Source of the DNA: Tagaea sp.
GTDB lineage: Bacteria > Pseudomonadota > Alphaproteobacteria > CACIAM-22H2
Length of the DNA stretch: 64,000 bases
Assembly: GCA_965279525.1 (NCBI GenBank)
Contig: CBDIIB010000005.1
Coordinates: 1,376,001 to 1,440,000, forward strand
Reading direction: 5' to 3'
Numbering within the stretch: the stretch's first letter is position 1; the number at the start of each line of letters is the position of its first letter. Below, piece by piece: positions 1 to 64,000 of the stretch. The notes under the pieces were generated by a model. That model did not search any database, was not told the origin of the DNA, and worked only from the letters and a program-made list of their open reading frames with translations. The translations under genes were made by a program, and so were the position numbers.

Positions 1-3000
1 GGCGAAACGACGATGACCGGCGACCTGACGCTGCGCGCCGACGCGATGGCGACATCGGCGACGTCGCTCGTCTTCGCGCATACCGCGGCGTCGGGCACCG
101 TCACGTTCCGCACGGAGAGCGACGCGACGACGATCGGCGTCAATGGCGGCTCCGGCACGCTGGCGATCGCCGGCGGGCTGCTGACCGCGGCAGATGGATC
201 CAATTTCAACACGCTCAAGTTCGGGTCGGCGACGCAGAACAGCGCGATCCAGATCGACACCACGGCGTTCTCCCAGAACGTGGTCTTCCAGACGCTGGAT
301 GCCGTCTATTCCAACGGCATGTCGTTCGGCACCAAGAACCTGACCATCGACGCGGGCGGTACCTATACGCAGGGCGGCGGCATCTCGACTTCCGGCCTCG
401 TCACGTTCCAGGGCACGGGCGGCGTCACCGCGACGGATCCTGGCAACTCCTTCACGAACGTGCTGATCAACAAGACCGGTGCCGCCGCCGTCTCGATCAC
501 GACGACCGGGGTGCTCGATCTTTCCACGAGTACCCTCGCGACCGGCGCGCTGAGCCTGACAGCCGCCGGCGTCACGCAGTCCGGCGCGCTGACGACGGCC
601 GGTTCGATTTTCGTAAATGCCGGCGCCAATGCCATCGCGCTCGGTAACGCAAGCAACGCGATTTCCGGCAACGTACGCTTCTTCAATTCGGGCGCCAACG
701 ACGTCACGTTCGCGAACGGCGTCGCGACGAGTTTCGGCGGCGGCACGACGACCGTCGGCGGCAATCTGAGCGTTACGACGACCGGCGCCATGACGCAGGC
801 GAGCGCGCTTTCGGTCGCCGGCAATGCCACGTTCAATGCAGGCGGCAACGCGATCACGCTGAACAACGCGGCGAACGCGGTTACCGGCAATGCCGCGTTC
901 ACCAACGCCGCCGACACCGTGACGTGGCGCGAAGCCGCCGCCGTGTCGCTGGCGGCGTCGAGCAGTGCGGCTCTCAGCGTGCAGGCGGGCGGTGCGATCA
1001 CGCAGGCCGGCGCCCTGACCGTCGCCGGCGCCGCCTCGTTCAATGCCGGCGCAAACGCGATCACGCTGACCGACGCGTCCAACGCGCTCTCGGGCTCGGT
1101 CACGCTGATCAACACCGGCGCCAACAACGTGCAGCTGACGAATGCGGGCGCCATCGGCCTGAACGGCTCGTCGGTCGGCGGCAACCTGACGCTGATCAAG
1201 ACAGGTGCGGGCGACATCACCCAGTCGACGCCGCTGACGGTCGGCGGCACGCTTTCGGCCGATGCCGGCAGCGGGCTCGTCACCCTCAACCAGGGTGCGA
1301 ACTCGATCACCGGTGCCGTCTCGCTTTCCAGCACGAATGTCGGGACGAGCACGATCCAGAACGGCGGGCCGCTCGTCCTCGGCACGGTGAACCTCACCGG
1401 CAATCTCGACGCGATCGGAAATTCCGGCGCCATCACGCAGAGCGGCGTGATCACGACCGGCGGAGACGCCACCTTCACCACGGGCGGCTATGCGATCACA
1501 CTCGCCAACGCGTCCAACGCGGTGGGCGGCAGCGTTTCGCTGAACAACACGGGCGCCAACGCCGTGTCGTGGCAGGAAGCGGGCGCCGTCTCGCTGGCCG
1601 CGTCGGGCGTCGGTGGCGACCTGACGGTAACGGCCGGCGGTGCCCTCACCCAGGCCGGTGCGCTGACCGTCGGTGGCAATGCGGTTTTCGCCGCTGGCGC
1701 CAATTCGATCACGCTGACGCATGCATCGAACGCGGTCGCCGGGGCGGTGGGCTTCAGCAACACCGGCGCCAACGCCGTTTCGTGGAACGAGGCGGCGGCG
1801 GTGGCGCTCGGCGTGTCGACGATCGGCGGGACCTACACCGTGACGGCGGGCGGTGCCATCACACAGACGGGCGACCAGACGGTGGCCGGCGCTTCGAGCT
1901 TCACGACCGGCGCCAACAACATCACGCTCGACAGTTTCGGGAACAATTTCACGGGCGCGGTCGACCTCTCCAACACCGGTGCGACCGCGACCACCGACCT
2001 GTGGGCCGGCTCCAGTCTGGTGCTCGGCACGATCAACGTCGCCGGCGGCGCCCTGACGCTGAAGAATTCCGGCGCCCCCAACATCACGCAGACGGGGTCC
2101 ATCACGCAGGCCGCCGGCGGCGGCGCCGTGATGATCCAGGCCATCACCGGCGATACGGCGCTGAGCCAGGCCAACAGCTTCTCGGGCGACGTGACGGTCG
2201 CGGGCCTTACGGGCTCCATCACGGCCAACCAGACCGTCACCGGCGCGGGTAAGTATTTCGTCTTCGGCCCGACCACGTCGGCCTCGCTCGGCGCGAACAT
2301 CACGACGAACAACGGCCAGATCGGCTTCCAGCCGGACACGACGCTGACCGCCAACGCCACGCTGAATGCCGGTTCCGGCGACATCTATTTCAGCAACACA
2401 CTCGACGGCGCATATGCGCTGACGGCAACGACGACCGGTTCGGTTGACTTCTTCGGCGCCGTCGGCGGCACCACGGCGCTTACCAACCTGACGGTAAGTG
2501 CGGGTACCGGTGTCTCGCTCCAGGGCGACGTCACCACGACCGGCGCCCAGAGCTATGCCGGGGCTGGCACCGCTGGCTTCGCCGGCGGCGCGGTCGTACT
2601 GACCGGCAACAGCATCAGCTTCGCCAACGCGCTTTCCGATGGCGCCGCTTCGGTGACGCTGGATGCCGGTGCGGGCGTGCTTGCCTTCGGTGGTGCGGTC
2701 ACGCTCGCCAGCGTCAATGCACTTGCGACCGGCGGCATCACGCTCGCGGGCAACGTCACCGCAACCACCGGCCCGATCAGTTTCGGTTCGGCGTTCTCGA
2801 CCACCGGCAGCTCGACAATCTCTTCGCCGAGCGGCGGGATGACGCTCGCCGGCGGTTCGTGGACGTCGGGCACGGTGTCGCTCGCGGCGCCGTTCATCGA
2901 CCTGACCGGGAGCTACACGAGCACCGGCGGCGCGTTCAGCGCGGTTGCCGATGTCGGCGTGAGCCTCGCCACGGCCACGATCACCACGAACGGCGGCAAC

Positions 3001-6000
3001 ATCACGCTCTCGGGCAATGCGGGCGGAGCTGCGGGCGGCGATTTCTCCGGTGTCGAACTCGTCAGTTCCACCATCGGTGCCGGCGGCGGCAACATCTCGA
3101 TGATCGGCATCGGCGGCGACGGCAACGGCAGTGCCGGATACCAGCACGGCATCGTGATCCAGAACACGGCCGTGACGACGACGGGTACCGGCACCATCAG
3201 CCTCGCCGGTACGAGCGGTGACACGAACGGCAACATCAATGTCGGCGTCTATGTCTATGGCGCCAGCAGCAACGTGCAGACCGTCAACGGGGCCATCACG
3301 GTGAACGGCACCGGCGGCACCGGGCCCGGCACCAACAATCCGGGCGTTTCGGTCGAACTGGGTGCCATCCATTCGACCGGAACCGGCAGTGTCACGGTGA
3401 TCGGCGTCGGCGGCCTCGACGGCCACGGCGTCATCGTCAGCGGCTCGACGGGAGCGATCCTCACGGCGAACGGCGCCCTCTCGATCACGGGTACGGGCGG
3501 CGGCGGGACCGCGGCCGGCATCAACGGCATCGTCGTCACGGATGTCGGTTCCGGCAGCGGCTCGATCGGATCGACGGGCAGCGGCACCGTGAATCTGGCA
3601 GGAACGGGCGGCAGCTCGAGCGGCCTGAACAATGCCGGCATCCGGATTGCGGAATCCGGCGCGATGGTCTTCTCCTCCAGCGGCAGTCTCACGCTCACGG
3701 GTACGGGCGGATCCGGGGGGAACGACTTCAACAACGGTATCGAGATCATCAACGCCGGTGCGGTATCGACCGCGGGCGGTGCCATGTCGCTCGACGGCAA
3801 TGCGGGCGGCGGCACGAACGCGTCGGGCATCGTGCTGCAGTCCGCCGCCACGATCACGACGACGGGCGGGGGCAACGTCGCGCTCGACGGCAACGGCACC
3901 ACCAACATGGGCCTCGTCGGCAATGCCGCGAACACGATCACCTCCAGCGGCACCGTGACGCTGGTCTCGAACAACGGCATCGCGTTTAACACTGTCGACA
4001 TCATCACGCCCGGCGCCTTCTCCGCCACGTCCGGTGCGGCCAACGTGCAGCTCGGCGGGCCGGCGAACGCGGTCGGCGGCACCGTCACGATCACGGCATC
4101 GGGCGGTGGCGACGCCGATTTCAGCAATACGATCGCCACGCAGCTTGGCGCCACGAACATCAGCGGATCCCTGTTCATCGTTTCGGGCGGCGCAATCACG
4201 CAGACAGCCGCCACGCTCAATGTCGGCGGCGATGCCGATTTCGAGGCTGCGTCGGGTGCCATCACGCTCAACAACGCGACCAACAACGTCGTCGGTTCCG
4301 TGGCACTCCTGACGGGTGCTGGCAATGCCAGCTTTGCCGCCTCGGGCGGCGTTGTGCTCGGCATATCGAACGTGACGGGCAACCTTGCGGTGACGGCGGC
4401 CGGCGACGTGACGCAGATCGACACCCTTACGGTCTCCGGCACGACCAGCGTCACGGCCGGCGCAAATCAGGTCCTGCTCAACGATCCCGCCAATGCCCTG
4501 ACCGGTGCCGTGACCGTATCCAACAGCGGTGCCAACGACGTCACCGTGACGACGGTCGGCGACCTTGTTCTCGGGAATCTCGCCGTGGGTTCGGGCAACC
4601 TGACCGTGATCGCCGGCGCCGGCGCGCCGGGCGGGATCACGCAGACGGGGACCATCGTCCAGGAGGCCGGTGCAGCCAGCGCCGCCTTCACGTCCGACGG
4701 GGGCATCACGCTCACCGGAAGCAACACGCTCACCGGGCCGCTCAGCGTCCTAGTCGGTGCCACCGGCGGCCTGGTGACGCTCAACAACACCGTGGCGACG
4801 GACATCGGCGGTGTGGGCGGCCCCGGTCTCAACAGCTTCTCGCTCACGTCGGGCGGAGCGGTCAGCCAAAGCGGCCCCATCAACACCCTCGCCGGCGACC
4901 TGTACGTCATGGCCACCGGGAACATCAATCTGAACAGCCCGGGCAATTCGGTGACGGGCGGCAACCTGGTGCTGACCGCGAATGGCGGCGGCAACGCAAT
5001 TTACTCCGGTACGGGCAACCTGACGCTCGGCGCGACCACCGTCGGCGGCAATCTGAATGTGTCGACGACCGGCGGGAACATCGGGCAGTCGACCGGCGTG
5101 ACCGTCGCCGGCACGACGGATCTGACGACGATCACGTCGGGTGCCATCACGCTCAACCAGGCCAACAGTTTCGGCGGCGCCGTCACGTTGACGTCGGCCG
5201 GGGCGCTGAACGTCTCGGCGATACAGACCGTTTCCACAAACTGGTTCACGGCGACCGCCGCCGGCGCGATCACGTTCGGCAGCGGCGGCGGCATCACCAC
5301 GACGGGCGGTGCCATCGATCTGACCGCGACCGCCAACGTCGCGATGAACACCTCGTCGCTTTCCTCGAACGGCGGCAACATCACCATCGTCGCCGGGCCC
5401 GGCGGCTTCACCGGTGCCGAACTCCTGGCCACCAGCATCAATGCCGGCGGCGGCGACATCTCGATCACCGGCCAGGGCCAGGCTTCGGGCAACAGCCAGC
5501 ACGGCATCTGGATCGGCGGGGGCACGAACATCACCACCACCGGTGCCGGCGACATCACGCTGACGGGGACCGGCGGTGCGGCCGGCGGCGGCGGCAATAT
5601 CGGCGTGTTCCTCTACAACGGCGGCGCGGTGCAGGCCCAGAACGGCACCGTGACCGTGATCGGCCAGGGTGCGGGCGGGGGCGGTTCGAATCACGGCGTG
5701 GCGTTCAACCTGGGCGGCCAGATCACCTCGACGGGCGGCGCCATCTTCGTGACGGGCACGGGCTCGACGGGTGCCGGTGGCGGCGACGGTGTGTGGATCG
5801 ACGGTACCGGCTCGAAGATCGAGAGCGTCTCGGGCAACATCACGGTCACGGGCACGGGCGCCACATCCGGCGCCGGCAACGACGGCGTGCGGATCGCCAA
5901 TGCCGGCTACATCGGCACGACTTCGGGGACGATCGGCGTCACGGGCGACGCCGGCGGCAGCGCGGGCATCGGCATCGCACTGGCGGACGGTGTCGCCACC

Positions 6001-8061
6001 GGCGGCGTCGTCTCGCAGGGAGCCGGCACGATCGGGCTCGTGGGCACGGGCACGGGCGGGCTTGCCGGCATCGGATCGTCCGGGACGATCTCGATCATCG
6101 GCGGCGGTTCGGCGACCGGCGGCATCACCCTGCAGACCGACGAGATCGACCTTGCCTCGGGTGCGGCGATCCAGACGGCCGGCATGCTGACGATCGACAC
6201 GATCACGCCGGGTCTGTCGATCGGCATCAACAATGCGGGAAGTGCCCTGAACATCGACGGCGCCACCTTCGCGAACGTTTCCGCCGGCATGGTGCGCATC
6301 GGCGGCGCTTCGGCCACCGGCCAGATCACGATCGGCGCCGATGCGACGAACAGCTACGGCGAGAACTTCATCTTCGAGAACGGCGCCGGCGCGCCCGGCG
6401 TGGCGTTCAACGGCGCGTTCTACACGTCGGGCGATCTCACGGTCATGACCGCCGGCACGATCACGCAGACGGCCGCGATCGCAGTCGACGGCATGGCGGG
6501 CTTCGTGGCGGACGGCAACATCGTGCTCGGCAACGCGGCCAACGCGATGGCCGGCGGAATCGGGTTCTCGAGCACCGGCGGCAACGTGACGATCGCGAAT
6601 ACCGGGCCGACGGATTTCCACATGTCCGACGCATCGGGCACGCTCGACGTATCGGTCACGACGGGCACGGTCAGCCAGCTCGGCGCGATCACCACGGGCG
6701 GTGCGGTCACCGTCGCGTCGCAGGGTGCCATCCTGTGGAACAACGCCAGCAACGCCTTCGGCGGCCCGCTCAACGTCACGACGACGGCGGGTGCCGACGC
6801 GACCTTCTTCAACACGTCCGCGACGACGTTCGGGACCGTCTCGGTCGACGGCGACCTGTCCGTCACGTCGGGCGGCACGATCGCGCAGGGCGGCACGCCG
6901 CTCGCGGTCGTCGGCACGTCGAGCTTCCAGTCGGTCGGCAACACGACGCTGGCCAACGCGACCAACAGCTTCGGCGGTGCCGTGAGCCTGACGACGACGG
7001 CCGGCGGCCACGCGGGCATCGCGGCGACGGGCCAGCTGATCCTCGGCACGTCCACCATCGCGGGCAACTTCGCGGCCTCGGTCGGCAGCCCGATGACGCA
7101 GACCGGCGCCCTCGCGGTCGCCGGCACCGCGGACTTCGCGGCCACGAACGGGCCGCTGACGCTGACGAATTCGTCGAACACGTTCGGCGGCATGGTCTCG
7201 CTGACCAATTCCGGCAACTTCGCCGTCGGCATCGCGGCGTCCGGCCTGCTGACGCTTGGCGACGTGTCGATGACCGGCGGTTCGACGGGCGGCTTCACCG
7301 CAACGGCCAGCAACGGCATCGCGCAGTCGGGCGGCACGACGATCCAGGCCGGTGCCGGCCCGACCGTGCTTGCCGGCGGCGGCGGGACGGTCGTGCTCGG
7401 CGAGGCGGGCAACGCCTTCGGCAATACGGTTTCGCTGTCCGGCACCGGCGGCACGCTCGCCGGGACGGTCAACAGCCAGAGCGGGGCGGCGGCCGCCCCG
7501 TTCGTCACCGCGACGGGCGGCATCTTCGACATCAACGGCACGACGGTCGGTTCGGCACCGGTCACGCCGCCATCGACCGGGACGCAAGCCGTCCTCAACG
7601 AGATCGCGGCGGTGGCACCCATCGACAGCGCCACGCGCGTCGTCGATACGGCGTCGACGGACAGCTCGGGCCTCGATTCGCCGGCGATCGATTCGACGCT
7701 GGGCGCTTCGACCGGCGACCTGGCGGGCGATACCGGCGGTTCCGGCACCGAAGAGTCGCAGCCGTCGACCGTCGCCGGGAGCGCGCCGCCGTCCGGCCAG
7801 TCCGCCGGCAGCCCGCCGCCGACCGGCCCCACCGGCGATGCCGGTGGCCCGCCACCGCCGTCGATCGTCGTGAGCGGCGATGCCGGGACCGGCGGCTCCA
7901 CGGCAAACGACGTGAACGCCAATCCCGCACCGCAGCCCGGTCCCGTCACGCTCGTGCCGGGCGTGCTGACCTCGATGCCGGGCACGCCCACCGTTTCGGG
8001 CGGCGGCGTGCCGGGCATCTCCGATCCGATGCCCCAGCAGGGCAACCCGTCGAACTGGTAA
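1..8061 (+). CDS. Giant filamentous haemagglutinin-like / beta-helical repeat surface protein, 5' truncated by the window
   Basis: Frame is open from base 1 (GGC GAA ACG ACG ATG), so the true start is probably upstream. At least 2682 aa, G/T/A/S/N-rich, with recurring ITQxGALTV..G..SF.AG.NAITL.N.SN repeats, a Pro/Ser/Gly tail and a terminal GNPSNW. No TPS domain is visible in the window. Confidence 0.85.
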   Translation, partial: GETTMTGDLTLRADAMATSATSLVFAHTAASGTVTFRTESDATTIGVNGGSGTLAIAGGLLTAADGSNFNTLKFGSATQNSAIQIDTTAFSQNVVFQTLDAVYSNGMSFGTKNLTIDAGGTYTQGGGISTSGLVTFQGTGGVTATDPGNSFTNVLINKTGAAAVSITTTGVLDLSTSTLATGALSLTAAGVTQSGALTTAGSIFVNAGANAIALGNASNAISGNVRFFNSGANDVTFANGVATSFGGGTTTVGGNLSVTTTGAMTQASALSVAGNATFNAGGNAITLNNAANAVTGNAAFTNAADTVTWREAAAVSLAASSSAALSVQAGGAITQAGALTVAGAASFNAGANAITLTDASNALSGSVTLINTGANNVQLTNAGAIGLNGSSVGGNLTLIKTGAGDITQSTPLTVGGTLSADAGSGLVTLNQGANSITGAVSLSSTNVGTSTIQNGGPLVLGTVNLTGNLDAIGNSGAITQSGVITTGGDATFTTGGYAITLANASNAVGGSVSLNNTGANAVSWQEAGAVSLAASGVGGDLTVTAGGALTQAGALTVGGNAVFAAGANSITLTHASNAVAGAVGFSNTGANAVSWNEAAAVALGVSTIGGTYTVTAGGAITQTGDQTVAGASSFTTGANNITLDSFGNNFTGAVDLSNTGATATTDLWAGSSLVLGTINVAGGALTLKNSGAPNITQTGSITQAAGGGAVMIQAITGDTALSQANSFSGDVTVAGLTGSITANQTVTGAGKYFVFGPTTSASLGANITTNNGQIGFQPDTTLTANATLNAGSGDIYFSNTLDGAYALTATTTGSVDFFGAVGGTTALTNLTVSAGTGVSLQGDVTTTGAQSYAGAGTAGFAGGAVVLTGNSISFANALSDGAASVTLDAGAGVLAFGGAVTLASVNALATGGITLAGNVTATTGPISFGSAFSTTGSSTISSPSGGMTLAGGSWTSGTVSLAAPFIDLTGSYTSTGGAFSAVADVGVSLATATITTNGGNITLSGNAGGAAGGDFSGVELVSSTIGAGGGNISMIGIGGDGNGSAGYQHGIVIQNTAVTTTGTGTISLAGTSGDTNGNINVGVYVYGASSNVQTVNGAITVNGTGGTGPGTNNPGVSVELGAIHSTGTGSVTVIGVGGLDGHGVIVSGSTGAILTANGALSITGTGGGGTAAGINGIVVTDVGSGSGSIGSTGSGTVNLAGTGGSSSGLNNAGIRIAESGAMVFSSSGSLTLTGTGGSGGNDFNNGIEIINAGAVSTAGGAMSLDGNAGGGTNASGIVLQSAATITTTGGGNVALDGNGTTNMGLVGNAANTITSSGTVTLVSNNGIAFNTVDIITPGAFSATSGAANVQLGGPANAVGGTVTITASGGGDADFSNTIATQLGATNISGSLFIVSGGAITQTAATLNVGGDADFEAASGAITLNNATNNVVGSVALLTGAGNASFAASGGVVLGISNVTGNLAVTAAGDVTQIDTLTVSGTTSVTAGANQVLLNDPANALTGAVTVSNSGANDVTVTTVGDLVLGNLAVGSGNLTVIAGAGAPGGITQTGTIVQEAGAASAAFTSDGGITLTGSNTLTGPLSVLVGATGGLVTLNNTVATDIGGVGGPGLNSFSLTSGGAVSQSGPINTLAGDLYVMATGNINLNSPGNSVTGGNLVLTANGGGNAIYSGTGNLTLGATTVGGNLNVSTTGGNIGQSTGVTVAGTTDLTTITSGAITLNQANSFGGAVTLTSAGALNVSAIQTVSTNWFTATAAGAITFGSGGGITTTGGAIDLTATANVAMNTSSLSSNGGNITIVAGPGGFTGAELLATSINAGGGDISITGQGQASGNSQHGIWIGGGTNITTTGAGDITLTGTGGAAGGGGNIGVFLYNGGAVQAQNGTVTVIGQGAGGGGSNHGVAFNLGGQITSTGGAIFVTGTGSTGAGGGDGVWIDGTGSKIESVSGNITVTGTGATSGAGNDGVRIANAGYIGTTSGTIGVTGDAGGSAGIGIALADGVATGGVVSQGAGTIGLVGTGTGGLAGIGSSGTISIIGGGSATGGITLQTDEIDLASGAAIQTAGMLTIDTITPGLSIGINNAGSALNIDGATFANVSAGMVRIGGASATGQITIGADATNSYGENFIFENGAGAPGVAFNGAFYTSGDLTVMTAGTITQTAAIAVDGMAGFVADGNIVLGNAANAMAGGIGFSSTGGNVTIANTGPTDFHMSDASGTLDVSVTTGTVSQLGAITTGGAVTVASQGAILWNNASNAFGGPLNVTTTAGADATFFNTSATTFGTVSVDGDLSVTSGGTIAQGGTPLAVVGTSSFQSVGNTTLANATNSFGGAVSLTTTAGGHAGIAATGQLILGTSTIAGNFAASVGSPMTQTGALAVAGTADFAATNGPLTLTNSSNTFGGMVSLTNSGNFAVGIAASGLLTLGDVSMTGGSTGGFTATASNGIAQSGGTTIQAGAGPTVLAGGGGTVVLGEAGNAFGNTVSLSGTGGTLAGTVNSQSGAAAAPFVTATGGIFDINGTTVGSAPVTPPSTGTQAVLNEIAAVAPIDSATRVVDTASTDSSGLDSPAIDSTLGASTGDLAGDTGGSGTEESQPSTVAGSAPPSGQSAGSPPPTGPTGDAGGPPPPSIVVSGDAGTGGSTANDVNANPAPQPGPVTLVPGVLTSMPGTPTVSGGGVPGISDPMPQQGNPSNW

Positions 8062-8072
8062 TCCTGCCGCGT

Positions 8073-8582
8073 CTAGCGGATGAACTGGTCGATATAGCCT
8101 TCGCCGAGGCCGTTGGCCGCGTAGTGCGCGCGGCATTTGGAAATGCGCGTGAACGCGTCGTCGTAGCCGGTCGTCCTGCCGTCCGGATCGACATAGATCA
8201 TCGCGCCGTTGACCTGGAAGAACGTGATCATCTCCTCCACATGCGGATCGACGACCAGCGTGTGCGTCTCGCCCGGTGCCTCGTAGACGTAACCGCCTTC
8301 GCGCGCGACCCAGTCATGCTCGAGATAGCGCCACTCGCCCTTCAGCACGAAACCGTGGACCGGCTGCGGGTGGCGGTGGCGCGACAGCACGCCGGACTTG
8401 CGCACGCGCAGGAGGTTCGTCCAGTACCCGTTCGCCGCCGACAGCACCAGCGGGCGGAACCACACGTTGGGCTCGAGCGGCACCCAGACGCGCTCGTCGG
8501 CCGGGATCGCCGGATGCACGACAAGCTCGGGCGGCGACTCCTTGGGCTGCGGATGGCGGTAGGGAACCCACTTGTCGTCCAT
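8073..8582 (-). CDS. Cupin, 2,4'-dihydroxyacetophenone dioxygenase / ChrR-like family
   Basis: MDDKWVPY start; cupin metal motifs RHRHPQPVHGFVLKGEW and YEAPGETHTL. Confidence 0.8.
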   Translation of the reverse strand: MDDKWVPYRHPQPKESPPELVVHPAIPADERVWVPLEPNVWFRPLVLSAANGYWTNLLRVRKSGVLSRHRHPQPVHGFVLKGEWRYLEHDWVAREGGYVYEAPGETHTLVVDPHVEEMITFFQVNGAMIYVDPDGRTTGYDDAFTRISKCRAHYAANGLGEGYIDQFIR

Positions 8583-8596
8583 GACCGGAAATCCTT

Positions 8597-9304
8597 TCAG
8601 ACGCTGGCGTAGCCGCCATCGACCGGCAGCGTTGCGCCGGTCACGAACGCGGCTTCCGCCGAAAGCAGGAACGCGACGGCACCGCCAAGATCGCCGGGCT
8701 GTCCCCAGCGCCCCGCCGGCGTGCGCGCGAGAATGCCGGCCGAGCGCGCGGGATCCTCGACAAGCGCTTTCGTCAGCGCCGTGTCGATCCAGCCGGGAGC
8801 GACCGCGTTGACGCGGATGCCGTCGGCCGCCCATGCGGCGGCAAGGCTCTTGGTGAGCTGCACGACCCCGCCTTTCGAGGCCGAATAGCCGGGAACGAAC
8901 GGCGAGCCGAAGATCGACAGCATCGACGCCGTGTTGACGATGGCGCCCTTCGACGCGGCGAGCAGCGGTCGCGCGGCAAGGCACATGCGCATCGTGCCGA
9001 CGAGATTGACGTCGATCGTGCGCCGGAAGCCCTCGACCGTGAACTCCTTGCCCTCGCGCTGGATGGTGCCGGCACAGTTGACCAGCCCGTCGAGCGTGTC
9101 GATTCCTGCGAACAGTCCGGCGACCGCCGCATCGTCGGTGACATCGAGTGCCCGGGCCAGGATCGCCGGGTCGGGCGCGAACGCCTCGGCTTCGCGCGGG
9201 GTGAGACCGGTGACCGTCACGCGCCAGCCGGCCGCGGCGAGATGTCGCGCGATCCCTTCGCCGATCCCGCTTGTCCCGCCGGTGACAAGGGCGTGGCGCG
9301 TCAT
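8597..9304 (-). CDS. Short-chain dehydrogenase/reductase
   Basis: TGGTSGIG, NCAG, YSASK, NAVAPG and VDGG motifs; ATGA overlap with the upstream kinase. Confidence 0.92.
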   Translation of the reverse strand: MTRHALVTGGTSGIGEGIARHLAAAGWRVTVTGLTPREAEAFAPDPAILARALDVTDDAAVAGLFAGIDTLDGLVNCAGTIQREGKEFTVEGFRRTIDVNLVGTMRMCLAARPLLAASKGAIVNTASMLSIFGSPFVPGYSASKGGVVQLTKSLAAAWAADGIRVNAVAPGWIDTALTKALVEDPARSAGILARTPAGRWGQPGDLGGAVAFLLSAEAAFVTGATLPVDGGYASV

Positions 9305-10230
9305 GCCGGGAGTGCTGCGAGGGCCGCGCGCACGTCGGCCGCGCGCGGGATCGGGGCGACGGCACCATAGCCTTGCGTGGAAAGGGCCGCAGCGGCGTTG
9401 GCATAGCCTGCGGCGGCGACCGGTGTGTCGCCCGCGGCAAGGCGTGCGACGAACGCGCCGCCGAACGTGTCGCCGGCCCCGGTCGCGTCGACCGGCTTGC
9501 ACGGATGGGGCTTCACGTGCGTGCGCGTGATCCTGTCGGCGACGATGCAGCCCTTGTCGCCCATCTTCAGCACCACGATTTTCGGCCCCATTGCGAGGAT
9601 GCGGTCGATCAGCGCGTTCGGCTCGACGATGTCGTAGAGCGCCGCGACGTCGTCGAGCGAAGGCAGGCACACGTCGCATTGCGCGATGGCTTCGCCCGTC
9701 ACGGCGCGTGCACGGTCCTTGGGCCACAGCTTGAGGCGCAGGTTGGTGTCGAACGTTATCTTCGCCCCGCCCCTGCGGGCCACGGCGATCGCGGCGAAGC
9801 AGGCATCGCAGGCGGACTGCGAGATCGCCAGCGAGATGCCCGACAGGTGCACGTAGCGCGCCGTGGCGAGATAGGTTTCCGGCACGTGCCGGGGGGCGAA
9901 CCGGCTGGCGGCCGAACCCTGGCGGAAGAACGAGAAATTGTGGCCGGCCGCGTCGTGCGTGACGAAATAGACGGCCGTGAACGCGTCGGCATCCTCGCGC
10001 ACGTGGCTGGCGTCCACGCCCTCCGCGCGCCACAGCTCGCGGAACATGTGCCCGTAGACATCGGCGCCGAGGGACGTCACGTAGCCGGTCTTCGCCCCCT
10101 GGCGTGCTGCCGCGATGGCGAAGTTGGACGAATCGCCGCCGAAGCCCTGCAGATAGGTGCGCCCGCCGTCGGCGCCGGTCTGGTTGAACTCCACCATCGG
10201 CTCGCCGATGGAAACGATGTCGAGACTCAT
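9301..10230 (-). CDS. kdgK: PfkB sugar kinase, 2-keto-3-deoxygluconate kinase-like
   Basis: IGEPMVEF, GGDSSN, FDTNLRLKLW and DATGAGDTF motifs. Confidence 0.8.
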   Translation of the reverse strand: MSLDIVSIGEPMVEFNQTGADGGRTYLQGFGGDSSNFAIAAARQGAKTGYVTSLGADVYGHMFRELWRAEGVDASHVREDADAFTAVYFVTHDAAGHNFSFFRQGSAASRFAPRHVPETYLATARYVHLSGISLAISQSACDACFAAIAVARRGGAKITFDTNLRLKLWPKDRARAVTGEAIAQCDVCLPSLDDVAALYDIVEPNALIDRILAMGPKIVVLKMGDKGCIVADRITRTHVKPHPCKPVDATGAGDTFGGAFVARLAAGDTPVAAAGYANAAAALSTQGYGAVAPIPRAADVRAALAALPA

Positions 10231-10232
10231 GC

Positions 10233-11054
10233 TTACCCGACCCTCACGCGATGCTTGGCGACCGGGATCATCTCGCGAACGGCCGCAACGCGTTTGGGAT
10301 CGATGCGCGAGGTGACGATGCCCACGCCGTCGGACGCGCGCGCCACGACATGGCCCCACGGATCGACCACCATCGAATGGCCGTAGGTCTGGCGCATGCC
10401 GTTGCCGGCGCGGAAGCTGCCGGTCTGCCCGGCGGCGCAGAAATAGGTCTCGGTCTCGATCGCGCGCGCGCGGCACAGCACTTCCCAGTGGTCCTTGCCG
10501 GTCTGCATCGTGAAGGCGGCAGGCAACGCGATCACTGCGGCACCCTTGGCGGCGAGCGCCTGGAACAGGTCGGGGAAGCGCAGGTCGTAGCAGATCGCGC
10601 AGCCCACCGTGACGCCCTCGCAGTCGTACGTGACGACGGCGTCGCCCGGCGCCACCGAAGCGGATTCCTTGTACTCGGTGCCGTCGGGTGTCACGACGTC
10701 GAACAGGTGGATCTTGCGGTAGCGGGCGATTTCCTTGCCCGCACGGTCGAAAACCAGCGTGGTGTTGTGGATGCGGCTGTCGTCCTCGATCTTCTCGCTG
10801 ATCGAACCGGCATGCAGGAACACGCGATGCGTGCGCGCGGCCTCCTGCATCATTTTATAGGTGGGCCCGCCGGGGATGGCCTCGGCATTGGCGAGCTTCT
10901 CGGCCGTCGTGCCGCCGATATAGTCGAACGTCTCGGGCAGCAGGATCCAGTCGGGCTTTTCGACCCGCACGGCTTCGTCGATCAGGCGGCGCGCTTCGGC
11001 GAGGTTCTTCGCCTTGTCGTCGACCGAGTTCATCTGGATCAGGGACACTTTCAT
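10233..11054 (-). CDS. Carbon-nitrogen hydrolase (Nit1/Nit2-like amidase)
   Basis: Catalytic triad motifs LLPE, YRKIHLFD and ICYDLRFP; RARAIE; GGAGGAG RBS before the ATG. Confidence 0.9.
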   Translation of the reverse strand: MKVSLIQMNSVDDKAKNLAEARRLIDEAVRVEKPDWILLPETFDYIGGTTAEKLANAEAIPGGPTYKMMQEAARTHRVFLHAGSISEKIEDDSRIHNTTLVFDRAGKEIARYRKIHLFDVVTPDGTEYKESASVAPGDAVVTYDCEGVTVGCAICYDLRFPDLFQALAAKGAAVIALPAAFTMQTGKDHWEVLCRARAIETETYFCAAGQTGSFRAGNGMRQTYGHSMVVDPWGHVVARASDGVGIVTSRIDPKRVAAVREMIPVAKHRVRVG

Positions 11055-11115
11055 CGAGGACTCCTCCGGTGCAGGAGTATGCACCAAACCGCCTCGGCTT
11101 TCCCAATGCGTCGTT

Positions 11116-13236
11116 TCACTTCCCGTCGAGGACGGTGACGGCCGTCCAGCCGGGCCCCGGCGGGGAATCGCGGAGCGGAGCGACCCGCCCGGCAAGGCTT
11201 GCCGCCGCCGTGTCGCCGTCCAGCGGCGGGGCCGTGAGCCGGGCGTGCGCGGCGGCGAAATCGCCCGCCCGGTAGAGGGCGAGGGCGGCCGCGAACGCCG
11301 CCGCATCCACTTTCGTCGCGGCGTCGAGCGGTTCGTAGATCGTCACCGGCTTCTCGCGCCCCTTGACCTGGATGCAGTCGAGCTCGCGCCACCCGATTTC
11401 CGGGCCGGGTGCGGCGTCGGCCAGCAGACGCACCGATTCCGCGCACATCACGTTGGTCCCGAAATATTTGTTCGCCCCCTCGAGGCGCGAGGCGAGGTTC
11501 ACCGTGTCGCCCATCACCGTGTAGTTGAAGCGCTTCTTCGAGCCGATATTGCCGACAAGTGCGCGCCCGCTGTTGAGCCCGATGCGCGCCTTGAGCTTGT
11601 GCCCGAGGAACAAGGCGGCCGGATCGGCGTTCATCGCGGCAAGCTTCGCGTTGCACGCAAGGGCCGCCTCGACGGCACGGCGCGCATGCGCCGGATCGTC
11701 CATCGGTGCCCCGAACACCGCGACGATCGCATCGCCGATATACTTGTCGACGAAACCGCCATGCGCCTCGACGATGTCGGTCATCGCCGAGAGATACATG
11801 TTCATCACCTGCACGAGCTGCTGGGGCGTCAGGCTCTCCGACAGGCCGGTGAACCCGGCGACGTCGGAGAACATCACGGTGATCTCGCGCTCTTCCCCGC
11901 CCAATTCGGGCGGGGCCTGCGCCGTCATCAGCCGGTCGACCATCGCGGGCGCCAGATAAAGCCCGAAGCTCCGGCGCAGCAGGCGCTTGTCCTTGTCGGC
12001 GACCGCGAAGCGGTAGCCGAGCAGACCCGCACCCGCAAGGAAGGAAGCGACGAGGGCGGTCAGGAACGGCCAGACGAGGGCGTTGTCGAGGGCGACGACG
12101 CTTGCTGCCGTCCAGGCCAGCGCCAGCCCGCCGAACGCCGCGACGAACGCCGTCGCCGGCAGGGCGAGGGCCGCCGTTGCCGTCGCGGCAAGCAGGATCG
12201 TGGCCGCCAGCCCTTCGCCGGCCCGCCCGAGCTCGGCAAGGCCGCCGCCGCGCAGCAGGTTGTTGACGAACGTGGCGTGGATGAACACGCCGGGGATCGC
12301 GTCGCGGACTACGTCTTCGCGCACGATGTCGGTGCGCGCGGGAAGCGCACAGCGCGCGCCGAAGGCCGCCCCTTCCTGTCCGGTCATGAAGCGGCGCGAC
12401 GTGAGCTTGCGGTCCTCGACGTCGAGCACCGTGCCGATGAACACGACCTTGTCCTTGAAGTGCTTCGCGAAGAACGCCGCATCGCCTTTCTCCGCGCAGG
12501 CGCGCAGGTCGCCGAGCGAAAAGGCCGGGATATCGGCGCCGCCGCCGTCGAAATCGATCGGCATCGCGTTGGCAGCCGAGCCGGGCAGGCGGCGGCCGTC
12601 GAACCACACGCCGTCGGCGCGAAGTTCCGGCTCGACCTTGCGCGCGCGCGCGGCGGCTTCGAGCCCGAGCGAGGTCTGCCGGGCGCCATCCTCGAGATCG
12701 AAGAACAGCGGTGCGCGCCTGATCGCCTCGTCGGGATCGCGGAACAGGTTGGTCGAACGGATGTTCGCGTCGTGGCCAACGGCGAAGCTCTGGCCCTGGA
12801 AGGGGCGGATCGGCGAAGCGCCGTGCTGCACCTTGCCCAGGATCAGCCGTCCCTCGCGCGAGCCGGCGCGCAACACCCGCAGGAAGTCGCGGTCGTAGCC
12901 GGGCACGAAACGCTCGACCGACGTGGGGAAGATCACGTCGAACGCGACGACCGAAGCGCCGGCGTCGAGCACCGCGTTCAGCACCGGGGCCATTTCGCGT
13001 GTCCAGAAGGCCTGCGGCACGTCGGCGAAGGGCGGCGTGCGGTAGGATTCCTCGTCGATCGCCACGACGACGCTGGGCGAGGTGGCCGCATCGTGCCGCG
13101 GCCCGAAGGCGAGATGGCGCAGCGCGAATGTCAGGTCGAGAGAGATGCCGCGCAGCGTGTCGGCCAGCGGCGAGGCGACGAAAAGCGCGCCGAGGAGGAC
13201 GGCCGCGACGGCGGCCCCGGACGCGTGGCGCTTCAT
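11116..13236 (-). CDS. CHASE2-domain membrane adenylate cyclase (class III)
   Basis: N-terminal TM; CHASE2 motifs (VVVAIDE, FDVIF, FKDKVVFIG, PGVFIHA); 3 TM; cyclase motifs FSDVAGFT, DKYIGD, NYTVMGDTVNLASRLE and VKGR. Confidence 0.92.
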   Translation of the reverse strand: MKRHASGAAVAAVLLGALFVASPLADTLRGISLDLTFALRHLAFGPRHDAATSPSVVVAIDEESYRTPPFADVPQAFWTREMAPVLNAVLDAGASVVAFDVIFPTSVERFVPGYDRDFLRVLRAGSREGRLILGKVQHGASPIRPFQGQSFAVGHDANIRSTNLFRDPDEAIRRAPLFFDLEDGARQTSLGLEAAARARKVEPELRADGVWFDGRRLPGSAANAMPIDFDGGGADIPAFSLGDLRACAEKGDAAFFAKHFKDKVVFIGTVLDVEDRKLTSRRFMTGQEGAAFGARCALPARTDIVREDVVRDAIPGVFIHATFVNNLLRGGGLAELGRAGEGLAATILLAATATAALALPATAFVAAFGGLALAWTAASVVALDNALVWPFLTALVASFLAGAGLLGYRFAVADKDKRLLRRSFGLYLAPAMVDRLMTAQAPPELGGEEREITVMFSDVAGFTGLSESLTPQQLVQVMNMYLSAMTDIVEAHGGFVDKYIGDAIVAVFGAPMDDPAHARRAVEAALACNAKLAAMNADPAALFLGHKLKARIGLNSGRALVGNIGSKKRFNYTVMGDTVNLASRLEGANKYFGTNVMCAESVRLLADAAPGPEIGWRELDCIQVKGREKPVTIYEPLDAATKVDAAAFAAALALYRAGDFAAAHARLTAPPLDGDTAAASLAGRVAPLRDSPPGPGWTAVTVLDGK

Positions 13237-13238
13237 GT

Positions 13239-13895
13239 CTAGAGCCGGATGAGGCGGCTCAGCAGCGGTGCCTGTCCCGATCGTGCCTCGGGGTCGACCT
13301 TGAAGACGATGTTCCGCTCGCCGACCGACAGACGGTAGGTTCCGCCGGCGACCAGCGCGCGGTCGGCCTTGGCGAGATCGAAGAAGCTGCCGCGCGTGAG
13401 CTGCTGGGCCGGCACGTCGAAAGCCATCGGTTCGCCCGGCTGGTCGAGACGCGCGATCGACACGCGCCCGCCACCCTTGATGTCGAGCACGGGCGAAATG
13501 CCGTAGATCGTCATCTCGGGCGCGTTCGCGGCGGCACCCGGCCTGGGCGGCGCGCGGAAGACCATGACGCCGGACTTCGCCGCCTGGTCGGAGGAAAGGC
13601 GCATCTTGCCGGCATCGCACGGCATCTTCTCGCGCCGCACGGTGCCGCCGGCCACGCTCGACTGCTCGGCGCCCACGGTGACCGTCCCGCCCTTGATCGT
13701 CTCGCGCCAGCAAGACTTCAGATAGCCCAGCACCAGCTCGTCGCCGGCGCCCAGCTTCACGACGCGCCCGGCCTCGACATAGTCCATGAAGTCCACGTCG
13801 AGCTTGCCCTTGGCATCCTCGACGATGGCGACGGGGTCGGCTGCAAGTGCAGGTGCTGCGGCGAGCGAAAGGAGAAGCGCCAGAACGCGATGCAT
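13239..13895 (-). CDS. Secreted protein of unknown function (218 aa)
   Basis: Signal peptide MHRVLALLLSLAAAPALA; beta-rich; two Cys; 2 bp from the cyclase start. Confidence 0.8.
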   Translation of the reverse strand: MHRVLALLLSLAAAPALAADPVAIVEDAKGKLDVDFMDYVEAGRVVKLGAGDELVLGYLKSCWRETIKGGTVTVGAEQSSVAGGTVRREKMPCDAGKMRLSSDQAAKSGVMVFRAPPRPGAAANAPEMTIYGISPVLDIKGGGRVSIARLDQPGEPMAFDVPAQQLTRGSFFDLAKADRALVAGGTYRLSVGERNIVFKVDPEARSGQAPLLSRLIRL

Positions 13896-13917
13896 CCGGG
13901 ACCGTCTGCTGCGCTGA

Positions 13918-15336
13918 CTATTTGAACGTGACATCGGTCGACTTGCCTTGCTCTGTGGTGAAATTGACCTGCACATACTTCTCTTTTTCGGCCGCGATGA
14001 CCCTTCCGCGCATAATCGATTTCGTCTGGTCGCCGAAGCGCCCGCAGACGATTTCGATTTCGGAAAATGTGCCATCTTCGCCGATCGGCCCGCTGCCGGC
14101 GCAGTTGCCGCCGCCGCCGCGTGGCCCGCCCGTCCACGAGGCGCCTAGCCGGATGCTGCCCTGCGCGACCGTGGCAAATGCGTGCGTGCCGGAGCTGCTG
14201 ATGACGCCGAGCGCAATGTTCGCCGAATACACGCCGTTGAACTGGGTGCCGGCGCGAGCCGCCGGTACGGAAGCGACCTGCTGGGGTGGTGCCACGACCG
14301 GTGCCGGTGCCGGCGCCGCCACAGGCGCCGGGGCTGCAGCGACAGGTGCCGGTGCTGGCGCCGGTGCTGGGGCCGCACGCGCGGCGACGACCTGCTGGCG
14401 GGCGGCTTCGAGGCTTGCCACGCGCGCGCGCGCGATGCCCGCGAACATGCCGGTCGGGAACGTGTCGAGATAGGCGCGCAGCTCGGCGGGATCGCTCGAT
14501 CCCTTGACCGAATCCCAGAACATCGCTTCGCGGTCGACGGCGGGTGCTGCCGCTGCGGCAGGTGCTGTCGGCGCCACGGCGGCCGATGCGGCCGCCGGCG
14601 GCTGGAAATAGAAGTCGCCGGTCAGCGACGAGGCTTCCCAAGGGACCTGTGCGCCGTTGGACGCGCGCGCCACGCCGATGCGCACCTGCTTGAAAACGTC
14701 TTCGGCTTTCAGGCCCGGCTGCGCCAGCGCCTTCAGCAGTTCTTGCGTATAAAGCCCGTTGGAACCCTCGCCGTCGGCGGCGACTTTGCCGGGAGCGGTC
14801 GCATAGGCGATCATCGTGCCTTCGGGTGCATTGATCTGTGCGAGGCCGCCACCGACCGAGCGGAAGCGCCGCTCGAACGGATTGTTCCGGCAGGCATCGA
14901 GAATGACCATGCTGACGCGCGCGCGCGCTGCCGCCATCTGGTCGAGCACGGCGTCGATGTCGAGCGTTTCCAGCCGCACGCGCTGCTCGGACGTGATCCT
15001 GGCGTCGGTCGGGATCAGGTAGTTGCGGCCCTGCACCTGCATGCCGTGGCCGGCGAAGAAGAACAGCGCCGTGTCGCCCTCGCTCAGCTTCTCGCCGAAA
15101 TCGGCGACGACCTCGTTCATCTGCGCCTTCGTGGCGTTCTCGCGCAGGAGCACCTCGAACCCCTGCCGGCGCAGCGTGGCGGCGATCGCGCGCGCGTCGT
15201 TGGGCGGGTTCTTGAGCGGGGCCTCGGCGTAGCTGCCGTTGCCGATGACCAGCGCCACTTTCTTGCTGGCGAGGGCCGGCGTGCCGACCGCCAGAAGCGC
15301 GCTCAGGAAGGCGAGTAGGCGGATCAATGGATGCAT
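13918..15336 (-). CDS. Exported caspase-family (peptidase C14) protein
   Basis: Signal peptide; ALVIGNGSY, L.NP.NDA, FFAGHG (His) and ILDACR (Cys); FW..V....YL..FP.G.FA helical motif; Pro/Ala linker and a small C-terminal domain. Confidence 0.93.
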   Translation of the reverse strand: MHPLIRLLAFLSALLAVGTPALASKKVALVIGNGSYAEAPLKNPPNDARAIAATLRRQGFEVLLRENATKAQMNEVVADFGEKLSEGDTALFFFAGHGMQVQGRNYLIPTDARITSEQRVRLETLDIDAVLDQMAAARARVSMVILDACRNNPFERRFRSVGGGLAQINAPEGTMIAYATAPGKVAADGEGSNGLYTQELLKALAQPGLKAEDVFKQVRIGVARASNGAQVPWEASSLTGDFYFQPPAAASAAVAPTAPAAAAAPAVDREAMFWDSVKGSSDPAELRAYLDTFPTGMFAGIARARVASLEAARQQVVAARAAPAPAPAPAPVAAAPAPVAAPAPAPVVAPPQQVASVPAARAGTQFNGVYSANIALGVISSSGTHAFATVAQGSIRLGASWTGGPRGGGGNCAGSGPIGEDGTFSEIEIVCGRFGDQTKSIMRGRVIAAEKEKYVQVNFTTEQGKSTDVTFK

Positions 15337-15423
15337 CTCATGCCCCCCCGGTCGAACCCGGCAAAACCGTCACAGGCTGATACCTACGTTAGTCCCGACC
15401 GGCCCCGCCCGCAGTGATGCCGC

Positions 15424-18400
15424 TCACTCCGATACTTGCGAAACCTGCCGTGCGCCCGAGCCGCCACCGTCCCCGACGAGGGCGAACGGCGCCCAGAAGA
15501 TGGGGTGGCTGTAGGCGAAGACGGTCTGGCGGTTGGCGGGATCGACGTAACCCGGTCCGTCGATCAGGGCCGCCATCGCCTGCTGGAGGGCGGCCGCGCG
15601 CGCAAGACCCGGATCGCGCGCCTGGCGCCCGAACAGGTCGGTCGTCAGCACGCGCGCACTCGTCGTCTCGACCGGCCAGTTGGTCACCAGCAGGGCGCGG
15701 GTTCCGGCATAGAAGAACGCCCGGCCAAGGCCGGAGACGGCTTCCGCCCCCGCCCCGTCGCCCGTCGCCGTGTTGCAGGCCGACAGCACGACCCAGTCGG
15801 CATTGAGTTTAAGGCCCAGTACCTCGTCGAGCGTCAGCAGCCCGTCGCCGTCGATGTCGGCGACGTTGGGCGCCGACAGGGCGAGAGCCGGCTGCGTGAG
15901 CCCGTTGAGATCGCCCGGGATCAGCCCGTGCGTGGCGAACATCACCACCCGCCGGTTCGACAGGTCCATCGTCTTGACGTTGCGCTCGTTGGCGGCCGCC
16001 CCCAGGAACACGTCCGAGGCATCGGCGTTGAGCGCCAGCGCGATCCCCTTCACCTCGTCCGACGTGTCGGGCAGGCGCGGCAGCATGGCAAGCTCGGCAC
16101 TGTCGACGGTCGACGTCGCGGGTGCGGAACGCCGCACGAGCTTCACGCCCCTTGTCTGCAGGCCGCGCGTGGTCAGCTGGGCGACCTGCTGCGTGGCCGC
16201 TTCGACCTTCGCCTCGGCCATCTGCTCGGCGCTGAACCACGGATCGCCGAAGCCCGCGAACGCCTTGCGGTTGGCAGGTGCGGCCGGCAGGTTGCGCAGC
16301 GTGGCCAGCGAGGCGACCGACGGAAGCTGGGTGATGCCGGCCTTGCGGATCAGGAACGGCACCTTCCTGTACGCCGAGAACAGCGCTTCGCCCTCGCGCT
16401 CGGCGGCAAGCTGTGCAGGCTCGGTCACCAGCACGCCGAACGGCAGCTGGCCCAGCACGTCGTGCGGCACGACCAGCAGCGACGTGGCGTTGGCGAAGCC
16501 CGCTTCGACCGGCTTCAGCAGGTCGGCATAGAGCTTGCCCGCGAGCGCCACGTCGAAGGCCGGGATGTCGCCAAGCGTGGCGGCGTTGGGGTCAAGCGAC
16601 TTGCGCAGGCTCGCGACCGTCGCGGCCATCGCCTTCTGCCCGACGGGCACGGCCGAGAACGCGACCGCTCCCGCCTGCGGGACGGCCCACACGAAGCTCT
16701 GCTCCATGCCCACATAGGTGGCGATCAGTGCTTCGCCGGGCCGCAACGAGCGGCGGGCCTGCTCGACCGTCGCGGGGCGCGGATCGATCAGGTTCACATA
16801 ATCCGGAAAGCGCCGCTCGATCTCCTGGCGGATCGCCGCGCGTGCAGCGCGCAAGGAATCGATCTGCGTGCGCAGGACACGCACCGCCGCGTCGTCGCGC
16901 TCGGGGGCCGACAGCACGTTGGTCAGCAGCCCCTGCAGCGCGCCCACCTGCTTCTGCGTGTCCTGCTCCTGGCGCACGAACTCGGCCAGGGCCGGGTCCG
17001 ACGCCGACGCGCGCGCCGAGCTTTGCGCCAGTGCCCGCTGCACGCCCTGCCCGCGGATCGCGTCGGCAAGGCGGAACGACTCCTCTGCAGAACCCGCTCG
17101 ATTCGACGCCGAAAGCGCGCGCAGTGCCGACTCGAACACCACGCGCAGCTGGCTGTCGCGCTGCGCCGAACCGCCTTCTTCGTCGTCTGCCTGGCGTGAG
17201 GACTGCAGCAGGATCGGTGTCGCGGCGTCGAACTCGGCCAGCGCACCGGCCGTGTCGCCGAGCCGGCCTTTGGCCGCACCCAGCATGCCGCGGCTGATGG
17301 CCGTGTCCCAGTGCCGCTCGCCCAGCGTCTGCACGTTGCGCGCGACGACATTGGTCATCACGCGACGCGCTTCCTCGGCGTTGCCGCCGCGCAGCGACAC
17401 CATTCCCCAGTGCGCGTTGGAGTCGAAGGCCTGGCGCAACACGTCCGGGTTGGACGCCATGCGCTTGCGCAGGTCCTCGTAGGTCGCCGCGGCTGCCTGC
17501 CATTCGCCCTGCTGGCTCTGCGCGCGCGCGACCTGCCGGAGTGCCCGCGCGTACATGCCGGACGCCGGATCGACCTTCATCTGTTCGAGCGAGTCGAACG
17601 CGACGCGACCGAGGCGGTGGGCCTCGGCAGGGCGGCCCTGTTCGAGCAGGATGTCGCCCAGCCCGAGGACCGAACTGAGCGTTTCGGGCGCGTAGCGGCC
17701 CTGGATGGCAAGCCGGCCGAGCAGCACGGCGCGCGTTTCCACTTCGGCCTCGACGAGGCGGCCCTGGCGCGCAAGTGCGCGCGCAAGCTCGCCGCGGATG
17801 ACGTAGCCGAGATTCGTATAGGCTCTCGGCGGCTGGTTCTGCTGGCGCGTGATCGACGCCTCGTCGCGGATCAGCCGGTCGTTGCTGGAGATCGCCGCGC
17901 GCAGATGGCGTTCGGCCTCGGCGAAGCGGCCTTCCTCCATCGCGATGGTGGCCGACGAGCGCGCCACGAAAGTTTCCGCGCTCCACAGCACGAACTGCGG
18001 CAGGCGCGGGGCGTTGCGCAGTTCGGTCAGCGTCGATTCCATCCTCGGAAGCTCGACTTTCGCGGTCGCGATATCGCCGAGCTGCACGGCCGCTCCGACG
18101 AGACTCGACTGGGCCGAGATGCGCGCGCCGGGACTGGGCGCGATGGCGACGCGGCGCTGGTGCAGCGTGAAGGCCGTGCGTCCGTTGCCGATCTGCTGTT
18201 CGCTGATCGCCCACTGCTGGAGATAGCGCGCGTTGATTGCCGGCGACGCGTTGGCCGCACTGGCAAGCTCGTAGGCGCGCTTGAAATCGGCCACGCGCTG
18301 ATTGACGCGGCCGAGTTCCTCGGCGGCGATGCCGCGCTCGAACAGGAACGCGGCGAGATCGGTCCCGCGCAGGGTGGCGGGCGGCTCGGCATCGGCCTTC

Positions 18401-18618
18401 GCGACGGCGGCGGCGACGCGCGCGGGGTCGGGCTTCTGCTGGTCGAGGATCGCGGCAATGTCGGAGATCGTGCGCGGCGGCGGGCGGAAGCCCTGGCCCT
18501 GGAACTCGGCCGTGATCTGGCGGGCCTGCTGCAGGCTCACCGCCGGCTTGCCGTCCGGCTGGCAGCCCCACAGCAGAAAGAGCGCGAGCACGCATGCGGT
18601 GCTTCGGAATTCGTGCAT
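15424..18618 (-). CDS. TPR + CHAT-domain protease, predicted lipoprotein
   Basis: Lipobox-like LLWGC; TPR-like helices; FATHG (His), LSACNT (Cys), WPV and HPIFWAPF. Confidence 0.93.
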   Translation of the reverse strand: MHEFRSTACVLALFLLWGCQPDGKPAVSLQQARQITAEFQGQGFRPPPRTISDIAAILDQQKPDPARVAAAVAKADAEPPATLRGTDLAAFLFERGIAAEELGRVNQRVADFKRAYELASAANASPAINARYLQQWAISEQQIGNGRTAFTLHQRRVAIAPSPGARISAQSSLVGAAVQLGDIATAKVELPRMESTLTELRNAPRLPQFVLWSAETFVARSSATIAMEEGRFAEAERHLRAAISSNDRLIRDEASITRQQNQPPRAYTNLGYVIRGELARALARQGRLVEAEVETRAVLLGRLAIQGRYAPETLSSVLGLGDILLEQGRPAEAHRLGRVAFDSLEQMKVDPASGMYARALRQVARAQSQQGEWQAAAATYEDLRKRMASNPDVLRQAFDSNAHWGMVSLRGGNAEEARRVMTNVVARNVQTLGERHWDTAISRGMLGAAKGRLGDTAGALAEFDAATPILLQSSRQADDEEGGSAQRDSQLRVVFESALRALSASNRAGSAEESFRLADAIRGQGVQRALAQSSARASASDPALAEFVRQEQDTQKQVGALQGLLTNVLSAPERDDAAVRVLRTQIDSLRAARAAIRQEIERRFPDYVNLIDPRPATVEQARRSLRPGEALIATYVGMEQSFVWAVPQAGAVAFSAVPVGQKAMAATVASLRKSLDPNAATLGDIPAFDVALAGKLYADLLKPVEAGFANATSLLVVPHDVLGQLPFGVLVTEPAQLAAEREGEALFSAYRKVPFLIRKAGITQLPSVASLATLRNLPAAPANRKAFAGFGDPWFSAEQMAEAKVEAATQQVAQLTTRGLQTRGVKLVRRSAPATSTVDSAELAMLPRLPDTSDEVKGIALALNADASDVFLGAAANERNVKTMDLSNRRVVMFATHGLIPGDLNGLTQPALALSAPNVADIDGDGLLTLDEVLGLKLNADWVVLSACNTATGDGAGAEAVSGLGRAFFYAGTRALLVTNWPVETTSARVLTTDLFGRQARDPGLARAAALQQAMAALIDGPGYVDPANRQTVFAYSHPIFWAPFALVGDGGGSGARQVSQVSE

Positions 18619-18689
18619 CTGAAGTTGCTCCCCCCGGAGAATTCCGGACCCGATTGTAGCACCTTCCGGGGCTTGATTTTAGCACCGCC

Positions 18690-18824
18690 AGATGTTAGAT
18701 TAATATTCCGATCATAGGTATGTGATCGGAATAGGGTGCGCGGGTCGCATCGAAACGTCTGGAGGTTACAACCTTTCTATATCAATGGGTTAAATAGGTT
18801 ACGGTAACCTGTTGTCGCCCATTA
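18690..18824. promoter_or_regulatory. AT-rich control region upstream of the CHAT operon, with inverted repeats and an IHF consensus site
   Basis: 11-8-11 inverted repeat at 18704-18733; TATCAAtgggTTA (WATCAANNNNTTR) at 18780-18792; AGGTTAC-G-GTAACCT at 18796-18810. Confidence 0.6.
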
Positions 18825-19793
18825 TTAATGCGGCGCCCCGATCGTCGCCAGCCAGAGCGGGCCGGGGTCCACCCGGTCGAGCCGGCCGGCCAGATAGTCG
18901 GCGATCGCCCCCATGCCCGACAATCCTGCAAGCGCTTCGGCCTCGGGATTGTAATTGGTGTTGGTGTTGACGTCGTAGGTGAAGGCGTTGCCCTCGCGGT
19001 CGACGATGAACTCGATGCCCGCGATGCCGATGTCGTTGGCGGCAAGGAAGCGCTCGTAGCGCTTCACCAGCGGATGGCGGAAATTCTCGAGGATGCGGAA
19101 GCGCGCACCCGGCGCCACCGCCGGGCACACGGCCGCGGGATCGACCTGGCACTGGTCGGCCGGGCACAACTCGAAGCCCGCCGACGTGTCGACGCGCACG
19201 GCATAGAGGAACTTGCCGCCGACGAACTCGACGCGCGTGATGAACGGCTCGGGTGCCGCGACATAGCGCTGCACGAGCCACGTGCCGTCGACGGGGCCGA
19301 TGGCTTCCTCGTCGGCGAGATACTCCTTCAGCGCCGCTTCGCTCAGGATCAGCTTGACGCCGAGACCCTTGCCGGCCCGGTTGTGCTTGACGATCAGCGG
19401 ATAGCCCAGCGTTTCGGCCGCGCGCGCGATCTGCCGGCGCCCGATGGCCGCGATCGTGTCGGGCACGGCGATGTCGTGGGCGGCGAGTGCCTGGTACTGC
19501 GCGACCTTGCTGATCTCGAGGGCGAGCGCACGCCGGCCGTTGACGACCGCGCGGCCGTGCCGGCTGAGCCACTCCAGCACGTGGCCGGTGTACTCGGCCG
19601 CATAGCGGTGGTCGCGCGTATGCGAGGAAGCGCTCATGCGGTTGTAGAAGACGCCTTCGGGCGGCTCGGCCCGCAGGTCGAGAGCACCCTCGTCGAGGAA
19701 CCACTCGGCGAACGGCGTGCCGCGCTTGTCGAACGCCGCGCGCAGCGGCTCGACCCAGGCGTCGTTCTCGTGGATCACGTGGACCTTGCTCAT
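18825..19793 (-). CDS. RimK-like ATP-grasp ligase
   Basis: YPLIVKHNRAGKGLGV, LVQRYV, RVEFVGG, GIEFI and YDVNTNTNY motifs. Confidence 0.85.
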   Translation of the reverse strand: MSKVHVIHENDAWVEPLRAAFDKRGTPFAEWFLDEGALDLRAEPPEGVFYNRMSASSHTRDHRYAAEYTGHVLEWLSRHGRAVVNGRRALALEISKVAQYQALAAHDIAVPDTIAAIGRRQIARAAETLGYPLIVKHNRAGKGLGVKLILSEAALKEYLADEEAIGPVDGTWLVQRYVAAPEPFITRVEFVGGKFLYAVRVDTSAGFELCPADQCQVDPAAVCPAVAPGARFRILENFRHPLVKRYERFLAANDIGIAGIEFIVDREGNAFTYDVNTNTNYNPEAEALAGLSGMGAIADYLAGRLDRVDPGPLWLATIGAPH

Positions 19794-19969
19794 CGCGTCT
19801 GCTCCTTGAGGGTACGTGCCGCGCGCTCGGCCTGGCGCACGTCGCGGAAGCGTCTTCCGTCGAGCTTCCAGTAGGCGGTGGCGGCTGCGGCGAAGCGGTA
19901 GCCGCCGCGTTCGCCAAGGGCGAGCCCCGCGGCATCGCCGTCGATCTCGATCACATATGCGTCGTTCAT
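19790..19969 (-). CDS. Small hypothetical protein (59 aa)
   Basis: AAGGA RBS; MNDAYVIEIDGDAAGL...RFRDVRQAERAA; ATGA overlap with the ATP-grasp gene. Confidence 0.7.
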   Translation of the reverse strand: MNDAYVIEIDGDAAGLALGERGGYRFAAAATAYWKLDGRRFRDVRQAERAARTLKEQTR

Positions 19970-20055
19970 GGATGCGTCCTTTCCGTCGCCCGCATTGCGG
20001 CGGGCGTGCTGTCGTTCGGCGGTTTCGATCTGGGGGAAGTCCGGATCTGGGCGCT

Positions 20056-20091
20056 TCAACAGCGGCGGCGGTTCGCTTCGTGCGTCGGCAT
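20056..20091 (-). CDS. Putative leader peptide MPTHEANRRRC
   Basis: AAGGATGGAG RBS then ATG; 11 codons ending CGC CGC CGC TGT TGA; directly downstream of the riboswitch. Confidence 0.5.
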   Translation of the reverse strand: MPTHEANRRRC

Positions 20092-20130
20092 GTCGGTCTC
20101 CATCCTTGAGCCCACGACAACCGTCGTGGC

Positions 20131-20183
20131 GCTTTAGCGCTTTGTGACGCGGGCGCAAGCTGCTCGTTCAAATCGCCGCGGAC
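20131..20183 (-). ncRNA. SAM-II (SAM-alpha) riboswitch
   Basis: Minus strand reads CGCGGCGATTTGAACGAGCAGCTTGCGCCCGCGTCACAAAGCGCTAAAG: P1 CGCGG/CCGCG plus the conserved GATTT, TTGC and GCTAAA elements. Confidence 0.8.
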
Positions 20184-20272
20184 GGACGCATCGTCGCTTC
20201 CGTCGGGGATGAAGATGGCCGTCGCGGGATCGGCCGGCAATCGAGGAATTCTGGTGCCGGTCGTTAGAATTT

Positions 20273-21124
20273 CTAGCGGTGGCGCGGGTCGAGCGCGTCG
20301 CGCAGGCCGTCGCCCAGCAGGTTGAAGGCGAGCACGACGAGGAAGATCGCCATGCCCGGAAACACCGCCATCCACGGCGCCTGCGCGATGAAGCGCTGGG
20401 CCGTGTTCAGCATCGATCCCCAGCTTGGTGCCGGCGGCTGCTGGCCCAGGCCCAGGAACGAAAGGCTCGCCTCCGCGATGATCGCGGCCGCGATGGCGAG
20501 CGTGGCCTGCACCATGATCGGGGGCATGATGTTGGGCAGCAGGTGGCGCACCGCGATGCGCCAGCGCGGATTGCCGACCGCGCGTGCCGCCTCGACATAG
20601 TCCTCGACCGAGGCGTTGAGCGTGGCCCCGCGCGTGAGCCGGATGAAAGCGGGCGTGGCCGAGATGCCGATGGCGATCATCGCGTTCGACAGGCTGGGCC
20701 CGAGGAACGCCGCGAGTGCGATCGCCAGGATCAGGAAGGGGCAGGCGAGCATCGCGTCAGTCACGCGGCTGATGATCATGTCGACCCAGCCGCCGACATA
20801 GCCCGCGAGCAGCCCGAGCGGCAGCCCCACGGCGATCGAGATCGACACCGACACCACGCCCGCCAGAAGCGAGGCACGCGCGCCGAACGCGATGCGCGAG
20901 GCAAGATCGCGGCCGTTCTCGTCGGTGCCGAACCAGTGCAGTGCCCCCGGCGGCTTGCGGATCGCGCCCCAATCCGTGGCGATGGGATCGAACGGCGCGA
21001 CGAACGGTGCGAACACCGCGATCGCGACGAACGCGAGCACGACCGCAAGGCCGAACACCGCGGCCGGCCGGCGCATCAGGCGGCGGACTGCCCGCCGTCC
21101 GGGGCTGTCGTTCGAATCGCTCAT
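20273..21124 (-). CDS. Peptide/nickel ABC transporter permease (DppC/OppC-like)
   Basis: HWFGTDENGRD, YVEAARAVG, HLLPN and LSFLGLG motifs. Confidence 0.92.
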   Translation of the reverse strand: MSDSNDSPGRRAVRRLMRRPAAVFGLAVVLAFVAIAVFAPFVAPFDPIATDWGAIRKPPGALHWFGTDENGRDLASRIAFGARASLLAGVVSVSISIAVGLPLGLLAGYVGGWVDMIISRVTDAMLACPFLILAIALAAFLGPSLSNAMIAIGISATPAFIRLTRGATLNASVEDYVEAARAVGNPRWRIAVRHLLPNIMPPIMVQATLAIAAAIIAEASLSFLGLGQQPPAPSWGSMLNTAQRFIAQAPWMAVFPGMAIFLVVLAFNLLGDGLRDALDPRHR

Positions 21125-22065
21125 TGCTGGCGCAGGCGCGGATTGATGAGGAAATAGAGAATGTCCGCGACGAGGTTGAGCGTCACATAGGCCGTGGCCG
21201 TCACCAGCACCACGCCCTGCACGACCATATAGTCGCGGTTGAACACCGCATCGACGACGAGCTTGCCGAAGCCCGGGATCGTGAAGACCTGCTCGGTGAG
21301 CACGGCACCCGAGAACAGCGCGCCGAGTTCAAGGGCCCCCAGCGTGACGACGGGGATCAGCGCGTTGCGCAGCGCGTGCTTGTTGACGACCTTGCCCTCG
21401 GCAAGCCCCTTGGCGCGCGCGGTGCGCACATAGTCCTGGTTGAGGGCCTGCAGCATCGCCGCGCGCGTGTGGCGCATCAGCACGGCCGCGATCGAATTGC
21501 CCAGCACGAAGGCGGGCATGATCGTCGTGGCGAGACTCTGGCGCCAGTCCTCGAACGGACTCACATAGCCCGACGGCGGCAGCCAGCCCATCTCGACCGA
21601 CACGAAAAGGATCAGCAGGATGCCGAGCCAGAAATTCGGCGTCGACAGCCCCCACAGCGCCACCGCGTTCGCCGCATAGTCCCAGAACCCGTCCTTGCGC
21701 ACGGCGGACAGCACGCCCATCGGGATGCCGATCAGGCACGCGATGATGAACGCCATGCCGCCGAGCTGCAACGTGACCGGCAGTTTCGCGAGGACCAGAT
21801 CGGAGACCGGGCTCGACAGCCGCATCGATTCGCCCAGATCGCCGTGCAGCACGTTCCACAGCCAGTTGGCGTACTGGACGGGGATCGGCCGGTCGAGACC
21901 GTATCGCGCGCGGATCTGGGCCAGCACCTCCTCGTCGCGTTCCTCGCCCGCCATGACCGAGGCGGGATCGCCCGGCAGCAGCAGTTGCAGCCCGAACACG
22001 AGCATCGAGACGACGAACAGCGTCGGCAGGATGCTCGAGAGGCGGCGGACGAGAAACGCGAACAA
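21121..22065 (-). CDS. Peptide ABC transporter permease (DppB/OppB-like)
   Basis: PGDPA, GLDRP, DYVRTARAKGL and HALRNALIP; TTG start. Confidence 0.92.
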   Translation of the reverse strand: MFAFLVRRLSSILPTLFVVSMLVFGLQLLLPGDPASVMAGEERDEEVLAQIRARYGLDRPIPVQYANWLWNVLHGDLGESMRLSSPVSDLVLAKLPVTLQLGGMAFIIACLIGIPMGVLSAVRKDGFWDYAANAVALWGLSTPNFWLGILLILFVSVEMGWLPPSGYVSPFEDWRQSLATTIMPAFVLGNSIAAVLMRHTRAAMLQALNQDYVRTARAKGLAEGKVVNKHALRNALIPVVTLGALELGALFSGAVLTEQVFTIPGFGKLVVDAVFNRDYMVVQGVVLVTATAYVTLNLVADILYFLINPRLRQQ

Positions 22066-22086
22066 GGCGGTGCTTTCCTTTCGCCG

Positions 22087-23607
22087 TCAGTTCGCCGCGA
22101 GGCGGATGCCCTGCAGGCGGATCAGCCCGTCGGGAACCGCGACGAAGCCGGAGAGCCTGCCGGTGTGGGCGACCAGGTTCTTGCGGTGCCAGAGGTACAG
22201 GATCGGTTTCTCCGCCTGCACAAGGTCGGCCGCCTTCGTGTAGATCGCGGTGCGCTGCGCCACGTCGGGCACGATTCGCGCGTCGGCCATCAGCTTGTCG
22301 ACCTCGGGCGAGGCGAACTTGGCGTAGTTGAGGGGCCCTCGCGACGTGACGAAGCTGAACAGGTTGCCGTCCGGATCGGGCCGGCCCGACCAGCCGACGA
22401 TATAGGCCTCATAGTCGCCCTTCTCGGCCGTGCTCAGCGACGTGGCGAACTCGGTCGCCTGGATGCGCACGTCGAAACCCGCCTCGCGCGCCATCGACTG
22501 GATGACCTCGCCGATCTGACGCATGTCCGGGCTGTTGGCGACCATCAGGTTGACGACGACGGGGCTCGTGTGTCCCGCCGCGCGCAGGAGCGCCTTGGCC
22601 TGCTCGACGTTGCGCGCCGGCACCTTGGCGGCCTTGTTGAAGAACGGGCTCGCCGGCGGGATACCCTGGACGGTGGGCGTGTACTCGCCGTTGTAGACGA
22701 CCTGGACGATCGTGTTGCGGTCGAAGGCAAGCTCGAACGCCTCGCGCACGCGCTTGTCGCTGCCGATGACCGACTTCGCCTTGTCGCCGTTGTTGACGTT
22801 GAGCCACATGCCCATGTAGCCGAGCTCCTCGACCGAAGACAGCTTCAGGCGCTGGTTGGCGCGCACGGCCGGGATGTCGGTCGGCTGCAGCCGCTCGATC
22901 AGGTCGAGCGCGTTGCCCTGCAGATTGGCGAAGCGCACCGAGTGGTCGGGAATCGGCAGATAGACGACGCGGTCGACGCCGATCTTGCCGGCATCCCAGT
23001 ACTGCGGGAACTTCTCGACGACGATGCGGTCCTGCGCCACGCGTTCGACGAAGCGGAACGGACCCGCGCACACGGGCTTGGCCGCGAACTGCGCGCCGGC
23101 GGCCTGTGCCGCCTTCGGGCTCACGATCATGCCTGCACGGTCGGTGAGCTGGGCGACGAACGGCGCGAAGGGTGCCGACAGCGTCAGCTTCACCGTCAAC
23201 GGGTCGACGACCTCGATCTTCTGCATCGCCGAGATTTCCGAACGGCGGAACGAGCCCTGCATGTTGAGATGCCGGTCGAGACTGAAGCGGACGGCTTCGG
23301 CATCCATCTTCTCGCCGTCGTGGAACGTCACGCCGTCGCGCAGCTTGATCGTCAGCTCCTTGCCTTCGCCGCCCCAGCTGTAGCCGGTCGCGAGCTGCGG
23401 GACGATGTTGAGCTTGTCGTCGATGTCGAAGAGCTTGTCGCACAGGCTGGCGAACACGATGCGGCCCACGAACGTACGCGCGGTCGTCGGATCGAGCGCG
23501 TCGGGGTCCTCGGCAAGGCCGATGCGCAGCGTGGTCTGCGCGTGTGCGGCCCCGGCGGTCAGGGCGATGGCGGCAAGGCCGGCCATCAGCATTCTGGTCA
23601 TCGACAT
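22087..23607 (-). CDS. Peptide ABC transporter substrate-binding protein (family 5)
   Basis: Signal peptide; LDP, PQLA, LRDGVTFHDG and GPF motifs; GAGGAG RBS. Confidence 0.92.
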   Translation of the reverse strand: MSMTRMLMAGLAAIALTAGAAHAQTTLRIGLAEDPDALDPTTARTFVGRIVFASLCDKLFDIDDKLNIVPQLATGYSWGGEGKELTIKLRDGVTFHDGEKMDAEAVRFSLDRHLNMQGSFRRSEISAMQKIEVVDPLTVKLTLSAPFAPFVAQLTDRAGMIVSPKAAQAAGAQFAAKPVCAGPFRFVERVAQDRIVVEKFPQYWDAGKIGVDRVVYLPIPDHSVRFANLQGNALDLIERLQPTDIPAVRANQRLKLSSVEELGYMGMWLNVNNGDKAKSVIGSDKRVREAFELAFDRNTIVQVVYNGEYTPTVQGIPPASPFFNKAAKVPARNVEQAKALLRAAGHTSPVVVNLMVANSPDMRQIGEVIQSMAREAGFDVRIQATEFATSLSTAEKGDYEAYIVGWSGRPDPDGNLFSFVTSRGPLNYAKFASPEVDKLMADARIVPDVAQRTAIYTKAADLVQAEKPILYLWHRKNLVAHTGRLSGFVAVPDGLIRLQGIRLAAN

Positions 23608-23641
23608 GGTCGTTTCTCCTCGTGGTTCAGGAATGGGTGGG

Positions 23642-24708
23642 TCAGGAATGGACGGAACGTTCGACGAAGCGGCCCTGCAACCGTTCGAGGCGGGCCTGTG
23701 CGGGACTGTCCGGCGGGATGGAAAGTGCTGCGAAATCGGGGATCTCGCGCCAGAAATGGCAGGCGACCGAATGGCCCGCACCCGCGGGTTCGAGCTGCGG
23801 GCTTTCCACCCGGCAGCGGTCCCTGGCGAACGCGCACCGCGTGTGGAAATGGCAGCCGGGCGGCGGATCGATGGGGCTGGGCACGTCGCCTTGCAGCAGC
23901 GTGCGCGCACGCGCGACCGACGGGTCGGGAACCGGGATCGCGGCGAGCAGGGCCTGCGTATAGGGATGGCGCGGCCGCACGTAGAGTCCGCCCTTGTCCG
24001 CGATCTCGACGATGCGCCCCAGATACATGACGGCCACCCGGTCGGCCGCATGTTTGACCACGGCAAGATCGTGCGCGATCAGCACGAGCGCCATGCCGAA
24101 GCGGCGCTGCAGGTCCTTCAGCAGGTTCAGCACCTGCGCCTGCACCGACACGTCGAGGGCCGAGACCGGCTCGTCGCCGACGATCAGCTTCGGACCGGCG
24201 GCAAGGGCACGCGCGATCCCGATGCGCTGGCGCTGCCCGCCGGAAAACTCGTGCGGATAGCGACGGTCGTGTTCGGGACGCAGGCCCACGACCGACAGCA
24301 GCTCGCGCACCTTTTCGGCGCGCGCGGCCCCGCTCGCGAGCCCATGCAGCATCAGCGGCTCGCCGACGATCTGGCCCACCGTCATGCGCGGATTGAGTGA
24401 GGCGTAGGGATCCTGGAAGACGATCTGCAGGTGCCGGCGTTGGGCGCGCATCGCGGCCTCGTCGAGCGCCATCAGGTCGGTGCCGTCGAACTCGATCTGC
24501 CCGGACGTCGGCTCGATCAAGCGCAGCAGCATGCGGCCGACCGTCGACTTGCCGCAGCCGCTCTCGCCGACCAGGCCGAGCGTTTCGCCGGCGGCCACGT
24601 CGAGCGATACGCCGTCGACGGCCTTGACCATGCCCGTCGCACGCCCGAACAGGCCCTTGCGTACAGGGAAGTGCTTCACGAGACCTGTGGCGCTGAGCAG
24701 CGGGGTCG

Positions 24709-24712
<4 letters not shown>
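23642..24712 (-). CDS. Peptide ABC ATPase (DppF/OppF-like)
   Basis: [33 protein letters not shown] and the C-terminal Cys cluster. Confidence 0.92.
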
Positions 24713-25688
<976 letters not shown>

Positions 25689-25692
<4 letters not shown>

Positions 25693-26393
25693 TTGACCCC
25701 GGCGGCGGCCATCGCGGCGTCGATCGTCGCGCGGTCGTACGTGCCCGCGATGTCGGCACGCGTGGCAAGGAACGGGCGGAAGATCGCAAAGCGCTCCTTG
25801 CTGACGGCATGGAGCCGGCGCAGCTCGACGAGCGGGAATTCGTGGTCGTCCACGCGCATGTCGAGATCGGGATACTCGTCGCCCGAATGCACGCGGATGG
25901 CGGCGGACTGGCGCCCGCGCTTGTCGCCGCCCGCGGCATCGCCCGCGTCGAGCGCGTCGAGGAAGCGCTCGGCCAACGGCTTGCCGCGCGAAGCGGCGAA
26001 CGCCTTCGCGGTCGCCTCGATCACCTGCTTGCCCGCCAGCATGTTGCCGGCGACCGAGAATTCGTCGAACACGAGATGGCCCGCCCAGTCCACGCAGCCC
26101 TTGCCGGTGTGTGCGGCAAACCGGCCGGCGGCATCCATCAGGTGGACCTGGCGCACGTCGCGCCCGGCATCGCGCGCGAGCAGGGCCGCGAGCGTTTCGG
26201 CCGCCGGCATGCCGCGTGCCAGGAGGTCGATCCCGTCGATGCCGTGATAGGGGTTGATCAGGGCCTGCGTGGCGACCGCACCGGCCCCCGGACGCACGTA
26301 GGGACAAAGTGCGCCGACCGCGAAGAAGCGCGTGGCGACGGCGATGCCGATTTCGCCGGTTGCGGGATCGCGGGCGACGACGGACCAGGTCAT
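25689..26393 (-). CDS. DUF1028 family Ntn-hydrolase-like protein
   Basis: [31 protein letters not shown] and RVDDH. Confidence 0.85.
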
Positions 26394-26529
26394 GGCGGCC
26401 TCGTTGGTTCCACCGGGAACTTAATTCGCCGGGCCGACAAGTAAAGCCCGTGCGGTCGCATTATGCAACGCCGGGACCATCGACGCTCGCCCGGACCAAG
26501 TCCGGCCCGACCAATTTAGACAATGGGCG

Positions 26530-27606
26530 TCAGGCGAGCGTGAAGGATTCGTGCACCGCACTTTTGACGCCGCCGCCCATCACCGGCCCGCCGCCGGCCA
26601 CATAGATGGCATCACCGATCGTGACCGCGCCCATCCCGTGGCGCGGCGTCAGCATCGGCGCGTAGGCCTGCCACTTGTCGGCAACCGGATCGTAGGCTTC
26701 GTTCTGCGCGAATACGCGGTTGGAACCTTCACCGCCCATGCAGAAGATCTGACCGCGATAGAGCGTGGCGCCGTGGCCAGAACGCGCCGTCGGCAATGGG
26801 TTGCGCATGCGCCAGCGGTCTTCCTTGGCGTCGTACGTGTGGTGCAGGTTCGAGTTCGTATAGAACGTGGTCACGCGCCCGCCGATCACGTGGATGAACC
26901 CGTTCATCGCGACGATGCCGACGTGGTCGCGCGCGGTGGGCAGCGGGGCGGCCGTGCGCCAGCGGTCGTCCTTCGGGTCGTAGACAAGGTGGCGGTCGAT
27001 CGACACGCGCGCCTCGGCCGTATCGCCCCAGGCGCCGCCGATCGCATGGATGCGGCCTTCGAACGCCACGCAGCCCATGGCGCCGGCAGCCTGCGGCATC
27101 GTGGCGATGCGGCTCCACCGCTCGCCGTCGGCACCCCAGACGAAACAATCGGCGTGCGGCCGGCGGTTCTGGTCGAGGAAGCCGCCCAGCGCATAGAGCC
27201 GCCCGTCGAGAACGGTGACGCCCACATGGTTGGCGCCCAGCGGCAGGTCGGCGGCCTGCATCCAGGCATCGGCAGCCGGGTCGTAGATGTGGTGATACGG
27301 CTTGTCGACGCGCTGTTCGGCATAGCCGCCGACAAGATGCATGCGTCCGGCACGCTCGGCCGCCCACGCCATCTCGGTGCGGGGCAGGGGCAGCGGCGCG
27401 CGGGCCGACCACTTGCCCTGGTTCGCGGCCTTGGGTGCGATCGAGTCGTACACGCGCTGTTCCTGCGCGATCGGCGGGATCTCGATGCGGCCGGGCTGGT
27501 TCAGCCGTTCGAACATCGGGCCGTGATGGGCGTGCTGGGCCGCCGCGGGGGCGGCGAACGCCGCCAGCCCGCCGGCGACGAAGGCACGCCGCGTGGTCGT
27601 CGTCAT
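26530..27606 (-). CDS. Kelch-repeat beta-propeller with Tat signal
   Basis: TRRAFV signal; about six GG..Y.P..D.W..LP..R repeats. Confidence 0.88.
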   Translation of the reverse strand: MTTTTRRAFVAGGLAAFAAPAAAQHAHHGPMFERLNQPGRIEIPPIAQEQRVYDSIAPKAANQGKWSARAPLPLPRTEMAWAAERAGRMHLVGGYAEQRVDKPYHHIYDPAADAWMQAADLPLGANHVGVTVLDGRLYALGGFLDQNRRPHADCFVWGADGERWSRIATMPQAAGAMGCVAFEGRIHAIGGAWGDTAEARVSIDRHLVYDPKDDRWRTAAPLPTARDHVGIVAMNGFIHVIGGRVTTFYTNSNLHHTYDAKEDRWRMRNPLPTARSGHGATLYRGQIFCMGGEGSNRVFAQNEAYDPVADKWQAYAPMLTPRHGMGAVTIGDAIYVAGGGPVMGGGVKSAVHESFTLA

Positions 27607-27619
27607 CGTTGCTCTCTCC

Positions 27620-28339
27620 TCAGGAAACTTCGCGCGACAGCTTGTTGATCATGGCATAGGCGAACGTATCGAAGCCAAGCACCGATAGCAGGAACGCGCC
27701 TGTCCCGCCGATCACGTTGGCACGGTACCATTCGTCCAGTCCGCCGGGCGGGTGGGTGTGCATCGGGTTCCACGGGCTGGGCGTTTCGGTCAGGATGGCT
27801 AGGCCGTTGATCGTGATGCCGGCTTCGACCGCGATGTCGCGCGCGGTTCCCGCGAGCGTGCCGCTGGTATTGGTGCCATCGCCCGACACGTCGATCGTGC
27901 GCCGCCGTGCCTCGTACGGGCAGCGGCGCAGCTCTTCCATCGAGAACATGATCGCCTCGCCGATGGCCGTCGAACCGGCGAAGGGGCGCGGCGGGGCGAG
28001 CAGGCGGGCGGCGAAATCCTCGGCGCTGTCCTGGCCGTCGATCACCGTCCAGTCGACGAGCGTGCGCTGGGCGCCCGGGCCCGACCATTCGTTATAGGTA
28101 AGCGCAAGCCGCTTGGCGGGCCCGCCAGTCATTGCGCGCACGACGCGCGGATCGGCGATTGCCGTGGCATATCCTTGGCGCTGGAGCAGGAAGCGGTTGT
28201 TGTCGATGCTGCGCGAGACGTCGGCGGCAAGGACGAGCTGGAGGTCGAACTTTTCTGCCGCCCGCACCGGCAGGACAGCCGCGGCAACGCCGGCACCGAG
28301 GCCGGCCAGAAATGTGCGCCGTTTCGAAGGTCGTGGCAT
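27620..28339 (-). CDS. DUF1194 (vWA-like) protein with Tat signal
   Basis: KRRTFL signal; LVLAADVSRS (MIDAS DxSxS), IDVSGDG and VIGG.GAF. Confidence 0.85.
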   Translation of the reverse strand: MPRPSKRRTFLAGLGAGVAAAVLPVRAAEKFDLQLVLAADVSRSIDNNRFLLQRQGYATAIADPRVVRAMTGGPAKRLALTYNEWSGPGAQRTLVDWTVIDGQDSAEDFAARLLAPPRPFAGSTAIGEAIMFSMEELRRCPYEARRRTIDVSGDGTNTSGTLAGTARDIAVEAGITINGLAILTETPSPWNPMHTHPPGGLDEWYRANVIGGTGAFLLSVLGFDTFAYAMINKLSREVS

Positions 28340-28506
28340 CGGGGAACCCCGCAGGTCTGCCGTGACTCGTCATGGTCAGCTTGCCTCAACGCAAAGACCG
28401 CGCCAAGCCCGGTGCATTTCGCGAACCGCAATGCATATGTGGATAATCCGGATTAATGCCGAAGGGGCTTGGATTCAGCAGGGCCAGCCCCTAAACAGTT
28501 CGGACC

Positions 28507-29529
28507 ATGTGCCCGCCGGATGATCAGGTGCCGCACGCCACGGACGCGAAGGCCGATACGGCCGCGCAGCCCTGGTGGAAGAGCGGCAAGCAGGACCTTC
28601 GCACCAAGCTCCATGCCTGGTGGGAAGGCTATCGTCTGCCTACGGGAAGCCCTGCGGGAAGCAATGCCAAGCTCAAGCCGGCTTCTGCTCCCGCTGCAGG
28701 GCCTGCGTCCAAATCCAAGTCTGCGACCGCCGAGCCGGCAAAATCGGCACCGCCGCCCAAGGACCATTGGAGCCCCGAGCGCATCCTCGTCGCCCAGCTC
28801 ATCTGGGGCGACGGTTTCTCGTTTCCCGGCGGCGGCGATTTCGCGGCCGAACTTGCCGCCTCGCTGATCGTCGACAAGCGTTCGACCGTGATGGATCTGG
28901 GCTGCGGCCTTGGCGGTGGCACGCGCGCGATCGTCGAGCGCTTCGGTGCCACCGCGCATGGCTTCGACCTGTCGCCCGAACAGGCCAAGGCCGGCGATGC
29001 CATGTCGGCCAAGCAGGGGCTCGACCTTCGCGCACCCATCGCACCCCTCAATCTCGAAAATCCGGACTGGAAGGCGCGCACCTACGATGCGGCCCTGCTG
29101 CGCAACGTCGTGTCGCTGGTCACCGACAAGTCGGCCCTCGTGCGCCGCGTGGGCGAATCGCTGAAACCGGGCGGCCGCTTCCTGCTGATCGACTGGGCGC
29201 TCACCGAAGACGAGACGCAAGGGGCCGCCTTCGCGAACTATCTCGAAGGCGAGCCGCGCCCGCCCTATCTCGGCACAGTGGCGCAGCTGACGTTCCTGAT
29301 CGAGACGCTCGGCTACACGGTCCGGCGCAGCGAGGATTACACGAAGGAATTCCGCCCGGTCGTGCTCGAAGGCTGGCGGCGCATCGACACGATCGTCGCC
29401 AAGGGCATGCTCAATGCCGTCGAGGGCAAGGCGCTGATGAAGGAGGCCGAACTGTGGGCCCGGCGCATCGCCGCGATCGACGCGGGCGAGCTTCGCGTGG
29501 CGCGCATCGAGGCGCTGAAGAAGGCCTGA
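28507..29529 (+). CDS. Class I SAM-dependent methyltransferase
   Basis: MDLGCGLGG and LKPGGRF; WG.G...PGG as in N-methyltransferases; low-complexity N-terminal extension. Confidence 0.85.
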   Translation: MCPPDDQVPHATDAKADTAAQPWWKSGKQDLRTKLHAWWEGYRLPTGSPAGSNAKLKPASAPAAGPASKSKSATAEPAKSAPPPKDHWSPERILVAQLIWGDGFSFPGGGDFAAELAASLIVDKRSTVMDLGCGLGGGTRAIVERFGATAHGFDLSPEQAKAGDAMSAKQGLDLRAPIAPLNLENPDWKARTYDAALLRNVVSLVTDKSALVRRVGESLKPGGRFLLIDWALTEDETQGAAFANYLEGEPRPPYLGTVAQLTFLIETLGYTVRRSEDYTKEFRPVVLEGWRRIDTIVAKGMLNAVEGKALMKEAELWARRIAAIDAGELRVARIEALKKA

Positions 29530-29530
29530 G

Positions 29531-29764
29531 CTAGCGCGATCCTGCCGGGCGCCAGAAGCGGTCGACGACATAGCCGCCCACCCCGCCGAGAGCCGCACCG
29601 ATGGCGGCCCCTTTCAGCGTGCCGGTCCCGCCGGTCGCAAGTGCGCCGATGGTCGCGCCGACAACCGCACCGCCGCCGATGTAGCTCTGTTGGCGCGTCA
29701 TGCCGCTGCAGCCGCCAAGCAGCAGGGCCGAGCTTGCGACAAGGACGAGGGCGGTGCGGCGCAT
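29531..29764 (-). CDS. Small glycine-zipper lipoprotein
   Basis: LLLGGC lipobox; GAVVGATIGA and GAAIGAALGGVGG. Confidence 0.8.
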   Translation of the reverse strand: MRRTALVLVASSALLLGGCSGMTRQQSYIGGGAVVGATIGALATGGTGTLKGAAIGAALGGVGGYVVDRFWRPAGSR

Positions 29765-29839
29765 GGCGAAAACTCCGGGCTGGTGGCTGGAACGTGGCGC
29801 ATTACAGCGAGCGCGCGGGCATCTGGCGAGTCGATTCGA

Positions 29840-30030
29840 CAAGCGGATTTATCTTATAATTGTATTACATGATAGTTGTGTGATGAACAATTCGCAGTAA
29901 AATTTGCCAAAATATTTTCCGTACTGCGTTGATATCATATGCATAATACATATGTATTGAAGTCAATTCTTCGCTCAATCCTTAAATTGCAAATAGTCGT
30001 TTTCGTTTAAGGCTCTATAAACACCTGCCG
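29840..30030. promoter_or_regulatory. Very AT-rich divergent promoter region
   Basis: Sharp GC drop; perfect palindrome AATACATATGTATT at 29945-29958; near-CtrA box TTAA-N7-TAAA at 30007-30021. Confidence 0.5.
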
Positions 30031-30070
30031 CGCTATCTTCCGGTGCCGAGTTCAAGCGCCGGAAACAGCA

Positions 30071-31897
30071 ATGCTCAGGAACCTCAAGCTTCTCCACATT
30101 CTCGCGGCGACGAACCTCCTAATCCTTCTGGCTGCCGGCGCCGTCGGCTGGGATGCGACGCGGCGCTATTCCGATCTTGCCTACCGCTTCAGTACGGAAA
30201 AGGCGCAGGACATCGTCGATGTCGGCGTCGCGCAGATGGCCTGGCGCGACTATTCCGGCGAAATCGTCGAGATCGCGCGTCAGGCGGCCCAGAGTGCGGC
30301 CCTGCGTACGGCGATCGGCGCGCGCGACGCCGTCGCCGCCGAGCCGGCCCTTCGCAACGAACTCGGGCGCGAAGCGATCTCCAGCGGCCGCGTGCGCGTC
30401 TTCGGCCTGTCGGTACACGACATCGGGATGAATGGCGTCGCGGCCGTCTGGCGCGAAGGCGCCACGACGATTCCTGCCGATCTTCGCGATGCCGTCGCCA
30501 GGCGCGAAGGCACGGAACGCCTGAAGGTGATCTGGCGGGCATGGATGGATGGCGATACGCCCCGTCTTTCGGCCTTCGTGCCGGTCGGCGGCCTTCGTCT
30601 GGCCGGCTATGTCGGGATACACGCCGATCCGCTGCACGCGCTGGCGACGCTCGACGAACGCATCGGCATGTCGATCCGGATCGCGACGCTCGACGGCACC
30701 AGGACCCTGCTGGCGCCGGACAACTACCGGATCGCCGACGGCGCGCGCACGCATGCGGCCCGCCTCTCGGTGCGCGATCCGGACGGCCGCGCAATCGCCT
30801 CGCTGCACGCAGTCCAGGACGTGACGAAGCTTGCCGGGGATCTCGGCGAAGTCGCGATCTTCGCGTTTGCGGTCTTTCTCGTCGTCTGCGGCGGACTGGC
30901 GCTCGGCGGCCTGGTTCTCGTCGCGCGGTTCCTTCGCGACGTCCGGATCCGCGAGGACGCCTCGCGTGCCGAGATCGAGCGGCGCGCGCGCGAGAAAGAG
31001 GAGGCCGACGAAGCGCGCACCCGCGCGAGCCAGGAAGCGTCCGCCGCGCGCAAGTCGGAGCGCCAGCGGCTGGCCGACGAATTCGAGCATGTGATCGGTT
31101 CGGTCGTATCCGGGATGAGCGCGGCGACGGGCCAGCTGGAAACGTCATCCTGCTCGCTCAGCTCCAGCGCGCAACGGACCCGCGAGGAGGCCCACCGCGT
31201 GGCCGGCGCATGCGGCGAGGCGTCCTCGAACGTCAATACCGTCGCGGCCGCGACGGAAGAACTGTCGGCGTCGGTGCGCGAGATCGCGCGGCAGGTGGTC
31301 GAGAGCAACAAGATCGCGGGCGATGCCGTCCGGCAGGTCGAGTCCACCAACGGACGCATCCAGAGCCTGCTCGACGCTTCCCACCGGATCGGCGACGGCG
31401 TGAAGCTCATCAACGAAGTCGCGAGCCAGACCAACCTGCTGGCGCTCAATGCGAGCATCGAAGCCGCGCGTGCGGGCGAAGCGGGCAAGGGCTTCGCGGT
31501 CGTCGCGGGCGAGGTCAAGACGCTCGCCACGCAGACCGCGCGCGCGACCGACGAGATCCGCGAGCAGATCGGCGCCATCCGCGGGGCCACCGGGGCCGCC
31601 GTCGATGCGATCGCCGGAATCGGCACCACGATCCGACGCATGCAGGAAATCGCGACGTCGATCGCTTCGGCGATCGACGAGCAGGGTGCAGCGACCCGCG
31701 AGATCGCGCGCAACATCCAGGAAGCCTCGCAGGTTTCGGCTGGCGTCACGCGATCGATCGGCGAAGTCAGTTCGGCCGCCGCCTTGACCGGAACCGCCGC
31801 CAGCGAAGTCCAGGGCGCCACCCAGTCGCTGTCGACCCAGGGCGGCGCCCTTCGCGAGGCGGCCGATCACTTCCTCGCGACCATCCGATCCACGTGA
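30071..31897 (+). CDS. Methyl-accepting chemotaxis protein
   Basis: Two TMs flank a periplasmic domain; [31 protein letters not shown] hairpin. Confidence 0.95.
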
Positions 31898-31925
31898 GTC
31901 CAGCCGCACAACCAGGGAGACAGCC

Positions 31926-32351
31926 ATGATGACCGTCCGCCGCCTTGTCCTCGCCGCCTTTGCCCTCGCGTTCGCGGGAGTTTTGCCCGCCCACGCACAG
32001 GACGCCCCGATGTCGATCGCCGGTGCCACCACCGTGAACGGCCAGCAGGTCGTCGACCTGATCACGAAGAATCCCGACATGGCGATCCTCGACAACCGCC
32101 AGCCGGCCGACTTCGCCGCCGGACACATCGAAGGTGCGGTGCGCCTGCTCGACACCGACACGAATGCGGAATCGCTCGCCCGCCACGTCAAGACGAAGGA
32201 CGCCGTCGTCCTGTTCTATTGCAACGGCCTCAAGTGCGGGCGCGCGGCCAAGGCCGCCGATGTCGCCGTGAAGCTCGGCTACACGAAGGTGCACTACTAC
32301 GCGCTGGGCATGGAAGAATGGCGCACGCTGGGCCTGCCGACCGTGCGCTAG
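31926..32351 (+). CDS. Exported rhodanese-like protein
   Basis: Signal peptide (AHA-Q); LDNR, GHIEGA, FYCNGLKC and GMEEW. Confidence 0.88.
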   Translation: MMTVRRLVLAAFALAFAGVLPAHAQDAPMSIAGATTVNGQQVVDLITKNPDMAILDNRQPADFAAGHIEGAVRLLDTDTNAESLARHVKTKDAVVLFYCNGLKCGRAAKAADVAVKLGYTKVHYYALGMEEWRTLGLPTVR

Positions 32352-32373
32352 GTGCCGGCGGCCGTGCGGCAAG

Positions 32374-32463
32374 TGGCGGACAGGGTGAGATTCGAACTCA
32401 CGATACCGTTGCCGGTATTTCAGTTTTCGAGACTGACGCCTTCAGCCACTCGGCCACCTGTCC
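32374..32463 (-). tRNA. tRNA-Ser(CGA)
   Basis: GGACAGGTGGCCGAGTGG...TCAGT-CT-CGA-AA-ACTGA, long variable arm, GTTCGAATC, CCTGTCC-GCCA; 90 nt. Confidence 0.95.
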
Positions 32464-32534
32464 GCACGATCTGGCTGTCGAAGGGCGCGGAAGCTATCGC
32501 CAAACGGGCCGCCGCGCAAGTCCGGGCCGGCCGG

Positions 32535-33578
32535 TCAGCCGGATCGGCCCGTTTGGCCGTCATCCGCCGCCCGGTCGCGGGCGATCTGGCGGGGATCGAG
32601 GCCGTTGCGTAGCGTCCACAGGCCGGCGACTGCCAGCCCCGTCGCCAGCGTCAGCGCGTGGGTCAGGAGTGCGAACGCCAGGGCCGCCTCCGCCGGGACG
32701 GCAAAGAACGACAAGGCGAACACGATCGCCGCGTGGAAGAGGCCCACTCCGCCGGGGGCCGCAGGCACCAGGAATGCCATTGCCGCAATGCCGACGGTAA
32801 AGGCGCCGGTCGAAAGTCCGACATCCGGCCAGACGGCGCCGATGCCGAACGTGAACGACGTCGCCGTCACGGTCCAGATCGCTGCCGTCAGAAGGACGGC
32901 CCGCACCAGCACCGCCGGCCGGGCCAGGACCGAAAGGCCCGACAGCAAGGCATCGAGGCGCGGAAGGATCTTGCCGTGCCAGCGCAGGGGCAGGAGCCGG
33001 CCGACCAGCATCACCGCGACGCCGCGCAGCCGCACGGAAACCATCAGGATCCCCACGCCCAGCAGCACTGTCGCGGTGACGGCGGCGAGCCCTTCCACGA
33101 CGGCTTGCGGGCGCGAAGGAAGAGCAAGGATCGCCACGCCGAGCAGGCAGATGGCGCCGGCAAGGTCGCACAGGCGATCGAGCACCACCGCCGACAGGGC
33201 ATTGGCGACGGGCACGTGCGCGCGCCGGTTCAGCACCCACAGCATCGCGAATTCGCCCGCCCGCATTGGCAGCAGTCCGTTGAGCGCGTTGCCGAGCGCA
33301 TGCGCGCCGAACGCGTCGTTGTAGCTGACCGATGTATGAGGCGCGGTTGCGGCGAGGAGCATGCGCATGCGCACCGGACGCAAGGCAAGCCAGCAAAGCC
33401 AGGTCGCGAGCATCGCGCCGATGCGCCACGGATCGGCGGTGACCAGCTCGTGGCCGACGCGTTCGAGATCGACGACGCGCACGAGAATGGTGACGGCAAT
33501 CGCCGTGACCGGGACCCACGCCCAGCGCAGGGCAAGACGGGACCATTTCCGGTCGGACGAATCGGCGGGACGGCTCAT
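32535..33578 (-). CDS. Lysylphosphatidylglycerol-synthase TM / UPF0104 flippase-like membrane protein
   Basis: Multi-TM; N.LLP.RAGE, DRL.D and P.APGGVG motifs. Confidence 0.8.
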   Translation of the reverse strand: MSRPADSSDRKWSRLALRWAWVPVTAIAVTILVRVVDLERVGHELVTADPWRIGAMLATWLCWLALRPVRMRMLLAATAPHTSVSYNDAFGAHALGNALNGLLPMRAGEFAMLWVLNRRAHVPVANALSAVVLDRLCDLAGAICLLGVAILALPSRPQAVVEGLAAVTATVLLGVGILMVSVRLRGVAVMLVGRLLPLRWHGKILPRLDALLSGLSVLARPAVLVRAVLLTAAIWTVTATSFTFGIGAVWPDVGLSTGAFTVGIAAMAFLVPAAPGGVGLFHAAIVFALSFFAVPAEAALAFALLTHALTLATGLAVAGLWTLRNGLDPRQIARDRAADDGQTGRSG

Positions 33579-33673
33579 GGTCCGGGCGGTTTAGCAGGGG
33601 CCTCCCGGCCCGTCACGCCAAAGCACTGGAATTCACGGAAAATTCCGACTTTTTACGCGGCGCCGGGCGCCGC

Positions 33674-33701
33674 TTGACAGGGCGGGCGCTGTAAGTATAT
33701 T
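33674..33701 (+). promoter_or_regulatory. Sigma70 promoter of rplU
   Basis: TTGACA-N16-TATATT. Confidence 0.65.
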
Positions 33702-33810
33702 GCGCGCTCTTCGTCCGGGGGCCGGTTCGGCTTCCGCGGCGATCCTCATTTGTGGGTTTCCTCGGCTTTTCAAAGGTTTGAGGCCGAAAGGGACCCGGGG
33801 GTACAAGAAC

Positions 33811-34125
33811 ATGTACGCAGTCATTCGCACGGGCGGCAAGCAGTACAAGGTCGCCAAGAACGACGTCATCGTCGTCGAGAAGCTCGAAGCCGAGGCCGGC
33901 AAGACGGTCGAACTGGGCGACGTGCTGATGGTCACCGATGGCGCCAAGGCCACGCTGGGCAGCCCGACGATCAAGGGCGCCACGGTCACCGCCACCGTGC
34001 TCGCGCAGGGCAAGGGCGAGAAGATCATCGTCTTCAAGAAGCGCCGCCGCCAGAATTACCGCCGCAAGAACGGGCACCGCCAGCCCGAGACGACGCTGCG
34101 GATCGTCGACATCAAGGTCGCCTGA
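33811..34125 (+). CDS. rplU: 50S ribosomal protein L21
   Basis: [14 protein letters not shown]...GHRQ. Confidence 0.98.
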
Positions 34126-34137
34126 GGAGATCGCAGC

Positions 34138-36666
<2,529 letters not shown>

Positions 36667-36707
36667 TCGCCGGAACCCGCCGGACAGGATAGGATGCGAC
36701 AAACGCG

Positions 36708-38003
36708 ATGAAGGCCCCCGCCGCGATGACTGATGCGACCGCCGATACGGAACTGAAGTCCGCGATCGAAGCGATGGGTGCTCGCGCCCGCGCCGCCGCC
36801 CGCCTGCTGGCCGTCGCACCCGCCAAACGCAAGAGTGCCGCCCTGCGCGCCGCCGCCGACCGCTTGCGTGCCGCCACGCAGGACCTGCTCGACGCCAACG
36901 CCGCCGATGTCGCCTTCGCGGTCGATGCCGGCAACTCGGCTGCGATGGTCGACCGCACGCGCCTCGATCCCAAGCGCATCGACGCGATCGCGCGGGGGCT
37001 CGAGGATGTCGCGGCCCTTCCCGATCCGGTCGGCTCGATCCTGCAGGGCTGGACGCGTCCCAACGGCCTGCTCATCAGCCGCGTGGCCGTCCCCATCGGC
37101 GTGATCGGCATCATCTATGAAGCGCGGCCCAACGTGACCGCCGACGCGGGCGCCTTGTGCATCAAGTCGGGCAACGCCGCGATCCTGCGCGGCGGGCAGG
37201 AGAGCTTCCTTTCTTCGCAGGTCATCGTCGCGGCGATCCGCGGTGCCCTTGCCGCACACGACCTGCCGGAGGACGCGATCCAGCTGATCCCCACGCGCGA
37301 CCGTGCCGCCGTCGGGCATCTGCTGGCCATGCACCAGCATGTCGACACGATCGTGCCGCGCGGCGGCCGGTCGCTGATCGAGCGCGTGATGAAGGAATCG
37401 CGCATCCCGGTGATCGCGCACCTGGAGGGGCTCTGCCATACCTATGTCCACGAATCGGCCGACATCGAGATGGCGCGAAAAGTGACGATGAACGCCAAGA
37501 TGCGCCGCGTGTCGGTGTGCGGGGCGACCGAAACGCTGCTGATCGACCGGGCGGCGGCACCCACGCACCTGCCGGCGATCCTCGAAGATCTGTTTGCCGC
37601 TGGCTGCGAGATCCGCGGCGACGGCGACGTGCAGAAGCTCGACCGGCGCGTGGTGCCGGCCGTCGAGGCCGACTGGACGACCGAGTATCTCGACGCGATC
37701 CTCGCGGTGAAGATCGTCGACGGAATCGACGCGGCGATCGGGCACGTCAACACCTATGGCTCGCACCACACCGATGCGATCGTCGCGGGCGATCCGGCGG
37801 CGGCCGAGCAGTTCCTCGCGCGCGTCGATTCCGCGATCGTGCTGCACAACGCGTCGACCCAGTATGCCGATGGCGCCGAGTTCGGCTTCGGTGCCGAGAT
37901 CGGCATTTCGACCGGTCGCCTGCCGCCGCGCGGGCCGGTGGGGGCCGAACAGCTCACGACCTACAAGTATGTCGTGCGCGGCGCTGGACAGACGCGGCCT
38001 TGA
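36708..38003 (+). CDS. proA: Gamma-glutamyl phosphate reductase (alternative start 36726)
   Basis: IIYEARPNVT, VCGATE, NAST, GAEIGIST and RGPVG. Confidence 0.96.
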   Translation: MKAPAAMTDATADTELKSAIEAMGARARAAARLLAVAPAKRKSAALRAAADRLRAATQDLLDANAADVAFAVDAGNSAAMVDRTRLDPKRIDAIARGLEDVAALPDPVGSILQGWTRPNGLLISRVAVPIGVIGIIYEARPNVTADAGALCIKSGNAAILRGGQESFLSSQVIVAAIRGALAAHDLPEDAIQLIPTRDRAAVGHLLAMHQHVDTIVPRGGRSLIERVMKESRIPVIAHLEGLCHTYVHESADIEMARKVTMNAKMRRVSVCGATETLLIDRAAAPTHLPAILEDLFAAGCEIRGDGDVQKLDRRVVPAVEADWTTEYLDAILAVKIVDGIDAAIGHVNTYGSHHTDAIVAGDPAAAEQFLARVDSAIVLHNASTQYADGAEFGFGAEIGISTGRLPPRGPVGAEQLTTYKYVVRGAGQTRP

Positions 38004-38647
38004 TCGCACCACCGCTCCATCGTCTGGGCGTCGTACCCAAGCGCCGCATCGGCCTGTTCGGCGGTTCGTTCAATCCGGCCCATGAGGGGCACGCGCATAT
38101 CGCGCGCGAGGCGCTGAAGCGGCTTGCCCTCGACGAAGTGTGGCTCCTCGTCAGCCCGCAGAATCCGCTGAAGGCCGAAGCGGGAATGGCGCCGCTGGAC
38201 GCGCGCCTTGCAAGCACGCTTGGCGTATGCGGGCGCGATCCGCGCCTGAAGGCCGTGGCGCTCGAAAGCTGGCTGGGGACGCGCTACACGGCCGATACGC
38301 TCGCCGCTTGCCGCCGGCGCTTCCGCCGCACGCAGTTCGTCTGGATCATGGGGGCCGACAATCTCGGCCAGATCCATCGCTGGGGAAGATGGTCATCGAT
38401 CTTTCGCACGATGGTCATTGCCGTGTTCGCACGACCAGCGTATTCTACCAAAGCATTGGCCGGAAAGGCGGCGCGGGCGTTTTCCACAGCCCGGGTCGGA
38501 TCCCGACGGGTCCGACGCCTGGCAACACTCGAGCCGCCGGCCTGGACGTTCTTTCCCGTCCGGCTGCATCCGGCCTCTGCGACGCGCATCCGCGCCGTCC
38601 GCAAGGATTGGTTCGGCGGCGCGTCAGGTACCAGGTCCAACCAGTGA
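38000..38647 (+). CDS. nadD: Nicotinate-nucleotide adenylyltransferase (TTG start, uncertain)
   Basis: GGSFNPAHEGH, SPQNPLK, MGADN and SATRIR. Confidence 0.93.
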   Translation: MIAPPLHRLGVVPKRRIGLFGGSFNPAHEGHAHIAREALKRLALDEVWLLVSPQNPLKAEAGMAPLDARLASTLGVCGRDPRLKAVALESWLGTRYTADTLAACRRRFRRTQFVWIMGADNLGQIHRWGRWSSIFRTMVIAVFARPAYSTKALAGKAARAFSTARVGSRRVRRLATLEPPAWTFFPVRLHPASATRIRAVRKDWFGGASGTRSNQ

Positions 38648-38691
38648 GTTCGCACGGTTTACCGACTTTTTTCAGCCCCGGGAGACACGCG

Positions 38692-39069
38692 ATCGCCACA
38701 GCAAAGCGCAAGACCGTATCCGCGCCCAAAACGGTCCTCAAACTCGTCGAAAAAACGCTCGACGACGACAAGGCGACAGATCCCGTCGTCATCGACCTCG
38801 CCGGCAAGAGCTCGATGGCGGACTACATGATCGTCGCAAGCGGCCTTTCCAGCCGCCACATCCAGTCCATGGCCCAGCATGTCGTCGAGAAGCTGGAAGC
38901 CAAGGGCCTGAAGAGCATCCGCATCGAGGGTGCCGACCAGGGCGACTGGGTGCTCATCGACGGCGGCGACATCGTCGTCCACCTGTTCCGACCCGAAGTG
39001 CGCGCCCTCTACGGCCTCGAAAAGATGTGGGCCGACAGCTGGGACGAACCGGCGGTCGCACAGGCCTGA
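38692..39069 (+). CDS. rsfS: Ribosome silencing factor (start uncertain: ATC 38692 or GTG 38644)
   Basis: LDDDKA, ADYMIVASG.S.RH, WVLIDGGDIVVHLF and Y.LEKMW. Confidence 0.93.
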   Translation: MATAKRKTVSAPKTVLKLVEKTLDDDKATDPVVIDLAGKSSMADYMIVASGLSSRHIQSMAQHVVEKLEAKGLKSIRIEGADQGDWVLIDGGDIVVHLFRPEVRALYGLEKMWADSWDEPAVAQA

Positions 39070-39112
39070 GGAAAGGCGGCGCCCGCCGAAAAAGCGGGAG
39101 CCGGCGAAGCAG

Positions 39113-39586
39113 ATGCGGATTTTTGTGGTCGCGGCGGGACGCGCGCGCGGCACGCCCGAAGACGCGCTGTTCGCCGAGTATGCGAAGCGCCTGAAAACCG
39201 CCCCGGCCGGCATCGGCCCGCTCGAATGCCGGGAGATCGAAACGAAGTCGAAGACGCCGGCGGCCCGCAAGACCGAGGAAGCCGAGAAGCTGCGCGCCCA
39301 GATCCCCGACGGGGCGCTGATGGTCGTTCTCGATCCGCGCGGCAAGCCGCTTTCCACCGAGGAGTTCGCCCGACAGCTCGCACGATGGCGTGACGAGTCG
39401 ACCGGCACGCTCGCTTTCGTCATCGGCGGCGCCGACGGGCTCGACGAATCGCTGGTCGGCGAAGCGCGCTTCCGGCTGTCGCTCGGATCGATGACCTGGC
39501 CCCACATGCTGGCCCGCGCGATGCTGGCCGAGCAGCTGTGGCGGGCCGCCTCGATCCTCGCCGGGCACCCCTACCACCGGGCTTAG
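39113..39586 (+). CDS. rlmH: 23S rRNA pseudouridine-1915 N3-methyltransferase
   Basis: FVIGGADG, MTWPH, EQLWRA and GHPYHR. Confidence 0.96.
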   Translation: MRIFVVAAGRARGTPEDALFAEYAKRLKTAPAGIGPLECREIETKSKTPAARKTEEAEKLRAQIPDGALMVVLDPRGKPLSTEEFARQLARWRDESTGTLAFVIGGADGLDESLVGEARFRLSLGSMTWPHMLARAMLAEQLWRAASILAGHPYHRA

Positions 39587-39681
39587 GCCGGCTGCACTTG
39601 ATCCGGGGGGCGCCCTCCCGCCAATATCAACCAACATGCCCCGAGTCGGGCCATGCATTCCCGCGCGAAAGACCGGATTCA

Positions 39682-40656
39682 ATGGCGGCCAGACAAGCCA
39701 AAAAACCGCGCAGCACAGGGACGGATGCCGAGCGTCTCTATGCCGCCTTGCGGCGCATCCGGCGCGCCGAAGAGGAAGTCGCGCGCATCTACCCGTCCGA
39801 CAAGATCAAGAGCCCGGTCCACCTGTCGATCGGCCAGGAGGGCGTTGCCGTCGGCGTGTGCGACCCGCTCGAGCCACGCGATGCGGTCTCCGGCACGTAT
39901 CGTGGTCATGCCACGTACCTAGCAAAAGGCGGTTCCCTGCCTGCGATGATGGCCGAGCTCTACGGCAAGGATACCGGGTGTGCGCGCGGCAAGGGCGGCT
40001 CGATGCACCTGATCGACATGAAGGCCAACGTGCTGGGAACATCCGCCGTCGTCGGCACGACCGTTCCGGTCGCGGTCGGCTATGCGATGGCGCAGAAGAT
40101 GCGCGGCACGGGTGCCGTCGTCGCCTGCTTCATGGGCGACGGTGCCACCGAAGAAGGCTGCTTTCCCGAAAGCCTGAATTTCGCGGCACTCCATAAGCTC
40201 CCCGTCATCTTCGTTTGCGAGAATAACGGATTCGCGATCCACGAGCCGATCGCCAAGCGCCAGGCGACCGACCGGATCTGCGCGCGCGTCGCGACCTACG
40301 GCATTCCCACGAAGCGCTTCGCCGATTCCGACACGAAGGCGATCCGCGCCCATGTCGCCAAGGCGTTGCCGAAGATGCGCAAGGGCGGTGGGCCCATCTT
40401 CCTCGAATGCATGACCTGGCGCTGGCGCGAACATGTCGGGCCGGGCGAAGACTACGACGCCGGATTTCGCAGCCGCTCGATGCTGCTGAAATGGCAGAAG
40501 AAGGATCCCGTCGCCATCGCGGCGCGGGCCCTGACGGCCGCCGTGCGCGCGAAGATCGATGCGGCGGTGGAGGCCGAGGTCGCGGCCGCCGTGAAGTTCG
40601 CCGAAGAGTCGCCGTTCCCCGCCGTCCAGGAGCTGGTCACCGATGTCTTCGCATAA
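39682..40656 (+). CDS. TPP-dependent dehydrogenase E1 alpha-like subunit
   Basis: HLSIGQE, YRGH, GKGGSMH and the GDGA...ENN TPP motif. Confidence 0.9.
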   Translation: MAARQAKKPRSTGTDAERLYAALRRIRRAEEEVARIYPSDKIKSPVHLSIGQEGVAVGVCDPLEPRDAVSGTYRGHATYLAKGGSLPAMMAELYGKDTGCARGKGGSMHLIDMKANVLGTSAVVGTTVPVAVGYAMAQKMRGTGAVVACFMGDGATEEGCFPESLNFAALHKLPVIFVCENNGFAIHEPIAKRQATDRICARVATYGIPTKRFADSDTKAIRAHVAKALPKMRKGGGPIFLECMTWRWREHVGPGEDYDAGFRSRSMLLKWQKKDPVAIAARALTAAVRAKIDAAVEAEVAAAVKFAEESPFPAVQELVTDVFA

Positions 40657-41734
40657 GCTCGTCTGGCCGGGGCGCATGGAAGACGGGCGGCGCGTGCTGC
40701 GCTATGTCGACGCGCTGTCCGAGGCCGTGGCGCTGGAGATGGCGCGCGATCCGGGCGTGTTCGTGTTCGGCCTCGATGTCGACGATCACAAGGCGATCCA
40801 GGGTTCCACGCGCGGCCTGCTCGAGAAGTTCGGCGCCGGGCGCGTCTTCACCACGCCGCTTTCGGAAGACGCGATGACGGGTGTCGCCATCGGTGCCGCC
40901 ATGGCGGGCATGCGGCCGATCCATGTGCATATCCGCATGGACTTCCTGATGCTGTGCATGAACCAGCTCGTCAACATCGCGGCCAAGGCCCGCTACATGT
41001 ACGGCGGCCAGGTGAAGGTGCCGCTGGTCGTCCGCTCGATCATCGGCAAATCGTGGGGGCAGGGCGCCCAGCACAGCCAGGGCCTGCATTCGATGTTCAT
41101 GCATGTGCCCGGGCTCAAGGTCTGCGCGCCTTCGAACGCGCACGATGCCAAGGGTGCGATGATCGCCGCGATCCGCGACGACAATCCGGTCGTGTTCGTC
41201 GAGCATCGACTTCTCTATGCGACCGAGGCGTTCGTCGCCGAAGGCGCCTATGTCGTGCCGCCCGGCCGTTCGCGCGTGTGCCGCTGGGGCCGCGACGTGA
41301 CCGTCGTGGGCATCTCCAACATGGTCGTCGAGGCGCTGCGCGCCGCCGAGCTCCTGAAGGAAGCCGGCGTGTCGGCGGAGGTAATCGACCCGATCTGGCT
41401 GTCGCCGCTCGACAGCGACACGATCGTCGAAAGCGTGCGGCGCACGCGCAAGCTGCTGATCGTCGACAACGGCTGGAACATGTGCGGTGCGGGTGCGGAG
41501 ATCGCCGCGCGCGTCGCCGAAGCCTGCGGGGACCTGCAAGTGACGATCCGCCGGATGGGCTTCTCGCCCACGCCGTGCCCGCCCTCGCCGATCCTCGAAG
41601 CGGCGTTCTATCCCAACCCCGCCACGATCGCGGCCGAAGCGCATGCGCTGGCACGTCCCGGCGCGGCCGCGTGGGCGCCCGATCCATCGAGCGCGCAGCT
41701 CGCCTATCAGCTCCAGTTCAAGGGCCCGTTCTGA
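40643..41734 (+). CDS. TPP-dependent dehydrogenase E1 beta-like subunit
   Basis: TPLSE, GMRP, GAQHSQ and PVVFVEHR. Confidence 0.9.
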   Translation: MSSHKLVWPGRMEDGRRVLRYVDALSEAVALEMARDPGVFVFGLDVDDHKAIQGSTRGLLEKFGAGRVFTTPLSEDAMTGVAIGAAMAGMRPIHVHIRMDFLMLCMNQLVNIAAKARYMYGGQVKVPLVVRSIIGKSWGQGAQHSQGLHSMFMHVPGLKVCAPSNAHDAKGAMIAAIRDDNPVVFVEHRLLYATEAFVAEGAYVVPPGRSRVCRWGRDVTVVGISNMVVEALRAAELLKEAGVSAEVIDPIWLSPLDSDTIVESVRRTRKLLIVDNGWNMCGAGAEIAARVAEACGDLQVTIRRMGFSPTPCPPSPILEAAFYPNPATIAAEAHALARPGAAAWAPDPSSAQLAYQLQFKGPF

Positions 41735-42909
41735 TGTTCTACGAACTCGCGACCCCCTCGTGGGGACAGGAGGAGATCGACGCCCTCCAGTCCGTCATCG
41801 CGTCCGGCCGCTTCACGATGGGCGAAAGGGTCGCCGCGATGGAAGCGGCGTTTGCCGCCTATCACGGCAAGAAATATGGGGTGATGGTCAATTCCGGTTC
41901 GTCGGCGAACCTGATCTGCATCGCGGCACTCGCCTATCATTCGTCGCGGCCACTGGCGCGCGGCGACGAGGTGATCGTGCCGGCGATCTCGTGGAGCACG
42001 ACCTATCATCCGCTTCAGCAGTACGGGCTCAAATGCCGGTTCGTCGACGTCGAGCTCGAGACGCTCAACATGGACGTCTCGAAGCTCGAGCAGGCGCTGA
42101 CGCCCAAGACCAAGGCGCTGCTCGCCGTCTCGATCCTGGGCAACCCGGCCAAGCTCGACGAAATGCGCGCCTTCTGCGACCGGCACGGCCTGTGGTTCAT
42201 GGAAGACAACTGCGAATCCATGGATGCGGTCCTGCCCTCGGGCCGCAAGGCCGGCACGCTCGGCGATCTCAACACGTTCAGCTTCTTCTTCTCGCACCAC
42301 ATTTCGACGATGGAAGGCGGGATGGTGCTGACGGACGATCTCGAGCTCTACCATCTGCTCAAATGCATGCGCGCGCACGGCTGGACGCGCGACATCCCGC
42401 CGGACTCGCCGCTGTTCAAGCGCACCGCCAGCGACCATTTCGAGGCCTACCGCTTCCTGTTCCCGGGCTACAACGTCCGCCCGCTGGAGATGGAGGCGGC
42501 CGTCGGCATCGAGCAGCTCAAGAAGCTGCCGGCGATGACCGCGGCCCGGCGCAAGAACCTTGCGCTGTTCCAGAAGCATTTCTCGGGCGACGAGAATTTC
42601 ATCATCCAGAAGGAGCACGGGCAGAGCTCGTCCTTCTGCTTCACGCTGATCCTCAATCCGAAGAAGGATCTCGATCGCGAGAAGATCTTCGCGACGCTGA
42701 AACAGGCCGACATCGGCTTCCGGATCATCACCGGCGGCTGCTTCCTGCGCCACGACACGATCAAATACTACGATTACGACATCGTCGGAAACGGCGTGCC
42801 GAATGCCGAGCTGGCGCACGACCGCGGCTTCTTCGTCGGCAACCATCCGCAGGACCTGAGCGTCCAGATCGAGACGCTGCGCAAGGTGCTGGACGGCGCA
42901 GTGCGCTGA
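41734..42909 (+). CDS. colD: PLP-dependent NDP-4-keto-6-deoxyhexose 3-dehydratase, ColD-like
   Basis: DegT fold with His at the Schiff-base Lys position (SHHISTMEGG); VPAISWSTTY.PLQQYG, EDNCES, RAHGWTR, PGYNVRPLE and GFFVGNH. Confidence 0.8.
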   Translation: MFYELATPSWGQEEIDALQSVIASGRFTMGERVAAMEAAFAAYHGKKYGVMVNSGSSANLICIAALAYHSSRPLARGDEVIVPAISWSTTYHPLQQYGLKCRFVDVELETLNMDVSKLEQALTPKTKALLAVSILGNPAKLDEMRAFCDRHGLWFMEDNCESMDAVLPSGRKAGTLGDLNTFSFFFSHHISTMEGGMVLTDDLELYHLLKCMRAHGWTRDIPPDSPLFKRTASDHFEAYRFLFPGYNVRPLEMEAAVGIEQLKKLPAMTAARRKNLALFQKHFSGDENFIIQKEHGQSSSFCFTLILNPKKDLDREKIFATLKQADIGFRIITGGCFLRHDTIKYYDYDIVGNGVPNAELAHDRGFFVGNHPQDLSVQIETLRKVLDGAVR

Positions 42910-42910
42910 G

Positions 42911-43915
42911 CTAGCGGCTCTCCGTCAGGTCCGGCTCGTAGACGACGATGCGGCTGCCGTCCGCACCCGTCTTCACGTCGACCTCGATCAGGTCCTTGAG
43001 ACGCTCGCGGATCGCGGCGCGCTTTTCCGGCGGTGCCACGAACGCGATGAATCCGCCGCCGCCGGCCCCCAGCAGCTTGCCGCCGACCGCCCCTGCCGCG
43101 ATTCCCGCCTCGTAGATCTGGTCGATCGTCGAGGTCGACACGCCTTCGGCAAGCTCCTTCTTCAGGCGCCAGCCGTCATGCATCAGCGCGCCGAGATCGA
43201 GCATCTGCCGGCCGGGGCTGGAGATGATCGCCTCGGCCTCGTCGACCATCTCGCGCATGCGATGCAGGTTCTTCTCCTTGGCACCCATGTTGGCGATCTG
43301 CTTGCTCGCCATCGCCATCGCGTAGCGCGACAGGCCGGTGAAGAACAGCATCAGTGAGCCCTCGAGTTCCTCGCGCCGGGCCAGCGTCAGGATCAGCGGC
43401 TTGACCGAGAAGCTGCCATCGATGCGGAAATCGATCCGGTTGAGACCGCCATAGGCCGCCCAGACCTGGTCCTGGCTGCCGACCGGTTCGCGGATGACGT
43501 GCTGCTCGATGCGGATCGCCTCTTCGGCGAGTTTGTGCTTCGAGATCATCTGGCCGCGGAGCGCATAGAGCGCGTTGAGCAGGCCGACCGTGAAAGCGGA
43601 CGACGAGCCCAGACCCGAACGCGCCGGAAGGTCGCCGTCATGATGGATCTCCAGACCGCGCCGCTCCTTCTGGTCGAGCAGGACGGCCCGCACGGCCGGG
43701 TGCTCGATCTCGAGCAGGTCGTTGACCAGCTCGATGCGCGACCACACCACCCGATAGCGGTGCTCGAAGAACGGCGGAAGACGGCGCAGCGAGATGTTGC
43801 AGTACTTGTCGATCGCCGTGCCGATCACGGCGCCGCCATGCTGCAGGTACCATTTCGGGTAATCGGTGCCGCCGCCGAAGAAGGAGAGGCGGTACGGGGT
43901 GCGCGAGATGATCAC
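42911..43915 (-). CDS. hddA: GHMP kinase, D-glycero-D-manno-heptose-7-phosphate kinase-like
   Basis: RLSFFGGGTD, PARSGLGSS, GSQDQ and GKLLGAGGGG. Confidence 0.75.
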   Translation of the reverse strand: MIISRTPYRLSFFGGGTDYPKWYLQHGGAVIGTAIDKYCNISLRRLPPFFEHRYRVVWSRIELVNDLLEIEHPAVRAVLLDQKERRGLEIHHDGDLPARSGLGSSSAFTVGLLNALYALRGQMISKHKLAEEAIRIEQHVIREPVGSQDQVWAAYGGLNRIDFRIDGSFSVKPLILTLARREELEGSLMLFFTGLSRYAMAMASKQIANMGAKEKNLHRMREMVDEAEAIISSPGRQMLDLGALMHDGWRLKKELAEGVSTSTIDQIYEAGIAAGAVGGKLLGAGGGGFIAFVAPPEKRAAIRERLKDLIEVDVKTGADGSRIVVYEPDLTESR

Positions 43916-44032
43916 GGGCGGCGGACTCCATCGCGGGGCGAATCGAGACGATCAATTGCAAGGATAAGAAATATCACCTATATCAGTCGCTTACCAGTTC
44001 AGTTGCGGGTTCTGCAGAGGGAGTGACGGCAG

Positions 44033-44977
44033 ATGGCGGGCAAGACGCGCGTTCTGATTACCGGCGGTGCAGGCTATCTGGGCTCCACGCTGACACCGGC
44101 CCTGCTCGATGCCGGCTACGCCGTGACGGTGCTCGACAGTTTCATGTTCAGGCAGATGCCGCTGGCCCATGTCTGCGCGCATCCGGATTTCGACGTCGCG
44201 CGCGGCGATGCCCGCGACGAATCGGTCCTGAAGCCGCTTGTCGCGAAGGCCGACGCCGTCATCCCGCTTGCGGCACTGGTCGGCGCACCGCTGTGCAACG
44301 CCGACAAGCTGGGCGCCGAGTCGATCAATCGCGATGCGGTCAAGACGCTGCTGAAGCTGATGTCCCCGTCCCAGCGCGTGCTGATGCCGGTGACGAATTC
44401 CGGCTACGGCGTGGGCGAGAAGGGCAAGGAATGCACGGAAGACAGTCCGCTGCGGCCGATCTCGCTCTACGGGCGCACCAAGGTCGAGGCGGAGGAAGCG
44501 GTCCTCGCGCGCGGCAACGCGATCTCGTTCCGGCTCGCGACCGTCTTCGGGATGAGTCCGCGCATGCGCATCGACCTGCTGGTCAACGATTTCGTGCACC
44601 GCGCCGTGACCGACCGTGCCGTCGTCCTGTTCGAGCCGCATTTCAAGCGCAACTATGTCCACGTGCGCGACGTGGCGAACGCCTTCATGCACGGCCTCTC
44701 GAAGTTCGATACGATGAAGGACCGTCCCTACAATGTCGGTCTTTCGGACGCGAACATCTCGAAATGGGAGCTGTGCGAACGGATCGCCAGGCACGTGCCC
44801 GGCTTCGTGTTCATCGAAGCGCCGATCGGCGAAGACCCGGACAAGCGCGACTATATCGTCTCGAATGCACGCATCGAGGCGACGGGCTTCAAGCCGAAAT
44901 TCTCGCTCGATGACGGCATCGTCGAGCTGATGAAGGGCTTCCGGATGATCCGCAACTCGGTCTACGGGAACGTATGA
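44033..44977 (+). CDS. NAD-dependent NDP-sugar epimerase/dehydratase
   Basis: TGGAGYLG, LAALVG.P.C, YGRTK and RLATVFG.SPRMR.DLLVN. Confidence 0.88.
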   Translation: MAGKTRVLITGGAGYLGSTLTPALLDAGYAVTVLDSFMFRQMPLAHVCAHPDFDVARGDARDESVLKPLVAKADAVIPLAALVGAPLCNADKLGAESINRDAVKTLLKLMSPSQRVLMPVTNSGYGVGEKGKECTEDSPLRPISLYGRTKVEAEEAVLARGNAISFRLATVFGMSPRMRIDLLVNDFVHRAVTDRAVVLFEPHFKRNYVHVRDVANAFMHGLSKFDTMKDRPYNVGLSDANISKWELCERIARHVPGFVFIEAPIGEDPDKRDYIVSNARIEATGFKPKFSLDDGIVELMKGFRMIRNSVYGNV

Positions 44978-45507
44978 ACGTCGTCGATCTCGATCTGCCG
45001 GGCGTGAAGCTGGTCGAGCCGAAGGTCTTCGGCGACCCGCGCGGCCAGTTCCTCGAGACGTGGAATGCCGGGCGCTACGCGGCCGCCGGGATTCCGGGGC
45101 CGTTCGTGCAGGACAACCTGTCGCGCTCGCGCCGGAACACGGTTCGCGGGCTGCACTGGCAGGACCCCAATCCGCAGGGCAAGCTCGTGTCGGTCGTCGC
45201 CGGTGCGGTCTGGGATGTGGTGGTCGACATCCGCCGCGACAGCGCGGCGTACGGGAAATGGTACGGCGTCGAGCTTTCGGCCGAGAACCGCCGGCAGCTC
45301 TGGGTGCCCGCCGGCCTTGCGCACGGCTTTGCCGTGCTCAGCGATTTCGCCGATTTCACGTACAAGGTCACCGGCCCCTACAGCCCGAAGGACGAACACG
45401 TGCTGCGCTGGAACGATCCGGAAATCGGCATCGACTGGAAGATCGATCCGGCGGCTGCGATACTGTCCGAGCGCGACGCGACCGCATCGGGGCTTGCAGG
45501 CATATGA
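44974..45507 (+). CDS. rfbC: dTDP-4-dehydrorhamnose 3,5-epimerase
   Basis: D.RG.F.E, QDN.S.S, RGLH, QGKLV and AHGF. Confidence 0.93.
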   Translation: MNVVDLDLPGVKLVEPKVFGDPRGQFLETWNAGRYAAAGIPGPFVQDNLSRSRRNTVRGLHWQDPNPQGKLVSVVAGAVWDVVVDIRRDSAAYGKWYGVELSAENRRQLWVPAGLAHGFAVLSDFADFTYKVTGPYSPKDEHVLRWNDPEIGIDWKIDPAAAILSERDATASGLAGI

Positions 45508-46385
45508 ACGAGAGATTGGGCATCTTGCTGGCGGGCGGGGCAGGCACGCGCCTGCATCCTTCGACCCTCGCCACGTCGAAGCAGCTGCTGCCCGTCTACG
45601 ACAAGCCAATGGTCTACTACCCGCTGTCGACGCTGATGCTCGCGGGTATCCGGAAAGTGCTGCTGATTTCCACGCCGGTCGACATTCCAGGCTTCAAGCG
45701 CCTGTTCGGCGACGGGAAGGCGTGGGGCATCGATATTTCGTACGCCGAACAGCCCAAGCCCGAGGGAATCGCGCAGGCCTACCTGATCGCGGAGACCTAT
45801 CTTGCCGGCCGTCCGTCGGCGCTGATACTCGGTGACAACATCTTCTATGGCGAAGGCCTGTCGCGCCGACTGCAGGCCGTCGCCGGCCGCGGCGACCCGG
45901 GGGCAAGCGTGTTCGCCTATACGGTTTCCGATCCCGAACGCTATGGCGTGATCGAGCTGGACGGTTCCGGAAAGCCGACGGGACTGGTCGAAAAGCCGGC
46001 CAGCCCGCGCTCGAATCTCGCCGTCACCGGACTCTATTTCTACGACGGCGACGCCTCGCGCAGGACGCGCGGTCTGCGGCCGAGTGCGCGCGGCGAACTC
46101 GAGATCACCGATCTGAACCGGTCCTATCTGGACGACGGCCTCCTGACTGTCGAGACGCTGCGCCGCGGCAATGCCTGGCTCGATACCGGCACGCAGGACT
46201 CGCTCCTCGACGCGTCGAACTTCATCGCTGCGGTCGAACGCCGGCAGGGCCTCAAGATCGGCTGCCCGGAAGAGATCGCCTGGCGGCAGGGCTGGATCGA
46301 CGATGCGGCCCTTGCGCGGCTCGCCGAGCCGCTGCGCAAGAGCGGCTATGGCGAGTATCTGCTGCGGCTGATCGGCAGGCGCTGA
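45504..46385 (+). CDS. rfbA: Glucose-1-phosphate thymidylyltransferase
   Basis: LAGGAGTRL, KQLLPVYDKPM, RGELEITD and WLDTGT. Confidence 0.95.
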   Translation: MNERLGILLAGGAGTRLHPSTLATSKQLLPVYDKPMVYYPLSTLMLAGIRKVLLISTPVDIPGFKRLFGDGKAWGIDISYAEQPKPEGIAQAYLIAETYLAGRPSALILGDNIFYGEGLSRRLQAVAGRGDPGASVFAYTVSDPERYGVIELDGSGKPTGLVEKPASPRSNLAVTGLYFYDGDASRRTRGLRPSARGELEITDLNRSYLDDGLLTVETLRRGNAWLDTGTQDSLLDASNFIAAVERRQGLKIGCPEEIAWRQGWIDDAALARLAEPLRKSGYGEYLLRLIGRR

Positions 46386-46388
46386 GCC

Positions 46389-47444
46389 ATGCGGTCCATC
46401 CTCGTCACCGGCGGCTGCGGTTTCATCGGATCGGCATTCCTGCGCCACGTCGTGGGGCAGGGGCTTGCCCGGGCGGTCAATGTCGACAAGCTGACCTACG
46501 CCGCCAATCCCGATGCGGTCGCCGCACTCGCGGGCGGTGACTATGCTTTCGTGCAGGCCGATATCGGCGACAGGGACGCGATGCGCGCGGCATTCGCGAA
46601 GTACCGCCCGGAGGCCGTCGTGAATTTCGCGGCCGAGACGCATGTCGACCGCTCCATCGACGGACCGCTCGCCTTCGTGGAGACCAACGTCGCGGCGACC
46701 GCCCGCCTCCTCGTCGAGGCGCACGCCTACTGGCGGAGCCTGGATGGAACGGCGCGCGACGCGTTCCGCTTCCTGCACGTGTCGACCGATGAAGTCTTCG
46801 GGTCGCTCGACGCCGACGATCCGCCCTTCACCGAGACGTCCGCCTACGCGCCGAATTCGCCCTATGCCGCGACGAAGGCTGCGTCCGACCATCTCGTGCG
46901 CGCGTGGAACCGGACCTACGGCCTGCCCGTCCTCGTCACCAACTGCTCGAACAATTACGGGCCCTGGCAGTTCCCCGAGAAACTCATCCCGCTGATGATC
47001 GCCAAGGCGCGCGCTGGCGAGAAGCTGCCGGTCTACGGCGCCGGGACCAACGTGCGCGACTGGCTGCATGTCGAAGACCACGCGGCCGGACTATGGCTCG
47101 CCCTGACGCGCGGCAGGCCCGGCGAGACCTACGGCTTCGGCGGCGGGAGCGAGGTCGCAAACATCGATGTCGTCCACGCGATCTGCGATACGCTCGATTC
47201 GCGTCTGGGAATTCTGGCTGGCGGCCCGCGCCGGCGTCACGTCGAGTACGTGTCGGACCGACCGGGCCATGATTTCCGGTATGCGATCGATGCTGGAAAG
47301 GCGGCGGCAGAACTCGGCTGGCGTCCGGGCCGCGACTTCGCCACCGGTCTCGCCGCGACCGTCGACTGGTATCTTGCCAACGCCGCATGGGTCGATTCGA
47401 TCCGCAGCCGCCTCTACGCGCTCGAGCGCCTCGGAACGGGATGA
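46389..47444 (+). CDS. rfbB: dTDP-glucose 4,6-dehydratase
   Basis: TGGCGFIG, DKLTYA, AAETHVDRS, STDEV, SNNYGP and DRPGHD. Confidence 0.95.
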   Translation: MRSILVTGGCGFIGSAFLRHVVGQGLARAVNVDKLTYAANPDAVAALAGGDYAFVQADIGDRDAMRAAFAKYRPEAVVNFAAETHVDRSIDGPLAFVETNVAATARLLVEAHAYWRSLDGTARDAFRFLHVSTDEVFGSLDADDPPFTETSAYAPNSPYAATKAASDHLVRAWNRTYGLPVLVTNCSNNYGPWQFPEKLIPLMIAKARAGEKLPVYGAGTNVRDWLHVEDHAAGLWLALTRGRPGETYGFGGGSEVANIDVVHAICDTLDSRLGILAGGPRRRHVEYVSDRPGHDFRYAIDAGKAAAELGWRPGRDFATGLAATVDWYLANAAWVDSIRSRLYALERLGTG

Positions 47445-48340
47445 TGCCGGTCGTCCTCGTGTTCGGCGCCGGCGGCCAGGTCGGCCGGGCGCTCGTCGAA
47501 GCAGGCCCGGCGCACGGCTGGACCGTGCGCGGCCTTGCACGCGACGCGGTCGACATCTGCGATGCCGCTTCGGTGAAGGCGGCCGTGGCCGCGACTGCGC
47601 CGGATGCCATCGTCAACGCCGCCGCGTATACCGCCGTCGACAAGGCGGAAGCGGACGCCGAACAGGCGCAGCGCGTGAATGGCGAGGCACCCGGCACGAT
47701 CGCGACGGCCGCCGCCGCCGCCGGCGTGCCCTTCGTGCATCTGTCGACCGACTACGTGTTCGACGGCACGTCGCGCGTTCCCTACAAGGAAGCCGATCCG
47801 GTCGGGCCGCCTTGTGTTTACGGGCGCACGAAGCGCGCCGGCGAGATCGCGGCCTACAAGGCCGGCGGGCGCAGCGTCATCTTGCGCACGTCGTGGGTCT
47901 TCGCGCCGTGGGGCGTCAATTTCGTGCGCACGATGCTGCACCATGCCGCCCTCAAGCCCGAACTGCGCGTCGTCGACGATCAGCGTGGCGGACCCACGCC
48001 GGCAACCGAGATCGCCGCGACAATCCTGAAGATCCTGCCGCGCCTGGCCGGCGAGGACGGCGCCAGCCGCACCGGGCTGTTCCACTATCAGGGTCGTCCG
48101 CCGGTCACCTGGGCGGCATTCGCAGACGCGATCCTCGACGAAGGGGCGCTGCTCGGCCATCCGCGCCCGCCGGTCGTACGCATCGCGACATCGGACTGGC
48201 CGACGGCGGCAGCGCGTCCGGCCAACAGCGTGCTCGATTGCGCGCGCATCGCGCGCGATTACGACATCACTCCACCCGACTGGCGGCCGGCCCTGTCGCG
48301 GGCGGTGCGCGAGATCCTGTCGGAAGCGAAGGCCGGCTGA
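47441..48340 (+). CDS. rfbD: dTDP-4-dehydrorhamnose reductase
   Basis: GAGGQVG, NAAAYTAVDKAE, STDYVFDG, YGRTK and DQ.G.PT. Confidence 0.93.
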   Translation: MMPVVLVFGAGGQVGRALVEAGPAHGWTVRGLARDAVDICDAASVKAAVAATAPDAIVNAAAYTAVDKAEADAEQAQRVNGEAPGTIATAAAAAGVPFVHLSTDYVFDGTSRVPYKEADPVGPPCVYGRTKRAGEIAAYKAGGRSVILRTSWVFAPWGVNFVRTMLHHAALKPELRVVDDQRGGPTPATEIAATILKILPRLAGEDGASRTGLFHYQGRPPVTWAAFADAILDEGALLGHPRPPVVRIATSDWPTAAARPANSVLDCARIARDYDITPPDWRPALSRAVREILSEAKAG

Positions 48341-48344
48341 ACGC

Positions 48345-50252
48345 TCAGGCCGGCCGGTATTCCGGCACAAGGGCCCGCATTGCGGCGAGCGTGCCGGCGG
48401 CATCGCCACTGCGAGCCAGCATCTCGATCCGTGCCAGTTCCGTGCGAAGGGCCTCGAGTTCGGCGGCGCGCGAACGGGCGACCTTGATGCCGGCGATCGC
48501 GGTCGCCGTCGCCTGTTCTTCGGTATGGAACAGTTCCTCGAAAAGTTTCTCGCCGGGCCGCAGGCCGGTGAAAGCGACGGCGATGTCGATGTCCGGACGC
48601 TTGCCGGCGAGGCGGATCATGCGCCGCGCCAGGTCCTGGATGCGGACAGGCTCGCCCATCTCGAGAACGAGGATGCCGCCGCGCGGGCCGGCGCTGCCGG
48701 ACGTCGCGAGCACGCTTGCCTGCAGGACGAGCTCGACCGCCTCGCGGATCGTCATGAAATAGCGCACGACGTCCGGATGCGTGACCGTCAGCGGGCCGCC
48801 GCTCGCGAGCTGGCGCTGGAACAGGGGCACGACCGAACCGGACGAGCCGAGCACGTTGCCGAATCGTACCGTCACGAAGCGCGTGGCGCCTCCGGCGGCA
48901 TCGAGGGTCTGGCACAGCATCTCGGCAATCCGCTTGCTGGCCCCCAGCACATTGGTCGGATTGACCGCCTTGTCGGTCGAGATGAGGACGACGGCCTGCA
49001 CGTCCGCGGCGATCGCGGCGTCCGCGACATTGCGGGTTCCGACGGCATTGGTGAGTGCGCCTTCAGACGGGTTCGCCTCGAGGAGCGGGACGTGCTTGAG
49101 CGCTGCCGCGTGGAAGACGATCTCCGGCCGGTGGGCCGACATCAGGCCTGCCAGCCGTCCGGCATCGCGGATGTCGGCGATCGCGGCTTCGCGCCGCAGG
49201 TTCGGCCAGCCTTCCTCGACTTCGCGGTCGATCGCATAGAGCTGGTATTCGGAGTTGTCGAGCAACACGAGGATCGCCGGATCGCGTGCCGCGATCTGGC
49301 GCACGAGCTCGGCGCCGATGCTCCCGCCGGCACCCGTCACCAGCACGCGCCGTCCGCGCACGAGCCGGTCCATCGACTCGCGGTCGAGCACGGTCTGCGG
49401 CCGCCCGAGCAGGTCCTCGATCGCGATCGGGTTGACCTCGAGCGCCGCATCCGCCGAATTGCCGCCCGACAGCGCGTTGATGCGCGGCAGCCGCACGGCG
49501 GTCATGCCGCAGCGGTCGGCAAGATCGACGAGCGCGCTCAGCGCCTCGCCGTCGAGCTGGGGTGTCGCGATGACGAGACGCTGCGGACGAAGGCCGCGCT
49601 TCTTGAGGTCGGCGACGATCGTCTCCAGCGCCTCGGGTGCACCGAGGACTTCGGTCCCGCCCATGCGTCGCCCCTGCCGGCGCGCGGCCTCATCGAGGAT
49701 TCCCACGACGAAATAGGGAGCACGGCGGCGGCGGCGGTTGGCCTGCAGGAAAAGCTCTGCCCCGTCGTTGGCACCGACGATCAGCACCTGGACCTGGTCT
49801 TCGCGCGGGCCACCGAACGTCAGGTCGAGCCGCCCCTCGCGCACGCTGCGATAGAGCAGGCGAGGTCCGATCAACAGCGCGAAAAGGACGAACCAATTGA
49901 TCAGCAAGGCAGCGCGCGGAATCCCCGCAAGCCGCGACCACAGGAACATCGCAGGAAGGAACAGCAGGATCGCCAGCGTGACGGAGCGCGCGACCAGCAC
50001 CATGTCGTCGATCGCGACATAGCGCCACACGCCGCGTGGCAGTCCCGTCCAGTGGAACGCGACGGCGGAAGCAAGGGCGAACGTGATCGTGCCGCCGATC
50101 AGCAGGTCGTTCGAATATTGCGTCAGTTCGTCGCCGACGCGCAGATAGAGCGCGATCTGGAACGACATCACCGCCATGAAGATGTCGTGGACCAGCGAGA
50201 GCGTGACGCGGTCGAAACGCTGGATGAAGCGGGTCAGTCCGTTCGTGGCCAT
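48345..50252 (-). CDS. Membrane-anchored UDP-GlcNAc 4,6-dehydratase (CapD/WbpM/PglF family)
   Basis: Four N-terminal TMs; IEDLLGR, TGAGGSIG, HAAALKHVP, STDKAV, RFGNVLGSSGSV and GLRPGEKL. Confidence 0.92.
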   Translation of the reverse strand: MATNGLTRFIQRFDRVTLSLVHDIFMAVMSFQIALYLRVGDELTQYSNDLLIGGTITFALASAVAFHWTGLPRGVWRYVAIDDMVLVARSVTLAILLFLPAMFLWSRLAGIPRAALLINWFVLFALLIGPRLLYRSVREGRLDLTFGGPREDQVQVLIVGANDGAELFLQANRRRRRAPYFVVGILDEAARRQGRRMGGTEVLGAPEALETIVADLKKRGLRPQRLVIATPQLDGEALSALVDLADRCGMTAVRLPRINALSGGNSADAALEVNPIAIEDLLGRPQTVLDRESMDRLVRGRRVLVTGAGGSIGAELVRQIAARDPAILVLLDNSEYQLYAIDREVEEGWPNLRREAAIADIRDAGRLAGLMSAHRPEIVFHAAALKHVPLLEANPSEGALTNAVGTRNVADAAIAADVQAVVLISTDKAVNPTNVLGASKRIAEMLCQTLDAAGGATRFVTVRFGNVLGSSGSVVPLFQRQLASGGPLTVTHPDVVRYFMTIREAVELVLQASVLATSGSAGPRGGILVLEMGEPVRIQDLARRMIRLAGKRPDIDIAVAFTGLRPGEKLFEELFHTEEQATATAIAGIKVARSRAAELEALRTELARIEMLARSGDAAGTLAAMRALVPEYRPA

Positions 50253-50272
50253 CGTTTCCCGGTGCCCCAGCG

Positions 50273-51553
50273 TCAGAGCGTCAGGGAGGTGCAGCCCGCG
50301 GGCAGACTGGCCCCGCGCCACAGACCCTTGATGTCGAAAACGATCGCGCCGGGGGCCGCGAGGCCGGCGAGTCCGTTCGCCGGCAGATCTGCATATGCCG
50401 TATGCGCGACTGCCATCACGACGGCATCGTAGCGCCTGCCGGCCGGAAGCGTCGTGTGGATCGACTGGCCGTACTCGTGTCGCGCGGCTTGCGGATCCAC
50501 GATGGGATCATGCACGTCGACCCGATGGCCGAGAGCCTCGAGATCGCGCACCAGGTCAATCACCTTGGTGTTGCGCAGGTCCGGCACGTTCTCCTTGAAG
50601 GCGAGGCCGAGGACGAGGATGTCGGCGGGGCCGGGCTTGCGTGCGGTCAGCGCGCCGCCGATCTGGCTGGCGATATAGCCTGCCATGGCGTCGTTGATGC
50701 GTCGGCCGGCAAGGATGATTTCGGGATGATGGCGAAAGCGCGCGGCGGCTTCGGCAAGGTAGTAGGGGTCGACGCTGATGCAGTGCCCGCCGACCAGGCC
50801 CGGCGTGAAGGGCAGGAAATTCCACTTGGTGCGCGCGGCGGCCAGCACGTCGTGCGCCGACAGCCCCATCTTGTTGAAGATCATCGTCACTTCGTTGATG
50901 AAGGCGATGTTGATGTCGCGCTGCGCGTTCTCGATCACCTTGGCGGCTTCGGCCGTGCGGATGTCGCGCGCGAGGAAGATGTTGCCGTTGTTGATCGCGC
51001 CATACATTTCGCCCAGCGCCTTGGTCACGTCGGGTGTCTGCCCGGCGACGACCTTGGTGATGTGCGCGATCGTGTGCGTCTTGTCGCCGGGGTTGATGCG
51101 TTCGGGGCTGTAGCCCAGATGGAAGTCGTGCCCGCACACGAGGCCCGAGGCCTTGGCCACTTCCGGCCCGACGATATCCTCGGTCACGCCGGGATAGACG
51201 GTGCTTTCGAGCACGACGGTGGCGCCACGCCGGATCGCCTTGCCGACCGTGCGGCTTGCCGCGACCACGGCACCCAGATCGGGACGGTTGGCCGCGTCGA
51301 CAGGCGTGGGAACGGTGATGATGTAGACATCCGCACCGCCGATGGCGTCGGAATCCGCAGTTACGGCAAGCTTTGCTGCTTTGAGCGTGGGCTCGTCGAT
51401 CTCCCCGGTCCGGTCCCTGCCGGCGGCAAGTTCGTCAATCCGGCCCCGGTCGAGATCGAATCCGGTGACCTGGAAGCGCATGGCAAGGCCCACGGCCAGA
51501 GGCAACCCGACATAGCCGAGGCCGACGACGACGATTCGCGAGGTAGGATTCAT
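50273..51553 (-). CDS. UDP-N-acetylhexosamine dehydrogenase (TviB/WbpO-like)
   Basis: GLGYVGLP, ESTVYPG, SPERINPG, GGHCI and FKEN.PD.RN. Confidence 0.9.
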   Translation of the reverse strand: MNPTSRIVVVGLGYVGLPLAVGLAMRFQVTGFDLDRGRIDELAAGRDRTGEIDEPTLKAAKLAVTADSDAIGGADVYIITVPTPVDAANRPDLGAVVAASRTVGKAIRRGATVVLESTVYPGVTEDIVGPEVAKASGLVCGHDFHLGYSPERINPGDKTHTIAHITKVVAGQTPDVTKALGEMYGAINNGNIFLARDIRTAEAAKVIENAQRDINIAFINEVTMIFNKMGLSAHDVLAAARTKWNFLPFTPGLVGGHCISVDPYYLAEAAARFRHHPEIILAGRRINDAMAGYIASQIGGALTARKPGPADILVLGLAFKENVPDLRNTKVIDLVRDLEALGHRVDVHDPIVDPQAARHEYGQSIHTTLPAGRRYDAVVMAVAHTAYADLPANGLAGLAAPGAIVFDIKGLWRGASLPAGCTSLTL

Positions 51554-51710
51554 GTCATGTTCCCGGGTGCGACTATGCCCTTCGTAGCGGCCTTGGCAGG
51601 CTCGCGCAAGCGGCGGAAAGAAAGGGTGAATCTGCGCCGGTGATTTCTTGGCAACCGTGGCGTTGAAGCCGTACTGTCGCACCGGTCGCGACGTTCGGGC
51701 GGAGTGAAAT

Positions 51711-52715
51711 ATGCGCAACCGCAAGCTGGGCCGGACCGGCCTCGTCGTGTCCGAGATCGGCTACGGCACCTGGGGCATTGGCGGCTTTGTGGCGGGCGCT
51801 TCGTATGGCGAAACCGACGATGCGGTGTCGCGCGCGGCCCTGCGCCGGGCGCTCGAGCGCGGCGTCACTTTCTTCGATACGGCGGACGCCTATGGCGACG
51901 GACGCGCGGAGACGTTGCTGGGCGAATGCTTCGGCGCCGGATCGGGCGTTGCCGCCAGCGCGGTGGTCGTCGCCACCAAGGCCGGCCATCCGCGCTTCGG
52001 GGCCCCGCAGGACTTCACACCCGCCAACCTTGCCCGCTCGGTCGAGGGTTCGCTGCGCCGGCTGCGTCGCGACCGGGTCGAACTGCTGCAACTTCACAGC
52101 CCGCCGCTCGACCTGCTGCGCGCGCGGCCCGAGATCCTCGGCGCCCTCGACGAGATGAAGCGGGCGGGCAAGATCGGCGCCTGGGGCCTGTCGACCAAGA
52201 CACCGGCCGAAGCGGCCGTGGCGATCCGCGAGTTTGCGGCGGCCTGCGTGCAGGCCAACTTCAATCTCGCCGACCAGCGTGCCCTCGAAGACGGCCTGCT
52301 TGAACTGGCGCTGTCGACGGATACGGGCCTGATTGCCCGCACGCCGCTCGCCTTCGGCTTCCTCTCCGGCAGGCTTTCGGCGGATGCCGAATTCCCGGAA
52401 GGCGATCACCGGCGCAACTGGTCGAAGGAGCGTATCGCGCAGTGGGCCAGCGCCAGCCGCACGCTTGCCGGCGACATCGCCGCGCGCGACGGCCAGAGTC
52501 TTGCGCAGGTCGCCCTGCGCTTCTGCCTCTCGCATCCCGGCGTGTCGACGACGATCCCCGGCATGCTGACGCCTGCCGAGGTCGACGAAAATGCAGCCGT
52601 GTCGGCGCTCGCGCCGATGCCGGCGGCTGATATCGCGAAGATCCGGGCGCTCTATGCCGGCAGCGTGTTCGCGGGTGTCCCGGTCGTCACGCCGAAGACG
52701 CCGGTGCGGCCATGA
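51711..52715 (+). CDS. Aldo/keto reductase
   Basis: LGRTGL.VS.IG.G, FFDTADAYG, ATK, SL.RL and IPG. Confidence 0.9.
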   Translation: MRNRKLGRTGLVVSEIGYGTWGIGGFVAGASYGETDDAVSRAALRRALERGVTFFDTADAYGDGRAETLLGECFGAGSGVAASAVVVATKAGHPRFGAPQDFTPANLARSVEGSLRRLRRDRVELLQLHSPPLDLLRARPEILGALDEMKRAGKIGAWGLSTKTPAEAAVAIREFAAACVQANFNLADQRALEDGLLELALSTDTGLIARTPLAFGFLSGRLSADAEFPEGDHRRNWSKERIAQWASASRTLAGDIAARDGQSLAQVALRFCLSHPGVSTTIPGMLTPAEVDENAAVSALAPMPAADIAKIRALYAGSVFAGVPVVTPKTPVRP

Positions 52716-53623
52716 ACCCGTTCGGCCCTGTCGAGCGGATCGAGAGCCGCACCCATGCGCGCCTGCCGGACGTGTTCCGCGCGAAGCGGCGCACCGCTTG
52801 GGCGGATGCCAATCGCGCCGGCGCCCACGTCGATTCGTTCCTTGAAGGCCCGTGTTTCGATGCCGCCGGCAATCTCTTCGTCGTCGACGTCCCGTTCGGC
52901 CGCATCTTCCGCATCGCCCCCGCCGGCACGTGGAGCCTTGTGGCGGAGTATGAAGGCTGGCCCAACGGCATGAAGGTGCGTGCCGACGGCAGGCTCGTCG
53001 TCGCGGACTATCGCAACGGAATCGTCGAGATCGATCCGGCGACCGGTGCGATGAAGCCGCTGTTGCGCGACTGGCGCTCGGAGAGCTTCAAGGGCGTCAA
53101 CGACCTGAGCTTTGCCGCGAACGGCGATCTCTATTTCACCGATCAGGGCCAGACCGGCCTGCAGGATCCGACCGGGCGCGTCTTCCGGCAGGGCGTCGAT
53201 GGCGCCATCGACCTGCTGGTCGATACGGTGCCAAGCCCCAACGGCCTCGCGCTCGATCTTGTCGAAAAGGCGCTCTATGTCGCCGTGACGCGCGCCAATG
53301 CCATCTGGCGCCTGCCGCTGTTCGAGCGCGGAAGGTCGTCGAAAGTCGGCACCTTCATCCAGCTTTCCGGCGGCGGCGGTCCGGACGGGATCGCGCTGGA
53401 CGCGCAAGGCGGGCTCGTCGTCGCCCATCTTGGCACCGGGGTGTGGCGCTTCGACCGTCACGGCTTCGCCACGCATTTCGTCGGGCCGCTCGGCATGACG
53501 GTCACGAACGTCGCGTTCGGCGGACCGGATGGCCGCGATCTCTACATGACCGAAAGCGAAACGGGCGAGATAAGTGTCGCGCGGATGCCGTTCAGCGGCA
53601 GAGCGGTACCACGGCCGACTTGA
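52712..53623 (+). CDS. SMP-30/gluconolactonase family protein
   Basis: EGP, PNG, ND, YFTD, PNG and PDG propeller motifs. Confidence 0.88.
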   Translation: MNPFGPVERIESRTHARLPDVFRAKRRTAWADANRAGAHVDSFLEGPCFDAAGNLFVVDVPFGRIFRIAPAGTWSLVAEYEGWPNGMKVRADGRLVVADYRNGIVEIDPATGAMKPLLRDWRSESFKGVNDLSFAANGDLYFTDQGQTGLQDPTGRVFRQGVDGAIDLLVDTVPSPNGLALDLVEKALYVAVTRANAIWRLPLFERGRSSKVGTFIQLSGGGGPDGIALDAQGGLVVAHLGTGVWRFDRHGFATHFVGPLGMTVTNVAFGGPDGRDLYMTESETGEISVARMPFSGRAVPRPT

Positions 53624-54719
53624 CCGTCTCGATGACTTTCGCCTGGTCTTCCTCGGGCATGCCCGGCCACAGGGGCAGCGAGATCTCGCCTTCGCCCCAT
53701 TCCCAGGAATGCGGGAAGTCCTTCGCCGTGAAACCGTACTTCTCGCGATAGTAAGTGAGCGTGGGTACCGAACGGTAATTGACCGTGACCGGCACGCCCG
53801 CCGCGTTGAGCGCCGCGATCGCGGCATCGCGCACTTCCGGCTTCACGTGGATCGGGAACAGGTGCTCGGCCGACACGCAGTTCGCATCGAGCCGCTGCAG
53901 GCGGATCGGCAGGTTGGCGAACTCGTCGCGATAGCGGTCGGCGAGCGCAATGCGCGCGGGCAGGCGCTGGCGGATCGTCTCGATCTGCGCGGGCAGCAAT
54001 GCTGCGAGCAGGTCGGGCAGGTTCGCCTTCACGCCGAGCCGGCCCATGTCCCAGTGCCGGTACTGGCCCGCCTTGAAACGGTCGGCGGCGATGGCGCTCA
54101 TGCCGTGCAGGCGCGTCTGCTGGAGCTTGCCGAACAGCTCGCCGTCCTTCAGCACGATGGCCCCGCCCTCGCCGCAGGTGACGTTCTTGGTGGCGTAGAA
54201 CGAGAAGATCGACATCTCGGAATGGCGGCCCGGCAGCTCGCCGTCGCGCGTGCCCTCGAAGCAGTGCGCACAATCCTCGATCAGCGTCACGTGCGCCGGC
54301 AAAGCCGCGCGCAGGCCCTTCATGTCGCACATCAGCCCGTACATGTGGACCGGGATGCAGGCCTTCGTCCGCTTGGTGACGGCCGCCGCCGCCCCTTCGG
54401 GCGTGAGCAGCAATGTGTCGGGATCGACATCGACGAAGACCGGTTTCGCTCCGACCAGTTCGACCATGTTGGCCGTCGCGATGAAGGTCTGGGCGGGCAC
54501 GATGACTTCGTCGCCTGGCCCCACGTCGAGTGCGAGCAGGGCCGCGAGCGCGCCGTTCGTCCAGGAATTGACGAGCAGGGCGTGCGGCGTGTCGAAGAAC
54601 GCGCACAGCATGCCCTCGACCTTCTTGCCGACACCGCCCGACGTCAGGAAGGGCGTGTCGAGCACGTCGGCGATCGCCTTGGCGTCGGCGCCGGTCAGGC
54701 CGTGGCGGTAGAAATGCAT
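53592..54719 (-). CDS. DegT/DnrJ NDP-sugar aminotransferase (ArnB-like)
   Basis: GDEVIVP..TF.AT, EDCAH and SFYATKN (catalytic Lys present). Confidence 0.9.
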   Translation of the reverse strand: MHFYRHGLTGADAKAIADVLDTPFLTSGGVGKKVEGMLCAFFDTPHALLVNSWTNGALAALLALDVGPGDEVIVPAQTFIATANMVELVGAKPVFVDVDPDTLLLTPEGAAAAVTKRTKACIPVHMYGLMCDMKGLRAALPAHVTLIEDCAHCFEGTRDGELPGRHSEMSIFSFYATKNVTCGEGGAIVLKDGELFGKLQQTRLHGMSAIAADRFKAGQYRHWDMGRLGVKANLPDLLAALLPAQIETIRQRLPARIALADRYRDEFANLPIRLQRLDANCVSAEHLFPIHVKPEVRDAAIAALNAAGVPVTVNYRSVPTLTYYREKYGFTAKDFPHSWEWGEGEISLPLWPGMPEEDQAKVIETVKSAVVPLCR

Positions 54720-54799
54720 CGGTTCGGTTCCCGGAATGTGGCGGAAAGACGGGTCTTTGTCGGGTCCGCGCCGCCGGCTGTCAACATCTTAGACGGCCG

Positions 54800-55564
54800 T
54801 CACTCGAAGACGTTCTTCAGCGTGCCGATCCCGTCGATCGCGACCTCGACATTCGTGCCCGGGCGCATCGGCAGCACGCCCAGCGACGTGCCGCACGCGA
54901 TCACGTCGCCCGGCTCGAGCGTCAGGTCGCGGCTGATCAGGCTTACGAGCTTCGCCGGCGCGAAGATCATGTCGGATACCGGATAGTTCTGCCGCTCGCG
55001 CCCGTTGACGAGCGTGCGCACGACGAGGCCGGCCGGGTCGATGCCCGTCGCCACGACGGGGCCGACGGGTGCGAACCCGTCGAAACCCTTGGCGCGCGTC
55101 CATTGCGGGAAACTCGGATCGGCCGTCAGCAGGTCGAGCGCCGTCACGTCGTTGACGCAGGTGTAACCGAAGATGTGCGCGGCCGCGTCGGCTTGCGCCA
55201 CGTTCCGGCAGGTGCGGCCGATCACGATGCCGAGCTCGCCCTCGTAGACCACCCGTCCGTCGAAGCCGACGGGTTTGCGCACCGGTGCGAGATGCGCGTT
55301 GAGGGCGCTGGTCGATTTCAGGAAATAGAGCGGCTCGGCGGGAATGGCCCAGCCGTTCTTCGCCGCCGCCGCGTGGAAGTTGTTCCAAAGCGCCACGATC
55401 TTGCCGGGCGTGCACGGGGCCAGCCACCTTGCGTCGGCAAGCGGGACCGTCTCACCGCTGGGCGCGGCACCGGCGAACATGTCGCCCTCGTGCACCGCCA
55501 GCATCCCGCCGTCGACATGTCCGGCCAGCGTGCGGCCCTGATACTCGACCCGTCCCCAATGCAT
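54800..55564 (-). CDS. Fumarylacetoacetate hydrolase family protein
   Basis: YEGELG, GYTCVNDVT, AKGFD and PGDVIACGT. Confidence 0.9.
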   Translation of the reverse strand: MHWGRVEYQGRTLAGHVDGGMLAVHEGDMFAGAAPSGETVPLADARWLAPCTPGKIVALWNNFHAAAAKNGWAIPAEPLYFLKSTSALNAHLAPVRKPVGFDGRVVYEGELGIVIGRTCRNVAQADAAAHIFGYTCVNDVTALDLLTADPSFPQWTRAKGFDGFAPVGPVVATGIDPAGLVVRTLVNGRERQNYPVSDMIFAPAKLVSLISRDLTLEPGDVIACGTSLGVLPMRPGTNVEVAIDGIGTLKNVFE

Positions 55565-55623
55565 GCGTACCTCTCCCTCCCGTGTGCGGATATGCTACAG
55601 GCTGGACAGGGAGGAACAACACC

Positions 55624-55932
55624 ATGATTCACGTCGTCGCCATCATCACGGCCAAGCCGGGCATGCGCGCCAGCATCCTCGAGGCGTTCCGCGCCAACAT
55701 GCCGGCCGTCCACGCCGAAAAAGGCTGCGTCGAATATACGCCCGTGATCGACGCCGAAGGCATCGGCCCGTTCCAGACAAAGTGCGGTCCCGACACGTTC
55801 ATCGTCGTCGAAAAGTGGGAAGACGCCGCCACGCTTGCCGCACATGCCGCCGCCCCGCACATGAAGGCGTATGGCGCCAAGGTCGGCCAGTGGGTCGCCA
55901 ATCGCGCGATCCACGTCCTGTCGCCGGCCTGA
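55624..55932 (+). CDS. ABM-domain putative quinol monooxygenase (YgiN-like)
   Basis: AKPG.R, E.GC.EY and EKW....L.AH...PHM; GGGAGG RBS. Confidence 0.85.
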   Translation: MIHVVAIITAKPGMRASILEAFRANMPAVHAEKGCVEYTPVIDAEGIGPFQTKCGPDTFIVVEKWEDAATLAAHAAAPHMKAYGAKVGQWVANRAIHVLSPA

Positions 55933-56056
55933 GCCGAGGCCCGCAATTCGGCCGGCTCATGGAACGGATGCGGCGCGCGACCGTGCGCGTTAATATCCGA
56001 CCGAACAGGCGAATCGACGACAGCGAATCCGGGAGCGAAAGATGCGCGCGAGCGAC

Positions 56057-56836
56057 ATGGAAGCCGTCATCCTCGCAGGGGGCATGGGAACGCGCCTTCG
56101 CGAGGAAACCGAGCTGCGGCCAAAGCCGATGGTCGAGATCGGCGGCGTGCCGATCCTCGTGCACATCATGCGCATCTACCGCCATTATGGCGTTCGCCGG
56201 TTCATCGTCTGCCTTGGTTACAAAGGCGACGTCATCCGCGACTATTTCATCAACTATCGGCTCCACAACGCCGACCTCGAGGTCGATCTTTCGACCAATG
56301 CCGTGCGCGTGCTGGGCGACGTGGCGCCACTCGACTGGACGGTCACGCTGGTCGAGACCGGTGCCGAATCGCAGACCGGCAGCCGGATCCGGCGGGCCTT
56401 GAAGCATGTGCGCGGCCAGACCTTCTTCGCCACCTACGGCGACGGGGTCGCCAATGTCGATGTCGCCGGACTTCTCGACACGCACGTGAAGTCGGGCAAA
56501 CTCGGCACGGTCACGGCCGTGCACCCGCCCTCGCGCTTCGGCGAGATCGACATCGCCGGGACCGACGTGCGCACGTTCCGTGAAAAGCCGCAGATCGACG
56601 AAGGCTGGATCAACGGTGGCTTCCTGGTCCTCGACAAGCGCGCGGTCGACGGCGTGGCGCTCGACGACACGAAGAACAGCCTGGAGATCGACGTGCTGCC
56701 GAAGCTGGCGCACGCAGGCCATCTCGCCGTCCACCGGCACGGCGGATTCTGGCAATGCATGGACACCTATCGCGACATGACACTGCTCAACGAGATGTGG
56801 GCGGCCGGCAAGGCGCCCTGGAAGGTCTGGCAATGA
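56057..56836 (+). CDS. rfbF: Glucose-1-phosphate cytidylyltransferase
   Basis: LAGG.GTRLREET..RPKPMVEIG, CLGYKG, TYGDG, WINGGF and FWQCMDT.RD. Confidence 0.9.
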   Translation: MEAVILAGGMGTRLREETELRPKPMVEIGGVPILVHIMRIYRHYGVRRFIVCLGYKGDVIRDYFINYRLHNADLEVDLSTNAVRVLGDVAPLDWTVTLVETGAESQTGSRIRRALKHVRGQTFFATYGDGVANVDVAGLLDTHVKSGKLGTVTAVHPPSRFGEIDIAGTDVRTFREKPQIDEGWINGGFLVLDKRAVDGVALDDTKNSLEIDVLPKLAHAGHLAVHRHGGFWQCMDTYRDMTLLNEMWAAGKAPWKVWQ

Positions 56837-57228
56837 GCGAAGCGACGATCCGGAAATACTACGCGGCATTCAACGCGCGCGATTGGGATGGCATGTGCGC
56901 GCTGCTGACCGACGATGTCGCCCACGACGTGTGCCAGGGCGGCCGCCAGACGGGTCGCGCAGCGTTCCGGACCTTCCTCGATCACATGGACCGCTGCTAT
57001 CGCGAGCGCACGCGCGATCTTGCGGTGATGGTGGAGGCGTCGGGAACACGTGCCGCTGCCGAGTTCGATCTCGACGGGACGTACCTTGCCACCGACGCGC
57101 CGCATCCGCCGGCGCGTGGGCAGACCTATACGCTGCGCGTGGGTGCCTTCTTCGACCTCCGCGACGGCAAGATCGCGCGCATTGCCAACCACTACAACGT
57201 CGCGGACTGGCTGGCGCAGGTGCGATGA
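56833..57228 (+). CDS. Ketosteroid-isomerase-related (SnoaL/NTF2-like) protein
   Basis: YYAAFN, HD..QG, Y.E, RAAAEF and GQTY.L..GAFF. Confidence 0.82.
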   Translation: MSEATIRKYYAAFNARDWDGMCALLTDDVAHDVCQGGRQTGRAAFRTFLDHMDRCYRERTRDLAVMVEASGTRAAAEFDLDGTYLATDAPHPPARGQTYTLRVGAFFDLRDGKIARIANHYNVADWLAQVR

Positions 57229-57815
57229 CCGGCGCCACGGTCGAGACGATCGCCGGCACGGCGGCCGCCCCGGTCATCGAGGATCTCGCCCGGCTGCGCG
57301 TCACGGTATTCCGCGACTGGCCCTATCTCTACGAGGGCAGTCTCGACTACGAGCGGCGGTATCTCGCCAAATATCTGGTTCTCGACCGCTCGACGATCGT
57401 GCTGGCGCGTGCAGATGGCGCCGTTGTGGGTGCTTCGACCGCGCTGCCGCTTGAAAGCGCCGAGCCCGAGCTGCAGGCACCGTTCGTCGCCGCCGGTCTC
57501 GATCCGAAGGAATATTACTACTACGGCGAATCGGTGCTGCTGCCGGCGTGGCGTCGCCGTGGCATCGGGGTCGCGTTTTTCGCAGCACGCGAAGCGCGCG
57601 CGCGCGAACTCGGCTACCGGATCGGCACGTTCTGTGCGGTCGTCCGGCCCGACAACCATCCAGCCCGCCCGGGCGACTACGTTCCCCTCGACGCGTTCTG
57701 GGCCCGGCGCGGCTATGCAAAGGCGCCCGGCCTGACGGCCTCGTTCGGCTGGCGCGACGTGGGCGACGAGGCGACGAGCGCCAAGCCGATGGTGTTTTGG
57801 ACCAAGCGGCTCTAG
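57225..57815 (+). CDS. GNAT family N-acetyltransferase
   Basis: VFRDWPYLYEG, ESVLLP..R.RGIG and FW..RGY. Confidence 0.85.
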   Translation: MTGATVETIAGTAAAPVIEDLARLRVTVFRDWPYLYEGSLDYERRYLAKYLVLDRSTIVLARADGAVVGASTALPLESAEPELQAPFVAAGLDPKEYYYYGESVLLPAWRRRGIGVAFFAAREARARELGYRIGTFCAVVRPDNHPARPGDYVPLDAFWARRGYAKAPGLTASFGWRDVGDEATSAKPMVFWTKRL

Positions 57816-57881
57816 CCTTCTTCCACGCAGGCCGGGGCGGGCCTATTCTTCCTGCCGAGCGCCAGCCTCCGGAGTGCCGCC

Positions 57882-58817
57882 ATGCCCGCGATCGATATCC
57901 AGATTTCCGAAGTCGGCCCCCGCGACGGGCTGCAGAACACGAAAACCTTCATGCCGACCGAAGCGAAGAAGGCTTGGATCGCAGCACTTGCCGCCGCAGG
58001 CCTGCCCGAGATCGAGGTCTGCTCCTTCGTCAATCCGAAGATGATCGCGCAGTTTTCCGATGCGGCCGAAGTCGCCGCGTATTCGCTGACATTGCCGGAC
58101 GTCTCGATCGTGGCGTTGATACCGAACCTCAAGGGAGCCGAGCGCGCGGTCGAGGTCGGCGTGCGGCGGATCTCGCTGCCGATCTCGGCAAGCGAGGCAC
58201 ATTCGCGCTCCAACGTGCGCAAATCGGTCGACGAACAACTGGATGAACTGGCGCGCATCGTGGCGCTGCGGAACTCGCTGCCCGCGGAAAGGCGCTTCCA
58301 GATCACGGCAGGCATTTCGACCGCCTTCGGCTGCACGCTGCAGGGCGAGGTGCCGGAGGCCGACGTGCTGAAGATCGCCGCGCGCGCGGTCGAGATCGAT
58401 GCGGACTCGGTTTCGATCGCCGACACGGTCGGCTACGCGAATCCCGCGCAGGTGCGTCGGCTGCTGTCGGCCGCGCGGGCCGAAATCGGCGGCAGGCTGG
58501 AAGCCGCACACTTCCACAACACGCGCGGTCTCGGCCTTGCCAACTGCGTGGCGGCGATCGAGGCGGGCGTGCGTTCACTCGACAGCTCGATGGCGGGGCT
58601 GGGGGGCTGCCCCTATGCGCCCGGTGCTTCGGGCAACGTCATCACCGAGGATCTCGTGTTCATGCTCGAGGCGATGGGCCTGCGCACGGGCGTGGATATC
58701 GCCAAGCTGCTCGAAGCGCGCAAGTTCCTCGAGGTGGCGCTGCCGGGAGCCGATTTCTACGGGCATCTCGCCAAGGCAGGCGTGCCCAAGGGCTTCGCGC
58801 GTGCGGAGGCCGCCTGA
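57882..58817 (+). CDS. Hydroxymethylglutaryl-CoA lyase family protein
   Basis: EVGPRDGLQ, ADTVG, HFHNTRG and GLGGCPYAPGASGN. Confidence 0.9.
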   Translation: MPAIDIQISEVGPRDGLQNTKTFMPTEAKKAWIAALAAAGLPEIEVCSFVNPKMIAQFSDAAEVAAYSLTLPDVSIVALIPNLKGAERAVEVGVRRISLPISASEAHSRSNVRKSVDEQLDELARIVALRNSLPAERRFQITAGISTAFGCTLQGEVPEADVLKIAARAVEIDADSVSIADTVGYANPAQVRRLLSAARAEIGGRLEAAHFHNTRGLGLANCVAAIEAGVRSLDSSMAGLGGCPYAPGASGNVITEDLVFMLEAMGLRTGVDIAKLLEARKFLEVALPGADFYGHLAKAGVPKGFARAEAA

Positions 58818-60022
58818 TGGGCGATCTGCCGCTCGCCGGACTGCGCGTCGTCGAGTTCGTCCACATGGTGATGGGACCGAGCTGCGGCCTCATCCTCGGG
58901 GACCTGGGCGCCGACGTGATCAAGGTCGAGCCGGTCCCCGCCGGCGACAACACGCGCCGTCTCACGTCGTCCGGCTCCGGCTTCTTCGTCGCGTTCAACC
59001 GCAACAAGCGCTCGTTCGCACTCGACATGAAGAGTGCGGAAGGCCTCGAGATCGCGCGCCGGCTGGTCGCGACCGCTGACATCGTCACCGAGAATTTTCG
59101 CCCCGGTGCCATGGACAAGTTGGGTCTGGGCTACGAAGCGGTGCACAAGCTCGACCCGCGCATCGTCTACTGCTCGCTCAAAGGTTTCCTCGAAGGCCCC
59201 TACGAGCACCGCACGGCCCTCGACGAGGTCGTGCAGATGATGGGCGGACTTGCCTACATGACCGGTCCCGCCGGGCGGCCGCTGCGCGCCGGCACGTCGG
59301 TCAACGACATCATGGGCGGCATGTTCGCGGTGATCGCGATCCTGGCCGCACTTGAAGAACGCCATCGCACCGGCAAGGGCCGCTACGTCAAATCCTCGCT
59401 CTACGAGAACTGCGCCTTCCTGTCGGCCCAGCACATCGCGCAGTACGGCATGACCGGCGAAGCGCCGCCGCCGATGCCGGTGCGCCGCGGGGCGTGGGGC
59501 ATCTACGACGTGTTCGACACGGCCGACAACGAGCAGCTTTTCGTCGCCGTGGTCAGCGACACGCAATGGGGGCCGTTCTGCGACGCCTTCGGGTTCGCGG
59601 CTCTCAAGTCCGATCCGAAGCTCGCGACCAATCCGCAGCGCTGTGCCGCACGCGACACACTGGTCCCGGCGGTGGCGGCCGCTTTGGGCAAGTTCACGAA
59701 GGTCGAGTTGGTGGCCAAGTGCGAAAAACTGGGCATCCCGTTCGCCCCCATCGTGCGCCCGGTCGAGCTGCTCGACGATCCGCATCTCAACGCAAGCAAT
59801 GGCCTGGTCGACGTCGCCAGCCCGGATGGGAAGCGCGTGCGCATCCCCGGTCTGCCGATGAGCTTCGACGGCGAGCGCCTGCCGGTCCGCCGCGATGCGC
59901 CGGCCGTCGGCGCCCACAGCCGGGAACTGCTCGTCGAGCTCGGCTACGGGCCGGCCGACATCGACCGGCTGTTCGCCGCCGGCACGCTGGTCGAGAACCG
60001 CCCCGCCAAAGCGGCCGAATAG
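58817..60022 (+). CDS. CaiB/BaiF family III CoA-transferase
   Basis: LGADVIKVE, NRNKRS and ENFRPG. Confidence 0.92.
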   Translation: MGDLPLAGLRVVEFVHMVMGPSCGLILGDLGADVIKVEPVPAGDNTRRLTSSGSGFFVAFNRNKRSFALDMKSAEGLEIARRLVATADIVTENFRPGAMDKLGLGYEAVHKLDPRIVYCSLKGFLEGPYEHRTALDEVVQMMGGLAYMTGPAGRPLRAGTSVNDIMGGMFAVIAILAALEERHRTGKGRYVKSSLYENCAFLSAQHIAQYGMTGEAPPPMPVRRGAWGIYDVFDTADNEQLFVAVVSDTQWGPFCDAFGFAALKSDPKLATNPQRCAARDTLVPAVAAALGKFTKVELVAKCEKLGIPFAPIVRPVELLDDPHLNASNGLVDVASPDGKRVRIPGLPMSFDGERLPVRRDAPAVGAHSRELLVELGYGPADIDRLFAAGTLVENRPAKAAE

Positions 60023-60042
60023 GCCTGCAACAGGCTCATTTC

Positions 60043-60072
60043 TTGACGCTTCGGCGACCGGCGGCCTAACCT
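60043..60072 (+). promoter_or_regulatory. Possible sigma70 promoter for the TRAP operon
   Basis: TTGACG-N18-TAACCT. Confidence 0.4.
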
Positions 60073-60138
60073 CGGTCCCCAATCCCGGGACCAACCGGGT
60101 GCCAGCAATATCCATCCTTCCGACAGGGGACCCGCATC

Positions 60139-61140
60139 ATGAAGAAACTCTCCCGCCGCCAGTTCACGGGCGGCGTGGCCGCCGGCCTTGCCGCGGCCGC
60201 GATCGTCCGTCCGGCCGCCGCTCAGGCGAAATGGAAATGGGATCTGCCGTCCGGCTACGCGGCGTCGAATTTCCATTCGGTCAACCTGATCCAGTTCGCC
60301 AAGGACGTTAAGGACGCCTCGGGCGGCAAGCTCGAGATCACGGTCCATCCCGGCGCCTCGCTGTTCAAGGTCCCCGAGATCATGCGGGCCGTTCAGACCA
60401 ACCAGGCGCAGGTCGGCGAGCTGCTGATGGTCGTGCTGGAGAACGAGGATCCGATCTTCGGCGCCGACAACGTGCCGTTCCTCGCGACGTCCTATGCGGA
60501 CGCCCGCAAGCTCGCGAACGTCCAGAAGCCGCTGGTCGAGAAGCGCCTGACGAGCCGCGGCCTGCGCCAGCTCTTCGCGGTGCCGTGGCCGCCGCAGGGC
60601 TTCTACAGCCCCAAGCCGCTTGCGGTTCCCGACGACCTCAAGGGACTGTCGTTCCGCTCCTACGGCGCTTCGGCCGGCCGCTTTGCCGAACTCGCCGGCA
60701 TGCGCGTCACGACGATCCAGGCCGCCGAACTCGTCCAGGCGCTGGCCGCCGGCCGCGTCAATTCGATGATCACGTCGGGTGCGACGGGCTATGACTCGAA
60801 GGTCTGGGAGCACATCAAGTATTTCTACGACGTGCAGGCCTGGCTGCCGAAGAACCTGATCATGGTCAACCAGCGTTCGTGGGCGGCCCTCGACGATGCG
60901 ACGAAGTCGGCCGTGACCAAGGCGGCCGGAGTTGCCGAAGCGCGCGGCTGGGCCGAGTCCGAGCGCCTGTCGAACCATTTCCTGGGCGAACTCAAGAAGA
61001 ACGGCATGACGGTCGAGGCGCCGTCGCCGGCCCTGAAAGCCGGGTTCCAGCGCTGGGGCGAAGAGCTGACGAAGGACTGGCTGGGGCGTGCCGGTGCCGA
61101 CGGCCAGGCGCTCGTCGCGGCCTACAAGGCCAGCGCCTGA
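60139..61140 (+). CDS. dctP: TRAP transporter substrate-binding protein, Tat signal
   Basis: SRRQF signal; SGGKLEI.VH, DLKGL.FR and AL..G.V. Confidence 0.88.
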   Translation: MKKLSRRQFTGGVAAGLAAAAIVRPAAAQAKWKWDLPSGYAASNFHSVNLIQFAKDVKDASGGKLEITVHPGASLFKVPEIMRAVQTNQAQVGELLMVVLENEDPIFGADNVPFLATSYADARKLANVQKPLVEKRLTSRGLRQLFAVPWPPQGFYSPKPLAVPDDLKGLSFRSYGASAGRFAELAGMRVTTIQAAELVQALAAGRVNSMITSGATGYDSKVWEHIKYFYDVQAWLPKNLIMVNQRSWAALDDATKSAVTKAAGVAEARGWAESERLSNHFLGELKKNGMTVEAPSPALKAGFQRWGEELTKDWLGRAGADGQALVAAYKASA

Positions 61141-61185
61141 TCCGCGGCGCGATGTTTGCTTGAAGTGACTTGCGATTGACGCAAT

Positions 61186-61225
61186 AGGGGGCGGTCGGAC
61201 CGGTTCCGGTCCGGCCGCCCCTTTT
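61186..61225 (+). terminator. GC-rich hairpin with T-tract after dctP
   Basis: GGGGCGGTCGGACCGG-TT-CCGGTCCGGCCGCCCC-TTTT. Confidence 0.7.
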
Positions 61226-61243
61226 CTACTGACCGGCGGATCG

Positions 61244-61759
61244 ATGCGGCGTTTTCTCGACACACTCTACGAAGCGAGCGGCTGGGCAGCCGGCCTCGGC
61301 ATGATCGCGATCCTGGTCGTCACACTCCTCCAGATTCTCGGCGGCGTGACCGACATCTATGTCCGCGGCACGGATGCCTATGCGGGCTACGCGATGGCGG
61401 CTTCGTCGTTCTTCGCGCTCGCCAGCACGCTCAAGCGCGGCGAGCACATCCGCGTGACGCTCATCATCCAGAAATTCAAGGGTGCCGCCCGGCGCTGGAT
61501 CGAGTTCTGGTGCCTCGGCGTCGCGATCCTGCTGTCGGGCTTCTTCGCCTGGTATGCGTGGGACATGGTCTACTGGTCGTGGGAGTTCGAATCGCGCTCT
61601 GATGCGATGGACGCATCGCCGCTGTGGATCCCGCAATCGGCGATGGCGCTCGGCATGAGCGTCCTGTTCGTCGCGTTCGTCGACGAGTTCGTGCAGGTCC
61701 TGCAGGGCCGCGATCCGGCGCAGAGCGACCTGTCGGCCGAACTCCAGCACACCGAATAG
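61244..61759 (+). CDS. dctQ: TRAP small permease
   Basis: Four TMs; GEHIRV and PLWIP. Confidence 0.88.
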   Translation: MRRFLDTLYEASGWAAGLGMIAILVVTLLQILGGVTDIYVRGTDAYAGYAMAASSFFALASTLKRGEHIRVTLIIQKFKGAARRWIEFWCLGVAILLSGFFAWYAWDMVYWSWEFESRSDAMDASPLWIPQSAMALGMSVLFVAFVDEFVQVLQGRDPAQSDLSAELQHTE

Positions 61760-61774
61760 CGGCGGAAGCGAACG

Positions 61775-63073
61775 ATGCCCAGTCTCGAGATTGCCGGCCT
61801 TCTCATCGTCCTGATGTTCGTCATCCTCGGCTCCGGCGTGTGGATAGGTCTCGCCCTGCTGGGCACGGGCTGGCTGGCGATGGAGCTTTTCACGGGCCGC
61901 CCGGTCGGCACGTCGATGGTGACCACGATCTGGGGGACCGCCTCGTCGTGGACATTGACGGCCCTGCCGATGTTCATCTGGATGGGCGAGATCCTGTTCC
62001 GCACGCGCCTGTCGCAGGACATGTTCCGCGGCCTCGCCCCGTGGATGCAGGCGCTGCCCGGCCGCCTGCTGCACACCAACGTCATCGGCTGCACGATCTT
62101 TGCCGCGATCTCCGGTTCGTCGGCGGCGACCTGCGCCACCATCGGCAAGATGTCGATTCCGGAGCTGCGCCGGCGCGGTTATCCCGAGAGCATGATCGTG
62201 GGCACGCTGGCGGGATCGGGCACGCTCGGCCTGCTGATCCCGCCCTCGCTGATCATGATCGTCTACGGCGTGCAGACCAACGTGTCGATCGCCCAGCTTT
62301 TCATCGCCGGGATCGTGCCGGGACTGGCGCTTGCCGGCCTGTTCATGGCCTGGGTCGTCGTCTGGTCGCTGTTCAATGCCGAAAAGATACCGCCGGCCGA
62401 CCTGCGCATGACGTTTCTCCAGAAGGTCTATGCCGCCCGCTACCTGCTGCCGTCGGTCAGCCTGATCGTGATCGTGCTCGGCTCGATCTATGCCGGCCTC
62501 GCGACCGCCACCGAAGCGGCGGCGGTGGGCGTCGCCGGCGCGCTGCTGGTCTCGACGCTCCAGGGCGACATGAACCTGAAGGTCTTCAAGGAAAGCCTGA
62601 TGGGCGCCACCCGGCTTTCCTGCATGATCGCCTTCATCCTCGCCGGCGCCTCGTTCCTGACGCTGGCGATGGGGTTCACGGGTCTGCCGCGGGCGCTGGC
62701 CGAATGGATCGACGCGCTCGATCTGGGGCCGGGGATGCTCATCGTCATCCTGACGGTGTTCTATGCGATCCTCGGCTGCTTTCTCGACGGGATCTCGATG
62801 GTCGTGCTGACCATGGCGGTCGTCATGCCGACGATCGAGCGGGCCGGCTTCGACCTGGTCTGGTTCGGCATCTTCATCGTCATCGTCGTCGAAATGGCCC
62901 AGATCACCCCGCCGGTCGGCTTCAACCTGTTCGTCCTGCAGGGCATGACCGGACACCAGATCACCTATATCGGCTGGGTCGCCTTCCCGTTCTTCCTGCT
63001 GATGTGCCTGATGGTCGCCCTGTTGTTCTTCGTGCCCGATCTGGCGCTCTGGCTGCCCAAAAAGATGATGTGA
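61775..63073 (+). CDS. dctM: TRAP large permease
   Basis: SGSS.A, LIPPS, T.TEAA and ITPPVG. Confidence 0.92.
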   Translation: MPSLEIAGLLIVLMFVILGSGVWIGLALLGTGWLAMELFTGRPVGTSMVTTIWGTASSWTLTALPMFIWMGEILFRTRLSQDMFRGLAPWMQALPGRLLHTNVIGCTIFAAISGSSAATCATIGKMSIPELRRRGYPESMIVGTLAGSGTLGLLIPPSLIMIVYGVQTNVSIAQLFIAGIVPGLALAGLFMAWVVVWSLFNAEKIPPADLRMTFLQKVYAARYLLPSVSLIVIVLGSIYAGLATATEAAAVGVAGALLVSTLQGDMNLKVFKESLMGATRLSCMIAFILAGASFLTLAMGFTGLPRALAEWIDALDLGPGMLIVILTVFYAILGCFLDGISMVVLTMAVVMPTIERAGFDLVWFGIFIVIVVEMAQITPPVGFNLFVLQGMTGHQITYIGWVAFPFFLLMCLMVALLFFVPDLALWLPKKMM

Positions 63074-63167
63074 AGCGCCTGCCGGGCAGCCGCCATGCCG
63101 ATTCGGCGGATGACGTTCGCGCGTTCCCGCGTTAGAACCGGAGGGTCCTCCGTTTTAGGCGTGCGCA

Positions 63168-64000
63168 ATGGCGCGACTGGGTCGACGACAGGTGCTGGCC
63201 GGGTTGGGAAGTGCTGCGGCACTGGCGGGATACCTGCGTCCGGCCGCCGCCCAGGACGCCAATTTCTTCCGGATCGCCTCCGGCCCCACCGAATCGAGCA
63301 TGTTCCAGGTCGCCTCGCTGATCGGCCAGGCCGTCAGCTCGCCCCCCGGTTCGCGGGACTGCGCGCGCGGCGGCCCCTGCGGCGTGCCCGGGCTGATCGT
63401 CGTCAACCAGACGACGGCAGGCTCGCTCGCCAATATCGATCTGGTCGCCAACGGACGCATCGATTCGGCTCTCTGCCAGGCGGATCTCGCCTATTGGGCG
63501 TTCCACGGCTCGGGGCCATGGGCACGGCGCGATGCGGTGAAGAACCTGCGCGCGATCGCCAATCTCTATCCCGAGACCCTGCATCTGGTGGTCCGGCGCG
63601 CGGCCGGCATTGCCGACGTGAAGGCCCTTCGCGGCAAGGCCGTGGCGCTGGGCGAACGGGAATCGGGCACGGCGATCGCCGCCCGCGCGGTGCTGCAGGC
63701 GGCGGGGCTTGGCGAGCGGGACGTGCGCGCGCAGTACGTGACGGCCGCCCAGGCGGTCGAGGCGATGGCGGAGAACAAGCTCGACGCCTTCTTCCTGACC
63801 GCCGGCGTGCCTTCGCAGTTCATCGCCGACCTTGCCGAGCAGTTCGAGATCGCGATCCTGCCGCTCAACGCCCATGCCGCGCGCCTTCGCGCCACGCAGC
63901 CCTTCCTGACCGAATCGGTCATCCCGGCCGGGAGCTATCGCGGCGTGCCGGTGGTGCTGTCGCTGTCGATCGGCATCGTCTGGATCGTGGGCGAGTCGGC
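63168..64000 (+). CDS. TAXI-family TRAP solute-binding protein, 3' truncated (absent from the ORF track)
   Basis: Manual translation MARLGRRQVLAG...FFRIASGPT...SSPPGSRDCARGGPCGVPGL...GSLANI...LYPETLHLV; open to the window end. Confidence 0.85.
   Translation, partial: MARLGRRQVLAGLGSAAALAGYLRPAAAQDANFFRIASGPTESSMFQVASLIGQAVSSPPGSRDCARGGPCGVPGLIVVNQTTAGSLANIDLVANGRIDSALCQADLAYWAFHGSGPWARRDAVKNLRAIANLYPETLHLVVRRAAGIADVKALRGKAVALGERESGTAIAARAVLQAAGLGERDVRAQYVTAAQAVEAMAENKLDAFFLTAGVPSQFIADLAEQFEIAILPLNAHAARLRATQPFLTESVIPAGSYRGVPVVLSLSIGIVWIVGES

Follow-up and report, generated by a model that had tools for sequence, protein, structure and literature searches.

A candidate envelope signalling module of Tagaea sp. 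with a small secreted protein, a CHASE2 adenylate cyclase and a TPR-CHAT lipoprotein

Among described systems, those closest to the gene cluster studied here are the S. meliloti NsrA-CyaK pathway and DdvA, an anti-sigma factor with a periplasmic TPR-CHAT part. CyaK, CyaD1 and CyaD2 of the S. meliloti NsrA-Clr pathway are CHASE2 cyclases of class III in the inner membrane and depend for their input on an exported protein encoded by a separate gene, according to the available parts of two papers (PMC7529298, PMC13001267). In fact, CyaK senses a protein signal only together with the envelope protein NsrA (PMC7529298, in the text available), for which the accessible sections place a β-barrel at residues 600-1200 (PMC7529298, PMC13001267). 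CyaD1 without its CHASE2 domain makes cAMP constitutively, CHASE2 being inhibitory; furthermore, the cAMP-Clr targets that are dispensable for perception include a large TPR protein and SMc02177, a neighbour with a FecR domain (PMC5498481, as far as its available part goes), so that such a neighbour can belong to the output of a pathway and not to its input. No protease is reported for this pathway in the parts of these papers at hand. A gene for a FecR- and TPR-containing protein of 1197 aa abuts S. meliloti cyaK, ending where cyaK starts; from its size and position we infer that this protein is NsrA.

Genes for secreted β-rich proteins stand right before other CHASE2 sensor genes as well. 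FecR genes adjoin CHASE2 sensors in Burkholderia (e.g., LysM-FecR with a CHASE2 kinase; PMC5192318), and in Magnetospirillum the MtxA gene immediately precedes a CHASE2 cyclase gene (PMC4439547); the available portions of these papers report none of them with a CHAT protease. DdvA is a periplasmic TPR-CHAT protein of transmembrane signalling, with its own TM helix and a fused cytoplasmic anti-sigma domain that controls an ECF sigma factor; its proteolytic step is a proposal (PMC11506125, available part). In Csx29 and separase, a TPR superhelix precedes a CHAT domain of caspase fold that contains a His/Cys dyad; both enzymes are switched allosterically, and each cuts one specific partner protein (PMC11506125, same part).

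The Tagaea cluster resembles these systems in part. As in NsrA-CyaK, an exported partner is encoded just before the cyclase. However, the S. meliloti partner is a large FecR-TPR protein, whereas the Tagaea partner is a soluble protein of 218 aa without detectable kinship to FecR and, unlike LysM-FecR and MtxA, without any family match. The Tagaea cluster encodes no β-barrel protein and hence no outer-membrane β-barrel receptor; for the small protein, the model shows two soluble β-sandwiches. Relatives of P0002 or P0004 (Table 1) were not found on Sinorhizobium plasmids. In a Foldseek search, the model of the Tagaea TPR-CHAT protein matched separase (1.6e-11), DdvA (4e-10) and the Craspase TPR-CHAT protein Csx29 (1.4e-9). 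The His-Cys dyad is kept in both DdvA and the Tagaea protein, but the latter appears to be a free lipoprotein, the predicted output being a separate CHASE2 cyclase reached via a small adaptor. Csx29 and separase, in contrast, are cytoplasmic or nuclear and controlled by RNA or securin.

Organization of the four-gene cluster

The cluster lies in the window, i.e. the whole stretch of 64,000 nucleotides that was analysed, and comprises four genes on the minus strand (Table 1). The original prediction had described these genes as co-oriented, with gaps of 87, 22 and 2 nt (from the TPR-CHAT to the cyclase gene), and this is borne out by coordinates and strand. It had further taken all four products to be exported or membrane-bound, which stands as a prediction, the export signals (lipobox, signal peptides) having been judged by eye and the membrane stretches by hydropathy. 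Its claims of intact dyads in both proteases and of Lys and Thr at the specificity positions of the cyclase agree with the residues given below. No terminator-like site above shuffle expectation was found within the cluster. The intergenic stretch 5' of the TPR-CHAT gene probably serves all four genes as promoter/operator region, as judged from its position and sequence: a 7-1-7 inverted repeat (AGGTTAC-C-GTAACCT, 18796-18810) lies upstream of the TPR-CHAT gene, and a Shine-Dalgarno-like run, GGGGGGAG, precedes its ATG. A consensus scan found no sigma-70-like hexamer pair.

Table 1. Features of the Tagaea sp. cluster and the basis of their assignment.
Feature	Position	Strand	Basis
CHASE2 receptor adenylate cyclase (P0001), 706 aa	11116..13236	-	Pfam CHASE2 2.1e-26, Guanylate_cyc 2e-25
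Small secreted protein (P0002), 218 aa	13239..13895	-	no Pfam or NCBIfam family
C14 caspase-like protease (P0003), 472 aa	13918..15336	-	Pfam Peptidase_C14 PF00656, 2.8e-44, 152 bits
TPR-CHAT lipoprotein (P0004), 1064 aa	15424..18618	-	Pfam CHAT 1.6e-49 (169 bits), TPR_12 2.5e-15
Intergenic stretch, ~200 nt, 5' of TPR-CHAT gene	18619..18824	-	direct sequence reading

P0001 has the architecture of a CHASE2 sensor, with the CHASE2 domain (~29-345; 93.5 bits with PF05226, cut-off 26.3) between an N-terminal TM helix (~4-28) and a cluster of three predicted TM helices (~341-407), followed by the cyclase domain (450-632). The hydrophobic stretches at 4-28 and 341-407 flank CHASE2 in the hydropathy profile, which fits a periplasmic CHASE2 and a cytoplasmic cyclase domain. 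Matches in PDB span residues 420-642 only. Class IIIb cyclases possess two metal-binding Asp residues, a transition-state Asn and Arg, a substrate-binding Lys, and Thr replacing Asp at the second specificity position. The corresponding residues of P0001 (D458, K498 in DKY, D502, T573 in NYT, N580, R584) are kept in 71-72 of 72 cyclase homologues, and by these residues the protein is a class IIIb adenylate cyclase, predicted to synthesize cAMP from ATP. K498 aligns with Glu in 2w01, which we take to be the guanylyl cyclase Cya2, and with Lys in 6fht, presumably its engineered adenylate-cyclase form; T573 aligns with Gly in both.

The TPR-CHAT protein carries a lipobox (LWGC, residues 16-19), a conserved N-terminal motif (PPPRTISDI.AILDQQKPDP), a TPR superhelix (~50-610) and a CHAT caspase-fold domain (691-1050). 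Its dyad consists of H897 (ATHG), present in 29/29 aligned homologues, and C948 (SAC), present in 28/29, the remaining one having a gap. Export signals are found in all homologues with a readable N-terminus, as a lipobox L[AWTI]GC in close relatives and as ordinary signal peptides in distant ones. The AF2 model reached a pLDDT of 77.3, and no solved chain related by sequence was found at E≤0.001. By architecture and dyad, P0004 is of the separase/craspase/DdvA type, with predicted protease activity.

The caspase-like protein P0003 begins with a signal peptide (cleavage site written as ...ALA/SKK), followed by a caspase domain (25-243), a linker rich in Ala and Pro, and a C-terminal part; no Pfam family matches the C-terminal half. 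H97 (AGHG) and C149 (DAC) are kept in 27/29 homologues; in the alignment with the paracaspase MALT1, they fall on its YYAGHG and LDMCR motifs, which we take to contain the catalytic residues. MALT1 is Arg-specific. With a p20-type domain containing His and Cys at the predicted catalytic positions, P0003 is assigned to Peptidase C14.

The fold resemblance to DdvA, for which sensing of a phage cue has been proposed (PMC11506125, available part), and the matches of the cyclase domain to PycC models of PADLOC (best 4.5e-30) could suggest a defence regulator, in which the TPR-CHAT protein senses a phage or another invader and the cyclase makes a nucleotide alarm, as in Pycsar. We consider this very unlikely. 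The PycC matches span only the domain shared by class III cyclases, the specificity residues (Lys/Thr) are those of ATP-using enzymes, and the small protein and the TPR-CHAT protein have no PADLOC match. Furthermore, unlike in Pycsar, no cNMP-binding effector gene is present next to the four-gene cluster, nor is an anti-sigma domain or another defence gene encoded nearby.

The small secreted protein and the CHASE2 cyclase

P0002 belongs, by sequence, to a large family that lacks annotation; 891 of the scored candidates were homologues, and 1206 cluster representatives fell within E≤1e-3. It contains a signal peptide (...ALA/ADP), β-sandwich domains at ~20-95 and 128-218, the invariant residues C62 and C93, and a conserved linker (Q104...G109..VFR114..P117), in which R114 is highly conserved. 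In the AF2 model of the protein alone (pLDDT 77.4), linker residues 91-119 are disordered; structure searches with this model returned generic Ig/FN3 folds only, and comparison of the family profile with solved structures found nothing meaningful. A FecR-domain protein was ruled out: 22 family members gave no match to Pfam FecR (PF04773), DUF7354 or MtxA_IG-like even at E≤10, and profile-profile comparison with FecR partners (hhalign) gave a probability of 5%, i.e. no detectable kinship. MtxA/DUF7354 (PF24045, PF22433) was rejected on the same lack of a Pfam match; in the ESM Atlas, feature similarity with the MtxA cluster came to only 0.76, below the lead level of the tool.

The original prediction had named a neighbourhood survey of P0002 homologues beforehand as the result on which it could fail; these homologues do co-occur with both CHASE2 and CHAT genes. 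Of the best 80 among 218 genome loci with small-protein homologues, 78 offer at least 700 nt of downstream sequence, and in 74 of these the next gene after that for the small protein encodes a CHASE2 cyclase. CHASE2 is also present in all 19 small-protein genomes of a 300-genome sample of the class. The conserved core, as far as gene order tells, is thus the small protein plus the CHASE2 cyclase, which is narrower than the four-gene scheme proposed originally.

The neighbours of the cluster are metabolic and transport genes, and the flanking nitrilase, PfkB kinase, SDR and cupin genes are equally syntenic in close relatives, as would be expected if the four genes were adjacent merely by descent in one lineage, without a shared function. 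We regard this explanation as hardly credible, as the adjacency of small protein and CHASE2 cyclase spans Rhodospirillales-, Reyranella-, Xanthobacteraceae- and Bradyrhizobium-labelled genomes, the linkage of TPR-CHAT persists through four gene arrangements, and the Tagaea genome has a parallel operon as well (see below).

Binding between the two core proteins, for which the original prediction had called for a complex model, is supported by structure prediction. CHASE2 (26-346) and the intact small protein (20-218) gave ipSAE values of 0.66, 0.60 and 0.62 (median 0.62; a model confidence), compared with 0.00 for the best of three controls. In a benchmark, the 0.62 mark was reached by 116/157 solved complexes and 2/215 mismatched pairs, these counts being only rough because own alignments were used. 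The runs share at least 79% of contacts, with a partner pLDDT of at least 79, and the predicted interface takes in linker 91-119, disordered in the lone model yet conserved. As solved structures related by sequence were found neither for the CHASE2 part nor for the small protein, the model is unlikely to have reproduced a complex solved before. It speaks for an association of the small protein with CHASE2 in the periplasm.

The third CHASE2 cyclase of the Tagaea genome has a FecR partner, and FecR neighbours were present in 7 of 40 surveyed CHASE2 loci. Like those proteins, P0002 is an exported protein whose gene directly precedes a CHASE2 gene in the same orientation (here with a gap of 2 nt). 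By analogy, we propose that the small protein occupies the same genomic and functional slot as the FecR-domain proteins beside other CHASE2 sensors.

Linkage of the two proteases to the core pair

The TPR-CHAT protein appears to be a frequent third partner. Of 39 fully flanked loci, 20 contain a P0004-like gene, in 19 cases within 4.5 kb, and 19 lack it; its position is upstream or downstream on the same strand, downstream convergent, or upstream divergent. In the 300-genome sample, TPR-CHAT occurs in 15/19 small-protein genomes and in 23/281 without the small protein (Fisher p 6e-12, uncorrected for phylogeny), although several of these matches span the CHAT domain only; a P0004-like match at E≤1e-30 is missing from 4 of the 19. 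All five tested genomes with a TPR-CHAT-less locus have a match elsewhere (four near full length, one a fragment at a contig end), and these unlinked genes stand apart from any CHASE2 gene. With TPR-CHAT absent from 19 loci and its unlinked copies away from CHASE2, this pairing is less tight than the one within the core. When the two nearest genes per side of 40 other CHASE2 genes were inspected, none was a CHAT gene; the link with CHAT is thus not general to CHASE2.

The secreted caspase is, judging from its distribution, a less frequent companion outside the conserved core. It is present in 14 of the 39 loci (missing from 25) and lies between the CHAT and small-protein genes in close Tagaea-like relatives only, whereas outside this group TPR-CHAT directly abuts the small-protein gene. 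This does not bear out the originally predicted two-protease cascade as a conserved unit. In the full form of such a cascade, TPR-CHAT would sense a cue (in the original prediction, an envelope or contact cue read by the TPR part) and activate the caspase or the reverse, a protease would cleave the 218-aa protein, and the fragment would switch the cyclase in an extracytoplasmic analogue of caspase signalling or immunity. Such a full cascade would agree with the short gaps between the four co-oriented genes, with both intact dyads, with the position of a caspase gene directly after a small-protein paralogue in two loci (L064, L065), and with the enrichment of P0003-like caspases in small-protein genomes of the same sample (11/19 versus 22/281, likewise uncorrected for phylogeny). 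The MALT1-like sequence of the caspase and the conserved R114 of the linker would suit it as well. However, many of these genomes carry caspase genes in several copies (up to 9 matches), so that proximity to the module is less telling; the sister operon of the same genome has none; and defence searches returned only matches to generic domains, with no defence-island context, which leaves the proposed immunity role without support beside metabolic and transport genes. The full cascade is therefore quite improbable.

The sister operon encodes a cNMP-binding protein (4-nt gap), a TPR-CHAT lipoprotein (from the only other CHAT gene of the genome), a second small secreted protein and a CHASE2 cyclase. 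This second small-protein family also tracks TPR-CHAT (19/24 versus 19/276 of the 300 genomes, uncorrected for phylogeny), and its gene directly abuts the TPR-CHAT match in four sampled genomes. Comparison of the two small-protein families with hhalign gave a probability of 37% (E 3.5e-4; 187 columns over nearly both proteins).

The core pairing and the predicted binding need no protease, and the small protein may be a ligand-binding or scaffold subunit of a co-receptor, the proteases acting on other envelope substrates (e.g., a giant two-partner-secretion exoprotein encoded nearby, or incoming foreign proteins) or being co-transcribed, cAMP-regulated outputs. The Clr-controlled, dispensable FecR and TPR neighbours of S. 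meliloti described above (PMC5498481, available part) set a precedent for this. Further, the only TpsA of the genome, a giant two-partner-secretion exoprotein, ends 3 kb from the four-gene cluster, and the only TpsB adjoins the sister operon; an Azospirillum plasmid carries small protein, CHASE2 cyclase and a ShlB-type transporter in a row, and a ShlB-type barrel accompanies relatives in Azospirillum and at the sister locus. On the other hand, the proximity of TpsA is kept in close relatives only, no TpsB is present among the 80 small-protein loci, and TPR-CHAT tracks and directly abuts two small-protein families, which is more specific than co-regulation requires. We regard a co-receptor without proteolysis as a serious but unlikely alternative.

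A proposed route from envelope cue to cAMP

On balance, we lean towards an envelope signalling module ending in cAMP synthesis, with small protein and CHASE2 cyclase as its core and TPR-CHAT as a third component probably acting by regulated proteolysis. The small protein would dock on periplasmic CHASE2 via its N-domain and the conserved linker and serve as a regulatory subunit or co-receptor of the cyclase. The TPR part of TPR-CHAT would read the cue, and the protein would most likely cut either the small protein or a protein that arrives as a signal. The cut would alter the inhibition that CHASE2 exerts on the cyclase and shift the cAMP level in one or the other direction, with the secreted C14 caspase as an added protease in a minority of loci.

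A narrower version of this module, in which signal-activated TPR-CHAT cuts the linker of the CHASE2-bound small protein around VFR114-APP and thereby releases or imposes the grip of CHASE2, is doubtful, cleavage of the small protein being suggested by co-occurrence and the predicted contact of the linker with CHASE2 by itself accounting for its conservation. If true, caspase-fold cleavage outside the cytoplasm would lead directly to a cAMP pulse, making the module a protease-gated second-messenger receptor. An input mechanism would thereby be defined for a CHASE2 domain, and a substrate demonstrated for a periplasmic CHAT protease, in both cases for the first time. The module offers a testable route to understanding how CHASE2 sensors, which are widespread, may be switched.

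A cluster of two exported proteases, a small secreted protein and a cyclase

The four genes of the cluster follow one another in the same direction on the minus strand and are separated by 87, 22 and 2 nt, as the original prediction had it; the presence of a cluster for a TPR-CHAT lipoprotein, a C14 caspase, a small secreted protein and a CHASE2 adenylate cyclase is confirmed. NCBIfam returned no specific family for the four proteins beyond the Pfam calls. Both proteases possess intact His/Cys dyads, as had been proposed: H897/C948 in the CHAT domain (His in 29/29 homologues, Cys in 28/29, with a gap in the remaining one) and H97/C149 in the caspase, which align to the MALT1 motifs and are kept in 27/29 homologues. 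The cyclase has the expected Lys498 and Thr573 at its specificity positions (alignment to Cya2), as in ATP-using enzymes. The Lys498 position is occupied by Glu in guanylyl cyclase Cya2 and by Lys in its engineered adenylate-cyclase form. All six catalytic and specificity residues are conserved in 71-72 of 72 cyclase homologues.

Also in line with the prediction, all four products appear by eye to be exported or membrane-bound: TPR-CHAT carries a lipobox (LWGC), AxA-type signal peptides are seen in the caspase and in the small protein, and hydrophobic stretches 4-28 and 341-407 of the cyclase flank its CHASE2 domain. A ~200-nt AT-richer intergenic region lies 5' of the TPR-CHAT gene, the first gene of the cluster. 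The perfect 7-1-7 inverted repeat AGGTTAC-C-GTAACCT upstream of this gene (window 18796-18810) may be an operator. The promoter scan of the locus gave no promoter-like sites (0), and the terminator scan gave four terminator-like sites, which does not exceed shuffled sequence, with none above chance within the cluster. Elsewhere in the window, three neighbouring genes (25689-28339, minus strand) encode a DUF1028 protein, a Kelch-repeat protein and a DUF1194 protein.

Features of the cluster and of the sister loci in the source genome (window positions, unless genome and contig are named)
Feature	Position	Strand	Remarks
TPR-CHAT gene, 1064 aa	15424-18618	-	Pfam CHAT 1.6e-49, TPR_12 2.5e-15
Motif PPPRTISDI(T/A)AILDQQKPDP in TPR-CHAT	protein ~46-65; window ~18424-18483	-	homologue alignment
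C14 caspase gene, 472 aa	13918-15336	-	Pfam Peptidase_C14 2.8e-44
Small secreted protein gene, 218 aa	13239-13895	-	without Pfam match
CHASE2 cyclase gene, 706 aa	11116-13236	-	Pfam CHASE2 2.1e-26, Guanylate_cyc 2e-25
Sister operon, locus 2 (L086)	G000:C5:1044655-1053494		gene order in text
Third CHASE2 cyclase, locus 3 (L087)	G000:C5:1715963-1722053		gene order in text

The small secreted protein and its predicted complex with CHASE2

The small protein belongs to a large family. A word-index search found 891 homologues at E<=0.001 among 8000 candidates scored; searching exhaustively with a profile yielded 1206 cluster representatives at E<=1e-3 (402 at E<=1e-30). The homologues among the 120 matches listed are 214-251 aa long, lack Pfam domains and are called "hypothetical" where they are named at all. 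C62 and C93 are among the invariant positions of the family. In the AF2 model (pLDDT 77.4), two beta-sandwich domains are connected by a low-confidence linker (residues 108-121), within which R114 is at least 90% conserved. Foldseek gave no match in the PDB at E<=0.001. With VIA-align, the N-domain resembles a 76-residue "cell surface anchoring domain" (Z 7.0) and the C-domain FN3/Ig-like domains (Z 5-5.8); these matches are generic and give no functional assignment. Pfam at E<=10 with 22 family members and a PDB profile search with the family revealed nothing meaningful. No kinship was detectable to the FecR partner (hhalign probability 0.2% with the single sequence and 5% profile to profile) or to MtxA (Pfam at E<=10 on the 22 members and a similarity comparison).

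In a controlled complex prediction with CHASE2 residues 26-346 (25-row alignment) and the mature small protein, residues 20-218 (22-row alignment), three runs scored 0.66, 0.60 and 0.62, and the best of three controls 0.00. Of 157 solved complexes, 116 attain this score, as do 2 of 215 mismatched pairs; these counts are rough because the analysis's own alignments were used. The runs shared at least 79% of their contacts, with a partner pLDDT of at least 79, and the predicted interface is formed by the N-domain and the conserved linker (residues 91-119) of the small protein. The contacts predicted involve residues 24-37, 57-62 and 91-119 on the small-protein side and residues 116-120, 147-155 and 179-182 on the CHASE2 side. 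No solved sequence relatives of either the CHASE2 part or the small protein were found in the PDB. The modelling supports binding of the small protein to the periplasmic CHASE2 domain.

Gene neighbourhoods and sister loci

A scan of the genome collection revealed 218 loci encoding a relative of the small protein, of which the best 80 were kept; the closest of these are Tagaea-labelled. The neighbourhoods were typed by tblastn with the domains of the window, and the downstream test required at least 700 nt of room (78 loci). A CHASE2 cyclase gene lies directly downstream in 74 of these 78 loci, the exceptions being L045, L064, L065 and L076, so the expected co-occurrence with CHASE2 was borne out. 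The parallel expectation for TPR-CHAT held for about half of the 39 fully flanked loci among the best 80 (at least 5 kb upstream and at least 7 kb downstream): TPR-CHAT is present in 20 and missing from the other 19. In 19 of these 20 loci the distance is at most 4.5 kb. Both upstream positions (same strand or divergent) and downstream positions (same strand or convergent) occur, and the CHAT and small-protein genes adjoin directly in L010, L011, L013, L015, L016 and L024. A caspase similar to that of the window is encoded in 14/39 of the fully flanked loci and both proteases in 6/39; only in close Tagaea-like relatives does the caspase gene stand between the CHAT and small-protein genes. The remaining recurrent neighbours, transporter and metabolic enzyme families, reflect local synteny.

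In L064 (10001-14658) and L065 (4847-6830), such a caspase gene, and no CHASE2 cyclase gene, comes directly after the gene for a small-protein paralogue; the genome with L064 also has the usual pairing of small protein and cyclase at another locus (L077). Among plasmids searched, only four, all from Azospirillum, encode relatives of the small protein. On a plasmid of Azospirillum lipoferum 4B (L081, 8881-13503), a homologue of the small protein, a CHASE2 cyclase and a transporter of the ShlB/FhaC type are encoded in a row, annotated just as hypothetical protein, cyclase and secretion protein.

Among 300 other alphaproteobacterial genomes, evenly drawn, the small protein was found in 19, CHASE2 in 133, TPR-CHAT in 38 (E<=1e-30; some matches span the CHAT domain alone) and the caspase in 33 (E<=1e-20). 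CHASE2 is present in every one of the 19 small-protein genomes. Relatedness being ignored throughout, TPR-CHAT is present in 15 of these 19 vs 23 of the 281 others (p 6e-12), the caspase in 11 of 19 vs 22 of 281 (p 2e-7), and CHASE2 in 36 of the 38 genomes with TPR-CHAT vs 97 of the 262 without it. Where the small-protein locus lacks TPR-CHAT, a match was present elsewhere in the genome in all five cases tested (four near full length, one a fragment at a contig end). At six sites of unlinked TPR-CHAT orthologues, no gene for CHASE2, the small protein, the caspase or ShlB was found within ~8 kb on either side.

The source genome (4.35 Mb, 97% complete) has three genes for CHASE2 cyclases, with a secreted protein encoded ahead of each, and only two true CHAT genes, both within CHASE2-cyclase operons. 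Locus 2 comprises, in order, a divergent ShlB/FhaC-type outer-membrane transporter gene, a gene for a 275-aa cNMP-binding protein ending 4 nt before the second TPR-CHAT lipoprotein gene, and genes for a second small secreted protein without Pfam match and a CHASE2 cyclase. Of the 300 sampled genomes, 24 have the family of this second small protein (100 homologues at E<=1e-8, all without Pfam domain); TPR-CHAT is present in 19 of these 24 vs 19 of the 276 genomes without the family. The gene of this small protein directly adjoins a TPR-CHAT match in four genomes (G298, G280, G200 and G008). Comparison of the two small proteins by hhalign gave a probability of 4% with the single sequence and of 37%, over nearly the full length, with a deeper profile pair, so a relationship of the two families is possible. 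Locus 3 starts with a TPR protein gene, followed by one for a protein with a FecR domain and one for the CHASE2 cyclase, towards which a gene for a Crp-type regulator converges; this layout resembles that of S. meliloti, where a gene for a FecR+TPR protein precedes cyaK.

A giant two-partner-secretion exoprotein is encoded beside the module at window 1-8061 on the plus strand, in a 3927-aa open frame that starts upstream, at G000:C5:1372290 (L088, 16290-20000). It has an N-terminal TPS domain (5.9e-34) and 15 DUF5649 repeat matches, and it is the sole TPS-domain gene of the source genome; the sole ShlB/FhaC-type transporter gene is located ~330 kb away, adjoining the sister TPR-CHAT/CHASE2 operon. 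As the loci in which relatives of this exoprotein (TpsA) adjoin the module are confined to close Tagaea-like ones (L002-L006, L010, L012 and L016), its position is possibly neutral synteny.

A proposed periplasmic sensor module and other CHASE2 systems

For 40 other genomes, the CHASE2 gene with the best score was examined together with up to two genes on each side. The scan covered 127 of the 157 neighbour ORFs called, leaving aside 24 shorter than 125 aa and 6 large ones. Type I secretion parts (HlyD, ABC exporter, outer-membrane efflux protein) adjoin 12/40 of these genes and are a second recurrent CHASE2 context; some of these loci have an ORF of ~1900-2100 aa alongside, outside the scanned set. 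FecR-domain neighbours were found in 7/40, often together with a TPR/SlipAM-type protein. CHAT, ShlB and caspase were found in 0/40 among the 127 neighbour ORFs scanned, which speaks against a general CHASE2-CHAT link and confines it to the cyclase subfamilies described here.

In S. meliloti pSymB (L089, 2391-5984), a 1197-aa protein with FecR (66-160) and TPR (417-531) domains is encoded by a gene that ends at the start codon of cyaK. From its size and the published range of the NsrA beta-barrel, residues 600-1200 (PMC7529298), we infer that this protein is probably NsrA; in that case NsrA would be a CHASE2-cyclase partner with a FecR domain. Sensing of the protein signal requires both NsrA and CyaK (PMC7529298). 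A FecR-domain protein is also encoded beside cyaD1; there, CyaD1 without CHASE2 produces cAMP constitutively, and the FecR protein, like a TPR protein, is a Clr target dispensable for perception (PMC5498481). Further published arrangements are operons of a response regulator, a LysM-FecR protein and a CHASE2-kinase (PMC5192318), and a CHASE2 cyclase encoded after secreted MtxA (PMC4439547). The input of CHASE2 is described as unknown or just indirectly defined (PMC5192318, PMC13001267). The TPR protein SMb20495 is not established as a CHAT protein, because plasmid searches gave no TPR-CHAT match in Sinorhizobium at E<=1e-10. The Pseudosulfitobacter plasmid operon L107 (2041-10287), annotated as caspase family protein, serine protease, two hypotheticals and CHAT domain protein, looks unrelated to the module.

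The TPR-CHAT model (pLDDT 77.3, pTM 0.68) matches human separase (E 1.6e-11), the periplasmic TPR-CHAT of DdvA (E 4e-10) and the TPR-CHAT of Craspase (E 1.4e-9). Homologues throughout the family share a near-invariant motif after the export signal (see the table). According to its description, no anti-sigma factor other than DdvA has been reported to carry a periplasmic TPR-CHAT, and signal-induced CHAT proteolysis was proposed for it, not demonstrated (PMC11506125); its TPR-CHAT is fused to the anti-sigma factor, whereas that of the cluster is a free lipoprotein. In a metacaspase-CHASE2 fusion of Trichodesmium, a cytoplasmic location is predicted for the protease domain (PMC3501461).

In the best-supported reading, the small protein docked onto CHASE2 would form a two-part periplasmic sensor driving cAMP synthesis, with the free periplasmic TPR-CHAT lipoprotease as a frequent third member and the secreted caspase as a companion in a minority of loci. 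That the small protein partners the cyclase is highly probable, and TPR-CHAT seems rather likely to work within the same pathway. The originally proposed cleavage of the small protein by a protease is conjectural, and the protease-gated model, in which TPR-CHAT would cut the linker of the CHASE2-bound protein and thereby alter inhibition of the cyclase by CHASE2, is rather unlikely. The suggested role in immunity found no support, PADLOC giving generic cyclase and caspase matches only. CHASE2 cyclases with exported partners and periplasmic TPR-CHAT in signalling are already known kinds. In the literature searched, to which subscription journals and supplements did not belong, we found no published description of the small-protein family, of the TPR-CHAT/small protein/CHASE2-cyclase module or of CHASE2 combined with a CHAT domain, and no described periplasmic TPR-CHAT besides the fused DdvA.

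Few extracytoplasmic sensor domains are as common as CHASE2, which was found in 134 of the 301 alphaproteobacterial genomes sampled. A 218-aa soluble protein of a large unannotated family, predicted to dock on this domain, provides a minimal pair for reconstitution, and free periplasmic TPR-CHAT proteases would gain a link to cAMP signalling. The two modules with different small proteins in one genome represent a natural comparison, so that specificity is testable by part swaps.

Follow-up and report, generated by a model that had tools for sequence, protein, structure and literature searches.

A SAM-II-type aptamer in series with a cysteine-ending leader ORF: a candidate dual SAM and Cys-tRNA sensor in Alphaproteobacteria

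Riboswitches and leader-peptide attenuators are usually viewed as separate devices, and natural combinations of the two are rare. A region on the minus strand of a 64,000-nucleotide stretch of Tagaea sp. DNA (the window) raises the question of whether both devices can lie in one mRNA leader. The initial annotation of this region had described a SAM-II riboswitch gating a short ORF that ends in Arg-Arg-Arg-Cys, and had proposed that SAM and Cys-tRNA supply are read together through ribosome-coupled refolding. All the elements that it listed were present on the minus strand where it had placed them, as judged from the sequence and the Rfam model RF00521. Sequence comparison suggests that a leader sensing both SAM and Cys-tRNA is the best reading of the region, and we consider it probable that a SAM-II-type aptamer is coupled here to a Cys-sensing leader ORF. 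The features on which the analysis is based are the following.

20181..20204, minus strand: P0 hairpin, GACGGAAGC / GCGTCCGTC, directly 5' of the aptamer (8 of 9 pairs)
20114..20189, minus strand: aptamer of SAM-II (SAM_alpha) type, by its match to RF00521
20180-20176 with 20152-20148, minus strand: aptamer helix P1, 5 pairs in the RF00521 alignment
20174-20168, minus strand: aptamer L1, GATTTGA (RF00521 alignment)
20165-20155, minus strand: aptamer loop, GAGCAGCTTGC (RF00521 alignment)
20138-20132, minus strand: aptamer tail, GCTAAAG (RF00521 alignment)
20112..20129, minus strand: P3 hairpin, CCACGAC GGTT GTCGTGG, inserted in the aptamer 3' tail (arms 20129-20123 and 20118-20112)
20108..20111, minus strand: GCTC, candidate 3' strand of the pseudoknot helix P2a, placed by the position of P2a in the Rfam consensus; its partner would be the loop GAGC, 20165-20162
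20098..20107, minus strand: SD1 of the leader ORF, AAGGATGGAG, with GGAG at 20101-20098 (from the sequence)
20056..20091, minus strand: leader ORF MPTHEANRRRC, ATG at 20091 to TGA at 20056 (ORF list and orthologous ORFs)
20061-20059, minus strand: Cys codon TGT of the leader ORF, followed by the stop TGA at 20058-20056
20057..20063, minus strand: 5' arm of stem A, GCTGTTG, containing the Cys codon; pairs with 20014-20008
20049..20054, minus strand: GCGCCC, candidate anti-SD2 just 3' of the stop; pairs with GGACGC, 19979-19974 (5 of 6 pairs, RNAalifold)
20008..20014, minus strand: 3' arm of stem A, CGACAGC (sequence and genus comparison)
19987..20006, minus strand: hairpin B, CGCCCGC CGCAAT GCGGGCG (arms 20006-20000 and 19993-19987), ending 2 nt 5' of SD2
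19967..19984, minus strand: SD2, GGAAAGGA (19984-19977), and ATG (19969-19967) of the small protein gene (from the sequence)
19790..19969, minus strand: gene of P0001 (59 aa), which belongs to a large unnamed family; usually the first gene to follow the leader
18825..19793, minus strand: gene of an ATP-grasp ligase (P0002, 322 aa, RimK/LysX/Ddl-like, by family scans)

The aptamer and its inserted hairpin

The RF00521 model aligned with the window over its full length (model positions 1-79, minus strand 20189-20114) with an E-value of 1.3e-4 and 36.5 bits, only just above the gathering score (GA) of 36 bits. The aptamer named in the initial annotation was thus recovered by the model; with the score at the cut-off, its membership in SAM_alpha is not secure, and neither is SAM as the ligand, which we infer. 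The model matched at E<0.1 before 7 of 18 orthologous ATP-grasp loci, three of which reached GA (40.1, 37.1 and 36.8 bits) and four of which scored 27-32 bits. None of the 20 leaders of the same type from other genera reached GA, and four gave E<=0.01 at about 30 bits.

No variation was observed in the core motifs GATTTGA, GAGCAGCTTGC and GCTAAAG among 43 aligned leaders, of which GCTAAAG is the sole independent observation because the pattern used to search for the loci fixed the other two. The four inner pairs of P1 were invariant in the 46 of 48 leaders that the pattern could parse, and the compensatory changes were those of the outer pair (C:G in 41, T:A in 4 and T:G in 1). Of 48 unique leaders, 47-48 retained each of the seven P3 pairs, and pairs 4, 6 and 7 showed compensatory changes. 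Judged by these alignments, the P3 insertion is the mark of this SAM-II variant. The candidate helix P2a, GAGC/GCTC with P3 lying in between, never varied in its four pairs, and a fifth pair could form in 23 of 48 leaders (G:C in 20, C:G in 3); the RF00521 model itself is without pseudoknot pairs. The P0 place directly 5' of the aptamer was occupied in relatives by a hairpin of other sequence (read by eye).

The candidate 3' strand of P2a reads GCTCC in relatives, resembles an anti-SD sequence and lies a few bases 5' of SD1. A regulation of opposite sign can be built on this strand, and we regard it as quite improbable. GCTC(C) when free would act as the anti-SD for SD1, SAM binding would take it up and turn leader translation on, and completed leader translation would repress the next gene unless ribosomes stalled at Cys codons. 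Such an arrangement would amount to an OR gate that opens when either SAM or Cys is low, a behaviour that may make physiological sense for the uptake genes of met and cys. The strand GCTCC could pair with the loop GGAGC as well as with the GGAG of SD1, GCTCG variants accompany CGAG in the loop and in SD1 (L023, L025, L034), and the predicted pairing of SD1 with the strand had a mean probability of 0.28 in the free ensemble, exceeding 0.7 in 6 of 45 leaders. However, the strand is GCTCA in the window and its genus, where the predicted SD1 pairing was 0.00, and no structure was found that would make completed translation repressive. The SD of the Bosea leader L107 also argues against this sign and counts in favour of the main reading: L107 is without P3 and has GGAG directly 3' of GCTAAAGC, the canonical SAM-II place for the SD, that is, in the canonical off position.

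A canonical SAM-II copy in the same genome precedes a metZ-like gene, and to this copy the statement of the initial annotation that SAM-II usually sits directly before Met/SAM genes applies.

The leader ORF and its cysteine codons

The leader ORF of the window consists of 11 residues, and its single Cys is the last codon. The CCACGAC/GTCGTGG hairpin, the ribosome-binding site and the ORF are conserved in orthologous loci, and all seven leaders of the genus that retain the ORF have the SD, the ATG-CCG start and a terminal Cys, as C(R)(R/S)A or C before the stop; the initial annotation had proposed such conservation of a Cys-containing ORF upstream of orthologues as a check. Its Arg-Arg-Arg-Cys ending is present in the window but arises from a CGA to TGA change that makes the ORF three codons shorter, and relatives end in C-R-R/S-A before the stop. 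Related leaders carry an SD-like motif 4-16 nt upstream of the leader ATG. In two leaders (L004 and L030) a deletion of about 117 nt places the small gene in frame directly behind the leader ATG-CCG-ACG (MPTNDAYVIEID...), and therefore the leader ATG serves as a start there. On this comparative evidence, the ORF behind the aptamer is a real, conserved leader ORF.

One RNA-library contig has the same 116-nt skip as L004 and L030. RNA-library contigs span parts of the leader, and they were not counted as proof of transcription.

Leaders of this type, with an aptamer carrying the 7-bp hairpin, an SD and a short ORF, were found in many Alphaproteobacteria. The conservation of aptamer, hairpin and Cys-ending ORF, in orthologous loci as in many other Alphaproteobacteria, goes far beyond chance. 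Among genomes, Cys occurred within the last eight residues of 44 of 45 unique short leader ORFs (CC in 25 of them), these residues being 26% Cys, and TGY was found 113 times in frame vs 45 and 26 times in the other frames, counts that are overstated because kin are not independent. The same held for 55 further new unique leader ORFs from metagenomes, collected with an independent pattern: 47 had Cys in the last eight residues and TGY stood in frame 111 times vs 54 and 23 in the other frames, numbers overstated for the same reason. A terminal Cys was missing from one of the 45 genome ORFs and from 8 of the 55 metagenome ORFs, and 7 of 76 metagenome loci had no SD plus ATG under the rule used.

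In all 44 genome ORFs with a terminal Cys the last such codon stood 0-5 codons from the stop. The leader ORFs used TGT 69 times vs TGC 44 times, compared with one TGT and 34 TGC in seven genes of the window, so that the rare TGT is favoured in leader ORFs. Cys runs from CC to CCCCC were frequent, and ORFs of other genera end in CCSR, SCCC, CCCRR or CCCCCRA before the stop. ORF length ranged from 6 to 50 residues, and between groups only the terminal Cys/Arg were common. That the ORF encodes a functional Cys-rich micropeptide, binding for example metal or taking part in redox binding, instead of acting as a sensor, is highly improbable given this range of lengths and the 11 residues with one Cys of the window, even though one sub-group retains a peptide-like motif (FSCRRxSAATGAC).

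Spacer pairings and the route to the second SD

Beside the observed anatomy, conservation, in-frame Cys enrichment and gene context, we infer the sign of each step, the passing-on of the output, the gate logic and the ribosome-coupled refolding. The composite mRNA leader would consist of two sensors in series. The first would be the SAM-II variant aptamer with P3, in which GCTC, the candidate for the last strand of the pseudoknot, is found a few bases 5' of SD1. The second would be the short ORF started by SD1 and the ATG, with Cys as its final codons (one in the window and one to five in relatives, mostly UGU). Because the last codons are Cys, we propose that ribosome dwell at the 3' end of the ORF reports charged tRNA-Cys. 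SAM binding would close the pseudoknot and lower initiation on the leader ORF, following the canonical SAM-II off logic. A ribosome at the ORF end would cover the Cys-codon arm of stem A together with the GCGCC(U/C) segment otherwise paired with SD2 and would leave the TIR of the small-protein gene free, a state that a Cys stall would prolong; the greatest output would come when SAM and Cys are both scarce. In the window, the genes under control would be those of the 59-aa protein of the unnamed family and of the ATP-grasp ligase. Of this scheme, the particular translational output chain in which SD2 is freed is put forward tentatively.

The pairing of the Cys-codon region GCTGTTG with CGACAGC, proposed by the initial annotation, was found as a helix of seven pairs, one of them G-U. 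Six of the seven genus leaders keep this helix, L012 with a compensatory change (GTTGTCG/CGACAAC); any role of it in the gate is putative. The words TGTTGTCG and GCTGTCG recur with CGACA(G)C partners, and part of the Cys signal may thus originate at the RNA level. These recurring words with their CGACAGC/CGACAAC partners, the single compensatory change and the presence of only one Cys in the window would also be expected if the Cys codons were a by-product of UGUCG/CGACA pairing. SAM would then control translation of the leader ORF, and this translation would either act on the next gene by coupling or shield the mRNA, with no sensing of cysteine. The SD of the Sinorhizobium meliloti metA riboswitch, in the part of the report considered here, acts on a start 74 nt away without amino-acid sensing (PMC9373788). 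We consider this reading improbable. Both codons are used for the Cys runs, whose sequence surroundings are unrelated (CCGCCCC, CCCCPC, GACC...), the runs hold their frame and their distance to the stop, and the downstream genes belong to cysteine/sulfur metabolism. Outside the genus, moreover, partner segments of the Cys tract were significant in only 3 of 37 leaders (p<=0.05 vs shuffles). As a test of the switch, the Cys tract against the spacer had a mean z of -0.48, which gives no clear answer.

The candidate anti-SD2 helix was paired in 97.6% of cells in the RNAalifold consensus of the seven genus leaders, its sole double change lying in the window's own sequence. Within the genus, the uORF end was paired with SD2/ATG2 in 93% of cells vs 26-49% in slid controls, with mostly invariant pairs. 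Across lineages the effect was weak, and the duplex of uORF end and SD2 was better than shuffles in only 7 of 39 leaders (mean z -0.72). Hairpin B lies just upstream of the next ribosome-binding site, as the initial annotation had it, and a GC-rich hairpin occupies the equivalent position in leaders of the genus, where two of its pairs show double changes, as well as in those of Bosea and of the Xanthobacteraceae type; in the latter two groups RNAalifold recovered only hairpin B and local helices.

Two further pairings were rejected. The 9-mer GATGCGTCC (20192-20184), contained in the 3' arm of P0, is 100% complementary to GGACGCATC (19979-19971) beside SD2, as the initial annotation had noticed. 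As a conserved part of a gate this long-range pairing did not hold, for it is specific to this genome, with other sequences at both sites in relatives, and the window contains the 9-mer more often than expected (5 matches vs 2.0, with 4 of 100 shuffles reaching 5). The other pairing, seen in the MFE fold, joins the 5' strand of P1 to the Arg codons and is likewise specific to this genome.

No intrinsic terminator was found after the leader ORF in positions 18500-20400, and hairpin B is followed by SD2 with no U run. A classical trp-type transcription attenuator is therefore excluded, and translational or Rho-dependent forms are not affected by this result. In equilibrium folding of 45 leaders, the unpaired fraction of SD1, which lies outside the pseudoknot, was 0.39 in the free state vs 0.47 with the pseudoknot bases blocked, giving no clear direction for SAM. 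A ribosome-footprint mask at the Cys codons changed the predicted access of SD2 from 0.37 to 0.41 (37 leaders), which does not exceed the effect of a mask on the ORF's 5' portion. For the window's own SD2 the predicted access stayed at 0.53.

The same two sensors could have a transcriptional output, as in the tna operon, in which the untranslated C-rich spacer would be a loading site for Rho. A ribosome waiting at the stop or at the terminal Cys codons would keep Rho away and let transcription continue into the small gene, and otherwise Rho would terminate. The absence of an intrinsic terminator and the small effect of equilibrium SD2 masking are consistent with such an output, and so is the position of the Cys codons 0-5 codons from the stop; tnaC has the same geometry of sensing codon to stop. 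The spacer from the leader stop to hairpin B had a C/G ratio of 1.56 over 35 leaders (22 of 35 at >=1.5, one below 1) and of 2.0 in the window; for the ORFs the ratio was 1.27, and for the opening 150 nt of the gene that follows it was 1.16. We nevertheless consider Rho-dependent output rather unlikely. The spacers, at 24-63 nt when hairpin B is left out, are short and only moderately enriched in C, and the pairing of the uORF end with SD2 in the genus is left unexplained.

Downstream genes and relation to known systems

A motif search of 53 genome loci placed homologues of P0001 after the leader in 40 of them, as a conserved protein of 60-100 aa that the sources label hypothetical. The family profile matched 1394 cluster representatives at E<=1e-3; it had no Pfam or NCBIfam match and no PDB fold match at E<=0.001. 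In the window the start of P0002 overlaps the stop of the small gene (ATGA), and in the genus g2 the leader is followed by the small gene, a metY-like gene and the ATP-grasp gene, in this order. Elsewhere, leader and small gene are followed by metN, metY, cysK, sulfate-binding, sulfonate-binding or metQ-like genes, which were named by eye from conserved N-terminal sequences; in other genera the pair heads metNIQ among sulfur/methionine operons. A terminal Cys together with a sulfur/methionine gene context is what a combined sensor of SAM and Cys-tRNA predicts, which on this comparison suggests such a sensor here.

The nearest known two-input design is the Salmonella mgtA leader, the textbook combined case, with a Mg2+ riboswitch and the proline-codon ORF mgtL. 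Its ligand, amino acid and host differ from those considered here, its ORF lies within the riboswitch leader and its output is Rho-dependent.

With SAM-II as presented in the consulted parts of its first description (RF00521; Corbino et al. 2005, PMC1273637), the leader shares P1, L1 GAUUUGA, GCUUGC, GCUAAAG and a candidate pseudoknot-type tail, as well as the alphaproteobacterial host and the methionine/sulfur gene context. It differs from the SAM-II consensus in the 7-bp hairpin of the 3' tail and in the candidate P2a, which is GAGC/GCUC and not CCGGCC/GGCCGG. The leader also has no intrinsic terminator and no SD inside the pseudoknot, and the first ORF is the Cys-ending leader ORF. In the S. 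meliloti metA SAM-II riboswitch (2022, PMC9373788) the adjacent SD and first AUG are likewise not the enzyme start, and the regulated start lies tens of nucleotides downstream. Only in metA are AUG1 and AUG2 in frame with a Rho-independent terminator between them, AUG1 being unused in context; in the consulted part of that report 'cysteine' and 'uORF' have no occurrence, and neither Cys codons nor amino-acid sensing are described.

Cys-rich ORFs are known from two other settings, both cited here from parts of the reports. In mycobacteria, ribosomes stalled on poly-Cys sORFs have been proposed to free a sequestered RBS (Canestrari et al., bioRxiv 10.1101/834739). Those sORFs are, as here, short Cys-run ORFs before cysteine/sulfur genes, but they are leaderless, lack a riboswitch and belong to Actinobacteria, whereas the present ORF lies some 100 nt inside its leader and downstream of an aptamer, has an SD and occurs in Alphaproteobacteria. 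The leader ORF works at most like the mycobacterial attenuators and is not a member of that group. The uORFC-8-2 before cysS in Rhodobacterales (Brewer et al. 2021, PMC8632094) is likewise an alphaproteobacterial uORF with tandem Cys codons in a stem, read as tRNA-Cys attenuation; it differs in having an intrinsic terminator with a U run, in preceding cysS only and in being without a riboswitch. In the literature searched, the combination of a SAM-II aptamer with a Cys leader ORF was not found described.

On balance, we lean slightly towards the view that the locus represents a widespread undescribed class of alphaproteobacterial leaders, in which a hairpin-bearing SAM-II variant, in most cases missed at Rfam's cut-off, and a Cys leader peptide form a two-input gate of SAM and charged tRNA-Cys on sulfur-assimilation, cysteine and methionine operons headed by the unnamed small protein family, maybe a new player in sulfur homeostasis. 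If true, a single mRNA would compute simply and compactly on the sulfur signals SAM and cysteine. A considerable fraction of SAM-II-like aptamers would then go unannotated because the inserted hairpin lowers their score, and at least about 1400 clusters of nameless small proteins without a fold match would be what sulfur-regulated operons encode first in many Alphaproteobacteria of soil and water.

Leader architecture in the window

The leader occupies the 300 nt that separate a DppC/GsiD-like ABC permease gene (21124-20273) from the next genes, and the elements described in the initial annotation (aptamer, hairpins, leader ORF and both pairings) were all present there on the minus strand (asterisks denote stop codons):

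20204-20181, minus: hairpin P0
20189-20114, minus: SAM_alpha (RF00521) match, 36.5 bits against a gathering score (GA) of 36, full model
20129-20112, minus: hairpin P3, CCACGAC-GGTT-GTCGTGG, within the 3' tail of the aptamer
20101-20098, minus: SD1, GGAG, of the leader ORF
20091-20056, minus: leader ORF, MPTHEANRRRC*
after the leader ORF, minus: C-rich spacer
20014-20008, minus: CGACAGC, able to form stem A with GCTGTTG at 20063-20057, which spans the Cys codon
20006-19987, minus: hairpin B, CGCCCGC/GCGGGCG
upstream of 19969, minus: second SD (SD2), then the ATG at 19969 of P0001, a 59-aa ORF
after P0001, minus: P0002, a 322-aa ATP-grasp gene whose start overlaps the P0001 stop (ATGA)

An exact 9-nt complementarity joins 20192-20184 to 19979-19971. 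A simple scan of 18500-20400 detected neither an intrinsic terminator nor a sigma-70-like promoter. The only other SAM-II riboswitch of the genome is a canonical copy (68.7 bits) before a metZ-like gene, and it carries a hairpin-plus-U-run terminator. Family matches of P0002 were weak (RimK/LysX/Ddl-like); in some sources it is annotated as alpha-L-glutamate ligase or glutathione synthase-like.

The window copy of the aptamer is a borderline RF00521 member. Among the type-A leaders of other genera (the leader type defined below), none of 20 reached GA and only 4 of 20 had E<=0.01, the low scores being due to the P3 insertion. All seven positions of P3 were paired in 47-48 of 48 unique leaders, with compensatory changes at pair 7 (C:G in 28, A:T in 19), pair 6 and pair 4. 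The Rfam consensus places the pseudoknot helix P2a between loop and tail; its candidate in type A consists of loop GAGC and the GCTC just after P3, which would make P3 an insertion between P2b and P2a. Four pairs of this candidate helix were invariant and a fifth was present in 23 of 48 leaders. As a whole, the type-A class is a variant and will be overlooked by routine annotation; from its conserved core we infer SAM as the ligand. A leader from a Bosea MAG (L107) lacks P3 and GCTCC, has GGAG immediately after GCTAAAGC and retains a Cys leader ORF (..MMFCCRR*); either an assembly error or a natural deletion would account for it.

Upstream of the leader (20273-26307, minus) lies a Dpp/Opp-type ABC transporter with an SBP_bac_5 protein, two permeases and an oligo_HPY ATPase. 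The top match of a permease was the glutathione importer GsiD, below the GsiD cut-off, and the transporter may supply a peptide or glutathione sulfur source beside the sulfur-regulated unit. Downstream (13918-18618, minus) are two further proteins: one of 1064 aa with TPR and CHAT domains, and one of 472 aa that is caspase-like (Peptidase_C14) and has an EACC1-associated-type match. They look like a CHAT/caspase module, a kind connected with defence or programmed death. At 32377-32463, minus, there is a tRNA gene (61.3 bits) whose variable arm is long.

Conservation of the Cys-ending leader ORF

The ATP-grasp gene was present in 18 of 60 relatives searched, and RF00521 was detected in 7 of these 18 loci at E<0.1, reaching GA in 3 of them. 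Six loci of the same genus as the window share the leader, with the ORFs MPDPQTHFRRCRRA, MPDTKTHRRRCRSA, MPTARTHFRSCRSA, MPRNRMHPSCRRA, MPHQRMHPSCRRA and MPTKRMHPCCRRA; the window ORF is the genus ORF shortened by three codons through a CGA to TGA change directly after the Cys codon. In the closest relative (L004/L030, a sister species; ATP-grasp 96% identical) about 117 nt are absent, which puts the small gene in frame behind the leader ATG-CCG-ACG (MPTNDAYVIEID...). Since this natural fusion joins the leader ATG in frame to the small gene, it shows, as judged from the reading frame, that the leader ATG serves as a start codon there. A 116-117-nt deletion form (skip 19968 to 20085) also occurred in an environmental RNA-library contig (run X5). 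Two species (L005, L006) had neither leader nor small gene. Leader ORFs of other genera were longer and richer in Cys, ending in ...RKSCRRSCCC* (L026), in ...GRCCSR* (L023 and L024, with the order leader, small gene, metY-like gene, ATP-grasp) or, before metN, in ...GCCSA* and ...CSADRCRG*. The ATP-grasp orthologues of more distant genera (L016-L021) had no riboswitch upstream; a strikingly AT-rich, partly palindromic stretch in these GC-rich genomes (e.g. TTGACAA..ATAATATTATATA) resembles a promoter that carries an operator for a repressor, and may belong to another methionine or sulfur regulator.

A genome scan with the aptamer-loop word GATTTGANNGAGCAGCTTGC, one genome per species, yielded at least 117 loci, of which 80 were taken. 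About one third of the 80 were chance matches in other phyla without GCTAAAG, and the remainder fell into two types. In type A, GCTAAAGCGCC-hairpin-GGGCTC(C) precedes an SD and a short ORF; type B carries a different hairpin and continues directly into a binding-protein gene. The second SAM-II tail type (GCTAAAGCGCGGGGCC... hairpin) had no leader ORF and led straight to a periplasmic binding-protein gene (..EIRIDWATYNPVS..), probably of a sulfonate or nitrate/taurine-family transporter, in L042, L047, L049, L051, L058, L059, L063, L064, L105 and L109.

We parsed 53 type-A leaders, family loci included, and obtained 47 ORFs of 5-60 codons, 45 of them unique; the rows left out were L030 (the fusion), L057, L072, L083 and L096 (long or open frame), L110 (MR* by the start rule) and L051 (no start). 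In L072 the riboswitch leads directly to the small gene. Cys occurred in the final 8 residues of 44 of the 45 unique ORFs (CC in 25), made up 26% of these residues, and its last codon stood 0-5 codons from the stop. In frame, 113 TGY codons were counted, versus 45 and 26 in the two alternative frames. The leader ORFs used TGT 69 times versus TGC 44 times; in seven window genes the counts were TGC 34 and TGT 1. Typical ends were ...SMMCCCRR* (Bosea), ...PRCCCCCRA* (Vineibacter terrae), ...KMCCGCCCC* (Labrys okinawensis) and ...RCCCCPCALG* (Rhodopseudomonas), and the whole ORF of Kaistia is MTRLLC*.

Metagenome contigs formed a second set, scanned with a pattern of tail and P3 only (80 loci, 76 parsed, 7 without SD and ATG within 70 nt). 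Among 67 short ORFs, 55 were unique and new, and 47 of these 55 had Cys in the final 8 residues, with 111 TGY codons in frame versus 54 and 23. The 8 exceptions include 9-residue ORFs ending in RRD*, RRE* or RRK* and a Cys-free group of 52-53 residues. Owing to kinship among the sequences, the counts of both sets exceed the number of independent events. One sub-group of leader peptides kept the longer motif FSCRRxSAATGAC, a hint that more than the Cys codons is constrained, either through the nascent peptide or through RNA pairing of GCCTGC-like words with the GGCAGGAG start region.

Genes behind the leader

The Cys-leader pattern covers several orders and several downstream operons. A P0001 homologue followed the leader ORF in 40 of 53 genome loci by motif search, and in L072 and L097 by eye; the P0001 gene (19790-19969, minus) is typically the first gene of SAM-II/Cys-leader sulfur operons. 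No Pfam or NCBIfam model matched this large family, and sources call it hypothetical; a profile search gave 1394 cluster representatives (E<=1e-3), or 701 at the stricter threshold of E<=1e-10. The AF2 model of P0001 is a confident one (pLDDT 93.6) with three strands and two helices, and a fold search against the PDB gave no match at E<=0.001. The genes after the small gene, named by eye from conserved N-terminal sequences and not by family scan, were metN (Bosea, Tistlia and others), metY-like (L023, L024, Vineibacter), cysK-like (L065), sulfate-binding protein genes (L035, L094), a sulfonate-type binding protein gene (L091), metQ-like (Rhodopseudomonas) and ATP-grasp (the window's genus, L026). 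The metN, metY-like, cysK-like, binding-protein and metQ-like genes indicate that the leader heads sulfur, cysteine and methionine operons, as would be expected of a device that combines Cys and SAM sensing.

Output, sign and standing of the leader

We infer every step past the conserved arrangement of a SAM-II-type aptamer followed by a Cys-ending leader ORF. Classical trp-type attenuation was excluded because an intrinsic terminator is absent. The most likely chain is one in which SAM binding would turn the leader down and a ribosome stalled at Cys would turn output up, at the level of translation. Such a ribosome, its A site occupied by the Cys codon, would cover the ORF-end segment together with the 5' arm of stem A, the mechanism reported for mycobacterial poly-Cys sORFs. 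RNAalifold paired the leader-ORF end of the genus (GUCG..GCGCCU, stop included) with SD2/ATG2 (AGGUGC..CGAU). In seven genus leaders 93% of the cells of this helix were paired versus 26-49% with slid partners, and the window's own sequence contains both the sole double change (U:A to C:G) and a replacement of G:U by G:C; this conservation is weak support, since most pairs are invariant and the structure was derived from the same seven sequences. Equilibrium tests across lineages gave weak effects: the duplex had a mean z of -0.72 (p<=0.05 in 7 of 39), and under a ribosome-footprint mask SD2 access rose from 0.37 to 0.41, a gain that did not exceed the one from masking the ORF's 5' part. A tna-like, Rho-dependent output in place of a translational one is a serious rival, favoured by a spacer C/G ratio of 1.56 (2.0 in the window) versus 1.16-1.27 in the flanks. 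The sign of SAM could also be opposite, with GCTCC as an anti-SD that SAM binding removes. SD1 sits 6-14 nt beyond the pseudoknot. The strand is GCTCA in the window's genus, with no predicted pairing to SD1, and L107, without P3, has its SD at the canonical off position.

The mgtA/mgtL pair is a comparison system. Full-text searches of the main texts of openly accessible papers found none in which SAM-II is joined to a Cys leader ORF. In the text available from each source, Corbino 2005 (PMC1273637) reports that SAM-II is followed by terminators, with ilvB as the sole case in which a leader peptide is mentioned; Leyn 2014 (PMC4239095) gives a SAM_alpha regulon of metY, metA, metX and hom, and the term 'leader peptide' does not occur there; Scheuer 2022 (PMC9373788) shows a SAM-II whose SD acts over 74 nt on an AUG, with no Cys involved; Brewer 2021 (PMC8632094) describes a Cys-codon uORF and terminator before cysS in Rhodobacterales; 'cysteine' and 'SAM-II' are absent from Narunsky 2024 (PMC11109978); and the uRBS paper (PMC13285730) mentions only the metA case. 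The initial annotation had proposed a two-input gate reading SAM and Cys-tRNA; comparison across relatives and gene context upheld its core, and one proposed structural link was not conserved. A tandem SAM and cysteine sensor in the leader, as read from these comparisons, is well supported, not proven. The combination of a SAM-II variant with a Cys leader ORF is apparently undescribed so far, and the leader is best filed as a widespread combination of two known kinds of device.
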